Origin: Cenococcum geophilum
Taxonomy: Eukaryota
DNA length: 64,000 bases
Direction of reading: 5' to 3'
Assembly: GCA_050273025.1 (NCBI GenBank)
Contig: CP158635.1
Location: forward strand, 12,834,001-12,898,000
The translations under genes were made by a program, and so were the position numbers. Shown piece by piece: positions 1-64,000 of the stretch. The notes below the pieces were generated by a model. It saw only the letters and a list, made by a program, of their open reading frames with translations, was not told where the DNA came from and did no database searches. Positions within the stretch are counted from its first letter, which is position 1; each line of letters begins with the position of its first letter.

Positions 1-1138
1 AAGTAAGCGCCGCTATTAAAATATAACCTATATTAAAGCGGAACAGAGGACGTTTAAAGGGATTAAAGAATAAGTAACAATTGCTATAATTTACAGGCGA
101 GGCCACGGCGTATACTGGCAATAAAGCTTAATTTAGAAAGCACCCTTCCTAGACCTAGTCTGTTACTCTATACCAGCTAAGCAGATTATTTATATATTAG
201 AGAACAGGCCCGTTTATAACTAGGGTTTATTTAACTAGAGTTTATAACCTACTAGTGACCCACTAGTAGTAACCTATACTAATAACTTATACTATTCCAC
301 GTATATACTACGTAAATAACGCATAAGGCTAAAATATGGGTTAGTGGCGGATCTAATAGGTATATAGCCTTACCGTCCTAATCTAGCTATATATAAATAA
401 CCTATAACCTACCCACAAAGTATATACGGCGCTACGCCGGTATAGCATAAGGCTAAAGCAGGGTTAGTAGCGGATTTAATAGGTATATAGCCTTACCGTC
501 TACAAATCTGGCTGTATATAAATAACCTATAACCTACTCGCGAGGTACTAGCGACCTACCTATATAAATAAGCTTTGGAATATTTCTGGTCTACTAAATT
601 TAGGCAACAGTATTAAGCTCTACTAGCTTTACCTATTAAATGGACTAATTAGGATTTTCTATACTAGGTATATAAAATCGCTACTAGCTTAGTTAAATGC
701 GGGGGAGTCTTAGCAAGGCTAATCTAACTAATTAGACAACTTTAGCCACCAGTTAAAGTTCCTTAATATCTTCGCGCCGCGTATATATACTACCTATCTC
801 TCTATACGCAAAATCAAGACGCTCTTTCCCCTCCAAATTTTTTCCTTACTAAGGTTTTTTATGGGGTTTTATTAAGGCTTAAGTATATAAAGGATCGGGG
901 ACAACCCTTTTTAAAGGGGGGGGCATTGTCAGGTAAAACCTAAGTAGATAGTTATATAGCCGCAAGGTATAGGCAACCCTAGGGCAACCTAGGGATGACT
1001 CGCCTATAAGGTACGTGCTCTATACATACCTAGGGAAAACCCTTTCTACCTCGCACACAGACTCCTCCTTTTCCCTTAAGGATTCGTCTCTGTCTATACA
1101 ATACACCTATTGTTCTATCATTGGACTCCCTATCTACA
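1..1138 (+). mobile_element. 3' end of an LTR retrotransposon (3' region, PPT, 3' LTR 927-1138); rest lies left of the window
   Basis: Purine tract AAAGGGGGGGG at 913-923, then TGTCAGG...CTACA (927-1138). hAT sequence starts directly after it. Partner LTR and TSD not visible. Confidence 0.7.
322..548. repeat. Imperfect tandem duplication (period ~125 bp)
   Basis: GCATAAGGCTAAA...GGTTAGT.GCGGAT.TAATAGGTATATAGCCTTACCGTC...AAATAACCTATAACCTAC occurs at ~322-412 and ~445-538. Confidence 0.85.
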
Positions 1139-1812
1139 TCCTTACCTTATATGTTCTGCTTTAGCTAATATAGCTAGTATAGAAAGGATATTGGAGGCTT
1201 TACCTACTAGATAATTAGAATAAATAACATTAGAAAGAGAAGGTATACTTATAGTAATAAACCGTTCGAATTTATCCTCTATAGAGGCCCACTTAAGTTA
1301 ATCTGGATACTTCCATTACGTATAGGTGTTTATAATAAAATCTAGGTTAATTAGCTAATTCTTATCACTATTAATTAGCGTATACTTATATTCCTTCTGC
1401 TAAAGCCTTTAGGCAGATTTAACTACTTACTTAATTATACCTTTATTATAAAGTTCTAGTAGCCTCTAGTAATTATCTAGATACTGTTTTTAAAGCGTTA
1501 GATTAAGAAGTAAGGCGGCGGCGTACGCAGAAGTCTAATCTGTTAAATTGTAGTACTTATTAAAAGCAATCTATATAGTAAGTAGAGACGCTAAAAGATT
1601 TTGATTTAAGGCGTACTCTTCTTGCTTACTTTTAGCGTAATCTATAAGGAAATCTGTACTCTATAGAACCTTATTAAATATAGTTTAATCGCCTTTTATA
1701 GACTTTATAGCGTCTTTAAAAGGCTTTAAGATTGCGGCTATCTTACGGATAGTCTCCTACTCGTTATTACTGAGCTAATTCTTAGATAGATTTACGGAGT
1801 TCTTTTTAATAA

Positions 1813-2460
1813 GGCCAGCGGTAAATTGACACCCCCTAATTGATATGCGGACACCCCCCAATTGATACGCGGACACCCCCCACTGATTGAGTTTAGTTCC
1901 TTCTTAATCAAGTTAGAATATCACGTGAATTTAAGTTGTTTGCATCCACATCGCGAAAATTAAATTGTTAAAACGTAACCCTTATGACCGTAATGCCTCA
2001 ATTGCGCAGTACCCTGTGAGGCACTGCGTGAACTTATTTGGGTGCTGCTCCCTCTGCTTGATGTCTACGAACCGCCTCTGCGGGCACGCCCGCCCTCGCG
2101 TCTGCGCCTGCGCCCGCGCCCGCGCCGCGTCCACGCGCACGCGCACGTCCACGCGTAGTATACCCGGTACTTTGTTCGAATGCTGATGACTCGCAATGGG
2201 TCGATGTATTAACGCGAACAAAGCCAGCCGCGGCGGCCCTCAACAGTTAGAGGCTGGGAGGAAATAGGTAAGGCAAATGCGAGGTAATGTTTTGGGTATG
2301 GGCGCGCGACGGTCGCGCACTGATGCGGATGCAAACAACTTAAATTCACGTGATATTCTAACTTGATCAGGAAGGAACTAAACTCAATCAGTGGGGGGTG
2401 TCCGTGTATCAATTAGGGGTGTCCGCATATCAATTAGGGGGTGTCAATTTACCGCTGGCC
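1813..2460. mobile_element. Non-autonomous DNA transposon (MITE), 648 bp, ~140-bp TIRs, 8-bp TSD
   Basis: TIRs 1813-~1952 and ~2322-2460 (GGCCAGCGGTAAATTGACACC...). TTTAATAA duplicated at 1805-1812 and 2461-2468. GC-rich interior with little RIP. Confidence 0.93.
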
Positions 2461-3150
2461 TTTAATAAAGACTTAAATTAAACTCTTAAGATCAATTACT
2501 AACTGTTACGGCTCGTACAAATGCCTCTGAACCGAAGCTTGTAGAATGCTATATTACGAAGATACTAAGCTAAAAAGAAGGAAAAGGGGTCGCTAGGACC
2601 GATGTAAATAAATATATAGGGTGAGCCGCTAAGGCGCTAGCTTTGGGCGGGCCAATCGCAGGTCAGCAGAATATGGCAGAATTTGGTAGGTAATGTGCAA
2701 TAGCGCCGTTATATTACCCCCCTCTTTAAAAGAAAGCCTGCCCTTAGGCTTAGTTAGAAATAGGGTAGCACTAGGCTTATAAATATAGGATTATAAAATA
2801 GACATGTCTATATGGCTAAGCGAGCACTATAGCAGCACCCCTGTATCTCAGCAACACTAACATCATCAACATTTACAAAATTGAGCCTTGCTTGCTTGCT
2901 TTCTATATTAGTCTCATTTAAGAGCTAATGCCTTATTTACTTAATTTCTAATAATTAATTGTTGCTGTTAATAACTTAATAACCTATACGCTCGTCTAAA
3001 CCTTCGTAAATCGTCCGTAAAAACCTTAAAAACTTAACTAATAACGATATACTTGACGAGCTAAACTCCTTAAAGGTTACCTACTAGTCTCCCTTACCTT
3101 CCCCTATACCTTTAGGCGATACGCCAGCGTCACAGTCTCTATCCTCTATA

Positions 3151-4086
3151 ATGGCGCCTCTCTCCGCGGCTTAACGCGAGACTTTAGCTGCTGAAAAAGC
3201 TAAAGAATGGCTTTAGTAACTATATAAGGAGGACCTAAGGATTAGAAGTGCTTAGGTAAAGGAGGTTAAGGACTAGGCAACCAATTAGAAAATAAAACTC
3301 CTTTAGGAACAGGAAGACCGTACTAAAATACTACGCGTCTAAAAAAAACAGGAAGATTAGGCGACTAAACTCTATATATTAAGCCTCGCTATAGTAATAG
3401 CAAGATTAGCTACGGTAGTGTTATTCTTAACCCCAATTAATAAACTAGGTAAGTTGCTCCTATCTATAGCTAATATCCTAAATACCTTCCTCCCTGGCGT
3501 CCCGAATAAAGAGATACTTAAGGTATTTTAGGGTACTTTCTTGCCTAATAACCTCTCTCGCCTCTAGATACACTAGCTCTGGTCTAAGCCTCAGAATAAT
3601 ATCCTTATTATTAATAGCGTCCTTTCTATAAGACCGAAAGAAGGGATAATAAAGGACTACCCGTCTGTTAAAGTGTGGGTAAAGGGCTTCCTTAACTATA
3701 TAATAATTTTAATTGTTATATATAAGAATCTTTCAGTAGATCTTATTCCCTAAATGCTTGCCTTCTATAATTAAGTTATCTAGCTATCTACCACCTACTA
3801 AATTACTCCCTTAATAACTATGGCCTTGGAGCACCACTTTATAGTTATTTAAAAGAACTAGTTAGAGCTAGCTAACTAGAAGATCTCTAGTAACTTCCTA
3901 GATATTTATTACAATCCTAGTACTTATAAATCCGCATCTATCTTAAAACGCGCGTAAGTAAGTACTAATATCTTAAGGACCTATTATAGCTTTAATAGAG
4001 GGAAGTGTAACTTAGGTAAGGATTATAAGTTCCTATATACCTATAGCAAGTACGGTAGCCCGTATGCTGCGAGAAATTATAAGTAG
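3151..4086 (+). pseudogene. Ngaro gag-like ORF1 with C-terminal Cys/His finger
   Basis: ATG at 3151. ~3980-4080 de-RIPs to C..FNRGKCNLGKDCKFLHTCSKCGSPHAARNC. Many RIP stops. Confidence 0.7.
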
Positions 4087-4199
4087 TAATTACTAGAGGA
4101 AAGTGTTAATAAGGAAAAGGAAGAGGAGGAAGAGGATTTTATTAAGCTATACCTATACTCCGCCGAAACCGTGCTCTACCCTTATAGTACAGGTAGGCT

Positions 4200-5850
4200 A
4201 AATACTATACTATTATTTCTAGTCTTTCTGCCCTCCTCTCCTTTATAGGACTCTCCCTTCCCTTTAATTATTTAAGCGTGGGGGCGTTATCTATCCCTAT
4301 ACCCCGGCAACCTTTAATATAATATTATTGGTATCTTAAAGTTCGGATGCCAGATTAGGGCAGACTTAGAAATTAAGCTCCTCTCCTAAAAAAACTAAGC
4401 CTTAATAGCCGCAAATACGGTCCTAATCTTAGAGAAGATTAGCGCCGATTTAGACATAGGTAGGATTGTAATAGTAACGTCTTCCGTTATATCTTTGCCG
4501 CTAGGTTTAGTACCTAAAGCGGATAGGGGATAGCGCCGTATTTATAACTTATTCTTACTATCTAGCTGATCTGTTAACGACTTAATCCCTATAGCATTTG
4601 CTATACTATAATATTTAATAGTTAATTAGGTTCTCTAACACGTTATATGTGCAGGCCGTAGTTATATAATTATTAAGAGGGATATTAAGGACGCCTTTCG
4701 GAATATTCCACTTTCTATTAAAGCTTAATGCCTTATAGGGTTCTCCTAGAAGGGTGTAGTATATTTTAAACGTTGCCTCTTATTTAGCCTTTAAACTGCA
4801 CCCTTTTTATTTAATCTTTTTATAGAGGGATTCTACTGGATACTTATTTAACATATCCTAAACGCCGCCTTAGAGCACTATCTAGATAACTTTATCTTTA
4901 TACTCTCTAACGCTTCTATCCTCCCTTAATTGCTTAGTGTATATAACTAATTAAGTAATAAATTAGGTATCCTATAAAACGAATTAAAGAATATTAAAGG
5001 CACTACGGCTAAAGTCCTAGGTTATATTATAGATACTCTAAAGTCTAAGCTGCGTCTTTCTCCTTTAAAACAGGCTACTACGATTAAGGAGATTGATAAA
5101 GCGTTAAGTGGTAGATCCCTAACGCTAATTTAGAGTTAAAAACTGGCTGGTAGACTTGCTTAGAGCGCCCGGGTAATTAGGCTTAGGCGTTTATACAACC
5201 GCTCTATCTAGGAGTTTATCTCCACTTTTATAAAGGTAGGTGGTTATCCTTACTAACGGCTAATAGCTGAACTTCGCCAAGACTTATTATAGTGGAGGGA
5301 TGCTCTTACCCTTTTAAATAGTATCCTCTTCTTTAATAATACGGATTAAAAATAATTCCATCTCTTCTTAGATATATTTAGGATTCTTAGTTACAGGGCC
5401 TTCTTCTTCCTTAAAGATTCTTAAGGGATAATATGGCCGCCCTATTTGGTATCTCTACCCTAAGACGATTCTTTAAGCTGCTACCCTAATATAGAATACC
5501 GCCTTGCCCTAATTAATAAGTGGGAGGTCTAAGCGATTACGACCTCGTTCTAGCTCTAGGCAATATAGTAAGAGTATAACTTAGTCTGTATCCATATGGA
5601 TAATATAGTAGCACTTTTAGAATTCTAAAATACGGTAGTAAAAGGACTAGGTAATTACCCGCTCTATAAAATCCTCTAACTAGCCACAGCTTATAATATT
5701 ACGCTCTATATAGAGTAGGTTTCCTCTATAGAAAACGGGCTAGCTAATACTCTATCTCGTTTTAATCGCGATAGGGTATTATTACTATGCCCGTATTAGG
5801 ATACTTCTAATTTACTATTACTATACGCTTCTTTATTATATTTAATCTAA
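4200..5850 (+). pseudogene. Ngaro reverse transcriptase / RNase H
   Basis: LGLVPK ~4500; KRDIKDAFRNIP ~4675-4710; HYLDNF (=HYLDDF) 4876-4893; HMDN (=HTDN) ~5594; ENGLANTLSR (=ENGLADALSR) ~5731-5760. Ends approximate. Confidence 0.88.
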
Positions 5851-5899
5851 CGCTAAAATAGGAGATCTGGTCCCTCTTAAAGACCCCCTACCTAATTTC

Positions 5900-6980
5900 T
5901 AGATTAAGGTAAAAGCCCCCTTAGAATACTTTGGCTAACTATTATAGCATAGCCTCTTTAATAGAATAAGAGATTTATATCGTCCCGCAATTAAGAGTTA
6001 AGAGGGCTACTGCAACTTTTATAGAGCGGTAAAATACCTAGTGTCCCTCTACTACCTAGGAGAATGGATTACCTAACGGATCTTTAGTAATACTAGTCTA
6101 GGAATAAGCCGTATTAAGCCTACTATAGTTAGAGCCTACGTCTCCGCAATTTAATCCCACCATATTAACGCTAATTATGACACCTCTGTCTTTAATAATC
6201 CTATTATTAAGAGGATCCTAGACAGTACAACATCTATAAATCCCTCTACTACGGCTAAAAGATTGCTAATTACTAAAGATATTCTCGCCTAATTGGTTAC
6301 CCTAAATGCCCAATCCGTTAAGGATCTTAACTTTAACGCTACTGTTACTACGGCCTTTACGGGATTCCTTTATTTAGGCAAGATTACCTATACTAAGGCT
6401 TAGAAAGATAGCTATGCCTTCTCTACTATAAAATATACCAGAAATAATATAACGCTGGTAGAGGACTATATAATATTACGTCTAAAGTATAGTAAAACGG
6501 ACGTTAATTACTAAGAAGTCTTAATTATAATTGCCGCTTTAGGGTAACCTAAATACGCAGTTTAAGCTATAAAATACCTGTTTAAAAATAACCCCTAACC
6601 CAGAAACGCCCCTCTCTTTTACTTTAAGAGATTAGCCTTTATAAGCTACGTAGTTAGGAATAAGCTAAAGTATAAAGTCGCCGCTTTTAGCCTCTACTTT
6701 AAGCTCTATAACGGATACTTGTTTTAAAAAGGTACTGCTTAATATACTTAAGATAATGGTTTTATGGACGGCTAAATATAGTAACTAAGCCGGTGGTCCT
6801 TATAAGCGTTCTAGCTTTACTATTTATTATCCCCAAAAAACCTATTTTAGCTAAGTGTAAACTTCTAACGTGGAACGCTAATACCGTTCTTATTATTACT
6901 TGCCCTAAATATAATAGGCGAAGGTATTTAGGTATAACGGCATGCAGGAGTGCCTATTTTGGCACTCTAATATATTAACT
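5900..6980 (+). pseudogene. Ngaro tyrosine recombinase
   Basis: FTGFLYLGKIT (=FAGFLRLGEIT) ~6356-6388; SKTD ~6490; GYLF*KGTA (=GHSFRKGAA) ~6713-6740; LSRWSL*AF*LY (=LGRWSSQAFQLY) ~6785-6820. Ends approximate. Confidence 0.88.
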
Positions 6981-9900
6981 TAAATCTCTCCTTTCCCCCC
7001 CTTTTTTATTTTTTATTTTTTATTCCCCCTACTCTACCTTATGTAGTACGGGCGCTGCGCTTCTAGGTCTATAGGTATTACGTTTAGTTAAGGTAAGGCA
7101 ATCCCCTGTAAATAGCCTTACGAATATACCCATTCTTAATTAATACCTTTAAGCCCGTACCCACTAATTAGATTAATTAATCCTCTTCTCCGCAAGCGTG
7201 TAAATAATAGATGGACATATCTATGTGGCTAAGCAAGCACTGCAGCAGCACCCCTGCATCTCAGTAACACTAATATTATCAATATTTACAAAATTGAGCC
7301 TTGCTTGCTTGCTTTCCCTCCCACCTATACCTTTTTCTTTGGTTGCATATTTTAGGCTTTATAAATAGATATTATAGCGATATGCTTGCGCACGGGTCTA
7401 TGGGCATTACGTTTAGTTAAGGCAGGGCAATCCCCTGTAAATGGCCTTGCGAATATACCCATTCTTAATTAATGCCTTTAAGCCCGTACCCACCAATTAG
7501 ATTAATTAATCCTCTTCTCTGTAAGCGTGTGAATAATAGATATAAGATAAAGAGATAAACGGGATATAAGTACGTCTAGACTAAGTATAAAGGGCGATTA
7601 TAGGCTAAGTGGAAGCACTAGGCTAGAAAGAGTAGCTATTAAAAGTCTTAGCACGGATCTAACCAATTAGATAACTTTAACCGGCGGTTAAAGTTCCTAG
7701 ATATTTAAAATTTTACGGTACTGGCAGAAAACGGTAGAATTTGGCAGATAGCTGTATTAGGGCTTTAGGGCGTTTTTATCCCTATATTCTTCCGGTAACT
7801 TATCGTCTTTATTATACTAGTATTCTATCTATTTATCTAGGTACTTTAGGGGTCTAGGCGTATTAGGGTATTAGTTATAGAATTCTTTAAGCTTCTAGGG
7901 GCAGCCTATAAAGTTCTATATAGGGTACTAGGTTAAGTCAGGATCGTAGCCCTTTTATTAGACATGGTATTTTAGCGTTCCCCATACTATCTTATAGGCT
8001 AGTATTTTGTTAACCTCCTATTCGTTATTACCGTTTACTTAAACTAGTAGAGAAGGCTCGTTCTTTTATTTAGGTAATAGGTTGTTTATAGCTTTCTATA
8101 ACTTATCTAGTAAGAAAATAGGGTAAACCCTAATTAAATTTGGGAGCTTTATCTTATATAAGTTGCCTATCTTTTTAAAAACCTTATACAGTCTTACTAT
8201 CTAGTAGTCTAGCTTATAGCTAGATCGTTCGGTTTTCCAATTCCTTATTATAACCCAGACTATATCGCTAGGGGTAAAATCGGGCTCCCGACGGTGTTTA
8301 TTCGCCTACTATTCTATTAACCTCTAAGCTTTTTTTAGGTTCTTATAGGCTACCGTCTAGGCTTCCTTTAATCGTTTAGCGTACTGCTAGGCCTTAGTAT
8401 AGGATAGCTTCTCTTATACAGTCTAGGGTTCTTCTAGCCTTTTCCAGTTAAAGCTTATATAGGGTAAGTATCCTATTTCTAGCTAAATAGGGGCAAACCC
8501 TATAGAGTTATAGGGTAGGGTTGCTTGCGCGTAGTCTATTAAGGGTAGTAGTTCAGACCAGTTATTCTAAAAATAGTTAATAAAGGGCCTAAGCCTCTGG
8601 TTTAGGTACTAATTTATAATCTCTATCTAACCGTCTATCTGGGGGTAATAAGCCGTAGAAGGCCTTAGCTTAATACCTAGGATCTAGGTAAACTTATTCT
8701 AGAAGGCCGATATAAACTATGGCCTATAATTAAATATAATAGTATCTAGTAGTCCGTAGATTTAGTAGACGTAATAGATATATAGCCAGGCTGCCTCTTT
8801 AGCATTAATGTTCTTATAATAGGGAATTAAGAACGGGCGTTTACTAAAGCGGTCAACTATAACTATAACCATATTATATCCGTTACGGTCCCTAGGTAGT
8901 TTATAAAAGTCTATAAAAATATACTATTAAGGGCGTTCTAGTATTAAGAGTGGCTTAAATAGTCCTAGGGTCTTATCCCATAGGATTATAGCTCTCTAGT
9001 AGTCTTTATAGTTCCGTATATATTAATCAATATCCGTAACCATTCTTAGCCAATAGTAGCGGCAGTTAATGATTTTACGGGTCTTATTTTTGCTAGGGTG
9101 TGCTATAGACACTTAGCAATAAGCTTTACGGATTAGTTTAGTCTATAAATTATTAACATTAGGGACTATAAGCCGCTCCTAGTATAGGAGCAATTCTTTC
9201 TCCGTCTTAAAATTAGGGTCTCCTTTCGCGGCTTATTTGCGGAGGGCCCTTAAGGCGTTAGCCATGCGGTTTATAGTTAGGAGGCGGTTAATTAGCCCTA
9301 TTAGCTTATCTAAGAACTCCTTTATCGGTGCTAGCTCGTTTTACTAGGAGTTTAGCTCCTTAAGGATCTGTAGGTTAAGCTGTTCTAGATAGAGAAGGGC
9401 GCGCGTCCGATATTAGGTCTTTAGCTTATCCTAGGGTTCTACATCTTATTCTTTTTAGGTTAGGGCATTAGCCTTAAAGTTTTGCTTGCTAGAATAATAT
9501 ATAATCATAAAAAAGAATTAGAAGAGTATTTTAGCCTACTAGGCTTATTATCTAGTAAGCTGCTTTATAGTTATAAAGTACTCTAGGGCTTTATAATCTA
9601 TATATATTTTAATCCGGAAGTTTATACCTTTAAGCTCTACGCGCTATTAGAAGAGTAATTAAATAATAGCTAGCATTTTTTTTATCGTGTACTTTATAGT
9701 TATACTTAGCTAGGTTTATTATCTTTAAGAAAAAAGCTATAGGGTACTATTCACCGTCTAGATATAACTGTAATAGGATTCCCGCTATAACCCTATTAGA
9801 GGCGTCCGTTTCTAGCATTAATTTAAGGTCTAGGTTATAGTAATAAAGAATTAAGGAAGAGATAAGCTAATCCTTTATCTCTTTAAAGACGTCTATATAG

Positions 9901-12900
9901 CTATTATTAAAAATAAAAGGCGTATCCTTTCTAGTTAGTTATATAAGAGGTTTTACTATAATTCTATAGTTATAGATAAACTAGCGGTAGAAGTTATAAA
10001 AGCTAAAGAAGGATTAGATTCCTTTTATTATATAAGGGGGCTTCTAGTTACGGATTACCTTTACCTTCTTAGGGTTAACCTTAATTCCTTCTATAGTTAC
10101 GATAAACCTAAGGTATTTTATACATTTTATCCTAAACTCGCATTTCTTAATATTAACTTATAAGCCCGCGTTCCATAGTCTCTCCAGGACCTTTTTAACA
10201 TAAACTTAATACTTAAGTTCGTTGTTTAAGTATATAAAAATGTCGTCTAGGTATGCCGTACAGAATTTATTAAGGTAATTAAAAAGAATATTATTTATAT
10301 ACCTTTAGTACGTAGCCGGTCCGTTTATTAGTCTAAAAAAAAGAACTTTATATTTATAGGAACTATAACGGGTACGGAATGTTATTAAATCTTTAAATAT
10401 AGGGTCTATTCTGATTTGGTAGAAAGCTTAGCAGATATTAAGTTTAATAAAGATCTTTGCCTAGCTTAGACGTATAAGGGTCTTATTAATTAAAGGAATA
10501 AAATACCGGTTCTTTTAAGTAATAGCGTTTAGCTTCTAATAGTTAATATAAAAATAAAGGCCTCTATTAGGCTTTTTTATAAATAAAATAGGGGAAGTAA
10601 AAAGGGCTTAACTTAGCTTAATAAACCCTTTATCTAGGTTATTAATTAAGTACTACTTTATTGCTTTTAGCTTATCCGTTAATTAATAGTAGAGGGGGCT
10701 ATAGCCTAGCGAGTTATTAGCTTCTAATTAAATCTTATAATTATATATCTGGTAGGGGGGTAACTTATCTAAGGCTGCCTTTAAGAATGCATCCTTATAG
10801 TCTATATAAATAGTAGGAAGGAGGCGTTTAACTAGTTCCTTATTAGTTTCCTTAGCTAGCCTTTCCTCTCTATTATTAATAATTCGGTTAATCTTATATA
10901 GGCTTATTATAAAGACGTTATTATCCTTCCGGTATATATTAAAGTGGAACGTTATAGCGCTAATTGCGGTAATATTTACGGTGGGGGGGTTACCTAATAA
11001 TAGGGGTATACATAACTTTAGGGACTTCTAGGGTACTAGCGTTATTATTACTCCTTTTAGCTCCTATTGCATCTTTTAGAGGTTATCCCTTATATCCTAT
11101 TAATACGTTCTTTTCTATACCGGTTAAATCTATATAATTTAGACGTTATCTACGTTACTATCTATCCTACTTTTATATATAGAGTCCTCTTTAAATATAG
11201 CGCTTTAGGAGAGTATCTTTATTAGTACAGAGTTCTTTCTAGCTTCGCGGCGGGCGTCTTCTTAGGTAAAGGCTAGGTTACGGGCCCGGACATCCTACTA
11301 GTAGGTAAAGTTAGCCCTTACAGCTAGTGTTTTGCGGTTAGTTTAGATCTCCTTAATAAAGGAGGGTAACCTTAGTCTATTCTCCGGCTAGACGAACCGT
11401 CTTTATTACACGTTTAGCTAAATATTAAAATAGGACATCTATTTTCGTCTAAGGATTATATTATAGGACCCTAGGTCTAGAATGCAAAAGGGGATACTAT
11501 ATTAGCGTTATCCGTTAAGAGCAATATGCAACTTTAAAACGTAGGTAACAGGCCGACTGACTTGGCCGATATAGCCTTTTACCTAGATAGGCTTCTCTAG
11601 TTAGATAGCTTCTGCATTTAGAAACTTAGTAACATTATTCATATAGGTAGTATTTATAAAGGCGAAGCCATTTACTCTAGTATTAATAAGGGCGGTTATA
11701 TTAACTCTATATCTATTTTAAGATACTATATATAAAACTATAAAATACTTTCCACCTATTAACTAACTAAGATTAATCTCTTTAAGATTAATAGGGTACC
11801 CTAGGGGGAAGTCTTTCCCTAGGGTTCTTCTTTTCCCGACTTATTAGACGTTTCTCCTTTCTCTATCTCCTTAATATCGCCTATATCCTTTAGCTCCGGG
11901 CAGGATAAGGTAAAGTAACCCTACTTATTACAATTATAGCACATAGCCGAGGTAGGGTTGATTGGAGTATTGCGGCAAATACTAGTTAATGGCGTGGTAT
12001 ATAACTAGTCGGGCGAGGCTCGCCGGTACATAGTTATAACCGCCTTTAGTATAAGAGTAGTCGTAACTTATCTTCCTACTTTAGCTTCTATAGGTATAGC
12101 TAGCAAGTTCTAATTATTATAGAGTCGCTTCTGCTAATTAGGGCAGGCGTTAATCCGCTTTAGTTTTAGGTTTAATAATAGGTAGTAAGCTATAAGTCTT
12201 TTATAGGTTAATAGGTTATCTAGGGTTATAGCGATCTTTTCTTATAGCCGGATTGTTAGCTTATTATATAGGTCTAATTAGTAGTTCTTAAGGGGAACCT
12301 AGCCTTCTCTTATAAGGTGTAGGAATTAAGTCTAGAATTTGGCAAAGGGTTAGTTTAGTTTTATTATTAGGCGATTATAGTTATAACAGGCATCCCGTAC
12401 TTTATTTAGGTTAACATAAATAGCTGCTAGGTGCCGTATTATCTCATTAATAGATATAAATCGGATAGGGGAGTTGTCCTTAAACTTAGCTTAAAGGTGC
12501 CGTTAGGCGTCCCCAGTAGTTCGACTAAAAAGGTAAAGCATTTTAACTTCTTTAGAAAGAAAATAGTTATAGTTAACGCGGAGCTTTCCTTATACTTAAA
12601 TCCTCTAATTCTTAAAGATAGGGTCTATCCCGTTAGATAGTAGTAGGGGGTTAGGGAGCTTAACGGACTTTAATTACTTCATTATTATATCCGTACTCCC
12701 TAGTATATCGCATTTAGTGGAGTGAATAAGTCGGCTAGGGCTTTAAGAAGGGGAAGCTGGGCTATTTTATAGGGCCGTGAGGCTTTCTAGGATCTTTTAT
12801 AGGGTCTCTTGTATATTTCTCGCTTTAAGACAATTGGCTTCCTAGCTAGCTATAAGGGCACGAATCTGCTCGCGTACGTCTATAATATTATTATTGTCTT

Positions 12901-13525
12901 CAATTTCTGATCCCAATTAGATCTTAGGTTCCTCTTAGGTAGAGGCAGCTCTCTTAAATAAGCTTACTTTAGGTGCCATCGTTAGCTTCCTAAGGTTCGT
13001 CGGTATTATACGCTTTAGTTTCGATTTTAGGGGTATAGGTCTAGTCCTATCTAGCTTATAAGGTAGGATATTATCTAGGCCTTCCTAGGTAATATAGAGT
13101 TATTTTAGTGTCTAAGTATAGTATATTAATGCGTCGTTGCAGACGAAGTTTCTTTAGGGTAGGATATTATTAAGGTCTTCCCAGGCAAGGTAGGGTGAGC
13201 TTAGTATAATGTTATGGCTCGTATAAATGCCTCTAAACCGAAGCTTGTAGAATGCTATATTACGAAAATACTAAGCTAAAGAGAAGGAAAAGGGGTTGCT
13301 AGGACCGATGTAAACAAATATATAGAGTAAGCTGCTAAGGCGCTAGCTTTAGGCGGGCTAATCGCAGGTCGGCAGAATATAGCAGAATTTGGCAGGTAAC
13401 GTGCAATAGCGCCGTTACACTAACTCTAGTATAGTAAGCCACAAGTTCCATTATATATTATTATCGCGCAATATTATCTTATAGGCGAGCTTTAGAAAGC
13501 TTTAATATCGCTCTATTAAAGCTCT

Positions 13526-13711
13526 TATAACGGCGCTGGGGTATCGCCCCTACGATGTCTATATGCAGCCTAGTTAGGGGCTCGCTTAGAGACTTAGCTT
13601 ATGTATATAGACCTGTCCTTTTCTCAACCTCCTTTTGCTCCTTAGCTTAGTATCTTCGTAATACAGCATTCTACAAGCTTTGGTTTAGAGGCATTTATAT
13701 AAGCCGTAATA
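13526..13711 (+). mobile_element. Solo LTR (186 bp, RIP-mutated)
   Basis: TATAACGGCG...GCCGTAATA (RIP form of TG...CA); TSD GCTCT/GCTTT. Right half matches the reverse complement of the Gypsy A LTR. Confidence 0.85.
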
Positions 13712-16229
13712 GCTTTAAGCTAAATAGCTATATTATAAATCTTGCCTAAGGCTCCTATCTCTCGCTATTTAGCTTAGGTAACTTTATCTTAATAGTATTT
13801 ATTTTCTAACTTAATTATAAGCTTCTGCTCTATAGCCTAGAGCTCCTTTACGGCTTATACTATAAGCTCTACAGCTTCTTAGTTTTTGGTAAAAAGGAAA
13901 GCTTATATTGTAAGATTAATAACATAGCTAATATAGCAAATTTGGTGGTAAACAGTAATCTAAGTAGGGAAGCGCTTTTGCAGAAGTCGATAGAGCTTAT
14001 TATTGCTGCCGTGGTTATTACCTATATTTAGTATAGTTAGTAAAGAGCTTAGTAGTAGTAAAGGTAGAGGATGGAAGTCTACTAGTAATATAGCCAATCT
14101 GCTTTACTTTAATCTTATACTCCTTAAGCACCTCTGCCTATTACTTACTACTATAACTTTCCTTATGCTCTTATAGAGTAAGTATTACCTTTAAGAGTTG
14201 CCTAGCCTTGTTAATAAAGTAAACAGTTACCGCTTAATAATCGATCTTATTTAGCGCTATCTAATAGTTAGTTATAAAGTAAAGCTTTAAAAGAGCTATA
14301 GAAAGCTTCTTTCTAATAAGATCTTTATAAACCTATAAGGGCGCGAAGAGACTTTAGGGAAGATTTAAAGGAATAATATAAATTCTATCTAAATCTAAGG
14401 GTATATAGCTCTTGCTAAGAATAAGACATTACGTAAAGAAGAGAAAGGTGTTACGGACGCTTTAAGTACGATATTACGACTACTTGGAGAAGAGTTAGAA
14501 GAAGCTAGTTAGTTAATACAAGTACGGTCTAAAATGGAACCCGTGGAACCATATAATAAGGAATAGTAAGCAGAGTCACGTAATGTAATCTGTGTAATCT
14601 ATATAATCTATAAGATCCGCTATAAAGTAAATAGAGCGGACAGAGTAGACAGAGTAACAACTTTCTTAGAAGTACGGTTATATATTTAAGGACCCTTAAT
14701 CCCTACCTAGATAGTTCCTTTCCTTATAGTAATTCTTAAAATACAATTAGAGTTAATCTATTAGGCAACTACTCCACCAATTATTATTACGTTGTTAACT
14801 TATTTAAATTTATACACCTAGCCTATTAATAGGACCTACCGTAGTTTAAGCTATAAGGTTCCGTTATATAATTACTACCTAGTTATAGTCCAATAAGTTA
14901 AATAATATGCCACCAAAAGCAGCCACCATAACGCCATTAATGGCGGCAACTACTTTAAGATTAGGTAACGACACTAGTATAGCAGATACTAACTTATAAT
15001 AACCTATAACAGTAGGGCAGTTATAAGAGATAGTTAACCGGTTAACGGAAAATAATATAATACTTAAAAATAGGATTAATGGGATAGGCGCGGTAAAGAT
15101 TAAGCTACTATTAATCGAATAATTCTTAGAAGAAAGATTAAAACTTAAAGGATTTCTTACGCAAATACACTTTAAGGTTTTATAAGAAGGAGCTAAGCTA
15201 CTAACACCTATAGATTAAGTGGCGTATACAGAATTGTTTTTATTAGGAAAGGTACTTAAGTAGTTTAAGCCTTATCTTATAGAAATATAAGTAAATAGAA
15301 TAACAACTATAAACTAAGATATACGGTTTATATTCTTAAGCTAAAGCGGATTTGTAGAGTAACTTATATAAATATTTAGGGACCCGGAAGTAATAGTAAT
15401 AGTAAAAAAAAAGCTTTAGAACCTAACGTAATAAACCTTAGTAATTAAATATACAATATAGTTCCAGATATTAGCTACGTAAGTTAAGTAGAATAATAGG
15501 GCGCTTATAGCATAGTATAAACAGGGACTTAAAGTAAAAGTCTAGGACGTAATTATTCTAAGAAAAGATGCAGATACCCTTAGGGAATTAATAGATTAAG
15601 TAATTAAGATTAATAATAGGATCTTCTAAAGGGAATAGGCTAAAAAAGGCTAGGATAGAGTTCTATAGTTATATAAGGCGCAAAGTACGCAATAACTAAA
15701 GTTAAATTAGAAACTATAGTATAGCGTAAAGCTAATAAACCTAAGTAGTACTAAAGAAACCTATAAGAGATAGGGAAAACAACTATAGAAACCTAGAAGT
15801 TAAGGATTAAGTAATTAAAAGACTAAGGAGCATAGGCTAAACCAAGGATCTTAATAGTAGAAGATATTTAAGTGGACTTTATAGCAAAAGCAATGGTTTA
15901 AAAACGGAGCTTATATAAATTATAGAAAATAGGGTTATTTCGCTAGAGACTATAAAAGTGGTTAGAGTTACTATATAGTAAAAGGAACTAAACTAATAGT
16001 ATACTACGAGGAACAAAAGAATATTTAATCTAAAGTTTTATATTTTATTATAATAACGCATACCAAGTTTATAAAGACGCTAAATACGGCGTAAGTTATT
16101 GGCTATAAGAGCTAAAGTTAAGAGGACTTAAGGGAACTATAGAGTTAGATAAAGAATAAGATCAACTCTATAGGCTAGATTAAGATATTATAGTAATATA
16201 CGGATAAAGATTAGTAATAATAATAATAG

Positions 16230-18200
16230 TGTCTATACGAGTAGAGGTTACGTGGTCATGTCTCTGATTAGTCATCCTTACGGTGACTTATCAGCCCCCT
16301 ATTTAGGCACCGCGATCCTTACGATCCTCTGTAAAAGAAACGAATGAATTAAAGAACCTGTTACCTTATATTGCAATTGCAGTACCCCCGGGTAATACCG
16401 ACACTAATTAGTTGATATTACAGATTAGCTAGGTGTTATTACGAAGAGAGACAACACGCGATCGCTCCTATAAAAGGCCTGTTGATCTCGTTGCGTTTGC
16501 TAAGGAGAACCCTTCCTGTATAGGCCCTGGGAACTTAAAGAACCGACTTCTCCAAGGCTTCGTTTGGTTCGCGTCCATTACGCAATATCTACCACAAGAG
16601 ATAACACGCGATCGCTCCTACTAAGGCCCGTCGATCACGTCGCGTTTGCTAAGAAGAACCGACTCCTACCAAGGCTTCGTTTGGTTCGCGTCTACTACGC
16701 AAATTAATACCCAGTACGACCTCTTTACTGAGCGCTAGTACACCTAGCAGCGTCAGCAGCACCCCTACCTACACCCCTACCTACACTACGACCTACACTA
16801 TGACCTAAACCACAACCTACGCCAGCTAATTATGTTTAACATAAGAACCTAACGTCCGAACTAGGCTAACGGAATCACCCTAACCAGCGAGACTACTGCA
16901 GAGGATATCACCAATTACATTTACTTCAAAATTAATGAGTATACTAGCTATAACTTTAAGGATAAAACCCTATGGGATTTATACCAAGAGGACTTTAATA
17001 ATTTTAAGGTATAAATATTTAAGGAAGCTAATAGGTCTGCAATTAAAAAACTTAAATAACTGCTCCGACGTAATAGAGTATGGGTCTTTAATAAAAAGAG
17101 CAAGTCAGTACCACAAGCACTATATAACGTCGCTTACGAGGACAACCGTACGGAATGGTTAGATGCAGAAATTCAGCTATATATTAACAGCAAAGGACCC
17201 TTTAATTCGTATGCTATCAACTATCGTCTCAAATTACGCCCACTTGCCACTACCCCTAGGACACCTCAACCACCTGCTGCGTCTATACCCCAGCAAGCTC
17301 CGTCCACACAAGCTTCGTCCGCGCAATCTCCGTCTGCGCAAGCTCCGCCCACGCAAGCCCCATCTGCACAAGCCCCGTCCACGCAAGCTCCGTCTACATA
17401 AGCTCCGCCTACACAAGCTCTATCCGCGCAAGCTCCGCCTACACAAGCCTCGTCCGCATAAGCTCCGTCCGCGCAAGCTCCGCCTACGCAAGCTCCGCCT
17501 ACGCAAGCTCCGTTTACAGAAGCTCCGCCTACGCAAGCTCCGTCCGCACAAGCTCCGCCCGCACAAGCTCCGCTAGCTTTACTTTTCCCCTTAACTAAAG
17601 CTAAGGACCTATGGCAGCCAAGCTCGTATAAACCTCCGCAACCTGCCCGGCAACAGCGCAACTCAGCTCCAGCTATCTTAAATAACCTTCCTACGGCCGA
17701 GCTCCCCTTACCTACAAACGTTACTGTTTGCTACCTCCCCTGCAGATCTACCACGTCGAAAATTACGTTAATAGCGCGCCCCAAATGCCAGCGTGCTCCT
17801 CCCCCCCCTACGGCCTTTGCAAGCTACAAATACTACATTAATAAAGTCTATATATTGGTGGTTTTACGCATAAAGAAAGAACTGCCAGTGTTGGAATATA
17901 TAGATAGAGTCTACCGACTAAACAATTATACTGTTACGCCTATAGTCCGTCTAAGCTGGCACCGTACTGCTATATACTTCTCCTTTATACTTTCTTACCT
18001 TTTTTCCTTTTTGTAAATATCGCCAGTGTCTATATAAGTAGAGGTTACGTGGTTATGTCTCTAATTAGTCATCCTTACGGTGACTTATTAGCCCCCTATT
18101 TAGGCACCGCAATCCTTACGATCCTCTACGAAAGAAACGAATGAATTAAAGAACCTGTTACCTTATATTGCAATTACAGTACCCCCGGGTGATACCGACA
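16230..18200 (+). mobile_element. Internally deleted LTR element (Copia-like gag remnant only), 1971 bp
   Basis: 174-bp LTRs 16230-16403 and 18027-18200; TSD AATAG. EDITNYIYFKINEY...LWDLYQEDF (~16900-17000) resembles the gag N-terminus at ~46950. No pol and no PPT. Confidence 0.85.
17290..17575 (+). repeat. 15-bp minisatellite (CAAGCTCCGCCTACG; QAPPT in the gag frame)
   Basis: About 19 tandem degenerate units read directly. Confidence 0.92.
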
Positions 18201-21200
18201 AATAGAGTTAGAGTACTTATTAATTAATAGCGATAAGGGAAAAAAAGGAACTAACTAGGAGTATTTAAACCTTAATAACGTAATAGAAGTAGAGACTGGA
18301 ACTATTATAAAGCAAGGTTTAATAATAGGCATTATAATACCGTTAAATATAGTATCCATTGCTTTATAAGACGGAAGGAGTAATATTTATAGGCAATTAA
18401 GTAAGCAGATAACTGCTAGTGCTAGCTTACTACTTAATAAAGGCAAAAGGCTAAAGGCTTAAGATTCTTAAGACGAGATAAAAGATAACTAAGATTCTTA
18501 AGATAAAATAAGGCACGCTTAAGGACCTATAATAGATAATAACTAATAAAGTAGAGCAACGGCTTAGTTTAGTAATATATAAATAAGCTTAGGACGAAGT
18601 TTCCTAAAGGCATAAAACTCTTAAAGTAAGATAAGTGAGATTTAAGACTCTTAAGATAAGATAAGAACACTAGTAAAGCCTAGTTAGACTAAGGCTAGAG
18701 TATAGCTTAAGAAAGAAGTAAGCTTAGAATTAAAGAATCTAAGGGACCAAGAATTTGGAGTATAAATAAGGACACCCGTAAATAAGAGGCAAAAGGCTTC
18801 GCCATAAATTAGAGAATCTGTAGTATAAATAGCAGTTAGGCTAGAAGACAGATATATAGACCTAAAGGACTTATTAGGGGAACGTAGTGTTCAGCCTAAA
18901 GATTAAAAAGTTAATACTATAATTAGGAAGTAAGAGAACTTTAAAGATCCAATTACGAGATGTAAATAATAAAAAACTATAGACGAATTTAGAGCAAGAA
19001 TCCTTATATAGCAAAAATAGTAACTAGATATAAAATCTAGTATACTAAGTTATATATAAGACAGAGTACCGGTATAAAGAATTACTAATAGGCTAAGAGT
19101 AGGTACGCTAAGAGCTAAGTAGCTTACTAAACTAGAAAATAAAGAGGATTTAGGGATTCTAACTAGGTTTAAGGAACGGTATATAAAGGGCTGTTATAAC
19201 GTAGTAATAAAAAGATACTTTCTTACGGATAGGCCGTATACACTCCAATAGCTATATTAAAGGTAGTATAGATAGAGATATAATAATAAGTGGGAAGATT
19301 TCTATATATAGTTAGACAAAAAAGTTATTTAAGACTACCTAATTACGGAAAAAGCAATAAATTATATTAAGGGAGCCTTAATTATAATATTAAAGGATCT
19401 GAAGGAATAATTAAAGGACTAGAAAAGCAAAAGACGTATTTTAGTACCCGCGAATAAAGTTATAATATTTAAATTAATACAATAGAGGTTTAAACTTAAG
19501 AATAAAGATAAGCTAAGAGTTAACCCGAAACACCTAGTATACTATACGCTATTGTGGATTATATATATAGATAATATATATAAAATGCACAAAAATCTAA
19601 AAGAAAAGAACCGAAAATACCCTATAAGGATATATTAGGCGCTAGATAAGCAATAGTATAGAAATACTAAGTATATATACAGCTAGCATCTAGTAGAAGT
19701 TTAAGAGTTAAGAGACTTAATACTTTAACTAAAAATATTTCTTACGGAAGAATACTTAGACAAATAATAGTGGTAGAAATGTCTAGAGAATATATATTTA
19801 TAGTATATTAAGGATAAAAAGCAAATAAAGTATTAGTTAAAGAATAAGCTAAGTATATAAGGATCTAGTAGCCAATAGTTAGAAAAAGTAAAGGCCTATA
19901 GGACTAAAGGGAGCTAGTAGTAAAGCCTTAAACCCTTAAAGGAATTTAAGAATAACACCTAAATTTATAAGTTAAATGGCAAGATTAGCAGTTTAAAGCA
20001 TTAGTAGATAATAGAGTAATAAAGAACCATATCTTACTAATAGCAGTTAAAAGGATAGGGCTACTACACAGATAGAAAGAGCACCTATATTTACTAGTTA
20101 TAACTCCAGGAGATCTAATAGCCTATAGAGGAGGTATTATTAATCTTAAAATAGGACCTATTTAGATAACTATTAAAGGGAGACAGATTAAGATATCCTT
20201 TAATATATTACTATTAGGGAGTAATAAGGCAGTATTAGAAATGCCTTAATTACAGAAATATAATCTAAAGATCGATTAGGTTATAGGTTAGGTTAATATT
20301 AGAAATACTAATGCCGTAAGATATAATAATAAGCTAAGATAGTATAGTACTAAGTAGGGGCGACCTATAAAGAAATAGATAAAGGATTAAGTTATATACT
20401 AAAGAGATACTATAAGTATAGTAAGAAACTATAGTTACTAAAAAGTAAAAAGCTGTTAAAGTATATAGTATAGGACTATAAAATAGAATTAAAACTAGGA
20501 GTAAGTTTAAGGTTTTTTCCAATCTATAAGCTTACTAAAGAAAAAGGGAAAGCACTAAAAGAGTTTATCTAAGAAAACTTACAAAAGGGATATATTAGAC
20601 CATTGCAGTTATTAGCAGGTTATCCAGTACTATTTATACTAAAGAAAAATGGGAAACTTAGACTATGCATTAACTATAAATAGTTAAATAGCATTACTAG
20701 AAAGGATAGGTATCCTTTACCCTTAATTAGCGAAATCTAAGATAGGATTAGTAATGCGTAAATCTTTATAAAGATAGATCTAAGATGGGCGTACTATTAG
20801 ATTAGGATTAAGGAAGGCAATAAATAAAAGGCAGCCTTTAGGTTAAAGGAAGGACTATATAAACTATTAGTAATACAGTTTAGACTTATAAATACACTAA
20901 CAACGTTCTAGAAACGTATTAATAATATATTAAAAGAGCACTTAAATAAATTTGTTATGGTATACCTTAATATTATTATTATCTACTTAATGAGCGAGGA
21001 AAAGTACGGAGAATATATTAAATAGGTTTTAAAGAGACTATAAGAAGAATAGATACTAGTAGCAATTAAGAAATATAAGTTCTTTACTAAGAAGATAGAT
21101 TTTATAGGATTTATTATTAAACTAGGCCAACTTAGTATAGATTTAAAGAAAATTAAGGCTATAGTAAATTAGTAAGAACTAGAGAACGTTATATAGCTAA

Positions 21201-21971
21201 GGTTATTTTTAGGGTTTTGCAATTACTGCAAAAGGTTTATAGCTTAATAGTTAAAGAATATTAAGCCATTTATAAGGTTAACAAAGAAAGAAGAACCTTA
21301 GGTATAGGGAGAAGAGCAGAGGAAACTATTTAAGGAGGTTAAGGAGTTATTTACTTAAAACCTAATTCTTAAAATCTACTAACTAAAGTTAAAGATAGTG
21401 GTTAAAATAGATATATTAAACTTTATACTAGGGGTACACTTTCTATAAAAATATAAAGACGAATAGCACCTAGTGACATACTATAGTTAGAAGATAACAC
21501 TACTAGAACTAAACTATAACATCTATAATAAGGAGTTATTAGGTATAGTTACAGCGCTTTAAAAATAGAGAGCATTCTTATAAGGCATAGAGAAGCTATT
21601 TATACTTAAGATAGATTATAAGAACCCAATAGGGTTCCTAATAATAAAAGAACTTAACTAAAGATAAGTTAGATAGGCAGAAATGCTTATAGAATACTAT
21701 TTTAAGATTTAGTATACTAAGGGTATAAATAATATACGAGTAGACGCTCTAAGTAGAAAGGCTAAACTATAAAATAATAAGAAGCCATTAGGGGCTTTAC
21801 TATAAAAGGATATAAACGGATTAATTAGATATAATTATCCGAAGATCGCAATAATAAGAAAAATTAGTTAGACCTATAAATTACTAAAGAGTAACTAGTT
21901 ACTAAAGATCTAAGATATATAGGTAGAGGATTAGGACTTAAAGTAGTATAAAAATTAAAAAGTAATATACG

Positions 21972-22155
21972 TGTCACAGCGACTTAGTTAATCGAGGCAC
22001 GAGCGTCGTAAAGAACGTATGCAAGCCTGTACAATTGGAATGTCTATGGACCCGGATATTAAGATAAGAAGTAGAAGGTGGAAAAGGACACGTCTATATA
22101 CATATGCCAAGGCTCAAGCGAGCCCCCTGACTAGATCCGTTACGGTGCCGTAACA
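21972..22155. mobile_element. Solo LTR (184 bp, little RIP)
   Basis: TGTCACAG...CCGTAACA; TSD ATACG; interrupts Gypsy B pol. Confidence 0.92.
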
Positions 22156-23341
22156 ATACGTGCCTAAAAGTATTACAAAAAAATTTATTAAGTTATTCTA
22201 TAAGGGATTAACTTAAGAATATAATAGAGCTATAGGCTTAGTGTTAAGACTCTAAGAGGAGTATATTATTAATAAAATTTAGGGACTAGCAAGATAAGTT
22301 ATAAAAGAATATTTAGATTACTAAAGAAATAAACTAGTAAGGCATAAGCTATATAGAGGGCTATAACCTATTAAAATACCAGAAAGACTATGGGAGGTTA
22401 TATTATAGGACTTTATTATAAAGTTGCTAAAATTAAGAGATCCTATTACTAGATAAGATTATAACACAATTTTAGTAATAGTAGATAAGCTAATAAAGTA
22501 GGGATACTTTATAGCATGCATAAAAGAAATCTTAGCGGAAGATGTCGCTAGAATCTATGTTAAGGAAGTGTTTATAAGATATAGAGTTCTAAGTAAAATT
22601 ATATTAAATAGAGATCTAAGATTTATAGCAGTATTTTAGAAGGTATTCTTAGTAGAATAAGGAGTTTAAGTAGTAACTTCTACTATATATTATCTACAGA
22701 CAGACAGTTAAACGAAAAGATTAAATTAGACACTAGAGCAGTATCTAAGGCACTATATTAATTATATATAAAACAATTAGGTATTATTATTACTAGTTAT
22801 ACAGTTTGCATATAATATAACACCTTAAAAAGGAATGAGAACATTACTATTTAAGGCGAATTACGGATATAAGCTAAAAACATCGTTATTACTATAATAA
22901 GTAAAGAAAACAAGTAGTATAGCTAAGTAAAGAATGGAGATACTAATAAATCTTTATATAAACCTTACGGAAATAGTAAAGGTAGTATAGTAAAGAATGA
23001 AAAAGTACTATAACGTTAAGAGATCTAAGGGACCAAATCTTAAAAAGGGAGATAAAGTATAGCTACTATATAAAAATTTTAAGAGTTAACAACTAAGCAA
23101 GAAATTAGATTATATTAGATTAGGACCTTTTAAAATTAAAAAAAGAATTTTATTAGTTACGTTTAAGTTAAACCTACTAGCTAAAATAAAGATCTACCCT
23201 ATACAGTATATCGCAATATTAGAGCCAGTATATAGGAATATTAAGCCACTAGTTTACAAAGCAGATATATATAAAGGGTAAAAAGAAGATAAATAGTAAG
23301 TTTTAAAAATCGTTAATTATAAAAACGTTAATAATAAAATA

Positions 23342-26300
23342 ATAATAATAATAATAATAATGCATTGCTTAACGTCCGATTTGGATCCCTATTGGGCCCA
23401 CGCGGACTACTCCTTATTTATATATGGGGAGAAAACTCTATTTAAGAAAATAAGAAAACCCCGTAATCTATCTCCCCGCCTTTTAGGACTCGCCTACTTA
23501 ACGCCTATAAGTTACCTATAGTGCTCTACTACCTTACTATTTAACCTTCTTGGGAACCACTGCTGCCGTAATAAGCCTATGGACGTGCTAGTATTATAAA
23601 CTATTACTCTACTACTGTAGAGTTACTAGGGGGCACCTACTGCTCGACCCCTTACCTTCTATTACTATTTCCCTTGTAACCTAGAACTAATTTAGCATAT
23701 TTTAACTAATAAGCCACTAAGTAACCGCCTTAAGGCCTTTTTATATTAAGAGCAGTGTATTATAGTTCTCTATACTAGCTGCTAAGAGCATTATTTCTTA
23801 ATTAGTGCATAGGGGGCATAGCAGTATTATATATTTTGGTGTCTGTCTTAGCTAGCCATATTTATATCTTAGGCTACCTACTAGGACACCTACCTAGTAA
23901 AGCCAATCTTTTAGTCCTATTATTCCTATTCTTAAGAGTATTGCTATTATATTTTCTGCCTTTATTAGGCCTTCTCGGAGCCCTTAGGTATTTACCCCCT
24001 ATAGCGTTAACTATACTATAGCTTAGGTTCGTCTTACCTAAGTCAGCCTCTATACCTTTAACTCCTATTTACCTCTCTAGTATTAGTCTAACCAGTATTA
24101 CATTATAGTAGATAGTTTCCTAGCGTTCTTACGTATTTTACTTTAGCTTCTTTCTTTATCTTACTATTGTTTTTACTAACCTCTTATACGTCTCCCTTCC
24201 TTCTCTATATAGGCCTAGGCCCTAAAGCGGCACTATTCTTCTTCTACTTTCTTTACCTGTTTCTCTAATATCTCTTCCCTACTTTAGGGTTATTGGTTTA
24301 TTCTCCTATAGGGCACCCTAGGGTCCCGCTATAGTTTACTTAGGCGTATCTTAATATACTTTATAACATTAGAGTTATGTTTATTTTGTATTTTTTATAT
24401 TGCAGCGGCTTTAATATATAACTATAGGGGGGGAATATTGGATTCCTTCTTAAGTAGTGCTATAGCCGTTTGCTTATACCTACCTGTAATACTTTAAAGG
24501 CAGGCTATTTAGACCTTTTAAAGTGGTTTAAGGAGTAATTTAGGGGGGCCCTTTTTAGTTTCTCTAATGGCCTAAATACTGGATTTATATATCATGGTTA
24601 GCCAGACGACTGCTGTATATAGTAGGCGTAACCTCTAAAAGTATAGACCCTATATAGAATTAACAATCCTAGATAAAGTAATAAACTGTGCTTAGCCTTT
24701 ACGGGCCGCTTATACCGCATATGCGCTCTACTAGAGCTTACTGTCTACCTATACTCCTAATACCCTTAGGCCCTAAACTGGTTAACCCCTAAAGCCTTAG
24801 ATGCAAATTATATGCTAGAGATCTATAGATTAGTTGCGTTTTCTTATAAAATAGATTAGCTAGTATTTCTTTAGTAAGAATTAGACTCTATAACGTTTTG
24901 CCTATTCTATATAAGTATTATAGGCTTTCTCTAGTATTTTATAATTCTTTGCGGCTATTAGCCCGTATATAATTAGGTTTATGTTATTAACAAAGCCTAT
25001 CCCCTAGGTCGCCTCTTTCTTAAAGGAGTTAAGTAGGTTGCTTATAAAGAAAAGGAAGAGTATAGGCAAGAGGGGTAATCCTTATAGTATTCCTGTTATA
25101 ACTGCAATAAGGGGGCTCTAGTATCCGCTAAAGATTAGTAATATTTCTTTCTAGCTTATAAACCCTTAGATAAATTATATAATCTATTTTAGGAAGCCCT
25201 TTACCCTAAGGATATGCAGGAGACGCTTATAGGGTATATTATTATAGGCACCACTAATGTTTAGGCTAAGCATTAATACTATAAAGTCCTTTCGCATCGC
25301 CTATATAGATTTAATAGTGGCAGCAAGTAGCGTAAGTGCTAATAGTGTTAAGCGGTTCTTTCTTGCCCCTATTTGGCTTTATAGTAGTAGGGCGTGTTCT
25401 TCTACTATATCTACTATGCGTTCCGCTATTACCCTTTTTAAGATCTTACTAAGGGTGTTTTCTAAGGTAATAGGGCGGTAGCTTCCTGGGATTAAGTAAT
25501 CTGCTTTACCTTCTTTTTATAGGATAACCATCGTTATAGATCTTCTAAGTTACGGGTAGTAGCCTATAATAAAGCATGCTTTAGCTATATCTATAAGCTA
25601 AGGTGCTATAAGTGGCCTATAGGTTTTTAGGGCCTTATTTAGAATCCTATCTGGTCCTAGTGCTATATTATTTAAAAGGCGGCTAATAGTTCTAGCCATT
25701 TCCTCTATTATTATGTCGCTGTTAACCCGTAGGCAAGTCACCAGTATTTTGCCCGTAATATTACTAAGGTCTACTAGAGCTAGTTAGGGGAAGAACCTTT
25801 CTATAAGAATCTTTACCTTCTTATTATTATTATTTATGGCCTATAATTCTCCTGCTCTTTATAGGGGTGGTAGGTATAGGTTTTCTACTAGGCACCCTAC
25901 CTTTTTCTTTACCCATTTTACTATAGCCTAAAGGCCCTTATTATGGGGGAGGCTTAGGTTAAAAGTATACTTATTTATAAACCATCTCCAGTTATTTCTT
26001 ACTTCTTTTTTTAGGGTATTCTTTAGCTAGTTTCTTATATCTTTATATTATCTCTCGTATTTAGGGTTATGGCTGCTTATATATTTCCTTCTTACTTATT
26101 ATTAGCTAGTAACTAGAACTGTATATTATATAGACCATATATATCGCGTATAGGGGCCCAGTTTTAAGATTAGGCAGTACTCTTCTAGCCTATTTTTAAT
26201 TGCTATCTAGATCCTTTCTAGTCTTCGGTTAATTTCCTTAGGGGTGGCCAATAAGCCTCGCTTGTTTAGTATTAGGTAGATTTCTTCTAGGTTTTAGAGT

Positions 26301-27479
26301 TATTATTTAACTGTATTAAAGAAACTATCTATCTTAAGCTTCCTTATTACGTATCTTTTTCTATTTAGTTGCGCTTTAGTATCTAAGTCTAGCTATATTT
26401 AGATAGGGATATAGTCTAAGGTAAGTGCCTATTCTTCTTTAGGGTTGTACCTTTTAAGTCTCTGGTATAGGCCTTTATCTATAAATATAAGGTCAATTAT
26501 ACTTCTGGCGGTGCCTTATTGCCATATAATTACTCCTAGGGGGGTAGCTAGCTTAAGGCCCTAGATATCTATAGCTCTTAGTAAACACTTTAACTGTTAA
26601 TCTGCAGCAATATAGATACCCCCCTACCGCGGGTAGTAAAGGTTTATATCTCCTAGTAAGATAGACTCTATACCTTTAGTTTTTAGTAAGCTTATTACCG
26701 ATATAATATTCTCTGTTTATAGGACCCCTTCGACCCTAGGGTTATATATATTAATAATTTATACCGGTCCCCTATATATTTAGATTATTATAACTGCAAT
26801 ATCTGGGTTAACTGCCTGCTATAACTATAAGGATAGGCTAATAGCCTTACTAATTATAAAGCACACGCGTATAGCTGCTTTTGGTTTATATAGGAGCTGG
26901 AATCCTTAGGGGCAGTATATTAATTATATAAAGGTATTATAATACGGTTCTTGTATAGCAAGGATATAATATTTCTCTAGGTCTAAACTGTCTAGTAGGG
27001 GCCTTATAAGGCGGTGGTTTGTGTTACCGTAGTTATACTATATAATAGATAGGTGGCGGACCCCTAGCGAGGGTCCTTTGACTCTCCTTTATTCCTCGCT
27101 TCTTTTATTTCCACTTTCTCTAGGATATTTGGAGCTTCTATCTCTTGTGTCTACACCCTAGTTACTACTTATTTTATATAAAGCTTTCTATTCCCATGTC
27201 TTATATTCCTATTAGCGCTTCTATATCTAAATCTGTTATTATTACCAGTTCTTCCCCTATTTTTACTAGTCGGCTATATACCCTTTATGGGTTGGCTACA
27301 AATATTATATTTGCCGCATTAAGTCTAATTCTTAATTATCCTGGTCTTGAGCCTGCTGTCGCTGTCTATAGGGGTCTTCCTACGGGGCGTCCTCTCCCTT
27401 GTGTCCCCTGTGACCCTTATATCCCTAATTGGTCTAGTGATGTCGCACGGCGTCGCTTCTGGCCCGTTAAGGCTTAGGA
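23342..27479 (-). mobile_element. 5'-truncated LINE (fungal Tad-like), RIP-inactivated
   Basis: (AAT)n tail at ~23338-23361; ~11-12-bp TSD AATAATAAAATA (23330-23341, 27480-27491). Minus strand: APE motifs ILAIQEP ~26950 and LLGDINL ~26650; RT GIL*GLPL (=GIPQGSPL) ~25080 and GFVNN (=GFVDD) ~24990; C-terminal CCHC ~23750-23820. Confidence 0.92.
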
Positions 27480-27514
27480 AATAATAAAATATAGTATAAA
27501 GTAAAGTGGATAGG

Positions 27515-27615
27515 TGTAAGAGTATATATATTAGGTCCCGCCGCGCTTGCGACAAGTTCGCAAGCACTCTCAGTCTTTTTGGCCGTATGGCGACGTGGAG
27601 GCGGGCCACGTTACA
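27515..27615. mobile_element. Very short solo LTR-like insertion (101 bp)
   Basis: TGTAAG...GTTACA; TSD ATAGG; sits in the Gypsy B chromodomain (uninterrupted site at ~55930-55965). Confidence 0.88.
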
Positions 27616-27639
27616 ATAGGCTATAATGAGACTACCTAA

Positions 27640-28337
27640 AAACTACTAGAAAATTTAAAGAACGCTATAGAAAAGGTAGAGGAGTATTAAAAAAGAAAAG
27701 GTTAGGTAGTATTAATAAAGAAGAATTACTAAGGAATAAACCACCTAAAGAGGATATAGGAAGAACAATTGCTAAACTACTTAAAGTTGTTCCCTTCTTT
27801 ATTAAAGGAGAATCCGTTCTTTTATTACTAAGTTTTTATAAACCTTATTTTATAAATTTCTACTCCTTAAAACAAACCTTTTTATAAACTTTCTTAAGAC
27901 GGATTAACTAAGTAGACGCAGTAAGATAAAAATTAAAAGTGCGTTACTAAGCGTTAGCAGCCTCTTTTTTAGCGTTATAAGAACAATAAAGCTTAGCTAG
28001 AGCAACTAAGAGCTTATTATTAAGCTTTATAGTAGTAAATTAAATATAAGACCCTATAATAGATTACTTAGGGAACTTAAAAACTATTTAGAGTAATAAG
28101 GCGTGTATATTTAGTGTTAAAAATAGAACAAATATTATAAGACAATTAAATGTTTACCTTAGTGCACTCTAAATAAGAGGACGGTTATTAAAAGAAAGGA
28201 CTTACTAACGCAATATAAACTAACCCCTCTTTCGCGCAATAAGAATATAGAGATGGCATTATCTTACTAAGGGATAATATTATAGCAACGGTACAGGACC
28301 GACGAGCTGTAGAAGAAGAAGAAGGTACTTTAGGTAT
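27640..28337 (-). pseudogene. Antisense accessory ORF of Gypsy B (Zn2Cys6-like plus coiled coil), RIP-inactivated
   Basis: Homologous to 55970-56652: MPSLYSYCAKEGLVYIALVSPFF**PSSYLECTKVNI*LSYNI, with Tyr (TAT) at four of six Cys positions as expected from RIP of TGT. Confidence 0.7.
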
Positions 28338-28874
28338 AATAAGTAACAATATTAACTAAATTAATTAGATGGATATTATACCTCTAGTAAACAACCTGGA
28401 GATACTAGATATCTTTAAGGACAAAGATAAAGAGAAGGGAGATAGTGTTATAGACGCTTTAAGTATAATATTATAACTACTTAGAGAAGAGTTAGAAGAA
28501 GCTAGTTAGTTAATATAAGTATAGTCTAGGATAGAACCCGTAGAACCATATAACAAGGAATAGTAAGTAGAGTTATATAATATAATCTATATAATCTATA
28601 AGATCCGCTATAAAGCGAATAGAGTGGATAGAGTAGATAGAGCAATAACTTTCTTAGGAGTACGGTTATGTATTTAAGGACCCTTAGTCCCTACCTAGAT
28701 AGTTCCTTTCCTTATAGTAATTCTTAGAATATAATTAGAGTTAATCTATTAGGCAACCACTCCACTAGTTATTATTATGTTGTTAACTTATTTAAATCTA
28801 TACACCTAGCCTATTAACAGGACCTACTGTAGTTTAAGCTATAAGGTTCCGTTATAAAAGGGATAGCGAGAGAA

Positions 28875-30710
28875 TTATATAATTAAATAGTTAGGGGTCT
28901 TGGTGGTTAATACGTGCGTATATACGCACGCGGTCTTTAATAGACTTTAGTAAAATTTAATTAATCTAGTAGAACTTAGCAGAAGTTAATTAAGCTAGTA
29001 AAATTTGGCAAAATTTGGTTAAAGTGTTAGAATTTATCTATTAAGTGTTTTACTAAGACATTCCTACTATAACTAGGCTAGTTCTATTATAACCCCCCCC
29101 TTTTAGCCAAAGGTCTAAAACAATTTAATTTAGTAAAGAATTTATAATTTTATTATATATCGTATTTTCGCATTAGGTAGTAGTATAGAGTTTTACTAGT
29201 TCTAATTATTAAATAGACTAATTAGGATCTTCTATCCCTAGAATAAGAAATCGCTATTAGCTTAGTTAAGGCGGTAAGTAGAACTAATATCTTTATAGAG
29301 GGTCTTAGCAAGGCAAATCTAACTAATTAAATAACTTTAACTAGTGGTTAAAGTTCCTTAATATCTTATATAGTATATAACTATATTATAAACGTTATAA
29401 TATATTTTAAGTTCTTTTTAAATTTAAGCTTCCTACTATTGTGTTTCGTGTATTTATATTAGGTAATAGTTATTTGCCTTTATATTATATCTATCTAGCT
29501 AAAGTAGGCCGTAAAGGATAGTCCTTATAGAATTCTTTACTAGGGAAGGCGTATTAGTTTTAATTTACTTATAAGGTTTCTAGGTTTATATCTTATATCC
29601 CCCCCACTTAATAAAAGGTTTAAATTATTTAGATTATATCTTTTATTATATATTATTAATTAAGTTAATAAAGTAAAAACTGTTACCGTTATTAATAACT
29701 ATAGAAGGTAGTAGTAGCACTTCGCGAGTTATAGGTTTACCCTTTAAGGGTTATAGTAAGTTTACACAAAACGTTAGATATATTTTTATTTTAGTTAATA
29801 GTTTAAGCTTATAAGTATATGGACTTAGTTTCTTCTTAATTTAGTATAGGCCCACAAATTTCTAATTAAGTTTCTTTAAGGGCCGTTGAGTCTTTAGGTT
29901 TCGTATATTTAGGTATACTATATTACTTTTCTTAAAGTCCCACGCGGGAGCTCGTCCTTTATTTACATGCCATTCTTTTACTATTTAAGCGTACATTAAT
30001 TTACTTTATAATAATTCCGTTAACTACTTTATTTAATTAGTAAAGTTATATGCGTTAATTAGCTAAATCCGCTTAATCGTGGGTCCTATTATATTAATTT
30101 TAGGTTATAGTTTAAATCTAAGTTAAAGGTCTTATTTATAGGTTATATAGAACGGCGTTACGCCTATTAATTAATTAATTATATTATTTATAGTAAACTT
30201 AGTTAAAGGTAGCCACTTTTCCTAGTCGTCTTGTAGGTAGGAGTAGTATATTTATAAATATTATTGTCAATCGGAAGTCCGTGCACCGATTATAAGAAAA
30301 GAAGAACTCGTGTGTAGATTAATCTATGAAGAAAAGTGACTATATATACATGAGGTGGGTGGCAAAAAGGTAGACATGAGTCATAGGATGACGACAGAGC
30401 TGACGACGACAAATTGCCACCAGGTAGGCGGTAGGTGACCGTTCGACAATTATTCTATAATCGCGTTTATAATTTCAGTTTAGCTATTTATCTTTAAGTA
30501 AAATATAGTTAAGAGTCGTGTTTATATACTTAATCGTTTATATAGGGCTTGCTAAAAGTCTAAAATAAACTAGCTTCTGCAGTTAGATATTATTAAGTTA
30601 AAAAGTCCGTATAGCTTAAAGACATACTTAATAAAATATTCGGCTACTAATATTATATTAATTAAGTCTATAGGAATTATATATCGCATTTTTATAAGAT
30701 AGTTAATAAC
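28875..30710 (-). mobile_element. Truncated Gypsy D (3' LTR, chromodomain, integrase part)
   Basis: Reverse PPT (poly-C) at ~29093-29100 next to an LTR-like segment (~28875-29090). Minus strand: IKWGGY...*KP chromodomain ~29575-29615; VINYLIKMRYIIP (=VVDRLTKMRHMIP) ~30670-30710. LTR limits approximate. Confidence 0.8.
30265..30448. mobile_element. Solo LTR (184 bp, un-RIPped)
   Basis: TGTCAATCGG...CCGTTCGACA; TSD ATTAT. Confidence 0.92.
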
Positions 30711-32068
30711 TTAACGTATAATTAACTACAAAGGCGCGCGGCATTGAATATGGTCCATTTTTATTTATTGCCGAAGCGAGGAATTTTCTTAGCAAACCCC
30801 ACCAAAAACTCCTCTCTTTAGCAATAATAAAAAATGTATCTCCTACCTAAATGGCTCCGCAAACCAGTGATCTTAATTGTGCTATCTTTTTAACTCATTT
30901 ATAATACGTAGGCATAGCTGACGCTGCGCGCAAGTCTGGAATCCATCGAAAAACAGCTACAAATATTAAGAATCGAGCCGTAGAGATCGGAATTCAACTT
31001 GTAGAGGCTGGCTCTCTTTACAGATACACGAACCCGACGAGTTTAAGTGCGATATTATTCCCTTCCCCTTTTAGCAAGATAACGCTCCTTTATATGCCTC
31101 AAATGGACGAGACGGCGGCTTAAGAAGGGAGGAATACCAATACATGAGCATATAGGCAATTCCCCTAATGTAGACGCTATAGGATCGACTTGGGTGCTGA
31201 TAGGGATAGCGATTATAAAGGACTGGGGGGGGCCGTCAAATATAGAGGGCTTAATGGGAGTTAATACCACAAGATAAGATACGTGCTATGGTTGCTAGAA
31301 TGGCTGCAATTAATACTCTTATAATTGAGTGCGAAGGAGGGAATAAATTTTATGGTTAATGCAGAAGGATTGAGTTATATTAGGTGTACTTTAGTTATAA
31401 TACAAATTTCTATGGGGGAGGGGTACAGCGATGTGCACGACCAGCTTCCACCCCCCCTTAGCGAGAGCTCCAAAATTTTACATTCGGTACGCGCATCCAA
31501 TCTCGCCTGATTTGTACGTAGCGAAGCTGTATGCTTGGCTGCAAGAACCTTGCTTCTGTAGTGTCGTGATCTTCGTTAATATCGTGAGGTTTCCATCCCT
31601 ACGACATCGCCAAATTTCATCGGACATCGTTGTATTCGCGTTTTGGCGGAGGCATAGGCAAAAGAGGGGGCGTATGTCGAGGAAGCGTACGTCAGGCAAG
31701 TTCTGAGTTGCTTCAATTCTGATTCCCCTGGCCAACTGGGGCGATTCTGTAAGCTTTGCAGTGTGTGGGAATTGAACGAGCGACTTGATTGTAAATCTAT
31801 GGAAATCAAGTGGTATAAATACATGAAAGTAGACCCCGAACTCCGAAGCCCATGAGTCATTTGAACCATATCCGAGACATACAAGGGTAGTGCTGACGCA
31901 GGTGAAACAGGGTAATATGCAAGGTCCGGTAGTCGGTTACAGATTCCCTAGGGCAACCGAAAAGGTCCTTGCGTGTAGCCATAGCCATTCGCTACAATTA
32001 CTATGTACAGTTGGTGGCAATCAGGCGAGATTGGATGCGAGTGCCGAATGTACAGCTCTGCACGACTA

Positions 32069-32353
32069 CAGCCTGTACGACCTCCAGTGTCCCCCCCCCC
32101 CGTGTGTACGCGCGCAACACACAGCAATTTCGCTTCGTACGCACTAGAGAATTTCAAGTTTAACTCTTGTAATCAAGCTTAAAAATTAAAGGCTTTGCCT
32201 TTCTTGTGGGCATACGGCTCTTCTAGCAAGCGCACGGCTCTTTTGGCAAGCGCACTGTATCTACGCTGGATAGTGCACTTGACTAGTGATTACCGAAATT
32301 GCTGTGTGTTGCGCGCGCACACGGGGGGGGGACACTGGAGGTCGTACAGGCTG
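32069..32353. mobile_element. Tc1/mariner MITE (285 bp, ~62-bp TIRs)
   Basis: TA-CAGCCTGTACGACCTCCAGTGTCCCC...GGGACACTGGAGGTCGTACAGGCTG-TA. Confidence 0.93.
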
Positions 32354-32834
32354 TACAGTGATGTTTACAACCAGCTTCCACCCCCCAGGCGAGCTACAGA
32401 TTTTTTTTACGCCATTTAATTTCGCTTGATTGCCACCAACTGTATATAGTAATCGTAGCGAAGCCGTATGGCTAAACGCAAGGATCCTTCTGGTTGCGAG
32501 GGGCAATTAAATTAAAGCTATTCAGTACTTACCTTACTTACTAGAGTTTTAATATCAATTCAAAATTGTATTGTTTAATTGTTAATCTACCTTTAATATA
32601 AATCCTCCTACGAAACGTATAGCGGCTTAATTAACGGGTGTGTCTCCTCCCTCTTAACGAACTCGACGGATTATTCTTCCTTCCTCCTTATTATATACGC
32701 CTGCATCTACCCCTATATCTTTAAGGAGCTTCCACTAGGGTACCCTATAATAGTTACTAAGACATAAATATAACACCATTTAACCGGGCTTTACATTAGA
32801 GGAGCTTTAAGAAACGGAAAATTATCTAAAAGCT

Positions 32835-34330
32835 ATAGATAAGGACGATAAGGATAATATAGGGGTGTAGCGTAACTACTTAGCTTCTTAAAGTCAACTT
32901 AGCCGATTAACTTAATTAACGCCGTATAAGTTACCGTATTTAACACAGAATCTTACCTACCTACTGTTAAATATATTACTACCGTAATATTAAGCTACAG
33001 CCTTTTAAATTGCTAGTTAAGCTCCTTAAGCTCCTGTAGTTATTTGGGCCGCTCTACTAGACGCAAATAAGGATAAAGAAGATATAACTCCACTACCTTA
33101 CCTACGTAAAGAGAGTAAGATTAATAATATAGGAAGAGCTAGTAGCGGTATTTTTATTACTTACAATCATAACGTAGTAATTCGATATTTAAAGGAGCTA
33201 GTGTTTACTAAAACTCTTATTAGTGTAAGCCTTTAATTCTATAATCTTTGGCGACTTTAAGTTCACCCTATATATACAAGAGAGCTGCGTCGTTAAGAGC
33301 AAGGTGTTTACATTAAGATTTAACCAATTAAGGCAAAGCTGAATACCTAGCAGATAGGCGTTTTAAATGTTAAGTTCAATATAGATTCTAAAGTCGTAGA
33401 TTAGTAGCAGAAGGTTAATACGCAACTTATTACGTGGGCTCTCCACACTAATAAACGTGGCGTAATTAAGGCTCTCACTATCGACCTCTTAATTGTATAT
33501 ATTCTAGATGGAAATTAACTAGCCGCCTCTTATTCTAGAGGTAGTTCTCACCCATTAATAATTAATTAACTCCGTGGTGAACTTCTAACGCCTTTATAGA
33601 GCTCTAAGCTTAGTATAACGCTTAGTAATACAAAATTAATAAGCTTATAGATTAATCTTATAAGATATTAGCGCTGTAAAAAGAACTACCTAAACGCTAG
33701 TTAGTGTTACGTACTTAATTAGGTAGATATTAAATTAATAAATAAGGACTTGCGGGAGTAGGTAACTGGTATTAAGCGAGGCATTATAAATATTAAGAAT
33801 CCACCTTATAGACTCGCCGTTTGGCTTGCTAAACAAGCGGTAACAGGAGTAAAAAGTAGTAGAAGAGTACGCTAATCTACCTTAGGTAAGAGCTCTACAG
33901 TTAATACTCTAGGCGTAGTTAATTACTTCTACGTTAGCTCTATAGGCTTAATATTAGGTTAGTAAACTACTCCTATACCAGCAAGTTAACAGCCCTTATT
34001 ATCCTTACCTATATTACTAATATACCGCCTATAGGGTGTTAACCGCGCGAAGGATCTAGAGGAGTTCTTTAAGTATTAAAAGAAGAGTGTAGCTAGTAAT
34101 CTTAACTAGGAGGCTGATATTAAAGCTATATATAAAGTTGTATATAATTTAAGGTGGGATTTAGAGCTTTTATATAACAAATCTAATAGAGTAGATCCTG
34201 TTAAGGAACTTATTATAGCTAGTATTAAATTAGGTATCGCAAGACGCCTGTGGAAGGATTTAAAGAAGTGGGCAAATAAGTGCCGTGCTTAGCTTAAGGG
34301 AAGGTTTAAAGATATAGAGGACTTTAGTTA
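32835..34330 (+). pseudogene. Passenger gene of T1, unknown function, RIP-inactivated
   Basis: Long codon-like region homologous to ~36255-37770, ending DPVKELIIASIKLGIARRLWKDLKKWANK. Probable 5' introns; limits approximate. Confidence 0.65.
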
Positions 34331-34519
34331 GTAGATATTAAGCGTAAGGCTCTATAGGCTTTAACTATAGAGTTATAGGATAGATTTTAATAGTAATTCT
34401 TATATAAATTGTATACTCTAGGTAAGAGAATAAAGCCTACGCTTCCTCTATATATATTTATAAAATATCGCGTATATTAAGAATACCACTAAGGCTTAAT
34501 CTTAAAGCTTAATCTTAAC

Positions 34520-35568
34520 TCTTATATTAATTTCTTAATTATACCCGCTATAGCGGAAATGTCCTCTCGCGCTCTTAGCTTTGCTACCTACTTTATCTAT
34601 ATACTAAAGAAGGAACGATTTAAAGCTATTACTAAAGGTTTCTAGATACTCTAGCTAATTAAACTACACTCGCCGGATAAAGGCTTTTAGCTTACCAAAA
34701 AACTCCTTAATTGGATTTAAGTTGGGTAAGTAGAAAGGTAAATATACTAACTTAATACCAAAGGCGTTAAAAAGAGACTTTATCCTTTCTAAATAATAGA
34801 AGCTGGCGTTATCTATAACTACTATAAATCGCTTAGCAGGAAAGCGATTACACTATAGTAGAAGAGTATTTGCTACCCAGAACTTAAAGCCTTCGCCATT
34901 TATTAAGCCTTTATATACTAAAGCTACGAGCACGCCGTTAATTATATACGTAGGTAATATATTAAGCCTCCTCTTAGCCCAATTATATAACGTATACAGG
35001 ACCGGTATAATACTAAAAGGAGCCTAATTAGTCTTCCGTATACCTGCCTTTAAATCTATACCTAACTTATTTACAAATATAAGCTAATTGGCGGTATACT
35101 ATAATATAATAGCGAAATATATGTCGCGATCGTAAGCGCTTTATTTAAGGGCTACTTGGGAACACTTCTTTATATAAGCTACTCTTTAAGCTCTATCTAT
35201 AGAGGATCTAATTAGCTTACCCACTTCCTTATCTAGCTAGCTAAGTAGAGCTCTTAAAATATTATATAGCGGCTAACTATAAGATTAAACGTGTTGTAGA
35301 TTAACCACTGTATCTTATTGCTAAAGAGAGTTGGCTTCTTATCTAGCTGTATTAATATTACTATAAGCATCCAATTGCTTAGTAAAAACTACTCCCCCTT
35401 ACTGTTTAAAGGCGCCTGAGTTAATCTAAATATACGCAAGTTCCTCTTAATCGCGGTAATTAATCGGGGTGTATAATTAGCAGCTAAGGCATACTCTGCT
35501 TAAGTTACTCTAAGTTAAAGAAGATCCTTAATTAGGGCGTGCTAATATAGGCCTATTTGCGGAGCCAT
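34520..35568 (-). pseudogene. IS630/Tc1 DD34E transposase of T1
   Basis: ATG GCT CCG at 35568; FVNKLG (=FVDESG) ~35060-35077; VIDNASFYY...LPFYLPNLNPIKE (=DNASFHH...YSPDLNPIEE) with 34 residues between D and E. Confidence 0.92.
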
Positions 35569-36254
35569 ATTACGAATATAGTACGGGTAAAAACCTTACG
35601 ATATTTAATAAAGATCACGACACTACGGAGGGAAGCCAATCGCGAATAGCTTCAAGTTCGCCAGGATTAGGGGTTCTTACAGCCAAGCATACGGCTTCGC
35701 TACGATTACTATATATAGTTGGTGGAAATCAAGCGAAATTAAATAGCGTAAAAAAAATCTGCAGCTCGCCTTGGGGGGGGTGGAAGCTAATAAACATCAC
35801 TGTAGCTTTACCCCCCCTTTGGCGAGATTTCAAATTCGCTACGCGCATCTAATCTCGCTTAGTTGCCACCAACCGTATATAGTAACTGTAGTGAGCGCCT
35901 ATGCCTGCACGCAAGGACCGTCCTAGTTGTAGGGACAATTGAATTAAAGCTATATAGAACTTGCCTAACCTACTAAAGCCGTAATATCCACCTAAAATCG
36001 TGTTGTACTATTATTAATTTGCCCTTAATATACATCCTTCTTTAAAACGCGCAGCGGCTTAATTAATAGACAAGAGTCCTCCTTCTTAATAAACTTAATA
36101 AAGCCACCTTCCTCCCTCCTTATTACCTAGACCCCTACTGCTATTAAGCTATTACCTAAATATAATATAATAGCCGCTAAGACATAAATACAATACCGTT
36201 TAGCTGGGTTTTACATTAGAGGAGCTTAAGGAAATAAATAACAATCTAGAAGCC

Positions 36255-37770
36255 ATAGCGGAGGCCACTAAGAAGGAGGTAGAAGGTTAGCGTGTATACT
36301 GCCAAAGTTAGCTTAGTAGATTGCCTTAGTTAAAATCTTATAAGTCACCATATTTAACATAGGAGCCGCTAGTATTAATACCACGATATTAAGCTATGCC
36401 CTCTTAGGAAGTTACTCGTACTCCTTAGGCTCCTCTAATTACTTACTTAATATTAGCCTCTCGCTTACCCCCAAGGGCTTACTTATACTTATTTAGTGAG
36501 TATAAGGATAAGCTAATTCCGCCGCCGCCTCGCCTGCGTTTTAAGAGTAAGATTGGTAATATAGAGAGGAGAAGTAGCGGCGTGTTTATTACTTATAATT
36601 ATAATATAGTAATTTAATACCTAAAGGATTCGCCTTTTACTAAGACTCTTATTAGTATAAGCCTTCAGCTTTATAATCTTTGGCGACTTTAAGTCTTTCC
36701 TATTTATAAGAGAGAGCTATATTGTTAAGAGTAAGGTATTCGCATTAAGCTTTAGCTAATTAAGGCTAAAGTTAATACTTAGTACGCAGGCGTTTATGAC
36801 GTTAAATTTAGTATTATAGAAGTTAAGGTTATAGCCTAGTGGCAGAAGATTAATACCCAGCTTATATTATAGGCGAAGTATACTAATAAAAGTGGCGCTA
36901 TTAAGGCTCTTACCGTTAACCTCTTAATTATATATGCCCTAGCTGTAAATTAACTAGCGGCCTTTCACTCTAGAGTTAGCTTTTATCCATTAATGCTTAA
37001 TTAACTCTATAGTGAAGTTTTAACGCCCTTATAGATTTTGGAGCGGAGCTTAACGCCTTATATATCTCCTGTTAGTAATACTATAAGATTATGGGTTAAG
37101 CTTACTAGATATTAGCGTTATAAAAAGCGCTACCTAAATATTAATTGGTGCTACGTTTTTAGCTAGGTAGACGTTAAATTAATAGATAAGGACTTAAGAG
37201 AATGGGTAACTAGTATCTAGTAAGGTATTGCGAATATTTAGAATCTACCTTATAGGCTTGCTACGCGGCTTACTAAGAGAGCAGTAAAGGGAGGAAATAA
37301 TAGTAGAAGAGTACGCCAATTAGCCTCCGGTAAGAGCTCTACTACTAGTACTCTAGGCGTTATTAACCACTTTTATATTAGTTCTATAAGCCTAGTACTA
37401 AATTAGTAAACTCTTATACCAATAAGCCAACTAACGTTATTATCCTTACCTATATTACTAATACGCCGCCTATATAGTATTAACCGCGCGAAGGATTTAG
37501 AGGAGTTTTTTACGTATTAGAAGTAGAGTGTATCTAGTAATCTTAACTAGGAGGCTGACTTTAAGGCAGTATACAAAATTGTCCACAATTTAAGATAGGA
37601 TTTAGAGCTCCTATATAATAAATCTAATAGCGCTAATCCTATTAAGGAGCTTATAAAGGCTAGTGTTAAATTAGGTATTATAAGGCGGCTATAAAAGGAT
37701 TTAAAGAAGTGGGTAAATAAGCGTTATATATAGCTTAAAGGAAGTTTCTAAGATATAGATAATTAGTAGA
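36255..37770 (+). pseudogene. Passenger gene of T2 (homolog of the T1 passenger)
   Basis: Colinear with 32835-34330; limits approximate. Confidence 0.65.
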
Positions 37771-37899
37771 ATATAAGGTATCTCTATTACTGCTAGCGCC
37801 TCTATAGTAATAAAGACACCCTATATATATAAGAGATTAAAGCCTTTAGTGTATTTACAAGTATTATATACAATTAAAAAAACGCTACTAAAAATTGAT

Positions 37900-38955
37900 C
37901 TTCCTTATACCAAAAACCTTAACAATTGTACCTACTATGTTAGAAATGTCCTCTTGCACTTTTGCTCTTGCTACTAACCTTATCTATACACTAAAGAAGA
38001 AAGGCTTTAAAGCTATAGTTAAAGCTTTTAGGGTGCTCTACCTAAGAGAACTACTTCCGCTAAATAAAAGCTTTTAGCTCTCTAAAAAACTCTTTAATTA
38101 GATTTAAATTAGGTAAGTATATAGGCAAATATATAAGCTTAACGCTAAAGGCGTTAAAGAGAGCCTATATCCTCTCTAAGTAATGGAAGCTGGCGTTATC
38201 TATAATAACTACTAATTGCTTAGTAGGAAAGCGATTACACCGTAGTAGAAAAGTATTTACCACCTAGAACTTAAAGCCTTTGCTATTTATTAAGCCTTTA
38301 TATACCGAAGCTACTAGTATACCGTTAATTATATACATAGGCAGTATATTAAGCCTCGTCTTACCCCAATTATATAGCGTATAAGAAACTAGTGTAATAC
38401 TATAAGGAGCCTAGCCGGTCTTCCGTACGCCCGTCTTTAAATCTGCACCTAACTTATCTATAAATACTAGTTAATTAGCGGTATACTGTAATATAATGGC
38501 GAAATATATGTCGCGATTATAAGCGCTACGCTTAAGGGCTACCTAGTAACACTACTTTGCGTAAGCTACTCTTTAAGCTCTATAACTAGAGGATCTAATT
38601 AGCTTACCTACTTTCTTATCTAGCTAGCTAAATAGAGCTCTTAAAATATTGTATAGCGGCTTACTATAACGTTAAATACGTTATAGATTAACCACTCCAT
38701 CTTATTGCTAAAGAGAGTTAGCTTTTCCTCTAGCTATATTAGTACCACTATAATTATCCAATTACTTATTATAAACTGGCCACCTTTACCGTTTAAAGGC
38801 GCCTAAGTTAATCTAAGTATCCACAAGTTCCTTTTAATTAATGTAATTAAGCAAACTATATAACTAGCGATGAAGGCACACTCTGTTCGGGTTACTCTAA
38901 GTTAAAGAAGATCCTTAATTAGGGCGTGCTAGTATAGGCCCATTCGCGGAGCTAT
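37900..38955 (-). pseudogene. IS630/Tc1 DD34E transposase of T2
   Basis: FIDKLG (=DESG) ~38450-38465; IDNASFHY ~38180-38205; colinear with the T1 transposase. Confidence 0.9.
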
Positions 38956-39235
38956 ATTGCGAATATAGTACGGGTGGAAACCTCACGGTATTTAACAAAG
39001 ATCATAACACTGTAGAGAAAAGCTGATTGCGAATAGCTTTAAGTCCTTTAAAAGCAAGGTTCTTACAGCCAAGCATAGGCGCTCGCTACAGTTACTATGT
39101 ACAGTTAGTGGCAACCAAGCGAGATTGGATGCGCGTAGCGAATTTGAAATCTCGCACAGAGCTGTAAAATTTTGGAGCTCTCCGCTTCCAATTTCGCTTA
39201 AAAACGGACCATTTTCAATGCCGCGCGCCTTCTTA

Positions 39236-39432
39236 GCCGAAGATTTAAATATCCTTAACTTCTACCAAAAGCTATAGCTTACTACTAAATCTTACCACTA
39301 AGGCAGCGAGCTGTCAGCTAGCTGCAGTTTTATAGCTGACTGACTGTCACAACTCTATAAGCTCGCTGACTGCTTACGTTATCAGCCTCTTGGCAGCGAC
39401 GCTGGCAGCGACGCTGACTCTTGGACACACTG
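39236..39432 (-). mobile_element. Probable 5' terminus of a hAT-like element
   Basis: Minus strand starts CAGTGTGTCCAAG followed by tandem CAGCGTCGCTGC subterminal repeats. Partner end not in window. Confidence 0.45.
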
Positions 39433-39989
39433 TACTAAAGATCCTCACCCTAAAGCCATATAGGTGACGTGCGTTGCTTTATATGCTTCGGTTTCTTCGT
39501 TAAGGCGTTATATTAAATTTAATTCTTGCCCTATAGCTTGAACTTAACTACCTCCTTCGTGTCGTCGGCTTTTAAATTGATTGATTTTGGGGCGAGGATA
39601 ACGTCGTTAGATGGTGGAGGTGGGCGTACTAAGAGAAATCGTTCCATCGCAGAGGTAGGAAAGTCGAATACAATACTATAGCAGTGAGTGTAGATGCAGA
39701 GCCGCAACGGAGTCAGTGGTAGAGTTAAGGGACTTGCCGATTGGCTTCTTCTTTGCACTGACCCCTTGGCGCTCTATTCCTCCTCAGCCGCAGTTTGAAT
39801 TGGGTATAGATCTGGAACTCCAAGAGTCAAATCAACCGTAGATTCACTCCAGTCCACCAACCAGAAGGCCCAATCCAAATCCACATCGAAGCCGAATCCA
39901 CATTGGAGCTCCAAATAGACCCCGCTCCAAGTAGATCACTGGTGAAGTGTGGGTGGAAGTCCATATGTGTGCCAGGCTGAGGTGACATT

Positions 39990-40392
39990 AGGGCAACAGG
40001 AGCAAACAATCCGGTGTACGAGGTGTGGAATGAAACTCAGGATACATGGCCACCTGGCTCGCTTGAGGATAAGACCAAGGGTTTGTCGATTGGAGCCGAT
40101 GTTCCGTCGCTTAAGCCGTTCAAGGACGATTGGATCTATATCGGCCAGAGTCTTCTAGCGTTTGCTACGGAGACGGAAAAAATAGCAGAGAGATTCTTAG
40201 GCGACAAGTTAGGGCTAGACGACACGGGGCGGTACTATCGATTAATTGGTTTAAGAGGGCTGGAGGGTATTAGGCTAGAAGACTCGAAGCGGAAGAACGC
40301 AATCATTGCCGCTATAGACCGATACATCGAGTCGTAGGAGGTATTTCAACAAATTAAGGCTTGAGCTGATAATATGTCTGGAAGAGACTGTT
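39990..40392 (+). pseudogene. Patatin-like phospholipase C-terminal fragment
   Basis: GATGANNPVYEVWNE...LSIGADVPSLKPF...ATETEKIAERF...RYYRL...GLEGIRLED resembles the fungal patatin C-half (DG..GANNP, SIGTG, YYRF). In-frame stops at 40335 and ~40361; no N-terminal half seen. Confidence 0.75.
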
Positions 40393-40753
40393 AGTGTTTT
40401 GTTTGGCGTGTTAAGACGTAGATCGCAATTTGTATCTATTATATTCCTTGGTATGCTTTGTGGAACTCGGTAACACTATGATAGCCAATCTAGTTTTTTC
40501 ATTCCACCTAAGTACCGGAGAGGGGTTCGATGCTGCTAATGTAGTTGACAGTATCTTAGAAGAGTATATTAGAAATAGTTAAATTTGCTATCATCTTTGG
40601 TTGAATAGAGTAATAACAAAGAAAATTCTTTGTTCCAAATTCTTCTACAGCCGTACTACGATTTTTAGGAGCGAGTGGTCGAGATGAGAAGGCGAGGTAG
40701 CGGATCCAAGCAGAAGCAATACAAAAAGAGCTGATACCGACTGCTAATAGGAA

Positions 40754-42620
40754 TTACAAGATGTACTTGAAATCTGGATGGTAATCAAGCAATTCCTCAT
40801 AGGTCTTGTTCCTATTGGGGTTCTCCCGACCCTCGTTTCTCCACTTCATTACACTCTCCTCTTTCTTTCGATTTGCCGTCTTCATCCATAGGTAATTTGT
40901 CACTGTTGCGCCTATGGCCAAGACCAAAGAACCCAATAACGTCCCGTGGCCAGCCAGAAACCGAGGTGGATCTCGGTACACCTGCGTGCCGACGATACCA
41001 CAGGCATTCCCAGTCACCTGAGCCATTGCCCAAGCTGTGGAGCGCTTGGTGTAGCCACCGTGGTTAATGTTGATCCACGCAACGTTGAGGATGCCTCCTG
41101 GGAATATCCCTAATGTTACTAAACAGGCTCCGGCAATTAAGGCCACCTTATTAGTCGTGGCCATGAGAATAATGTATCCAATGCCGGAGGTCGCCAAGCA
41201 GAGCAAAAGTACTGGGCCTTTGGAGTTAACGCGGTCGGAAAGTAGACACACAGTCACGAGAGACACTGTTGCGACACCGTAGGGAATCATTGAGAAGAGT
41301 TGTGTTTCAACTGCCACTACCATTAGAGAACTGGAAAGTGTGACGGAGAATGTGATGGAAGAGAGGAGGCACTTACGAGGGCCAAATCCGAAAGCAAGAA
41401 TGAACGTAGGCAAAAAACAATTGATTGATGTAATACCCAGAACAACAGCTCCATGGATCACCGCCGTGAAATAAGCCTTAGGATCTCTGAGCCCAGCCCA
41501 GATCTGCTTACGCACGATCCTGGCATTGGGTTGATTGTTCGCTGGCGAAACACCGTTAGTCCTCAAGTTGTCACTCATTACTAGGTCACTAACCTTCAAT
41601 CGTCCTCTGCACTGCAATCTTAATTTCCTCTCGATTGAAGATCCAGTTTGCCTTCTTTAGTTGCTCCGGAAACGGAGGTAAGAAGAAAAACAAGAAGACC
41701 CCAACTACAAGTGACGGAGCCCCTTCAGTAATAAAAAGCCACTGCCATGATAGAAGTTTACTCGTGTCCCTTAGATTTTTATCGACACCATACGCGATAA
41801 GTCCACTTAAGCAGCCCGAAATCGTAGCCGGTGTGTAATACATCGCTGTCGCCCTACTCGTCAGCTATCATCACTTCCTACGCCGTCCCGTGGGGACGGG
41901 CGGGGTTGCCTCACCGGCTCTAGTGGCTACCTCACTCCTCTTATACCAGATGCTAAAGTACAGGAACGCCACCTGCACGAACGCCTGTCCAGAGCCATTG
42001 AGTACACGTAGGACGAGGATTGCGGCGTATTTCTTGGTGGCTGCGAGACACAGAGTGCAGATGCCGAAGAAGATGATAGCGGTGCCAATCATTTTTGGGG
42101 GAGAAATGACGCGCATGGCGAGATTGGAGGGGAGCATGAAAGTTAGGTAGCCGACGTCTTTGAGGGCAAATATTAGATTAGATCGTCCTTAAGGTGGCAC
42201 AGTAAAAGAAAATGGAAAACAATTAGAGAAAAGAAGATAAAATTAAAGAAATAGCATAGGAGGACATACAAAACATTGACAAACAGTTGAAAAACTGCTT
42301 GTCTGTTAGATGCAGGTCCTTCTGCATACCCATAACTCTCGCATTCCCAATGTTATTCCGATCCTGATCGCAGTTACTCATCATTCCCTTAAGTCACGCA
42401 AAAAGGCCACAATTGAAAACGGAATGCGGGCAAATACCAAGTAAGCGATAAAGAAACTGCAAGCAAGCATGGGTACGATGGTAAAATCCATCTTCAGTAG
42501 TAATCGCTGTGCCTGCTCGGACCTGGAACGTGTGACATCGTTGTCCGCGGCCACCGTTGTTGTAGCAGCAGTTGGAGGAAGATTTTCCGCATTTTCGATG
42601 TTGTAACCATGTCTGTCCAT
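40754..42620 (-). CDS. MFS transporter, anion:cation symporter / allantoate permease (Dal5/Tna1-like) family, 497 aa, 6 exons
   Basis: Exons 42620-42438, 42363-42270, 42157-41915, 41845-41594, 41541-41377, 41310-40754 total 1494 nt in one frame with GT-AG introns. Motifs YLDRNNIGNA, WYKRSEVATR, WQWLFITEG, HPDFKYIL. Confidence 0.93.
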
Positions 42621-43071
42621 GATGTTTACGCTGCGATTAGGGTTTGCAGAATGGAAACTGAAGAATCTGCCCGTTCAGTGCGAGCCAGGAGGCAAAGCAT
42701 GGTGGAGTCTTTGTATCCGATTTTTGGCCAGAATATCGTCCTTCGAGGCTCTGAGCAAAGACATTTCTGGCGTTGTCGGACCGGAGAGCTAGCCGTCTCG
42801 AGGGAAAAAAAAGTAAACACGACCGGACTTGTGGAATGTGAACGAGGCTGATTTCCGGTCGTGGGCAGGCCTGTTGGGAGAAAAGATCGCCAAGGCAATC
42901 CGGGTGCAGCAAAGTACAGGCAGGACATGCCCCACGCCACATGGCAAGGTCACATGAATTCCGGGGGTCCATGCAAGACACTGCGTCGCACACTTTATAA
43001 TATATGCAAGGCCCACCGGGCATCTGTGGCCTTTGCCTCCTTTGCCTCCTTTGCCCGAGATGCGAAGCGAT

Positions 43072-45039
43072 ATGTCTTCCGCAGGCGATCTAAGATCCCC
43101 AGAGCCTAATACACGATTCCCCACTTCCGACACGAACGTTCCTCTGTCTTCAACTCTTCACACCCCTTGGCTGTGTGGCGCCATCGTGATACTCAATAGC
43201 CTTATTACGTCTGCCTTACCGGCGCCAGCAAGCCGAATCTTCGAAGTTGCACTATGTCGACGCTACTATAACTCTCACGGACCGGATAAGTTTCCGCCGG
43301 GCAGCAATGTCCCAGAGACATTCTGCAAGATAGAGGACATCCAGATCGCTGTTGTTTCTACGATTTCGACCATCACAGTGACTACAACGCTTGCTGGTAT
43401 GACACGCAGCGATCTAATCAATGATTCACTCATCCTACAGAAGTCATATTGACCCTCACTCTAGAACTTGTAGTGCAAATCCCAATGGGTGTTTTGGCTG
43501 ACCAGAAGGGCCGGAGACTGGCGCTGGCGCTCAATATCACTGGTATTCTATGCTATTGGTCCTGGGTGGCTCTTTCGGGCAAGTTGTTCTACGGAGCCCT
43601 GCTTAGTAGACTAGGCAGCTAACCCTAGTTAAGGACTATGTTCCGACCTATTTCCTTTCTGGTCGGTCCATTTCACACCGCTATTCTTTCTTATTGGAGG
43701 CGGGCCAAGAGTCACTAGCGCCCTTTTATTCGCAACACTGGCTGACGTTGTCGTACCCGAGAAAAGGTGAATGACACTTTGTGGTTCGGCTGGACAGCGT
43801 TGTTGACGTCTCATAGGACTGCCTACTTCTCATATATAGAGGCAGCGGGATACATCGCTGACATGGTGTCTCCCGCAATTGGGTCATTCTTGATGTCCTT
43901 CCATCTTGCTATCCCTTTCATAACTTTAATCGCTTGCTATGCGCTCTCCTACGTTCCTGTACTTTTCATCGCCGAAGCTCAGCCTCGGTCAACACCTGAG
44001 CATCCAGAGACCTTCGAAGGTGCCGAGGATGAGTTGTTGCTTGGAGACAACATAGAAACCGAAGGCGATAGCGATAACGACGAACCAGCCAAAGATGTCA
44101 ATAAAGGACATGGATTTTTTAAGCATAGCTTTGCAAGGGTGTATTTGCACCTCTTAGAGACATGGCGGATGGTTGCGAATGATAAGAACATCATACTTAG
44201 TTTAGCCGTGTTCTTTCTGCTCGTGGCGTCGCGGAGCTCAGCGAACTTGCTCTTACAGTATGTATCAAAGAGATACGCTTGGACTATAGCCCAGGTGAAT
44301 AATTTTATATTCAACTCCATAAATAGTGAGAATGCTAATAAGACGTAGGCCGGCTATCTATTTTCGCTGAAAGGCGCAATCTCTGCCCTCCTTTTCCTCG
44401 TGCTTATCCCTAGAATCAGCATCGTCATGATTAAGCATACTGCACTTGAACCGCACCAAATAAGTTTAATCATAGCCCAAATGAGCATATTTGTTCTCGC
44501 TCTCGGCTCCGCCATCATCGGATTTGCACCCAATATTTGGGTCTTGATATTTGGTTAGTTCTCGCGTTTTCCGTTCCTCTAAGTTTCACTGCTTGCCTGT
44601 TTCAAAATTCCTTGCATTACTCATTGCCACCATACCCCATGTTGACCTTGACCATAGGGTTTGTTATCCTTGCACTCGGTTCTGGCGCCGGCATTACTCT
44701 GAAATCATTTCTCTCTGCCACCATCAGCAACGGCTACTATGCCCGCCTCTATTCTGTGCTCGGTATCGCTGAGAGCCTGGGTATTTTGCTAGGAATGCCA
44801 TTATTGGCTGAAACATACTCGTGGGGGTTAAAGCACGGATCTTGGGCATTAGGTACCCCGTATCTCGTGTGCGCTGTAAGTATACTCGGATACGACTTGG
44901 ATTGACAGCATACACTGATAAGGTTTAGATACTATACACGCTTGTAAGTATGGTCGTGTGCTGCTTTAAGTGCCAACATGGTTCTCTTTTCCTTTTAATG
45001 GTTAGAATGCTGCATAATCGTTCCGGCTCTAGCTATTAG
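43072..45039 (+). CDS. MFS transporter (SLC46-like / UstT-like efflux type), ~527 aa, 7 exons
   Basis: Exons 43072-43396, 43465-43578, 43634-43766, 43817-44294, 44349-44553, 44658-44875, 44929-45039 total 1584 nt in frame. Loop CRRYY...ETFCKIEDIQ, motif A GVLADQKGRR, IGGGPRV. Alternative in-frame ATG at 43060. Subfamily call from memory. Confidence 0.88.
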
Positions 45040-45396
45040 TCTCGGGAGCGAAGATTACGTTCATTGGTATCCTACTAGAGACCGCTTAGAGACCTTATAT
45101 ATACAATCACCTTCGGGAAATAATTGGTCGGCAGTGCTTTTATCAGTATTCGGTATTGATTAGCGATATTAAATATTGAATATTGGATTTTTTTAGAGTT
45201 GAGGTGGTAAAAATAAGGCAGATCTATTCACTCGCTCGCAGAGATAGAGATATATTCTGAATAATGTATTGTATTGGGGGGTGTAGGCCCGAGGAGAGGG
45301 TAATCATCTCAGCCTGCTGTATTGCATAGTAGGTTCCCTACTGTCTCAAGCAGTAGTAGATAATTACATACTTATTGCCCCAAACCGCGTACTGTT

Positions 45397-45658
45397 AGAA
45401 CCTAGCGGTATAAGGCCTGCGCCTAATAACTAATATAGAAGTAGGAATATATCTCGTCTTTTTTTGTGCCCGTAGGGTATCGTTAAAAGACTATTTGGGT
45501 AACCTAGAACCTAGGTAATATTAAAGGCTATTAACGAACCTAGTGGTATAAGGCCTGCGCCTAATAACTAATATAGGAGTAGGAATATATGTCGTCTCTT
45601 TATGCCCGTAGGGCATTGTTAAAAGCCGTTCGGGTAGGTAATATTAAAGGCTATTAAT
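45397..45658. repeat. Imperfect tandem duplication (period ~138 bp)
   Basis: GAACCTAG.GGTATAAGGCCTGCGCCTAATAACTAATATAG.AGTAGGAATATAT at ~45398 and ~45536; GGTAATATTAAAGGCTATTAA also repeated. Confidence 0.85.
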
Positions 45659-46478
45659 AACAACGACGTAGAAAGGAGAAGGAAGCTGGAAAGCGTTAAT
45701 TTAAAACCTGTTAAAAAACCCTATGGGAAAAATTATTAGGAAAGACTACTTATTAACAGCTATAAATCGCGAAACTGTTGCGAAACTATTCGCGATTCTC
45801 TAAGGCTGTGGAAAGACGCGAAACTTGTTCGCGATCCTCCAGGGGTAAGACGTTTTATCGCGACGACAACACAGCGCCGTACGGCATAGCATTATTAAGG
45901 CTATAAAACAAATAAACAACAAAATCTCTATTAAATAAGCCTTATTTCAAAGCGAAAAGCCAAAAGGCTGATTGTGATAGATATTGATGTTGCTGTTCGG
46001 AGCTTCGCTTTGAATAGACATTTTTATGTATTAGCAAGTGACTCTCGGGCCTCTTTATAATTTACCTCAGCGAGCTCAGACGCGATTTTTTAGCTAGTAT
46101 CGGAATAACCTACGCCGTCTTCCGAATTGCAAAATCACGTCTAAGACGGTTTGGCGAGTTTTGTTAAAATCCTAAGTAAAATCCGTAAAACGGAGATTGC
46201 GGATAACGTAAGTGATAGGGTTATGACGGCGATAGGGTTATAACGGTCGGCTAGTACCGCCTTCCTAATTGGGCTCACGAACACCAAAATACTGCCGAAT
46301 GCCCGATTGCGGGTAAAATACTAGTAAAAAACATCGCACTGTATTACGATATTACTAAGGTTTTATAAAGCCTTAATTTAATATAATAGAGGCTCTATAT
46401 TAATATTTTTTGGTGTTTTTAATACCAACTAACATCCTCGTCTATATCCGACACCTTATCGTTGCTTAATCTACCTAG

Positions 46479-48604
46479 TGTTACGGCACTAACCTATCTT
46501 ATACTGTTTCCTACTATTAGCTAGCCCACCACTAGCGCCTTAGCGGCTGGCCCTACTATTTATATACGATACCCCTTTCGCCTCTTCTCCTCTTTATACC
46601 ACAACGTAGTTATTTAGTCTACTTTACTATAGCACCGTAACAGTTTATGGTATCTCCTCTTGCGCCCCATCGCGATCTTTATCTTCTTAGTTTACCGCCT
46701 CTATTTATAGTCTCTGTTTTTTCTAAACAACCATTTTAATACCTTTAGTATACCTTCGCAGATTATAGAATTACGATCACTACCTAACTATATATTAAAT
46801 AACCTTTATTTCCTTAATTTTTATTAAAACGCGTTAAATAATCTCTAATAATAGCTATTATGGCGTTAACTTACCCGAAGAAGTACGAGGATAACATTAA
46901 CCTAGAGATATAGAACACCAATATAACTAACCTTAAAGATGTTAATTAGCAAGACTTAAACGGATTCTTATTATACCGTATAGTACACTATAAAGACAGC
47001 GAATATGACAACACTATGCTATAGTACTGTGTAAGGGAGGACTTTACTAAATGGATAAAGGGAATATAGACTCCTATAAAGAAGGATATTATATAGGACT
47101 TCCGTAACTTCTTATAGGAGTATAAAGTGTTTATACGTATAGATAGGGGTACTATTAGAGATAATATTTAGGAGTAGGTTATTAACGTAAAAGAAGAGCA
47201 TAAATAAACTCTATAAGTGACTAAGCACCAACTACGCACTATAAGGAAGCTTAACTTACAATAAAATCTAAGTAATATACCTTTAGAGACGAATATACCT
47301 CCGCCTTTAACTCCCCTATATCTAATCTAACCTATAACTTTAACTTTAGATACTATACCCTAACGAGAGCAGATATAGGATCCTATTGCTTTATAATTTA
47401 ATAACCTTTAGACTCCACTAACCAGACCTATGTCACCACTACAGCCTATAATATAACTCCTACCTCCTCTATCTTAACCTTAAATTAGAGGCATTTTAAA
47501 ATTACTTACAGAGCTTATAAAGCTCTATTTAGATTAGGAGAAGAAGTTTAGCAGGGAATTATATAATATTCTTAATTTAAAATTACATATCTTCTATAAC
47601 TATTACTAAAAGGTAGAAATAGAGTCTAATTAATACCACAACGCCTATTCTGTTATACTTAGGGGCCAAACTAGTACCTTCTATTATAATTATTTAGCAG
47701 GAAAAGGATATAACTTTAACCGCATAATATATAAGTTAAGATACTACTTTAAAACAGAAGATAATAAGTAGTAGTATATATTAGAATAGAGAGAGACTAC
47801 CTTTTTAAGGATTATTACTATAAACCTAGGTATTCCTTAGCTTAATTGTCTTTAAAAGCTCTTTAACTAACTTTAGATAATTTAGCGTAGTCTATCTAAA
47901 TTATATTAAGAGGATTTAGCCTACGTGACTAAGTTATTAACGCATGCTAAGGTGTTAAAGAATATAACCTTGCTCTCTTTAATCCTATAAATACTTATAA
48001 AGGAGTATATGCCTAATTAAGATCTTCTATTAGTACCGCTTTACGCTCTTAAAAAGTATAGTAATTTAATACCTAACTCTAACCTACTTTAATTAACCCG
48101 CCTAACTAATATAATCATAACTAAATATATAGTGGCCGTGGTAGGCAGTACGGTAGAGGGTATAATTAATATTAATTATAAGGCAATTATAAAGGTCCTT
48201 ATAAAGGTTTATTTTAAAGTAATTGCTAAAAGAAGTGCTATATTTATAAGAAGTTAAATTGCTAGATAACTAGGTATTCTCTTAATAAGCAAAAGGAGGT
48301 ATATAATAAGTTTCGCCAAAGTATAAGAAATGTTGGAAATTATAAGGTTATTATAGCTTACTTTTAAAGCTTTCTAGTTTAATATAAAGGTGTAAAAGAT
48401 CTTAAGGGTAAGGTTAATAAGGCCAAATAGCTCCTTATAGATATGGAAATTAAGGACTACTCCCCTAACTAATACGTTACTAAGTATAGTAAGGTAAATG
48501 GTATATAAACCGTCGCTATTCTTAATAACCAATCTACGCTCCATTTTATTACGAAGTTAGATATCTTTAATAAGCTAAAGGAGAGTTCCGCGTTCTCCTT
48601 TAAT
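46479..48604 (+). mobile_element. Copia-like LTR retrotransposon, 5' LTR and gag, interrupted by Gypsy E
   Basis: LTR TGTTACGGC...CCGTAACA 46479-46642, then GTTTATGG (PBS-like). ORF from ATG 46860 with RIP stops; zinc knuckle KKCYIYKKLNC*ITRY at ~48231-48277. Copia assignment rests on the PBS and gag type; pol order not visible. Confidence 0.7.
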
Positions 48605-49194
48605 TGTTATAGACGCTTTAAGTACGATGTTACAACTACTTAGAGAAGAGTCGGAAGAAGCTAGTTAGTTAATATAAGCACGGTCTAGAATGGAACCCGT
48701 GGAACTATATAACAAGGAATGGTAAGCAGAGTTACGTGATGTAATCTATGTGATCTATATAATCTGTAAGATCTATTATAAAGCGAATAGAGTAAATAGA
48801 GCAGATAGAGCGACAACTTTCTTAGAAGTACGGTTATGTATTTAAAGACCCTTAGTCCCTACCTAAATAGTTCCTTCCTTATAGTAATTTTTAGAATATA
48901 ATTAGAGTTAATCTATTAGGCAACCACTCCACTAGTTATTATTATTATTATTAACTTATCTATATTTATACACCTAGCCTATTAATAGGACCTACCGTAG
49001 TATAAGCTATAAGGTTCCGTTATATAATTACTACCTAGTTACGGTCCAATAAGTTAAACAATATGCCACCAAAAGCAGCCACTATAACGCCATTAACGGC
49101 GGCAACTACTTTAAGATTAGGTAACGATACTAATATAGCAGACACTAACTTATAACAACCTGTAATAGTAGGGTAGTTATAAGAAATAGTTAAC

Positions 49195-52100
49195 TGTTAC
49201 GGACGCTTTAAGTACAATATTACGACTACTTGGAGAGGAGTCGGAAGAAGCTAGTTGGTTAATACAAGCACGGTCCAGGATGGAACCTATGGAACCATGT
49301 GACGAAGAATGGTAACCGAGGTCATATGAGGTGCTACGAGAGGAACGAGAGGAACGAAGGGAACTTACGTACCTTATGTATAAGACGTACATTATGTACA
49401 AGAAGGATTTTATAGGAGTACGGTTGTGTATTTAAGGACCCTCAGTCCCTACCTAGATAGTTTCTTCCTTGTAGTAATTCTTAGAATATAATTAGAGTTA
49501 ATCTGTTGGGCAACTACTCCACCAGTTATTATTACGTTATTAACTTACTTGCAATACCTATATACCTAGCCAATTAACAAGTTCACCGTAGTCTCTACTA
49601 CAAGGCTTTATTACATAATTACTACCACGGTTACGGTTTTAATAAGTCAAACAATATACCACTAAAAGCAGCCACTATAACGCTATCGACGGCGGCAACT
49701 ACGTTAGAATTAGGTAATGATACCAGTATGGCAGACACTAACTTATAATAACCTATAACAGTAGGACAGTTACAAACAATAGTTGATTAGTTAACGGGAG
49801 ATAGTGCGGCACTTAAAAATAGGATTAATGGGATAGGAGCAGCAAAGGTTAAGTTACTATTAATTAAAAGATTCTCAGGAGAAAGATCGAAGCTTAAAGG
49901 ATTCCTTACGTAAATATACTTTAAGGTTGCGTAGGAAGGAGTAAAGCTGGTAATAACTATGGATTAAGTAGTATATACAGGATTGTTCTTATTAGGAAGA
50001 GCACTTAAATAGTTTAAGCCTTACCTTACAGAGATACAAGCAAATAGAATGACAACAACGAACTAGGAAGTACGGTTTATATTTTTAAGCTAGAACGGAT
50101 TTATAAAGCAACTTACACAAATATTTAGGGACCTAGAAGCAACGACTATAGTAGAAAGAAAGCTTTAGGACCTAACGTAATGGACTTTAGCGATTAAGTA
50201 TACAATATAATTCCAAACGCTAGCTATATAACTTAAGTAGAATAACAAGGCGCTTATGGTATAGTATAAATAGGGACTTAAGGCTAAAGTCTAAGACGTA
50301 ATTATTCTAATAGAAGATGCGGATACCCTAAGGGAATTAATAGATTAAGCAATCAAGATTAACAACAAGATCTTCTAAAGGAAACAGGCTAAGAGAAGCC
50401 AGGATAGAGTTCTATAGTTATATAAGGCGCAGAGTACGCAACAACTAAAGCTAAATTAGAAACTATGGTATGGCGCAGAGCTAATAAACCTAAGTGGTAC
50501 TAAAGAAGCCTATAAGAGATGGAGTAAGAAACTATAGAAACCTAAAGGTTAAGGATCTAGTAATTATAGGACTAAGGAGCATAGGCTAAACTAGGGATCT
50601 TAATAGCAGAAGACATTTAGGCGGACTCTATAATAAAGTTAATAGTTTAGAGACGGAGCTTATATAAATTGCGGAAAATAGGGTCACTTTATAAGGGATT
50701 GTAAAGATGGTCAGAGTTACCATATAATAAAGGGAACTAGACTAGCAGCACATAATACACACATATAAAGAGATGATAGTACGCTGTAAGGAACAAAAGA
50801 ATATTCAATCAGAAGTTTTGCGTTTTATTATAATAACGCATACCAAATTTATAAAGACGCCAAGTACGGTGCAAGCTATTAGCCATAAGAGCTAGAGTTA
50901 AAGGGACTTAGAGAAACCAAAGAGTTAGACAAAGAATAAGATCGACTCTATAAGCTAAATCAAGATATCACAGTAATATGCGGATAAAGATTAGCAACAA
51001 TAATAATGGAGTTAGAGTACTTATTAATTAATAGTAATAAGGACAGTAAAGGAACTAACTAGGGGTATCTAAACCTTAATAACGTAATAGAAGTAGAGAC
51101 TAAGACCGCCGTAGAGCAAGGTTTAGTAACGGGTATCATAACACCGTTAGATACGGCATCTATCGCTTTATAAGACGGAAGGAGTAATATCCAGAGACGA
51201 TTAAGCAAGTAGACGACTGCTAGTGCTAGCTTACCACTTAATAAAGGCAAAAGGCCAAAGGCTTAAGATTCTTAAGACAAGATAAGGCAAGCTTAAGGAC
51301 CCACAACGGATAGAAACCGATAAAGTAGAGTAGCAGCTTAGTTCAGAGACATACGAATAAGCTTAGGATAAGAATTCCTAACAGTATAAGACTCTTAAGA
51401 TAAGATAAGTGAGATCTAGGACTCTTAAGACAAGACGAGGACACTAGTTAAGCCTAGTTAGACTAAGGTAGGGGCTAAGCTTAAGTTAGAAGCAAGCCTA
51501 GGATTAAAGAATCTAAGGGGTTAAGAATTCGGAGTATAAATTAGGACACCTATAAGCAAAAGGCAAAAGGCTTCTTTATAGATTAGAGAATCTATAACGC
51601 AAATAGCAATTAGACTAAGAGACAGATATATAGACCTAAAGGACTTACCAGGGGAATATAGTATTCAGCCTAAAGATTAAAAAGTTAATACTAAGATTAA
51701 GAAGCATAAAGACTTCAAGGATCCACTTATAAAACGCAACGTAAAAGAAACTATAGAGGAATTTAGGGCAAAAATTACCTTATAGCAAGAACAGAAACTA
51801 GATAAGAGATCTAGTATATTAGGACGTATAAAGGACAGAGCGCTAGTATAAAGAATTACTAATAGGCCTAGAATAGGCACACTAAGAGCTAAGTAGCTTA
51901 CTAAACTGGAATAAGAAGAGGATCTAGGGATTTCTACTAGGTTCGAAGAACGATATACTAAAGGCTATTACGACGCAGTAATAAAGAGATATTTCCTTAC
52001 GGACGAGCTATATACACTTAAGTAGCTATACTAAAAGTAGTATAGGCAACGACATAATAATAAGTGGGAAGATTTCTATATATAGTTGGACGAGAAAGTT

Positions 52101-55100
52101 ATCTAAGACTACCCAATCATAGAGAAGGCTATAACTTATATTAAAGGAGCCTTAATTATAACATTAAAAGATCTAGAGGAGTAATTAGAGGACTAGAGAA
52201 GCGAAAGATAAATTTTAATACCCGCAAACGAAGTTGCAACGCTTAGATTAACACAAGAGAGGTTTAAACTTAAGGATAAAGACAAGCTAAGAGTTAACCT
52301 AAGACATTAAGCACATTATACACTATTATGGATAGTATGCGTAAATAATGCGTGCAACATACATAAAGCACCAAAAGATAAAAATTAAAAGTATCTAATA
52401 AGGATATATTAGATAACAGACGAGGCGAAATATTAAAACGCTAAGTATATATATAGTTAGCACCTAGTAGAAGTTTAAGAATAAGGGGACTTAATACTTT
52501 AACCAGAAAGATTCCTTACGGAAGAATGCCTAGATAAATAATAATGGTGGGAATGTCTAGAGAATACTTATCTATAGTATATTAAAGACAAAAAGCAAAC
52601 TAAGTATTGGCCTAAGATAGACTAAGTACAAATAGGATCTAGTAGCTAATAGTTAGGAAAAGTAGAGGCCTACGGGACCAAAGGGAGCTAGTAGTAAAGC
52701 CTTAGACCCTTAAAGGAATTTAAGGACGACACCTAAATTTACGAGTTAAGTAGCAAGATCAACAGTTTAAGGCATTAATAGATAGTGGAGTAATAAGGAA
52801 CCATATCTCGCTAGCAGCAGTAAAAAGAATAGGGTTACTATATAGACAAAAGAAATGTTTTTACCTATTAGTAACAATTTTAGGAGATCTAATAGCCTAT
52901 AGAGGAGGCATTATTAATCTTAAAACAGGACCTATTTAGTTAACCATTAAAGGAAAACTAGTTAAGATGTCTTTCGACATATTACTATTAGGGAATAATA
53001 AGGCAGTACTAGGAATGCCTTAGTTACAAGAATACAATCTAAAGATTAATTAGGTTACAAGTTAGGTCGATATCAGAGATATATAACGCCATAAGATGCA
53101 ACAACAAGCCAAGTTAGTATAGTACTAAGTAGGAGCGACCTACGAAGAAACAGAGAAAGGGCTAAGCCATATACCAAAAAGATACCACAAGTATGGCAAG
53201 AAACTATAGTCACCTAAGAGTAAAAAGCTGTTAAAGCATATAGTATGGAACTATAAAATAGAATTAGAACCAGAAATAAATCTAAGATTCTTTCCAATCT
53301 ATAAGCTTACTAAAGAAGAAAGTAAAGCGCTAAAAGAGTTTGTCTAAGAGAACTTATAAAAGGGATACATCAGACCATCGCAATTATTAGCGGGATATCC
53401 AGTACTGTTCGTACCAAAAAAGAATAGTAAACTAAGGCTATATATCAACTATAGATAGTTAAACAGCATTACTAGAAAGGATAGGTATCCTTTACCCTTA
53501 ATTAGCGAAATCTAAAATAGGATAGGCAATGCGTAAATCTTTATAAAGATAGATCTAAGATAGGCGTACCATTAGATTAGAATTAAGGAAGGCAACAAAT
53601 AAAAGGCAGCCTTTAGGTTAAAGGAAGGACTATATAAACCATTAGTTATGCAATTCGGGCTTATAAACACATTAGTAACGTTCTAAAAGCGTATTAATAA
53701 TATATTAGGAGAATATTTAGATAAATTTATTATAGTATACCTTAACGATATTATTATCTACTTAATAAACAAGGAAGAGTACGGAGAATATATTAAGTGG
53801 GTTTTAAAGAGACTATAGGAAGAACAGATGCTAGTAGCAATTAAGAAATGCGAGTTCTTTACTAGGAAGACCGATTTTATTAGATTTATTATTAAACTAG
53901 GCCAACTTAGTATAGATCTAAAGAAGATTAAAGCCATAGTAAATTGGCAGGAACTAAAGAACGTTACACAGTTAAGATCGTTCCTAAGGTTTTATAATTA
54001 CTATAAAAGGTTTATAGCGCAATAGTTAAAGGATATCAAACTATTTATATAATTAATAAAGAAAGAAGAACTATAGGTATGGGGAGAAGAATAGTGAGAA
54101 CTCTTTAAGAAAGTTAAAGAGTTGTTTACCCAGGAGCCAGTTCTTAAGATCTATTAACTAGGACTAGAGACGGTTATAAAAACAGATATATTAGACTTTA
54201 CACTAGGAGCATATTTTATATAAAAGCATCTAGATAGATAGTATCCAGTGGCATATTATAGTCGAAAGATAATACCACTAGAGTTAAACTACAACATCTA
54301 CAATAAGGAGTTATTAGGTATAGTTATAGCACTAAAGGAATAGAGAGCATTCTTGCAAGGCATAAAAAAACCATTTATAGTTAAAATAGATTATAAGAAC
54401 CTAACAGGGTTCCTAATAACAAAGGAGCTTAACTAAAGATAGGTTAAATAGGTAGAGATGCTTATAGAATACTATTTTAAGATTTAGTATATTAAGGGTA
54501 TAGACAATACGCGAGCCGATGTATTAAGTTAAAAAGCTAAACTATAAAATAACAATAAGCCATTAGGGGCTTTACTATAAAAAGACACAGACGGATTAAT
54601 TAGGTACAATTATCTAAAAATTATAGCAACTTAAGAGAATAAGTTAGAAAAGGTCTATAAGACACTAGAAAGCTTTTAAGTATAAAGAATTCTAAAAGCA
54701 CAGCTAGAAGATCTATAGTCGGATATATACGGAAATTAAGAGGTAAAGTATATCCCAAGAAGCATAGTAGAGTAGTTTATAGAGGACTTCTATAAGGGAC
54801 TAACTTAAGGATATAACGGAGCCATAGGCTTAGTATTAAGACTCTAGGAGGAGTATATTATTAACGGAATCTAAAGGATAGCTAGAAAGGTTACTAAAGA
54901 GTATCTAGATTGTTAAAGGAACAAACTAATAAGGCATAAGCCGTATAGAGGGCTATAACCTATTAAAATACCAGAGAGACTATAGGAGGTTATATTATAG
55001 GACTTTATTATTAAGTTACTAAAATTAAGAAATCCTATTACCGGACAAGATTACAACGTAATCTTAGTGATAGTAGACAAGCTTATAAAGTGGGGATACT

Positions 55101-57181
55101 TTATAGCCTATACGGAAGAAATCTCAGCGGAAGATATTACTAGAATCTATATTAAAGAAGTGTTTATAAGATATAGAGCACTAAGCAAAATTATATTAGA
55201 TAGAGATCTAAGATTTATAGCAGCATTCTAGGAAGTATTCTTAGCGGAATAAGGAGTTCAAGTAGTAACTTCCACTATATATTATCCGCAGATAAACGGT
55301 TAAATGGAAAGATTAAACTAGACACTAGAGCAGTATCTAAGGCACTATATTAATCACGTACAGAACAATTGGGTATCGCTATTACTAGTTATATAGTTTA
55401 TATATAATATAACACCACAAAAAGGAATAGGTATATTACCATTTAAGGCGAATTATGGATACGAACTAAGAATATTATTATCGCTATAATAAGTAAAGAA
55501 AATAAGTAGTAGAGCTAAGTAAAGAATAGAGACTTTAATAAATCTTTATATAAACCTTACGGAAACAGCTAAGACAGTACAGCAAAGAATAAAAAAGTAC
55601 TACAATGCTAAGAGATCTAAGGGACTAGATCTTAAGGAGGGAGATAAAGTATAGCTACTATACAAAAATTTTAAGAGTTAACAACTAAGCAAGAAGTTGG
55701 ACTATATTAGACTAGGACCTTTTAAAATTACATAAAAAATTTCATTAGTTACGTTTAAGCTAAACCTACTAGCTAAAATAAGAATCTACCCTATATAGTA
55801 TATCGCAATGCTAGAGCTAGCACACGGAAATATTAAGCCATTAGTTTATAAAGCAGACACGTACAGAGGACAGGAAGAGGATAAATAGCAAGTTTTAAAG
55901 ATCGTTAATTACGAGGACGTTAATAACGAAATATAGTATAAAGTAAAGTGAATAGGCTATAATAAGACTACCTAGGAGCTATTAGAGAATCTAAAGAACG
56001 CTATAGGAAAGGTACAGGAGTATCGGAAGAGAAAAGGTTAGGTAATATTAATAAAGAGGAATTACTAAAGAATAAGCCGCCTAAGGGGGACCTAGGAAGA
56101 GCGATTGCTAAACTACTTAGAGTTATTTCCTTCTCTATTAGAAGAGAATCCGTTCTTTTATCACCAAGTTCCTATAGACCTTATTCTATAAGTTTCCACT
56201 CCTTAGAATAAACCTTCTTATATACCTTCTTAAGGCAAAGTAAATAGGCAAATACCGCGATGCGAGTATTTAGGGCCTTCTATTCCGCATCCCGAGAACG
56301 CTTAAGCTTAGTAAGGGCCTATACTAGGTTATTATTAAGCTTTACAGCAGTAGATTAAACATAAGACCCTATAATAAATTACTTAGGGAACTTAAAGACT
56401 ATTAAGAGTTATAGGACGCGTATACTTAGCGTTAGAAGTAGAACGAATATCGCAAGACAATTAAACGTTTGCTTTAGTGCACTCTAAACAAGAAGAGGGT
56501 TGCCGAGACGAAGAACTTGCTAGCATAATATATACTAACCCCTCCTTTAAGCAACGAGAACACGGAGATAGCATTATTTCACTAAGCGATAATATTATAG
56601 TAATAGTGCGAGCATGACGTTACGCGTGTGAAGAAAAAGAAGCTTTAGGCATTATAAGTAATAATATTAACTAAATTAATTAGACGGATATTACACCTCT
56701 AGTAAACAACTTAGAGATACTAGGTATCTTTGAGGATAAAGATAGAGAGAAGGGAGATAGTATTACGGACGCTTTAAGTATAATATTATAACTACTTAGA
56801 GAGGAGTTGGAAGAAGCTAGTTAGTTAATATAAGCACGGTCTAGAATAGAACCCGTAGAACTATATAACGAAGAATAGTAACTAAGGTCATATAAGGTAC
56901 TATAAGAGGAACGAGAGGAACGAAGGGAACTTATATACCTTATGTATAAGACGTACATCACGTATAAGAAGGATTTCATAGGAGTACGGTTATGTATTTA
57001 AGGACCCTTAATCCCTACCTAGATAGTTCCTTCCTTATAGTAATTCTCAGAATACAATTAGAGTTAATCTATTAGGCAACCACTCCACCAGTTATTATTA
57101 CGTTATTAACTTACTTGCAATACCTATATACCTAGCCCATTAATAAGTCCACCGTAGTCTCTACTATAAGGCTTCGTTACA
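49195..57181 (+). mobile_element. Gypsy C, full length (7987 bp), sister subfamily of B/E
   Basis: LTRs 49195-49615 and 56761-57181; TSD TTAAC. Zinc knuckle ~50660-50703, ALIDSG 52772, VYLND (=YLDD) 53735-53749, integrase, chromodomain ~55880-56030, PPT before 56761. Confidence 0.96.
55970..56652 (-). pseudogene. Antisense accessory ORF of Gypsy C: Zn(II)2Cys6-like cluster plus coiled coil, one intron
   Basis: ATG 56652; PCSRCLKEGLVYIMLASSSSRQPSSCLECTKANV*LSCD = C-x2-C-x6-[Y for C]-x13-C-x2-C-x8-C. Putative intron 56423-56369, then a heptad-like helical exon. Confidence 0.78.
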
Positions 57182-57949
57182 TTAACCGGTTAACGGAAAA
57201 TAATATAACACTTAAAAATAGGATTAATGGGATAGGCGTGGTAAAGATTAAGCTACTATTAATTAAACAATTCTTAGGAGAAAGATTGAAGCTTAAAGAA
57301 TTCCTTACGCAAATATACTTTAAGGTTTTATAAGAAGGAGCTAAGTTACCAACACCTATAGATTAAGTGGCGTATATAGGATTGTTCTTATTAGGAAAGG
57401 CACTTAAGTAGTTTAAGCTTTATCTTATAGAAATACAAGTAAACAGAATAACGACTATAAACTAAGATATATGGTTTATATTCTTAAGCTAGAGTGGATT
57501 TATAGAGCGACTTATATAAATATTTAGGGACCTAGAAGCAATAGTAATAGCGAAAAAAAAGCTTTAAAACCTAACGCAATAAACCTTAGTAATTAAGTAC
57601 ATAACGCAGTTCTAGACATTAGCTATCATCGGCAAAATATAGTACCCTTTTAATGGCCTCAATGGTTGTGGTTAACGCAATTGGCGCGCAGTTGAGGGCA
57701 TTTGGCAACTCGACCGACTAGCCTATGTCGTGTTTTTTTGACACGCAGCCTGCGCGCAGCCTGCGCGTAACCTACGCGCAACCTGCGCGCAACCTGCTAG
57801 TAATCTACGCATTTAGCAACCATAATTATATTTACCTCTTTTATACTAATAATATATTTTAAATAAATAAAAGCTATTTTAAAGCTATTTATAAGGCTAG
57901 CAAAATAAATATTATTATTTTAGATAATTTAATATAATATAGCGATAGT

Positions 57950-58352
57950 TCTCTTCTACCTATCTACCTATTGACTTACCTACCTGCCTGCATCGCCTAC
58001 CTATTTATATTACCTACCTATCTACATCTACCTATCTACATTTGCCTACCTATTTACATCTACCTACCTATCTATATTTACCTACCTATTAATATTTACC
58101 TACTTATTTATATCTGCTTACCTATCTACATCTACCTACCTATTTATATTTACTTATCTATATCTACCTACCTATTTATATCTGCCTATCCGTTAGCATC
58201 TACCTACCTATTTATATCTACTTGCCTATCTATATCTACTTACCTATCTATATCTGCCTACCTATCTATATTTACTTACCTATCTACATTTACCTACCTG
58301 TCTATATCTACCTACCCGTTAGCATCTACCTATTTATGCCTACCTATCTATA
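57950..58352. repeat. Low-complexity CTATCTAC/CCTA array
   Basis: Read directly. Confidence 0.9.
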
Positions 58353-58409
58353 CTACCTTAATTCGATCGATTAATCGAATCGTTTATAGTGTTAGCTGGC
58401 TAGTCGTTA

Positions 58410-59250
58410 TCATCTAGCTCTAGCGACGGTTATCTAGTTCTAGTAACGGTCGTCTAGTTCTAGCGACGGTTGTCTAGCTCTAGCAATAGTTGTCTAGTTC
58501 TAGTAACGGTCGTCTAGTTCTAGTAACGGTCGTCTAGCTAGCGACAGTTATCTAGTTCTAGCAACGGTTGTCTAGTTCTAGTAACGGTCGTCTAGCTAGC
58601 GATAGTCGTCTAGTTCTAGCAACAGTTGTCTAGTTCTAGTAACGGTCGTCTAGCTAGCAACGGTTATCTAGTTCTAGCGACAGTTGTCTAGTTCTAGTAA
58701 TGGTTGCCTAGCTAGCGACAATCGTCTAGTTCTAGTAACGGTCGTCTAGCTAGTAATGGTCGTCTAATTCTAGCAACAATTATCTAGCTCTAGTAACGGT
58801 TGTTTAGTTCTAGTAACGGTTGTCTAGCTAGTAATAGTTATCTAGTTTTGGCGACGGTTGTTTAGTTCTAGTAATAGTTATCTAGTTCTAGCGACGGTTA
58901 TCTAGCTCTAGTAACAGTTATCTAGTTCTAGTAACGGTCGTCTAGCTAGCAACGGTTATTTAGTTCTAGCGACGGTCGTTTAGTTCTAGTAATAGTTATC
59001 TAGCTAGCGACAGTTGTTTAGTTCTAGCAATAGTTGTCTAGTTCTAGTAATAGTTATCTAGCTAGCAACAGTTGTCTAGTTCTAGTAATAGTTATCTAGC
59101 TAGCGACGGTTATCTAGTTCTAGCGACAATCGTCTAGCTTTAGCAACGGTCGTCTAGTTCTAGTGACGGTTGTCTAGCTAGCAATAGTTGTCTAGTTCTA
59201 GTAACGGTTATCTAGTTCTGGCAACAGTCGTCTAGTTTTAGTAACGGTCC
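58410..59250. repeat. Minisatellite of mixed 20-bp and 16-bp units (GTCTAGTTCTAGCGACGGTT / GTCTAGCTAGCGACGG)
   Basis: Roughly 45 head-to-tail units, no unique spacers. Confidence 0.93.
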
Positions 59251-59381
59251 TCTACTAGCTGCCGTTCTAGTGCCTCCCTAGGTAGGGAGGATATAAAGAA
59301 GAAAGGAAGGGTAAAAAATAAGGTAGCTATATAGGGTAGAGGCATGTATAGAGGCTATCGGGAATATAGCGGGGACCTGAT

Positions 59382-59758
59382 ACAGAGCTTCGTATAGAGC
59401 CTCTGTACGCAGAGCTTTGCGCAGAGCCTCGTGCAGAGCCTCTATACGCAGAGCTTCTCGCAGAGCCTCGTGCAGAGCCTCTATACGCAGAGCTTCGCGC
59501 AGACCCTCGCGCAGACCCTCGCGCAGACCCTCGTGTAGAGCTTCGTGCAGAGCTTCGCGTAAAGCCTCGTGCAGAGCTTCGTGCAGAGCTTCATGCAGAG
59601 CCTCTATACGCAGAGCTTTATATAAAGCCTCGTATAGAGCCTTATGCAAAGCTTTATGCAGAGCTTTATACAGAGCCTCTATACGCAGAGCTTCGTGCAA
59701 AGCCTTTATACGTAGAGCTTTATATAGAGCTTCGTGTAGAGCCTTGTGCAGAGCCTCT
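59382..59758. repeat. 12/18-bp minisatellite (GCAGAGCTTCGT)
   Basis: Read directly. Confidence 0.92.
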
Positions 59759-59888
59759 AAGTAATAAGATTATAAGATTATATGAGATTGTATAAGATTG
59801 TATAAGATTATATATAATAGTTAAATATATAGTATATAACTTTACCTTAATCGCACGTTAAGAAATATACAGTTAGCTTTTAAAGTTG

Positions 59889-60155
59889 TTAAGTAGGTTA
59901 ACTGCATATTAAGTTAGTTAAATTGTATGTTAAGTAGGTTAACTGCGTGTTAAGTTAGTTAAATTGCATATTAAGTAGGTTAACTGCGTGTTAAGTTAGT
60001 TAAATTGCATATTAAGTAGGTTAACTGCGTGTTAAGTTAGTTAAATTACATGTTAAGTAGGTTAACTGCGTGTTAAGTTAGTTAAATTGTATATTAAGTA
60101 GGTTAACTACGTGTTAAGTTAGTTAATTGCGTGTCGAGTTAGTTAAATTGCATGT
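59889..60155. repeat. 41-bp dimeric minisatellite (TTAAGTAGGTTAACTGCGTG + TTAAGTTAGTTAAATTGCATA)
   Basis: About 6.5 units. Confidence 0.9.
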
Positions 60156-63100
60156 TAATTACGCGAAACGCGAAAACCAAAGTCTACTTAAATCTCATCC
60201 TGCGAATATTTTCCCGATAATATAAGTTAAGTAGAATAATAGGGCGCTTATGGTATAGTATAAACAGGGACTTAAAGTAAAAGTCTAGGACGTAATTATT
60301 CTAATAGAAGATGCGGACACCCTTAGGGAATTAATAGATTAAGTGATTAAGATTAATAATAGGATCTTCTAAAGGGAACAGGCTAAAAGAGGCTAGGATA
60401 GAGTTCTATAGTTATATAAGGCGTAGAGTACGCAATAACTAAAGTTAAATTAGAAACTATAGTATAGCGCAAAGCTAATAAACCTAAGTAGTACTAAGGA
60501 AACCTATAAGAGATAGGGAAAACAGCTATAGAAACCCAGAAGTTAAGGATTAAGTAATTAAAGGACTAAGAAGTATAGGCTAAACTAAGGATCTTAATAG
60601 CAGAAGACGTTTAAGCGGACTCTATAGCAAAAGTAATACTTTAAAAACGAAGCTTATATAAATTACGGAAAATAGGGTTATTTTGCCAGAGACTATAAAA
60701 ATGGTTGGAGTTACTACGTAGTAAAGGGAACTAGATTAATAGCATATAATATATATATATATAGAGGGATAATAGTATACTACGAGAAATAAAAGAATGT
60801 TTAATCCAAAGTTTTACGTTTTGTTATAATAACGTATACTAAGTTTATAAAGACGCTAAGTACGGCGTAAGCTATTAGCTATAAAAGCCAGAGTTAAAAG
60901 GACTTAAGGGAATTATAGAGTTAGATAAAGAATAAGATTAACTCTATAAGCTAGATTAAGATATTATAGCAATATATAGATAAAGATTAGTAACAATAAT
61001 AATAGAGTTAAAGTACTTATTAATTACTAGTAATAAGGGAAAAAAGGGAACTAACTAGAAGTATCTAAACCTTAATAACGTAATAGAAGTAGAGACTGAA
61101 ACCGCTATAGAGTAAGGTTTAGTAACGGGTATTATAATACTATTAAATACGGTATCCATTACTTTATAAAATGGAAGGAGTAATATCTATAGGCGATTAA
61201 ATAAGCAGACAACTGCTAGTACTAGCTTACCACTTAATAAAGGTAAAAGGCTAAAGGCTTAAGATTTTTAAGATAAGATAAAAGATAACTAAGATTTTTA
61301 AGACGAGATAAGGCACGCTTAAGGACCTATAACGGACGATAACTGATAGAGTAGAGTAACGGCTTAGTTTAGTAATATATAAATAAGCCTAGGACGAAGT
61401 TTCCTAAAGGTATAAGATTCTTAAAGTAAGATAAATAAGATTTAAGACTCTTAAGATAAGATAAGAACACTAGTAAAGCCTAGTTAGACTAAGGCTAAAA
61501 TATAGCTTAAGAAAAAAGCAAGCTTAGGATTAAAGAATCCAAGGGACTAAGAATTTGGAGTATAAATAAGGACACCCGTAAGTAAAAAGTAAGAGGCTTT
61601 ACTATAGATTAGAGAATCTACAGTATAAACAGCGGTTAGACTAGGAGATAGATATATAGACCTAGAGGACTTACTAGGGGAATATAGCATTTAGCCTAAA
61701 GATTAAAAAGTTAATACTACAATTAAGAAGTAAGAGAACTTTAAGGATCTAATTACGAGACGCAAATAATAAGAAACTATAGACGAATTTAGAGTAAGAA
61801 TCTTTATATAGTAAGAATAGAAACTAAATATAAGATCTAGTATAATAAGTTGTATATAAGACAGAGTACTAGTATAAAGAATTACTAATAGACCTAAAAT
61901 AGGCACGCTAAGAGTTAAGTGGCTTATTAAACTAGAAAATAAAGAGGATCTAGGGATTCTAACTAGGTTTAAGGAACGGCATATAAAGGGCTATTACAAT
62001 ATAGTAATAAAAAGATGCTTCCTTATAGATAGGCCGTATACACTCTAATAGCTATACTAAAGGTGGTATAGGCAGAGATATAATAACGAGTGGGAAGATT
62101 TCTATATATAGTTAGACGAGAAAGTTATCTAAAACCACCTAATTATGGAAAAGGTAATAAATTATATTAAGGGAGCCTTAATTATAACGTTAAAGAATCT
62201 AAAGAAATAATTAAAGGATTAGAGAAGCGAAAGACGTATCTTAGTACCTATAAATAAAGTCGCAATGTTTAGATTAATATAATAGAAGTTTAAACTTAAG
62301 AATAAAGATAAGTTAAGAGTTAACCCAAGACACCTAGTATACTATATGCTATTATGGATTATATATATAGACGATATATATAAGATGCATAAAAACCCAA
62401 AAGAAAGGAACCGGAAATACCCTATAAGGACATATTAGGCGCTAAATAAGCGATAATATAGGAATACTAAGTATATATACGGCTAGTATCTAGTAGAAGT
62501 TTAAGAGTTAGGAGACTTAATACTTTAACTAAAAAGATTCCTTATGGAAGAATACTTAGACAGATAGTGGTAATAGGAATACTTAGAGAATATATATCTA
62601 TAGTATATTAAGGACAAAAAGCGAATAAAGTATTAGCTAAAGAATAAGTTAAGTATATAAGGATCTAGCAGCTAATAGTTAGGAAAAGTAGAGGCCTATA
62701 GGACCAAAGGGAGCTAGTGGTAGAGCCTTAGACCCTTAAAGAAATTTAAAAATAATACCTAAATTTATAAATTAAATAGCAAGATCGACAGTTTAAAGTA
62801 TTAGTAGATAGTAGAGTAATAAGGAACCATATCTTATTAATAGCAGTTAAAAGAATAGGGCTACTATATAGATAGAAAGAGTACCTATATCTACTAATTA
62901 CAATCTTAGGAGATCCGATAGTCTATAAAGGAGGCACTATTAATCTTAAAATAGGACCTATTTAAATAACCATTAAAGGAAGATAGATTAAAATGTCTTT
63001 TAATATATTACTATTGGGGAATAATAAGGTAGTATTAGGAATACCTTAGTTATAGGAATACAATCCAAAAATCAATTAGGTTATAGGTTAGGTCAATATT

Positions 63101-64000
63101 AGAGATACTTAACGCCGTAAAACGTAATAATAAGCTAAGATGGTATAGTACTAAATAGGGGCAACCTATAAAGAAATAGATAAAGGACTAAGCTATATAC
63201 TAAAGAGATACTATAAGTACGGCAAGAAACTATAGTCACTAGAAAGTAAAAAGCTATTAGAGTATACAGCATAGGACTATAAGATAGAATTAGAATTAGG
63301 AGTAAGTCTAAAATTCTTTCCAATCTATAAGCTTACTAAAGAAGAAGGGAAAGCACTAAAGGAGTTTATTTAAGAGAACTTATAAAAGGGATATATTAAA
63401 CCATCGTAGTTATTAGTAGGTTATCCAGTACTATTCATACTAAAGAAAAACGAAAAACTTAGACTATGCATCAACTATAGGTAGTTAAATAGCATTACTA
63501 GAAAGGATAGGTATTCTTTACCCTTAATTAGCGAAATTTAAGATAGGATTAGTAACGTATAAATCTTTACAAAGATAGATTTAAGATAGGCGTACTATTA
63601 GATTAAGATTAAAAAAGGCAATAAATAAAAGGCAGCCTTTAGGTTAAAGGAAGGACTATATAAGCTATTAGTAATATAGTTTAGACTTATAAAATGTACT
63701 AGCAACGTTTTAGAAACGTATTAATAATATATTAAGAAAGCACTCAGACGAATTTGTTATAGTATATCTTAATAATATTATTATTTACTTAATAAGTAAG
63801 GAAGAATATAGAGAATACGTTAAATGGGTTTTAAAGAGACTATAAGAAGAACAGATGCTAGTAGTAATTAAGAAATATAAGTTCTTTACTAGGAAGACAG
63901 ATTTCGTTAAATTTATTATTAAACTAGGCCAACTTAGTATAGATCTAAAGAAGATTAAGGCTATAGTAAATTAATAAGAACTAGAGAACGTTATATAATT

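Follow-up and report, generated by a model that had tools for sequence, protein, structure and literature searches.

A nested Tc1 array in Cenococcum geophilum and an excess of insertions at the ends of resident Tc1-type elements

Across a fungal clade of Tc1-type elements, insertions are over-represented approximately 0-140 bp from the ends of resident Tc1-type elements. The pattern points to a preference for inserting at ends that is apparently undescribed for the fungal Tc1 group. Tc1/mariner elements are usually regarded as TA inserters with little further choice. The clade is represented in Cenococcum geophilum by an array at positions 30,727-39,235 of the window (the whole 64,000-nucleotide stretch of contig CP158635.1 that was analysed), and this array is confirmed as a genuine stack of cut-and-paste insertions, each lodged within or next to an end of an older element. 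The loci used for comparison, numbered with an L, are motif-selected contigs from a few metagenomes and not from this genome, and their counts are counts among the matches listed. The evidence does not draw on runs X7-X20, in which word shares were small.

In the array, element termini adjoin a TA at 30727-28 and 39234-35 (T4), 31424-25 (T3), 32051-52 and 39165-66 (T2), and 32067-68, 32354-55 and 35803-04 (the MITE and T1); the TA is two-sided for T1, T2, the MITE and T4, and present on the left side only for T3 (Table 1). In silico excision of the inserts makes the TIRs continuous again, giving rebuilt arms of 117 bp in T1 (89% identity), 103 bp in T2 (86%), 45 bp in the MITE (89%) and 38 bp in T4 (89%). 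An earlier sequence-only reading had placed T2 in a TA of T3's right TIR, and the MITE and T1 side by side in one TA of T2's left TIR; both placements are borne out by the TA copies and by the termini that adjoin them. Its nest of five elements retains every TA duplication that it named, but overlooked a sixth insertion, the solo LTR inside T3. Its claim that T3 lies in T4 holds in so far as T4 is colinear with its relative in L038; as T3 keeps only its left TA, the right one being deleted, that claim rests on colinearity and not on a TSD pair. Contigs of run X1 contain comparable joints: a T4-like contig joins 31409 to 39190 (the letters in between are not given), a T3-like contig without T2 joins 32000 to 39116, and another end-to-end junction joins 39156 to 32346. 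Across the contigs of the four runs compared, a joint from 31742 to 31942 (with mixed loose ends at 31748) supports the solo LTR.

Table 1. Features of the nested array, in window positions
Feature	Position	Strand	Evidence or remark
TA duplication, T4 left side	30727..30728		partner 39234-39235; L038 relative TA-flanked; same place empty in L098
T4 left part: non-autonomous Tc1-like, truncated transposase 5' end, ATG 30851	30729..31423	+	L038 colinearity, 66%
T3 main part: ~500-bp MITE of the T1/T2 clade, oriented opposite to T1/T2	31426..32050	+	L070 MITE 95%; TIR alignments; left TA 31424-25
Solo LTR (TG...CA), 194 bp, inside T3	31748..31941		5-bp duplication 31743-47 / 31942-46; boundaries read directly
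T2's TA duplication, in T3's right TIR, ~54 bp from T3's original end	32051..32052		partner 39165-66
T2 left TIR, outer 14 bp	32053..32066		TA check, TIR alignments
Target TA, T2 positions 15-16	32067..32068		copies 32354-55, 35803-04; CA in most related ends
285-bp MITE ('M' family), abuts T1	32069..32353		TIR arms; relatives L019, L039
T1: 3447-bp two-gene Tc1 element, RIP-killed	32356..35802	-	transposase ATG 35568; DDE_3 ~34655-34969, PF13358 E 8.9e-12
Part of T1's second, convergent ORF (accessory gene)	33021..34370	+	19 relatives at E<=0.001
T2 main part; two-gene Tc1, 3376 bp including stub	35805..39164	-	DDE_3 ~38048-38470, PF13358 E 3.2e-14
T3 right TIR remainder	39167..39182	+	TIR alignments, comparison with relatives
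T4 right end, 51 bp with 38-bp TIR	39183..39233	+	TIR arms; colinear relative

Two of the elements, T1 and T2, are 3.4-kb two-gene Tc1 (DD34E) elements killed by RIP; T3, T4 and the MITE are non-autonomous. T1 and T2 are identical at 2534 of 3316 aligned bases (76%), with 537 transitions and 245 transversions among the 782 differences; T2 is ~90% identical to near-complete copies in L003, L034, L052 and L080, and the 24-25 bp block with the target TA in its left TIR is missing from its right TIR. Rebuilt T3 matches an intact 495-bp MITE in L070 at 419 of 443 aligned bases (95%), and its right TIR has lost the outer ~37 bp together with the right TA. It lies ~52 bp from T4's right end, where the alignment is poor and a small T4 deletion is possible, and is thus an end-proximal insertion as well. 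A 743-bp relative in L038, flanked by TA, is colinear with rebuilt T4 (66%). T4 has no RIP skew (TA/AT 1.0) and gives a weak profile match to HTH_29 (E 0.043), below the cut-off; a separate element starting at 31019 within T4 is ruled out, since the colinearity runs across that position. The M-family relatives in L019 and L039 both carry T-clade insertions themselves.

The interiors of T1 and T2 are RIP-type in composition, with TA/AT of 1.75-1.82 (1.75 in T1) and (CA+TG)/(AC+GT) of 0.44-0.45. The latter ratio is ~1.2 at their ends versus ~0.44 inside, and the TIRs are far less RIP-mutated than the interiors. At T2 positions 15-16, CA is present in 29 of 32 T2-type ends and 34 of 40 other clade ends among the matches listed, and the target TA at 32067-68 most likely arose by a CpA>TpA change. 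The proposal that a RIP-type C>T change created this target, originally made by comparison with T3, thereby gains better support from T2's own family. Minor-state TAs of the CpA>TpA type are reused as targets in L046 and L111, and such a TA is found in 11 of 77 ends among the matches listed.

Enrichment at element ends was measured from both the inserting and the receiving side. A seeded test looked for related ends in the 20 bp outside the TA of each intact end; 14 of 77 ends had one, against a background of 193 among 15,583 TAs more than 150 bp away and 42 among 11,110 more than 1 kb away (all among the matches listed); L057/L058, a near-perfect palindrome that may be a fold-back artefact, was left out of this test. 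All 14 end associations are still called when same-locus library entries are removed, and a shuffled-flank control yields no matches at the threshold. Once one repeated site and one reciprocal view are subtracted and one MITE-interior case is left uncounted, 12 of 75 independent ends (16%), at 10 loci, fall inside or beside the end zone of another element among the matches listed. Relative to a background of 0.4-1.4% of TA sites, this is a 13-42-fold excess (binomial P 2e-10 to 2e-16). End zones, with 2413 TAs, hold 39 termini representing 30 junctions at 26 loci by hand count among the matches listed, against no junction among the matches listed in 49 kb of full-length interiors (7690 TAs, ~3170 before RIP). 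The two interior insertions seen are the solo LTR in T3 and a 146-bp piece in L031, neither with Tc1-type ends, and two insertions lie in MITE interiors or subterminal DNA (L039, L086).

The association is distributed across the larger subfamilies (10/41, 7/37 and 3/18 among the matches listed), which rules out a single specialist subfamily. It also extends to family Z in both directions, with 7 of 10 Z termini in end zones and a T element inserted into Z in L015. Both TA duplications are visible in L012, L070 and L111, and whole arrays of the window type recur in L011, L022, L061, L070 and L111; an unambiguous full-length host is present in only a few junctions (window T2, L065, L022). Most insertions are nevertheless untargeted, as unrelated DNA surrounds 93 of 125 T termini among the matches listed. 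Within the window, 21 of T2's 549 TAs fall in its terminal 130-bp zones (3.8%, or ~9% on an un-RIPped estimate), so that the window alone is only suggestive and the strong evidence comes from the other loci.

It is proposed, with confidence evenly balanced for and against, that end-targeting is caused by recruitment through transposase bound at resident ends. Transposase would bind resident TIRs that have a common outer binding motif, including those of dead elements, non-autonomous elements and other subfamilies, and would there recruit an incoming transpososome, which would take the nearest TA, either the resident's own duplication (producing abutting pairs) or a TA within the long TIR. The insertions are enriched at TIRs, the putative binding sites. 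Tethering is harder to square with family Z, which takes part although its TIR shares little sequence with the T clade. In abutting pairs either element may be the older. For the window, the array would have been built from T4, followed by T3 near T4's right end and T2 into T3's right TIR; RIP of T2 would then have created the new TA at which T1 and the MITE stacked in either order, and the solo LTR would have entered T3 as a separate event. Stacked inverted ends may be prone to central deletion, and the clipped and fused end of T3 is proposed to have arisen because such ends tend to lose their centre.

A possible but less probable account is passive: TIRs and MITEs would be GC-richer, lightly RIP-mutated, probably unmethylated, nucleosome-poor, promoter-like islands favoured by TA-inserters, with no recruitment of transposase. 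The compositional contrast between the ends of T1 and T2 (~1.2) and their interiors (0.44) speaks for it, as do the reciprocal insertions across families with Z, but untargeted insertions do not favour un-RIPped DNA (RIP skew is present in 44% of 36 flanks, adjacent and 1 kb off alike), many matches sit exactly at the duplication TA, and both non-Tc1 inserts seen went to interiors (n=2). Light RIP mutation of the TIRs fits open DNA and tethering equally well. Somewhat more doubtful is dedicated end-homing, in which the transposase or the conserved accessory protein would recognise Tc1-type ends of several families and direct about one sixth of insertions there, dead relatives serving as safe landing sites and RIP supplying new TAs. 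A primary sequence preference, with TIRs happening to hold a favoured context around the TA, is very unlikely given that a 6-base weight matrix built on 63 untargeted sites shows almost no preference and raises the weighted background from 1.2% to 1.4% only; scores at targeted sites range over 0.5-2.4, the mean being 1.0, and many different TAs along the TIR are used.

Other accounts dispense with a preference for ends or derive the junctions from neighbouring elements. Transposase-mediated adjacent deletions or alternative-end transposition could have made many junctions without fresh insertion, in keeping with the 19 of 58 motif matches without an intact terminus (15 loci, among the matches listed) that are fused to another TIR, with T3's missing right tip and with several junctions seen from one side only. 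This is improbable in view of the clean two-sided TA duplications (three in the window, plus L012, L070 and L111) and the scarcity of kb-distance neighbours as substrate (0.3-0.4% beyond 1 kb), and it would need a preference for ends anyway. The sequence-only reading had offered TIR-directed targeting or local hopping. Targeting stands on the excess at ends and the junction-free interiors, whereas re-insertion into or beside the element's own donor copy, for which the very tight clustering and one same-subfamily, near-abutting pair (L034) could be cited, is largely refuted and scarcely credible: it fails because partners nearly always belong to other subfamilies. In every readable junction but that one the partner is of another subfamily or family, TIR identities are 62-69% among T1, T2 and T3 and 35-56% with M and T4, and T-T pairs at other loci agree at 74-88% over long overlaps. 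Moreover, the density of related ends is flat at 0.3-0.4% beyond 1 kb, with no kb-scale halo past the hosts' own far ends. Equally hard to credit are chance nesting where repeats are tolerated and an artefact of assembly. The window does consist almost entirely of RIP-mutated repeats, and its TA junctions are bridged by none of the 32 contig pieces listed, with 18,540 more beyond the listing, so that these pieces do not confirm the array as such; against this, the exact duplications give back the consensus ends of the families, every copy has mutations of its own, and run X1, which may be the source sample of the window, has 0.67 of the words sampled, together with a 549-bp piece that matches 30811-31359 without a difference. 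Repeat tolerance also does not account for the absence of interior matches.

The elements are placed by similarity within the fungal Tc1-like IS630-Tc1-mariner group (DD34E, Pfam DDE_3), with which they share the TA duplication, TIRs and DD34E triad. PF13358 is matched in T1, T2 and the L068 copy (E 3.9e-29 in the last), and the second D and the E are 34 residues apart by hand count on the translations, T1's E codon being RIP-altered. The helix-turn-helix region gives no Pfam match in RIP-damaged T1 and T2, and PF13592/PF13565 are present in relatives. The nearly un-RIPped L068 transposase is ~50% identical to Tc1-like transposases of Aspergillus, Penicillium and Talaromyces, and the best named matches are fungal Tc1-like proteins at ~50% identity; a search among longer proteins with the RIP-damaged T2 domain returned no homologue, whereas the L068 query did find relatives. 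The clade differs from the usual fungal elements in its 3.4-kb size, second convergent ORF, ~120-bp TIRs and strong end-targeting. The accessory ORF has 19 relatives, 10 of which were compared with Pfam and match no family at the cut-off, and the closest Atlas clusters of its protein comprise unnamed ascomycete proteins. An Atlas SAM-domain match (0.89, recognition under threshold) serves as a lead only.

A two-ORF Tc1/Mariner 'transduplication' family has been described in Pyrenophora tritici-repentis (Manning et al. 2013, PMC3538342). Compared by description only, from the available part of that report, it likewise has a second ORF between Tc1/Mariner TIRs and many copies, but its second ORF carries Osmo_CC (PF08946) (PMC3538342), a domain not found here in the X-read frames and 10 relatives, whose damaged or partial sequences make this a weak test. 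On target choice, the available text of that report is silent. The accessible text on Paracoccidioides Trem elements reports nested copies as absent (PMC2836289), and that on Mycosphaerella graminicola mentions no obvious insertion preference (PMC4522978). A literature search, mostly at abstract level, turned up no account of fungal Tc1 elements targeting ends, which does not establish that none is in print.

If ~16% of insertions go to relatives' ends and none to interiors, weak self-tethering of the Sleeping Beauty kind could be a main force in nature. Such a preference would explain the origin of TIR arrays, fused ends and clipped elements in RIP genomes, undermine nesting-based dating that assumes random insertion, and provide a natural, testable mechanism of targeting for transposon tools. 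Host defence by RIP appears to make new landing sites within the targeted ends. Dedicated end-homing, if true, would give eukaryotic cut-and-paste elements an equivalent of bacterial IR-targeting.

Insertion at transposon ends has precedents in IS231/IS4321, which target the TIRs of other transposons, and reportedly in the P-element, whose insertion hotspot within its own TIR found no confirmation in a literature search. The MITE families named for the multimers of rice and maize are reportedly of the Tourist type (PIF/Harbinger). In rice, >10% of MITEs are adjacent to or nested in other MITEs through independent insertions (Jiang and Wessler 2001, via PMC5172404), and in rice and maize multimers some families are targeted by many others, as far as the available text describes them (PMC5172404). 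The rate is similar (>10% there, 16% here), and the distinct junction sequences of the 12 of 75 ends likewise mark independent events among the matches listed; in the present clade, autonomous-size full-length Tc1 elements both insert and host, and interiors are avoided. Insertions of Sleeping Beauty, which has a Tc1 transposase, are enriched within 100 bp of the element's own binding motif, for which recruitment by chromatin-bound transposase has been modelled, and the excess given in the accessible portion is ~2-fold inside chance motifs in an experimental human system (PMC4786924), compared with 13-42-fold at natural TIRs across subfamilies here. The DDE element IS30 inserts beside its own IRs, giving end-to-end junctions with a 2-bp spacer and further rearrangement, and targeted insertion of IS911 is cited in the same partly available source (PMC9333248). 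IS30 resembles the present clade in DDE-type insertion beside a resident end and in the end-to-end junctions that result, but it is a bacterial copy-out-paste-in element that targets only the same element in a fixed orientation (PMC9333248), whereas insertion here is cut-and-paste with TA duplication at sites spread over ~140 bp.

The nested structure described by the sequence-only reading, with T1 and a MITE inside T2, T2 inside T3 and T3 inside T4, is borne out; TA occurs at all eight sites and is adjoined by element termini. The two-gene Tc1 elements T1 and T2 share 76% identity, with transitions making up 537 of their 782 differences; when frames are read with X at stops, both genes are present in each, and DDE_3 is matched at E 8.9e-12 in T1 and 3.2e-14 in T2. 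A search of 1.84 billion representatives gave 19 relatives for the second ORF; no Pfam family reached the cut-off in the 10 relatives scanned, and the nearest Atlas matches are unnamed ascomycete clusters. A nearly un-RIPped clade transposase region in metagenome locus L068 (1-1244; GC 0.48, intron after the N-terminal part) contains a DD34E triad, its spacing counted by hand, and is ~50% identical to mould Tc1-like transposases; this copy is itself inserted in the TIR of a MITE. T3 is a ~500-bp MITE of the T1/T2 clade and matches an intact L070 copy at 95% identity; its outer right tip is missing, and a solo LTR of 194 bp, flanked by a 5-bp duplication, lies within it. A TA-flanked 743-bp element in L038, for which L098 shows the empty site, is colinear with T4. 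This places T3 ~52 bp from the right end of T4, and thus all four Tc1-type insertions of the array lie at most ~55 bp from a host end.

Features of the window, by position
Feature	Position	Description	Length
Unrelated to T clade	1811-2462	un-RIPped; 142-bp TIRs (96%), internal direct repeats	650 bp
LTR pair	2504-2716, 13210-13422	flanks retroelement	213 bp
Retroelement	2798-7541	RIP-damaged; split direct repeats 2798-2903/7211-7316 and 7066-7212/7395-7541	
LTR start, inverted match	13212-13709	13212-13283 with 13638-13709	72 bp
Large element, several copies	14434-28882, 48600-64000	RIP-damaged; LTR-like repeats	~590 bp (repeats)
Tandem arrays	17283-17573, 57948-60172		
High-copy repeat	30449-30711	directly left of T4	
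T2	32053-39164 minus inserts	DDE_3 on minus strand, second ORF on plus	3376 bp
T1	32356-35802	DDE_3 on minus strand, second ORF on plus	3447 bp
Host ORFs, membrane-protein-like	40754-41578 (-), 43863-44348 (+)	un-RIPped island right of array	

The window, a fungal repeat island, bears a strong RIP signature and is gene-like only at ~39.2-45 kb; the array sits on the edge of this island, ~1.5 kb from the first host ORF. Both host ORFs resemble transporter fragments, and a Pfam scan of the first gave no match. T4 starts ~16 bp past the right edge of the high-copy repeat, whose boundaries are sharp in all four runs. In the retroelement, a match to reverse transcriptase (RVT_1, E 1.5e-6) falls narrowly short of the cut-off; a downstream frame, which has no Pfam match, resembles a tyrosine recombinase, and the repeat layout is like that of Ngaro/DIRS elements. 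The inverted LTR match is possibly a fold-back rearrangement at the LTR end. Of the sampled words, 0.67 occur in sequencing run X1, possibly the source sample; its contigs include T3-like sequence that lacks T2, a T4-like joint spanning T3 and another end-to-end junction. None of the 32 contig pieces listed spans a TA junction of the array, so the reads provide no confirmation of it.

The proposal that RIP created the target TA in T2 is supported by CA at the hit position in 29 of 32 ends of T2 type, and in 34 of 40 other ends of the clade, the remainder of both sets having TA. In the window, all three copies of the target dinucleotide are TA, and nearby CA sites in the MITE are unaltered; the simplest reading would be a C>T change older than the insertions into T2. 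Two family Z insertions, oppositely oriented and in separate hosts (L046, L111), hit a second minor-state TA (11/77 ends).

A 33-letter inner-TIR motif (5 window matches, 0 in 100 shuffles) retrieved at least 126 stretches of metagenome contigs. The 125 loci analysed, picked by element sequence with flanks playing no part, yielded 150 motif matches, 92 with an intact TA-bounded terminus; removal of 13 repeated and 2 short flanks left 77 ends. A related end starts ≤20 bp outside the TA in 14 of these, compared with 193 of 15,583 flank TAs >150 bp away, a figure inflated by the hosts' far ends, and 42 of 11,110 >1 kb away. TIR-directed targeting, one of two alternatives offered earlier, is supported in these independent loci by a stricter count (12/75 ends, 10 loci), a 13-42-fold excess with P of 2e-10 to 2e-16 assuming independence, and the end preference is very probably real. 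A further TIR is fused to 19 (15 loci) of the 58 motif matches that lack an intact terminus; loss of the centre from stacked inverted ends would have this effect.

Ends and interiors were compared in 110 loci, 15 being left out as overlapping or same-site; these loci overstate the overall rate but allow a fair comparison of end with interior. Available TAs number 2413 in end zones (terminal stretches of resident elements), 7690 in full-length T interiors (~3170 at un-RIPped density) and 35,844 in other DNA. The 137 T, Z and T4 termini fall 38 in end zones, 98 elsewhere and 1 in a nominal interior that reads as inner TIR. By hand count, the end-zone termini, the inner-TIR one included, form 30 junctions in 26 loci (L006, L054 and L095 possibly related), ranging from direct abutment to ~140 bp inside the resident. 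Window-like arrays recur: in L061 three elements share TAs, L070 holds a nest of four to five MITEs, and L011, L022 and L111 show chains. A pure TIR rule is at odds with two insertions, at L039 and L086, into MITE interiors or subterminal DNA, and with the location of most termini in unrelated DNA. Family Z, a ~146-bp TA-duplicating MITE with ~43-bp TIRs (L012 3118-3309; L041, L046, L093, L111, L015), has 7 of 10 termini in or against other elements' ends, and no autonomous partner was seen in the loci examined. Several T-clade ends have a further repeat nearby that resembles the subterminal part of T4 (L001, L004, L012, L065, L075); in L065, two ends lie ~125 bp apart within it.

The other alternative, local hopping into an element's own donor, fails because the partners differ: TIR identities in the window are 35-69%, and only one same-subfamily pair was found (L034). 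Target sequence preference founders on an almost flat weight matrix (63 untargeted sites; weighted background 1.4%), and general tolerance of the repeat region on the empty interiors of full-length T elements. Transposase on resident ends might instead recruit the incoming element, and such recruitment by putative end-bound transposase has roughly an even chance of explaining the preference. A passive preference for open, lightly mutated ends is the one other reading left, and the less likely. In its favour, RIP skew is far lower in TIRs than in interiors, and the dissimilar family Z is both targeter and target; against it, untargeted insertions show no shift to un-RIPped DNA (44% and 44% of 36 flanks), and both non-Tc1 inserts seen (n=2) sit in interiors.

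The putative recruitment by end-bound transposase would be analogous to IR-targeting by IS30 (PMC9333248), and recruitment by bound transposase has been modelled for Sleeping Beauty (PMC4786924). In the literature searched, which did not extend to key subscription papers, quantified end-targeting is not described for fungal Tc1 elements. A two-ORF Tc1/Mariner family has been reported in a wheat pathogen (PMC3538342); its marker domain was not found in the X-read frames of T1 and T2 or in the 10 second-ORF relatives scanned. Rice MITE multimers at >10% (PMC5172404, a review) and single adjacent or nested MITEs in Epichloe (PMC3227409) have also been described. The end preference is recurrent, and stronger and more end-specific than in the eukaryotic precedents compared.

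Follow-up and report, generated by a model that had tools for sequence, protein, structure and literature searches.

The strand opposite to gag-pol in a fungal Ty3/Gypsy chromovirus-type element carries what we take, with a probability of about 80%, to be a real third gene of the element, present here as a copy inactivated by RIP. The element (element C) lies in a 64,000-nucleotide stretch of Cenococcum geophilum DNA, referred to here as the window, and the antisense gene runs along the minus strand from an ATG at 56652-56650 to a stop at 56003-56001, in the interval that separates the end of pol from the polypurine tract and 3′ LTR (Table 1). We found that the antisense strand has been under purifying selection at the codon level in the past, in two blocks that each have their own frame, and that every copy we examined is dead.

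Table 1. Coordinates of the antisense gene and the neighboring features of element C, with the second copy of the gene in the window
Feature	Positions	Strand	Remarks
Coding block 1, copy C	56392..56652	-	87 codons from the ATG
Cysteine motif	56452..56562	-	C-x2-C-x6-C-x13-C-x2-C-x8-C
Spacer	56340..56391	-	Between the blocks; candidate 52-nt intron, GT 56391-56390, AG 56341-56340
Coding block 2	56001..56339	-	+1 frame; 112 codons and the stop
Chromodomain-like C-terminal part of pol	55880..56030	+	Read-through translation; overlapped by the 3′-terminal codons of the antisense gene
Polypurine tract, element C	56731..56760	+	Immediately 5′ of the 3′ LTR; read from the sequence
3′ LTR of element C	56761..57182	+	Doubles as the upstream LTR of element D
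Second copy of the antisense gene	27665..28337	-	Equally RIP-damaged; 3′ end of Gypsy A; lower bound approximate

Upstream of the chromodomain-like part of pol, the plus strand encodes matches to RVT_1, RNase H, aspartyl protease, and the Tf2-1 SH3 domain of integrase. We take 55880-56030 to be chromodomain-like from its position and from a motif; the Pfam Chromo profile gave no significant match, with an E value of 2.8 in the sister copy L002 and no match in the window copy. The 3′ LTR is 89% identical to the 5′ LTR at 49197-49616, and in less mutated copies its first letters are TG. A preliminary description of this DNA had placed the antisense gene between the chromodomain and the 3′ LTR, which agrees with a polypurine tract at 56731-56760 and an LTR that starts at 56761; the lower bound of 55970 given there required revision, as the coding region stops earlier, at 56003-56001. 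A diverged homolog had also been assigned to another subfamily, Gypsy B. A second antisense copy is indeed present at ~27665-28337, but it does not represent a separate subfamily: the segment 27615-28882 belongs to Gypsy A (14449-23341) as its 3′ part, which a 4.3-kb insertion has split off. This segment is 78% identical to copy C, the mismatches comprising 152 transitions and 42 transversions, and RIP-type transitions form the bulk of the mismatches between the window copies.

Because a de-RIP consensus opens long frames on both strands, we dropped “open in the de-RIP consensus” (a 10% rule) as evidence and adopted codon statistics based on transversions only, in which synonymous (S) and non-synonymous (N) changes are counted and RIP changes are excluded. 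The copies were those of the window together with copies from metagenome contigs, in which 602 of 624 pattern matches encode relatives and from which 79 loci were retained; about 70 copies contributed to the substitution counts. As a control, the integrase gave S15/N3 (ratio 0.04, transversions only). The antisense frame of block 1 gave S43/N36 (ratio 0.25, Fisher p 2.5e-11), and the pol frame on the opposite strand gave a ratio of 0.50. For block 2 the antisense counts were S61/N88 (ratio 0.42, p 6.6e-9), and the plus frame that shares its wobble position had a ratio of 0.55. In the integrase control, as in the two blocks, transversion diversity was highest at third codon positions, and the non-RIP substitutions in these ~70 copies were mostly synonymous in the antisense frame. 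The indels followed the same periodicity: within 56026-56646, 17 of the 19 indel types were multiples of 3 and the remaining two were 1-nt singletons, and all of the types common to at least two copies were multiples of 3. The frame of the antisense gene also had the lowest stop count per copy in both blocks. The margins by which block 2 is assigned to the minus strand are small, with ratios of 0.42 versus 0.55 and with 4.49 stops per copy in the antisense frame versus 4.83 in a plus frame.

These data bear on two readings in which there would be no antisense gene. According to the first, the antisense frame is a mere mirror of a long C-terminal extension of pol that reaches the polypurine tract. 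The pol frame is nearly open from the integrase to 56680 in a liberal de-RIP consensus, it has its wobble position in common with antisense block 1, and in block 2 a plus frame almost as stop-poor as the antisense frame runs through 81 codons of copy C without a stop. However, open frames in a consensus that opens both strands prove little. At the cysteine motif of block 1, the antisense frame gave S15/N9 (ratio 0.15) and the pol frame gave S3/N21 (ratio 1.49), so that purifying selection on the minus frame is present when RIP sites are excluded, as the proposal of an antisense gene had called for. Past 56004, constraint on the pol frame is absent (ratios of 1.28-2.08), and at ~56390 the wobble class switches from 1 to 0, a change that is incompatible with one pol frame throughout. 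The mirror-image reading is already disfavored by these results, and we regard it as very improbable.

According to the second reading, the region is non-coding and owes its conservation to a cis-acting polypurine tract, integrase-binding ends, an antisense promoter, or an RNA. The columns of the polypurine tract are nearly without transversions in the copy alignment, and the same is true of the ~100 nt that adjoin and include it (56653-56760), which are kept even in distant families; a cis-acting explanation may apply to this segment. Across 56004-56339 and 56392-56652, by contrast, we observed three-base periodicity, a synonymous excess, and multiple-of-3 indels. For the two blocks the non-coding reading is already disfavored, and we find it scarcely credible.

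Block 1 begins at the ATG, from which translation reproduced exactly the minus-strand peptide quoted in the preliminary description. TAA stops interrupt it at codons 11, 64, and 87 in copy C. Its length is divisible by 3 in 80 of 80 copies, and its antisense frame contains 2.58 stops per copy, the lowest value of the six frames (5.8-9.9 elsewhere). Block 1 is open in 0 of 80 copies, each of which has 1-5 internal stops and a GC content of 29-39%. No intact copy of the antisense gene was found among the 80 copies examined, and this counts against our best explanation.

The cysteine motif of block 1 is more than a chance pattern: it was found in 277 of 330 collected proteins, and its six positions are occupied only by C, Y, or, in a single case, W. 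Both window copies have Tyr at the third position; the 277 pattern-bearing ORFs have C there in 34 cases and Y in 243. RIP changes TGY to TAY, never the reverse, and C is still present in 34 of 277, and so the third Cys is plausibly ancestral and the Tyr RIP-derived, in keeping with the original suggestion of a six-cysteine motif. All six cysteines are intact in only two ORFs among the collected relatives, P0123 and P0154. Further conserved Cys/Tyr positions lie downstream of the six, which suggests that the motif may be part of a larger Cys-rich module.

It had been proposed that this motif belongs to the Zn(II)2Cys6 (Gal4-type, PF00172) family, in which case the gene would encode a host-captured, element-borne transcription factor. 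Proteins of this family bind two zinc ions and, as dimers, recognize CGG-type DNA half-sites; the PROSITE zinc-cluster pattern is C-x2-C-x6-C-x5-12-C-x2-C-x6-8-C. The spacing x2, x6, x13, x2, x8 of the 277 proteins fits this family except in the central loop, which at 13 residues is one beyond the range of 5-12. Occupation of the motif positions by C or RIP-derived Y (once W) throughout a wide family also favors a zinc cluster, as does the long helix predicted after the motif, an arrangement seen in Gal4-type factors; a disordered C-terminal tail follows. The Pfam Zn_clus profile aligned weakly to the window copy over the second half of the domain, at 13.7 bits (E 0.071), but the gathering cut-off is 21 bits. 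This cut-off was never reached in the copies and relatives scanned, in which weak matches were seen in 2 of 38, 2 of 63, and 0 of 22 relatives. The 22 included P0123 and P0154, which have all six cysteines and neither of which matched Zn_clus at E values up to 1. No PDB chain was matched at E values up to 10 by the family profiles A2 and A3 or by P0154, although Gal4-type domains have been solved. Membership of PF00172 was thus not borne out. In an AlphaFold2 model of P0154 (122 aligned relatives), pLDDT is below 50 over the Cys region, and the extra conserved downstream cysteines again differ from the Gal4-type arrangement. The confident helices in the P0154 model are located in upstream read-through, outside the gene. 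We consider it unlikely that the antisense gene is a true member of the family. The label of a Gal4-type zinc cluster for the six-Cys motif should be kept out of annotation until an intact relative passes a family test. We found no report in the literature that links an antisense gene of a retrotransposon to a zinc cluster.

Block 2 is predicted to encode a long helix, followed by a basic stretch and a Ser/Pro-rich disordered tail with a conserved hydrophobic/acidic motif at its end; in copy C it contains four internal RIP stops. An AlphaFold2 model of a sister copy of block 2 has a helix at residues 2-58 (pLDDT 93-98) and pLDDT values below 50 from residue 75. The length of the block is divisible by 3 in 77 of 80 copies, its frame is kept across subfamilies that differ by in-frame indels, and the same relation between the blocks, in which frame f is followed by frame f+1, is found in a second family copy (L050:369-884). 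The coiled-coil-like second exon of the preliminary description survives as a helix-rich block in another frame, but it starts ~57 nt further downstream than had been claimed. A 231-residue read-through query, the second half of which was in the wrong frame, retrieved no relative of 127-405 aa, a negative result that for this reason carries little weight.

How the two blocks are joined is a separate question. A 55-bp intron with a RIP-changed AT donor and a TAG acceptor had been placed directly after the peptide LSCD, but this segment (56394-56448) is coding (S7/N4, ratio 0.18, Fisher p 0.004) and encodes a motif that is kept throughout the family. When it was removed in silico, the downstream frame still reached stops that are fixed among the copies. 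The only stretch without a codon signature between block 1 and block 2 is the spacer at 56340-56391, in which all six frames have ratios of 0.74-1.3. Judged from its sequence features, the spacer could be an intron of 52 nt or, if the in-phase alternative ending at AG 56329-56328 is used, of 64 nt. The spacer is 52 nt long in 80 of 80 copies, and the donor GT is present in 78 of 80; at the acceptor, the 80 copies have AG (52), AA (14), AT (9), or GG (5). Several observations argue against an intron: the candidate acceptor is absent in 9 copies that have a different codon there, the equivalent segment of the L050 family is 51 nt long and out of phase, and the 106-aa relatives have Leu instead of Val as the donor codon and a first frame that continues to a stop at codon 107. 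The candidate donor, GTTCCC, is far from the usual fungal donor.

We aligned reads and contigs from four runs at 80% likeness, some of which were only guessed to be RNA and may be DNA, and observed no antisense spliced joint. The 17 raw RNA reads that aligned (from one run, all less than 90% alike) fell on the chromodomain part only, with none on the antisense gene. Read depth was also seen over the LTR, possibly from DNA or from solo LTRs. A 54-nt skip at 56262-56315 was rejected as a splice; it is an in-frame length variant with GC..AG on the plus strand, in a run whose RNA nature was guessed.

These observations could also be accommodated without an intron, if the blocks encode separate products, if they are joined by a +1 frameshift, or if a Cys-rich ORF of ~90-106 aa is by itself the gene. 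Several properties of the related families are consistent with this. Their first frame encodes a conserved peptide up to the stop at codon 107 and overlaps an open +1 frame, the ORFs P0130 and P0276 switch frames within ~20 nt, and the GT at 56391 is not kept across families. The poor donor and the lack of RNA support in the runs examined point the same way, and a short ORF alone is also suggested by the label brtn-106, which denotes a named variant of brtn, the antisense gene of Boty elements (PMC4227169). In the family of copy C, however, there are fixed stops in both frames inside 56355-56385 (a TAA at 56385-56383 in frame 0 and a TAA at 56357-56355 in frame +1), and so a frameshift there cannot join the blocks. 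A Ty1-like +1 frameshift at a conserved AGG codon was rejected as well, because the +1 frame hits a fixed TAA three codons on. Block 2 has no start Met of its own and yet is under codon-level constraint, and the spacer, which is invariant in length, shows a codon signature in none of the frames. On balance, we consider a gene without an intron distinctly unlikely.

Searches with the antisense gene retrieved 65 close ORFs, 230 clusters at 50% identity (E up to 1e-3), and 1960 ORF calls or proteins (E up to 0.01). An element-borne antisense accessory gene, as was first suspected from the window, is thus widespread and, from the codon counts, is not a mirror of pol coding. Among the 120 listed relatives, a length of 106 aa was the most frequent. 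The name BRTN does not occur among the relatives listed, for which the sole source name is “hypothetical protein.” A search of the ESM Atlas with P0035 returned only bacterial hypothetical clusters with scores below 0.9, and Pfam DUF3716 matched none of 63 relatives at E values up to 10.

The preliminary description had anticipated that related antisense ORFs might already be published, and this is the case. Among known genes, brtn of Boty elements comes closest; it was first reported in 2011 (Zhao 2011, Virology 417:248), is reported to be transcribed, and is described in passages that cite it (PMC8365987, PMC7264820, PMC4227169, and PMC5987419), and the likeness is one of position and description. 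In PMC9409477 and PMC10820295 the string brtn is the surname of an author. According to these passages, brtn shares with the present gene a fungal Gypsy host element, which is chromodomain-bearing for brtn and putatively so here, a location between pol and the 3′ LTR, the antisense orientation, and a small ORF. The name brtn-106 also stands beside the length of 106 aa noted above. In contrast, neither a zinc-cluster-like motif nor a second block or an intron is mentioned for brtn in the citing passages, and the copies analyzed here have all been killed by RIP. More distant parallels, compared by description, are the aORF-3R ORFs of the plant Gypsy elements Grande, RIRE2, Retand, and PvRetro13, which are likewise antisense and located between pol and the 3′ LTR of an LTR retrotransposon, and which are conserved within each family and of unknown function (PMC7264820). 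They differ in their plant hosts and non-chromovirus lineages, and the passages of that source mention no Cys6 motif.

If the main reading is correct, the antisense gene and brtn of Boty-like elements would be genes of one kind. Blocks 1 and 2 would be joined by splicing out a short intron of 52 or 64 nt that begins with the GT at 56391. An antisense intron of this type would survive retrotransposition, because the genomic RNA is the sense strand, on which the segment does not read as an intron. The predicted product of ~200 residues would bind zinc through its cysteines and pair through its helix, and it may be a nuclear protein that acts on nucleic acid, with the LTR of the element itself or its chromatin targets as the likeliest sites. 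Such a protein would resemble a miniature Gal4-type factor or, in function, HBZ of HTLV-1. HBZ is an antisense, partly spliced gene expressed from the 3′ LTR, and it encodes a coiled-coil (bZIP) regulator. The likeness concerns the probable mode of action only, namely an antisense gene beside the 3′ LTR, a pairing helix, and plausible self-regulation; HBZ belongs to a vertebrate retrovirus, is unrelated in sequence, and has another DNA-binding module. A broader idea, which we hold only tentatively and think more doubtful than not, is that the brtn-type genes form a large and old family of antisense, intron-bearing regulators with a six-Cys zinc-binding DNA-binding module, a dimerizing helix, and an activation-like tail, and that they are a fungal counterpart of HBZ that controls the element's own LTR or its integration sites.

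At the level of the window the message is modest, as the locus is dead and RIP-mutated and the intron had earlier been misplaced. LTR retrotransposons are usually viewed as gag-pol machines. A conserved third gene that is reversed and probably spliced would mean that one lineage of fungal chromoviruses carries its own nucleic-acid-binding factor. With 230 clusters at 50% identity and ~2000 ORF calls, the family is far larger than the single report of 2011 suggests, and it is therefore worth a proper functional study.

On the minus strand of Gypsy element C, between the end of pol and the 3' LTR, the peptide quoted in the preliminary description is matched exactly when translation begins at the ATG at 56652. 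In this frame, codons 11, 64, and 87 are TAA and the third position of the cysteine motif is occupied by Tyr, and straight read-through in the ATG frame meets 20 stops in 231 codons. A diverged homolog had been described at the same position in "Gypsy B" (~27640-28337). A second copy of the gene is indeed present there and reads similarly, with more Cys-to-Tyr changes, but there is no separate Gypsy B: because self-comparison maps element A as resuming at 27615, this is the 3' end of A, which is 78% identical to C and belongs to one family with it. Mismatches between the two window copies of the region comprise 152 transitions and 42 transversions, and this dominance of transitions is the signature of RIP. 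None of 80 copies is intact; each has 1–5 internal stops and a GC content of 29–39%.

As RIP makes transitions only, codon statistics were based on transversions alone, using variants present in at least two of 70–80 aligned DNA copies, and each variant was classed as synonymous (S) or non-synonymous (N) in all frames of both strands (table). In block 1, the ATG-proximal part of the gene, stops are rarer in the gene frame (2.58 per copy) than in any of the other frames (5.8–9.9), and the length is divisible by three in 80/80 copies. Between 56026 and 56646, 17 of the 19 indel types are multiples of three, the remaining two being single-copy changes of 1 nt. From the codon ratios, the low number of stops, and the in-frame lengths and indels, we conclude that the antisense strand is the selected coding strand and that its frame does not simply mirror pol. 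The segment lying between the antisense ATG and the LTR (56653-56760, 100 nt) has hardly any transversions and is kept even among distant families, in which ORF callers run on through it; it probably comprises the polypurine tract together with a cis element or a promoter for the antisense gene. Most of its few variants are synonymous in the gene frame (S5/N2), a hint that the gene may extend upstream.

Gypsy elements of the window and codon statistics for the antisense gene and a pol control
Feature	Position	Basis or principal frame	Compared frame
Gypsy element A	14449-23341 and 27615-28882, interrupted by 4.3-kb insertion	self-comparison	
Gypsy element C	49195-57182; LTRs 49197-49616 and 56761-57182	self-comparison	
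Gypsy element D	from 57189, continues past window end	self-comparison	
Polypurine run	56731-56760	adjoins LTR	
Integrase core (control)		pol frame S15/N3, ratio 0.04	wobble-sharing opposite frame, ratio 0.58
Cys motif	56449-56565	antisense S15/N9, ratio 0.15	pol frame S3/N21, ratio 1.49
Block 1	56392-56652	antisense S43/N36, ratio 0.25, p 2.5e-11	pol frame S25/N51, ratio 0.50
Block 2	56339 down to stop 56003-56001	minus, +1 frame, S61/N88, ratio 0.42, p 6.6e-9	

At about 56390 the class of variable codon positions changes from 1 to 0. In the region of block 2, the pol frame is unconstrained and the plus-strand frame with common wobble positions has a ratio of 0.55; stops per copy number 4.49 in the antisense frame versus 4.83 in that plus-strand frame. 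The strand margin is small here, and the antisense reading is favoured because it has the lower ratio of the two frames in 4/4 sub-blocks, because its translation stays in frame across subfamilies with in-frame indels of 3 to 33 nt, and because the predicted fold is one helix (residues 2-58, pLDDT 93–98) followed by a disordered tail. A plus-strand frame of 81 codons (55966-56211), distinct from the pol frame, is open in the heavily mutated copy C, has wobble positions in common with antisense block 2, and across copies holds nearly as few stops (4.83 versus 4.49). One contig from sequencing run X16, guessed to be RNA data, is missing exactly 54 nt (56262-56315); the site falls where block 2 begins, a hypervariable stretch in which copies vary by in-frame indels of 9 to 33 nt. 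On one metagenome contig, a copy of the window's family lies beside a member of a second antisense-gene family (L050:369-884; about 62% protein identity to the relative P0229), and the latter has the same two-frame (f to f+1) layout.

The preliminary description placed an intron directly after the sixth Cys, which is refuted: the segment in question (56394-56448) has S7/N4 in the gene frame (ratio 0.18, p 0.004) and codes for a motif conserved family-wide, and its excision leads to fixed stops. The only segment that lacks a codon signature in any frame (ratios 0.74–1.3) is the spacer between the two blocks, 56340-56391, which is free of indels and 52 nt long in 80/80 copies. It starts with GT in 78/80 copies and ends in AG in 52, AA in 14, AT in 9, and GG in 5. 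As both gene frames have one fixed stop within it, the spacer must be skipped in the window's family, and the right phase would be given by a 52-nt intron or by a 64-nt intron ending at the AG at 56329-56328. Judged from these sequence features, splicing of the antisense gene seems somewhat probable. Several points limit certainty about splicing: the candidate donor is a poor one, a different codon stands at the acceptor in the nine copies with AT, the equivalent segment in the L050 family is 51 nt, and the 106-aa relatives have Leu as donor codon, with their first frame running on to codon 107 as a conserved peptide.

The spacing x2, x6, x13, x2, x8 was found in 277 of 330 collected proteins, in which the six motif positions hold C, Y, or (once) W and nothing else; more conserved C/Y positions lie downstream. 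All six Cys are kept only in the relatives P0123 and P0154. The third position is Y in 243 ORFs and C in 34, the latter across distant clusters. RIP converts TGY to TAY, never back, and this one-way change, together with the presence of C in distant clusters, argues that the ancestral residue was probably Cys despite the Y majority. The predicted product resembles a Gal4-type zinc cluster in having six compatibly spaced Cys followed by a long helix and a disordered tail. Membership of the Zn(II)2Cys6 family (PF00172) was not borne out: the Zn_clus maximum was 13.7 bits against a cut-off of 21 bits, and weak matches occurred in 2/38, 0/22, and 2/63 relatives. For DUF3716, a Pfam scan of the 63 relatives gave no match at E up to 10. 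The family profiles had no match among PDB chains at E up to 10, and AlphaFold2 gave no confident fold for the Cys motif. A Gal4-like mechanism would be an attractive but unproven reading.

The window of this filamentous fungus is AT-rich and filled with repeats. Read-through translation of element C yields an aspartyl protease, RVT_1, RNase H, and a Tf2-1-type integrase SH3 domain. A chromodomain-like part is discernible by eye, with tryptophans lost to RIP, and in a sister copy Pfam Chromo reaches E 2.8 at best. In less mutated copies the LTR starts with TG at 56761. Ahead of C, two tandem copies of a 590-bp unit, made up of the LTR and about 170 bp of leader, occupy 48605-49784. Internal sequence of D directly follows the 3' LTR of C, without the ~170-bp leader; C and D therefore have one LTR in common, an arrangement suggestive of unequal recombination between elements. 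At a matching internal position, A (16227-18201) and D (57626-60220) carry a G+C-richer minisatellite insert (periods of 12, 15, 18, 20/21, and 38 nt) that C lacks, and ORFs within it had no Pfam match. The 4.3-kb insertion in A (23341-27615), just ahead of the antisense gene, has an AT skew opposite to A's and is therefore probably a further, inversely oriented repeat; its sole long ORF (27124-27477) had no Pfam match. The only host-gene-like signal noticed in the window was a plus-strand fragment of a major-facilitator transporter gene (43746-44348; MFS_1, E 9e-6, below the Pfam cut-off) in a G+C-richer island at 39–45 kb.

The short antisense ORF has 65 close relatives of 49–118 aa. At 50% identity there are 230 clusters with E up to 1e-3, 138 of which reach 1e-10; a profile search collected 1960 proteins (E up to 0.01), and 602 of 624 pattern matches on metagenome contigs were confirmed as places of relatives. 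Every relative is nameless or "hypothetical." Passages of four papers (PMC8365987, PMC7264820, PMC4227169, PMC5987419) concern brtn, a gene of Boty elements (fungal chromoviruses) that lies downstream of pol and ahead of the 3' LTR in antisense orientation. In these passages, brtn is said to be missing from the current B05.10 annotation (PMC8365987) and is placed with plant aORFs that are likewise antisense and have no known function (PMC7264820), a variant is called "brtn-106" (PMC4227169), and a BRTN match is reported for Monilinia (PMC5987419). We found no literature tying a retrotransposon antisense gene of the brtn kind to a zinc cluster. The antisense accessory gene at this locus is real, although this copy of it is dead, and it is probably of the brtn type, an already known type to which the window copy would add a further example.
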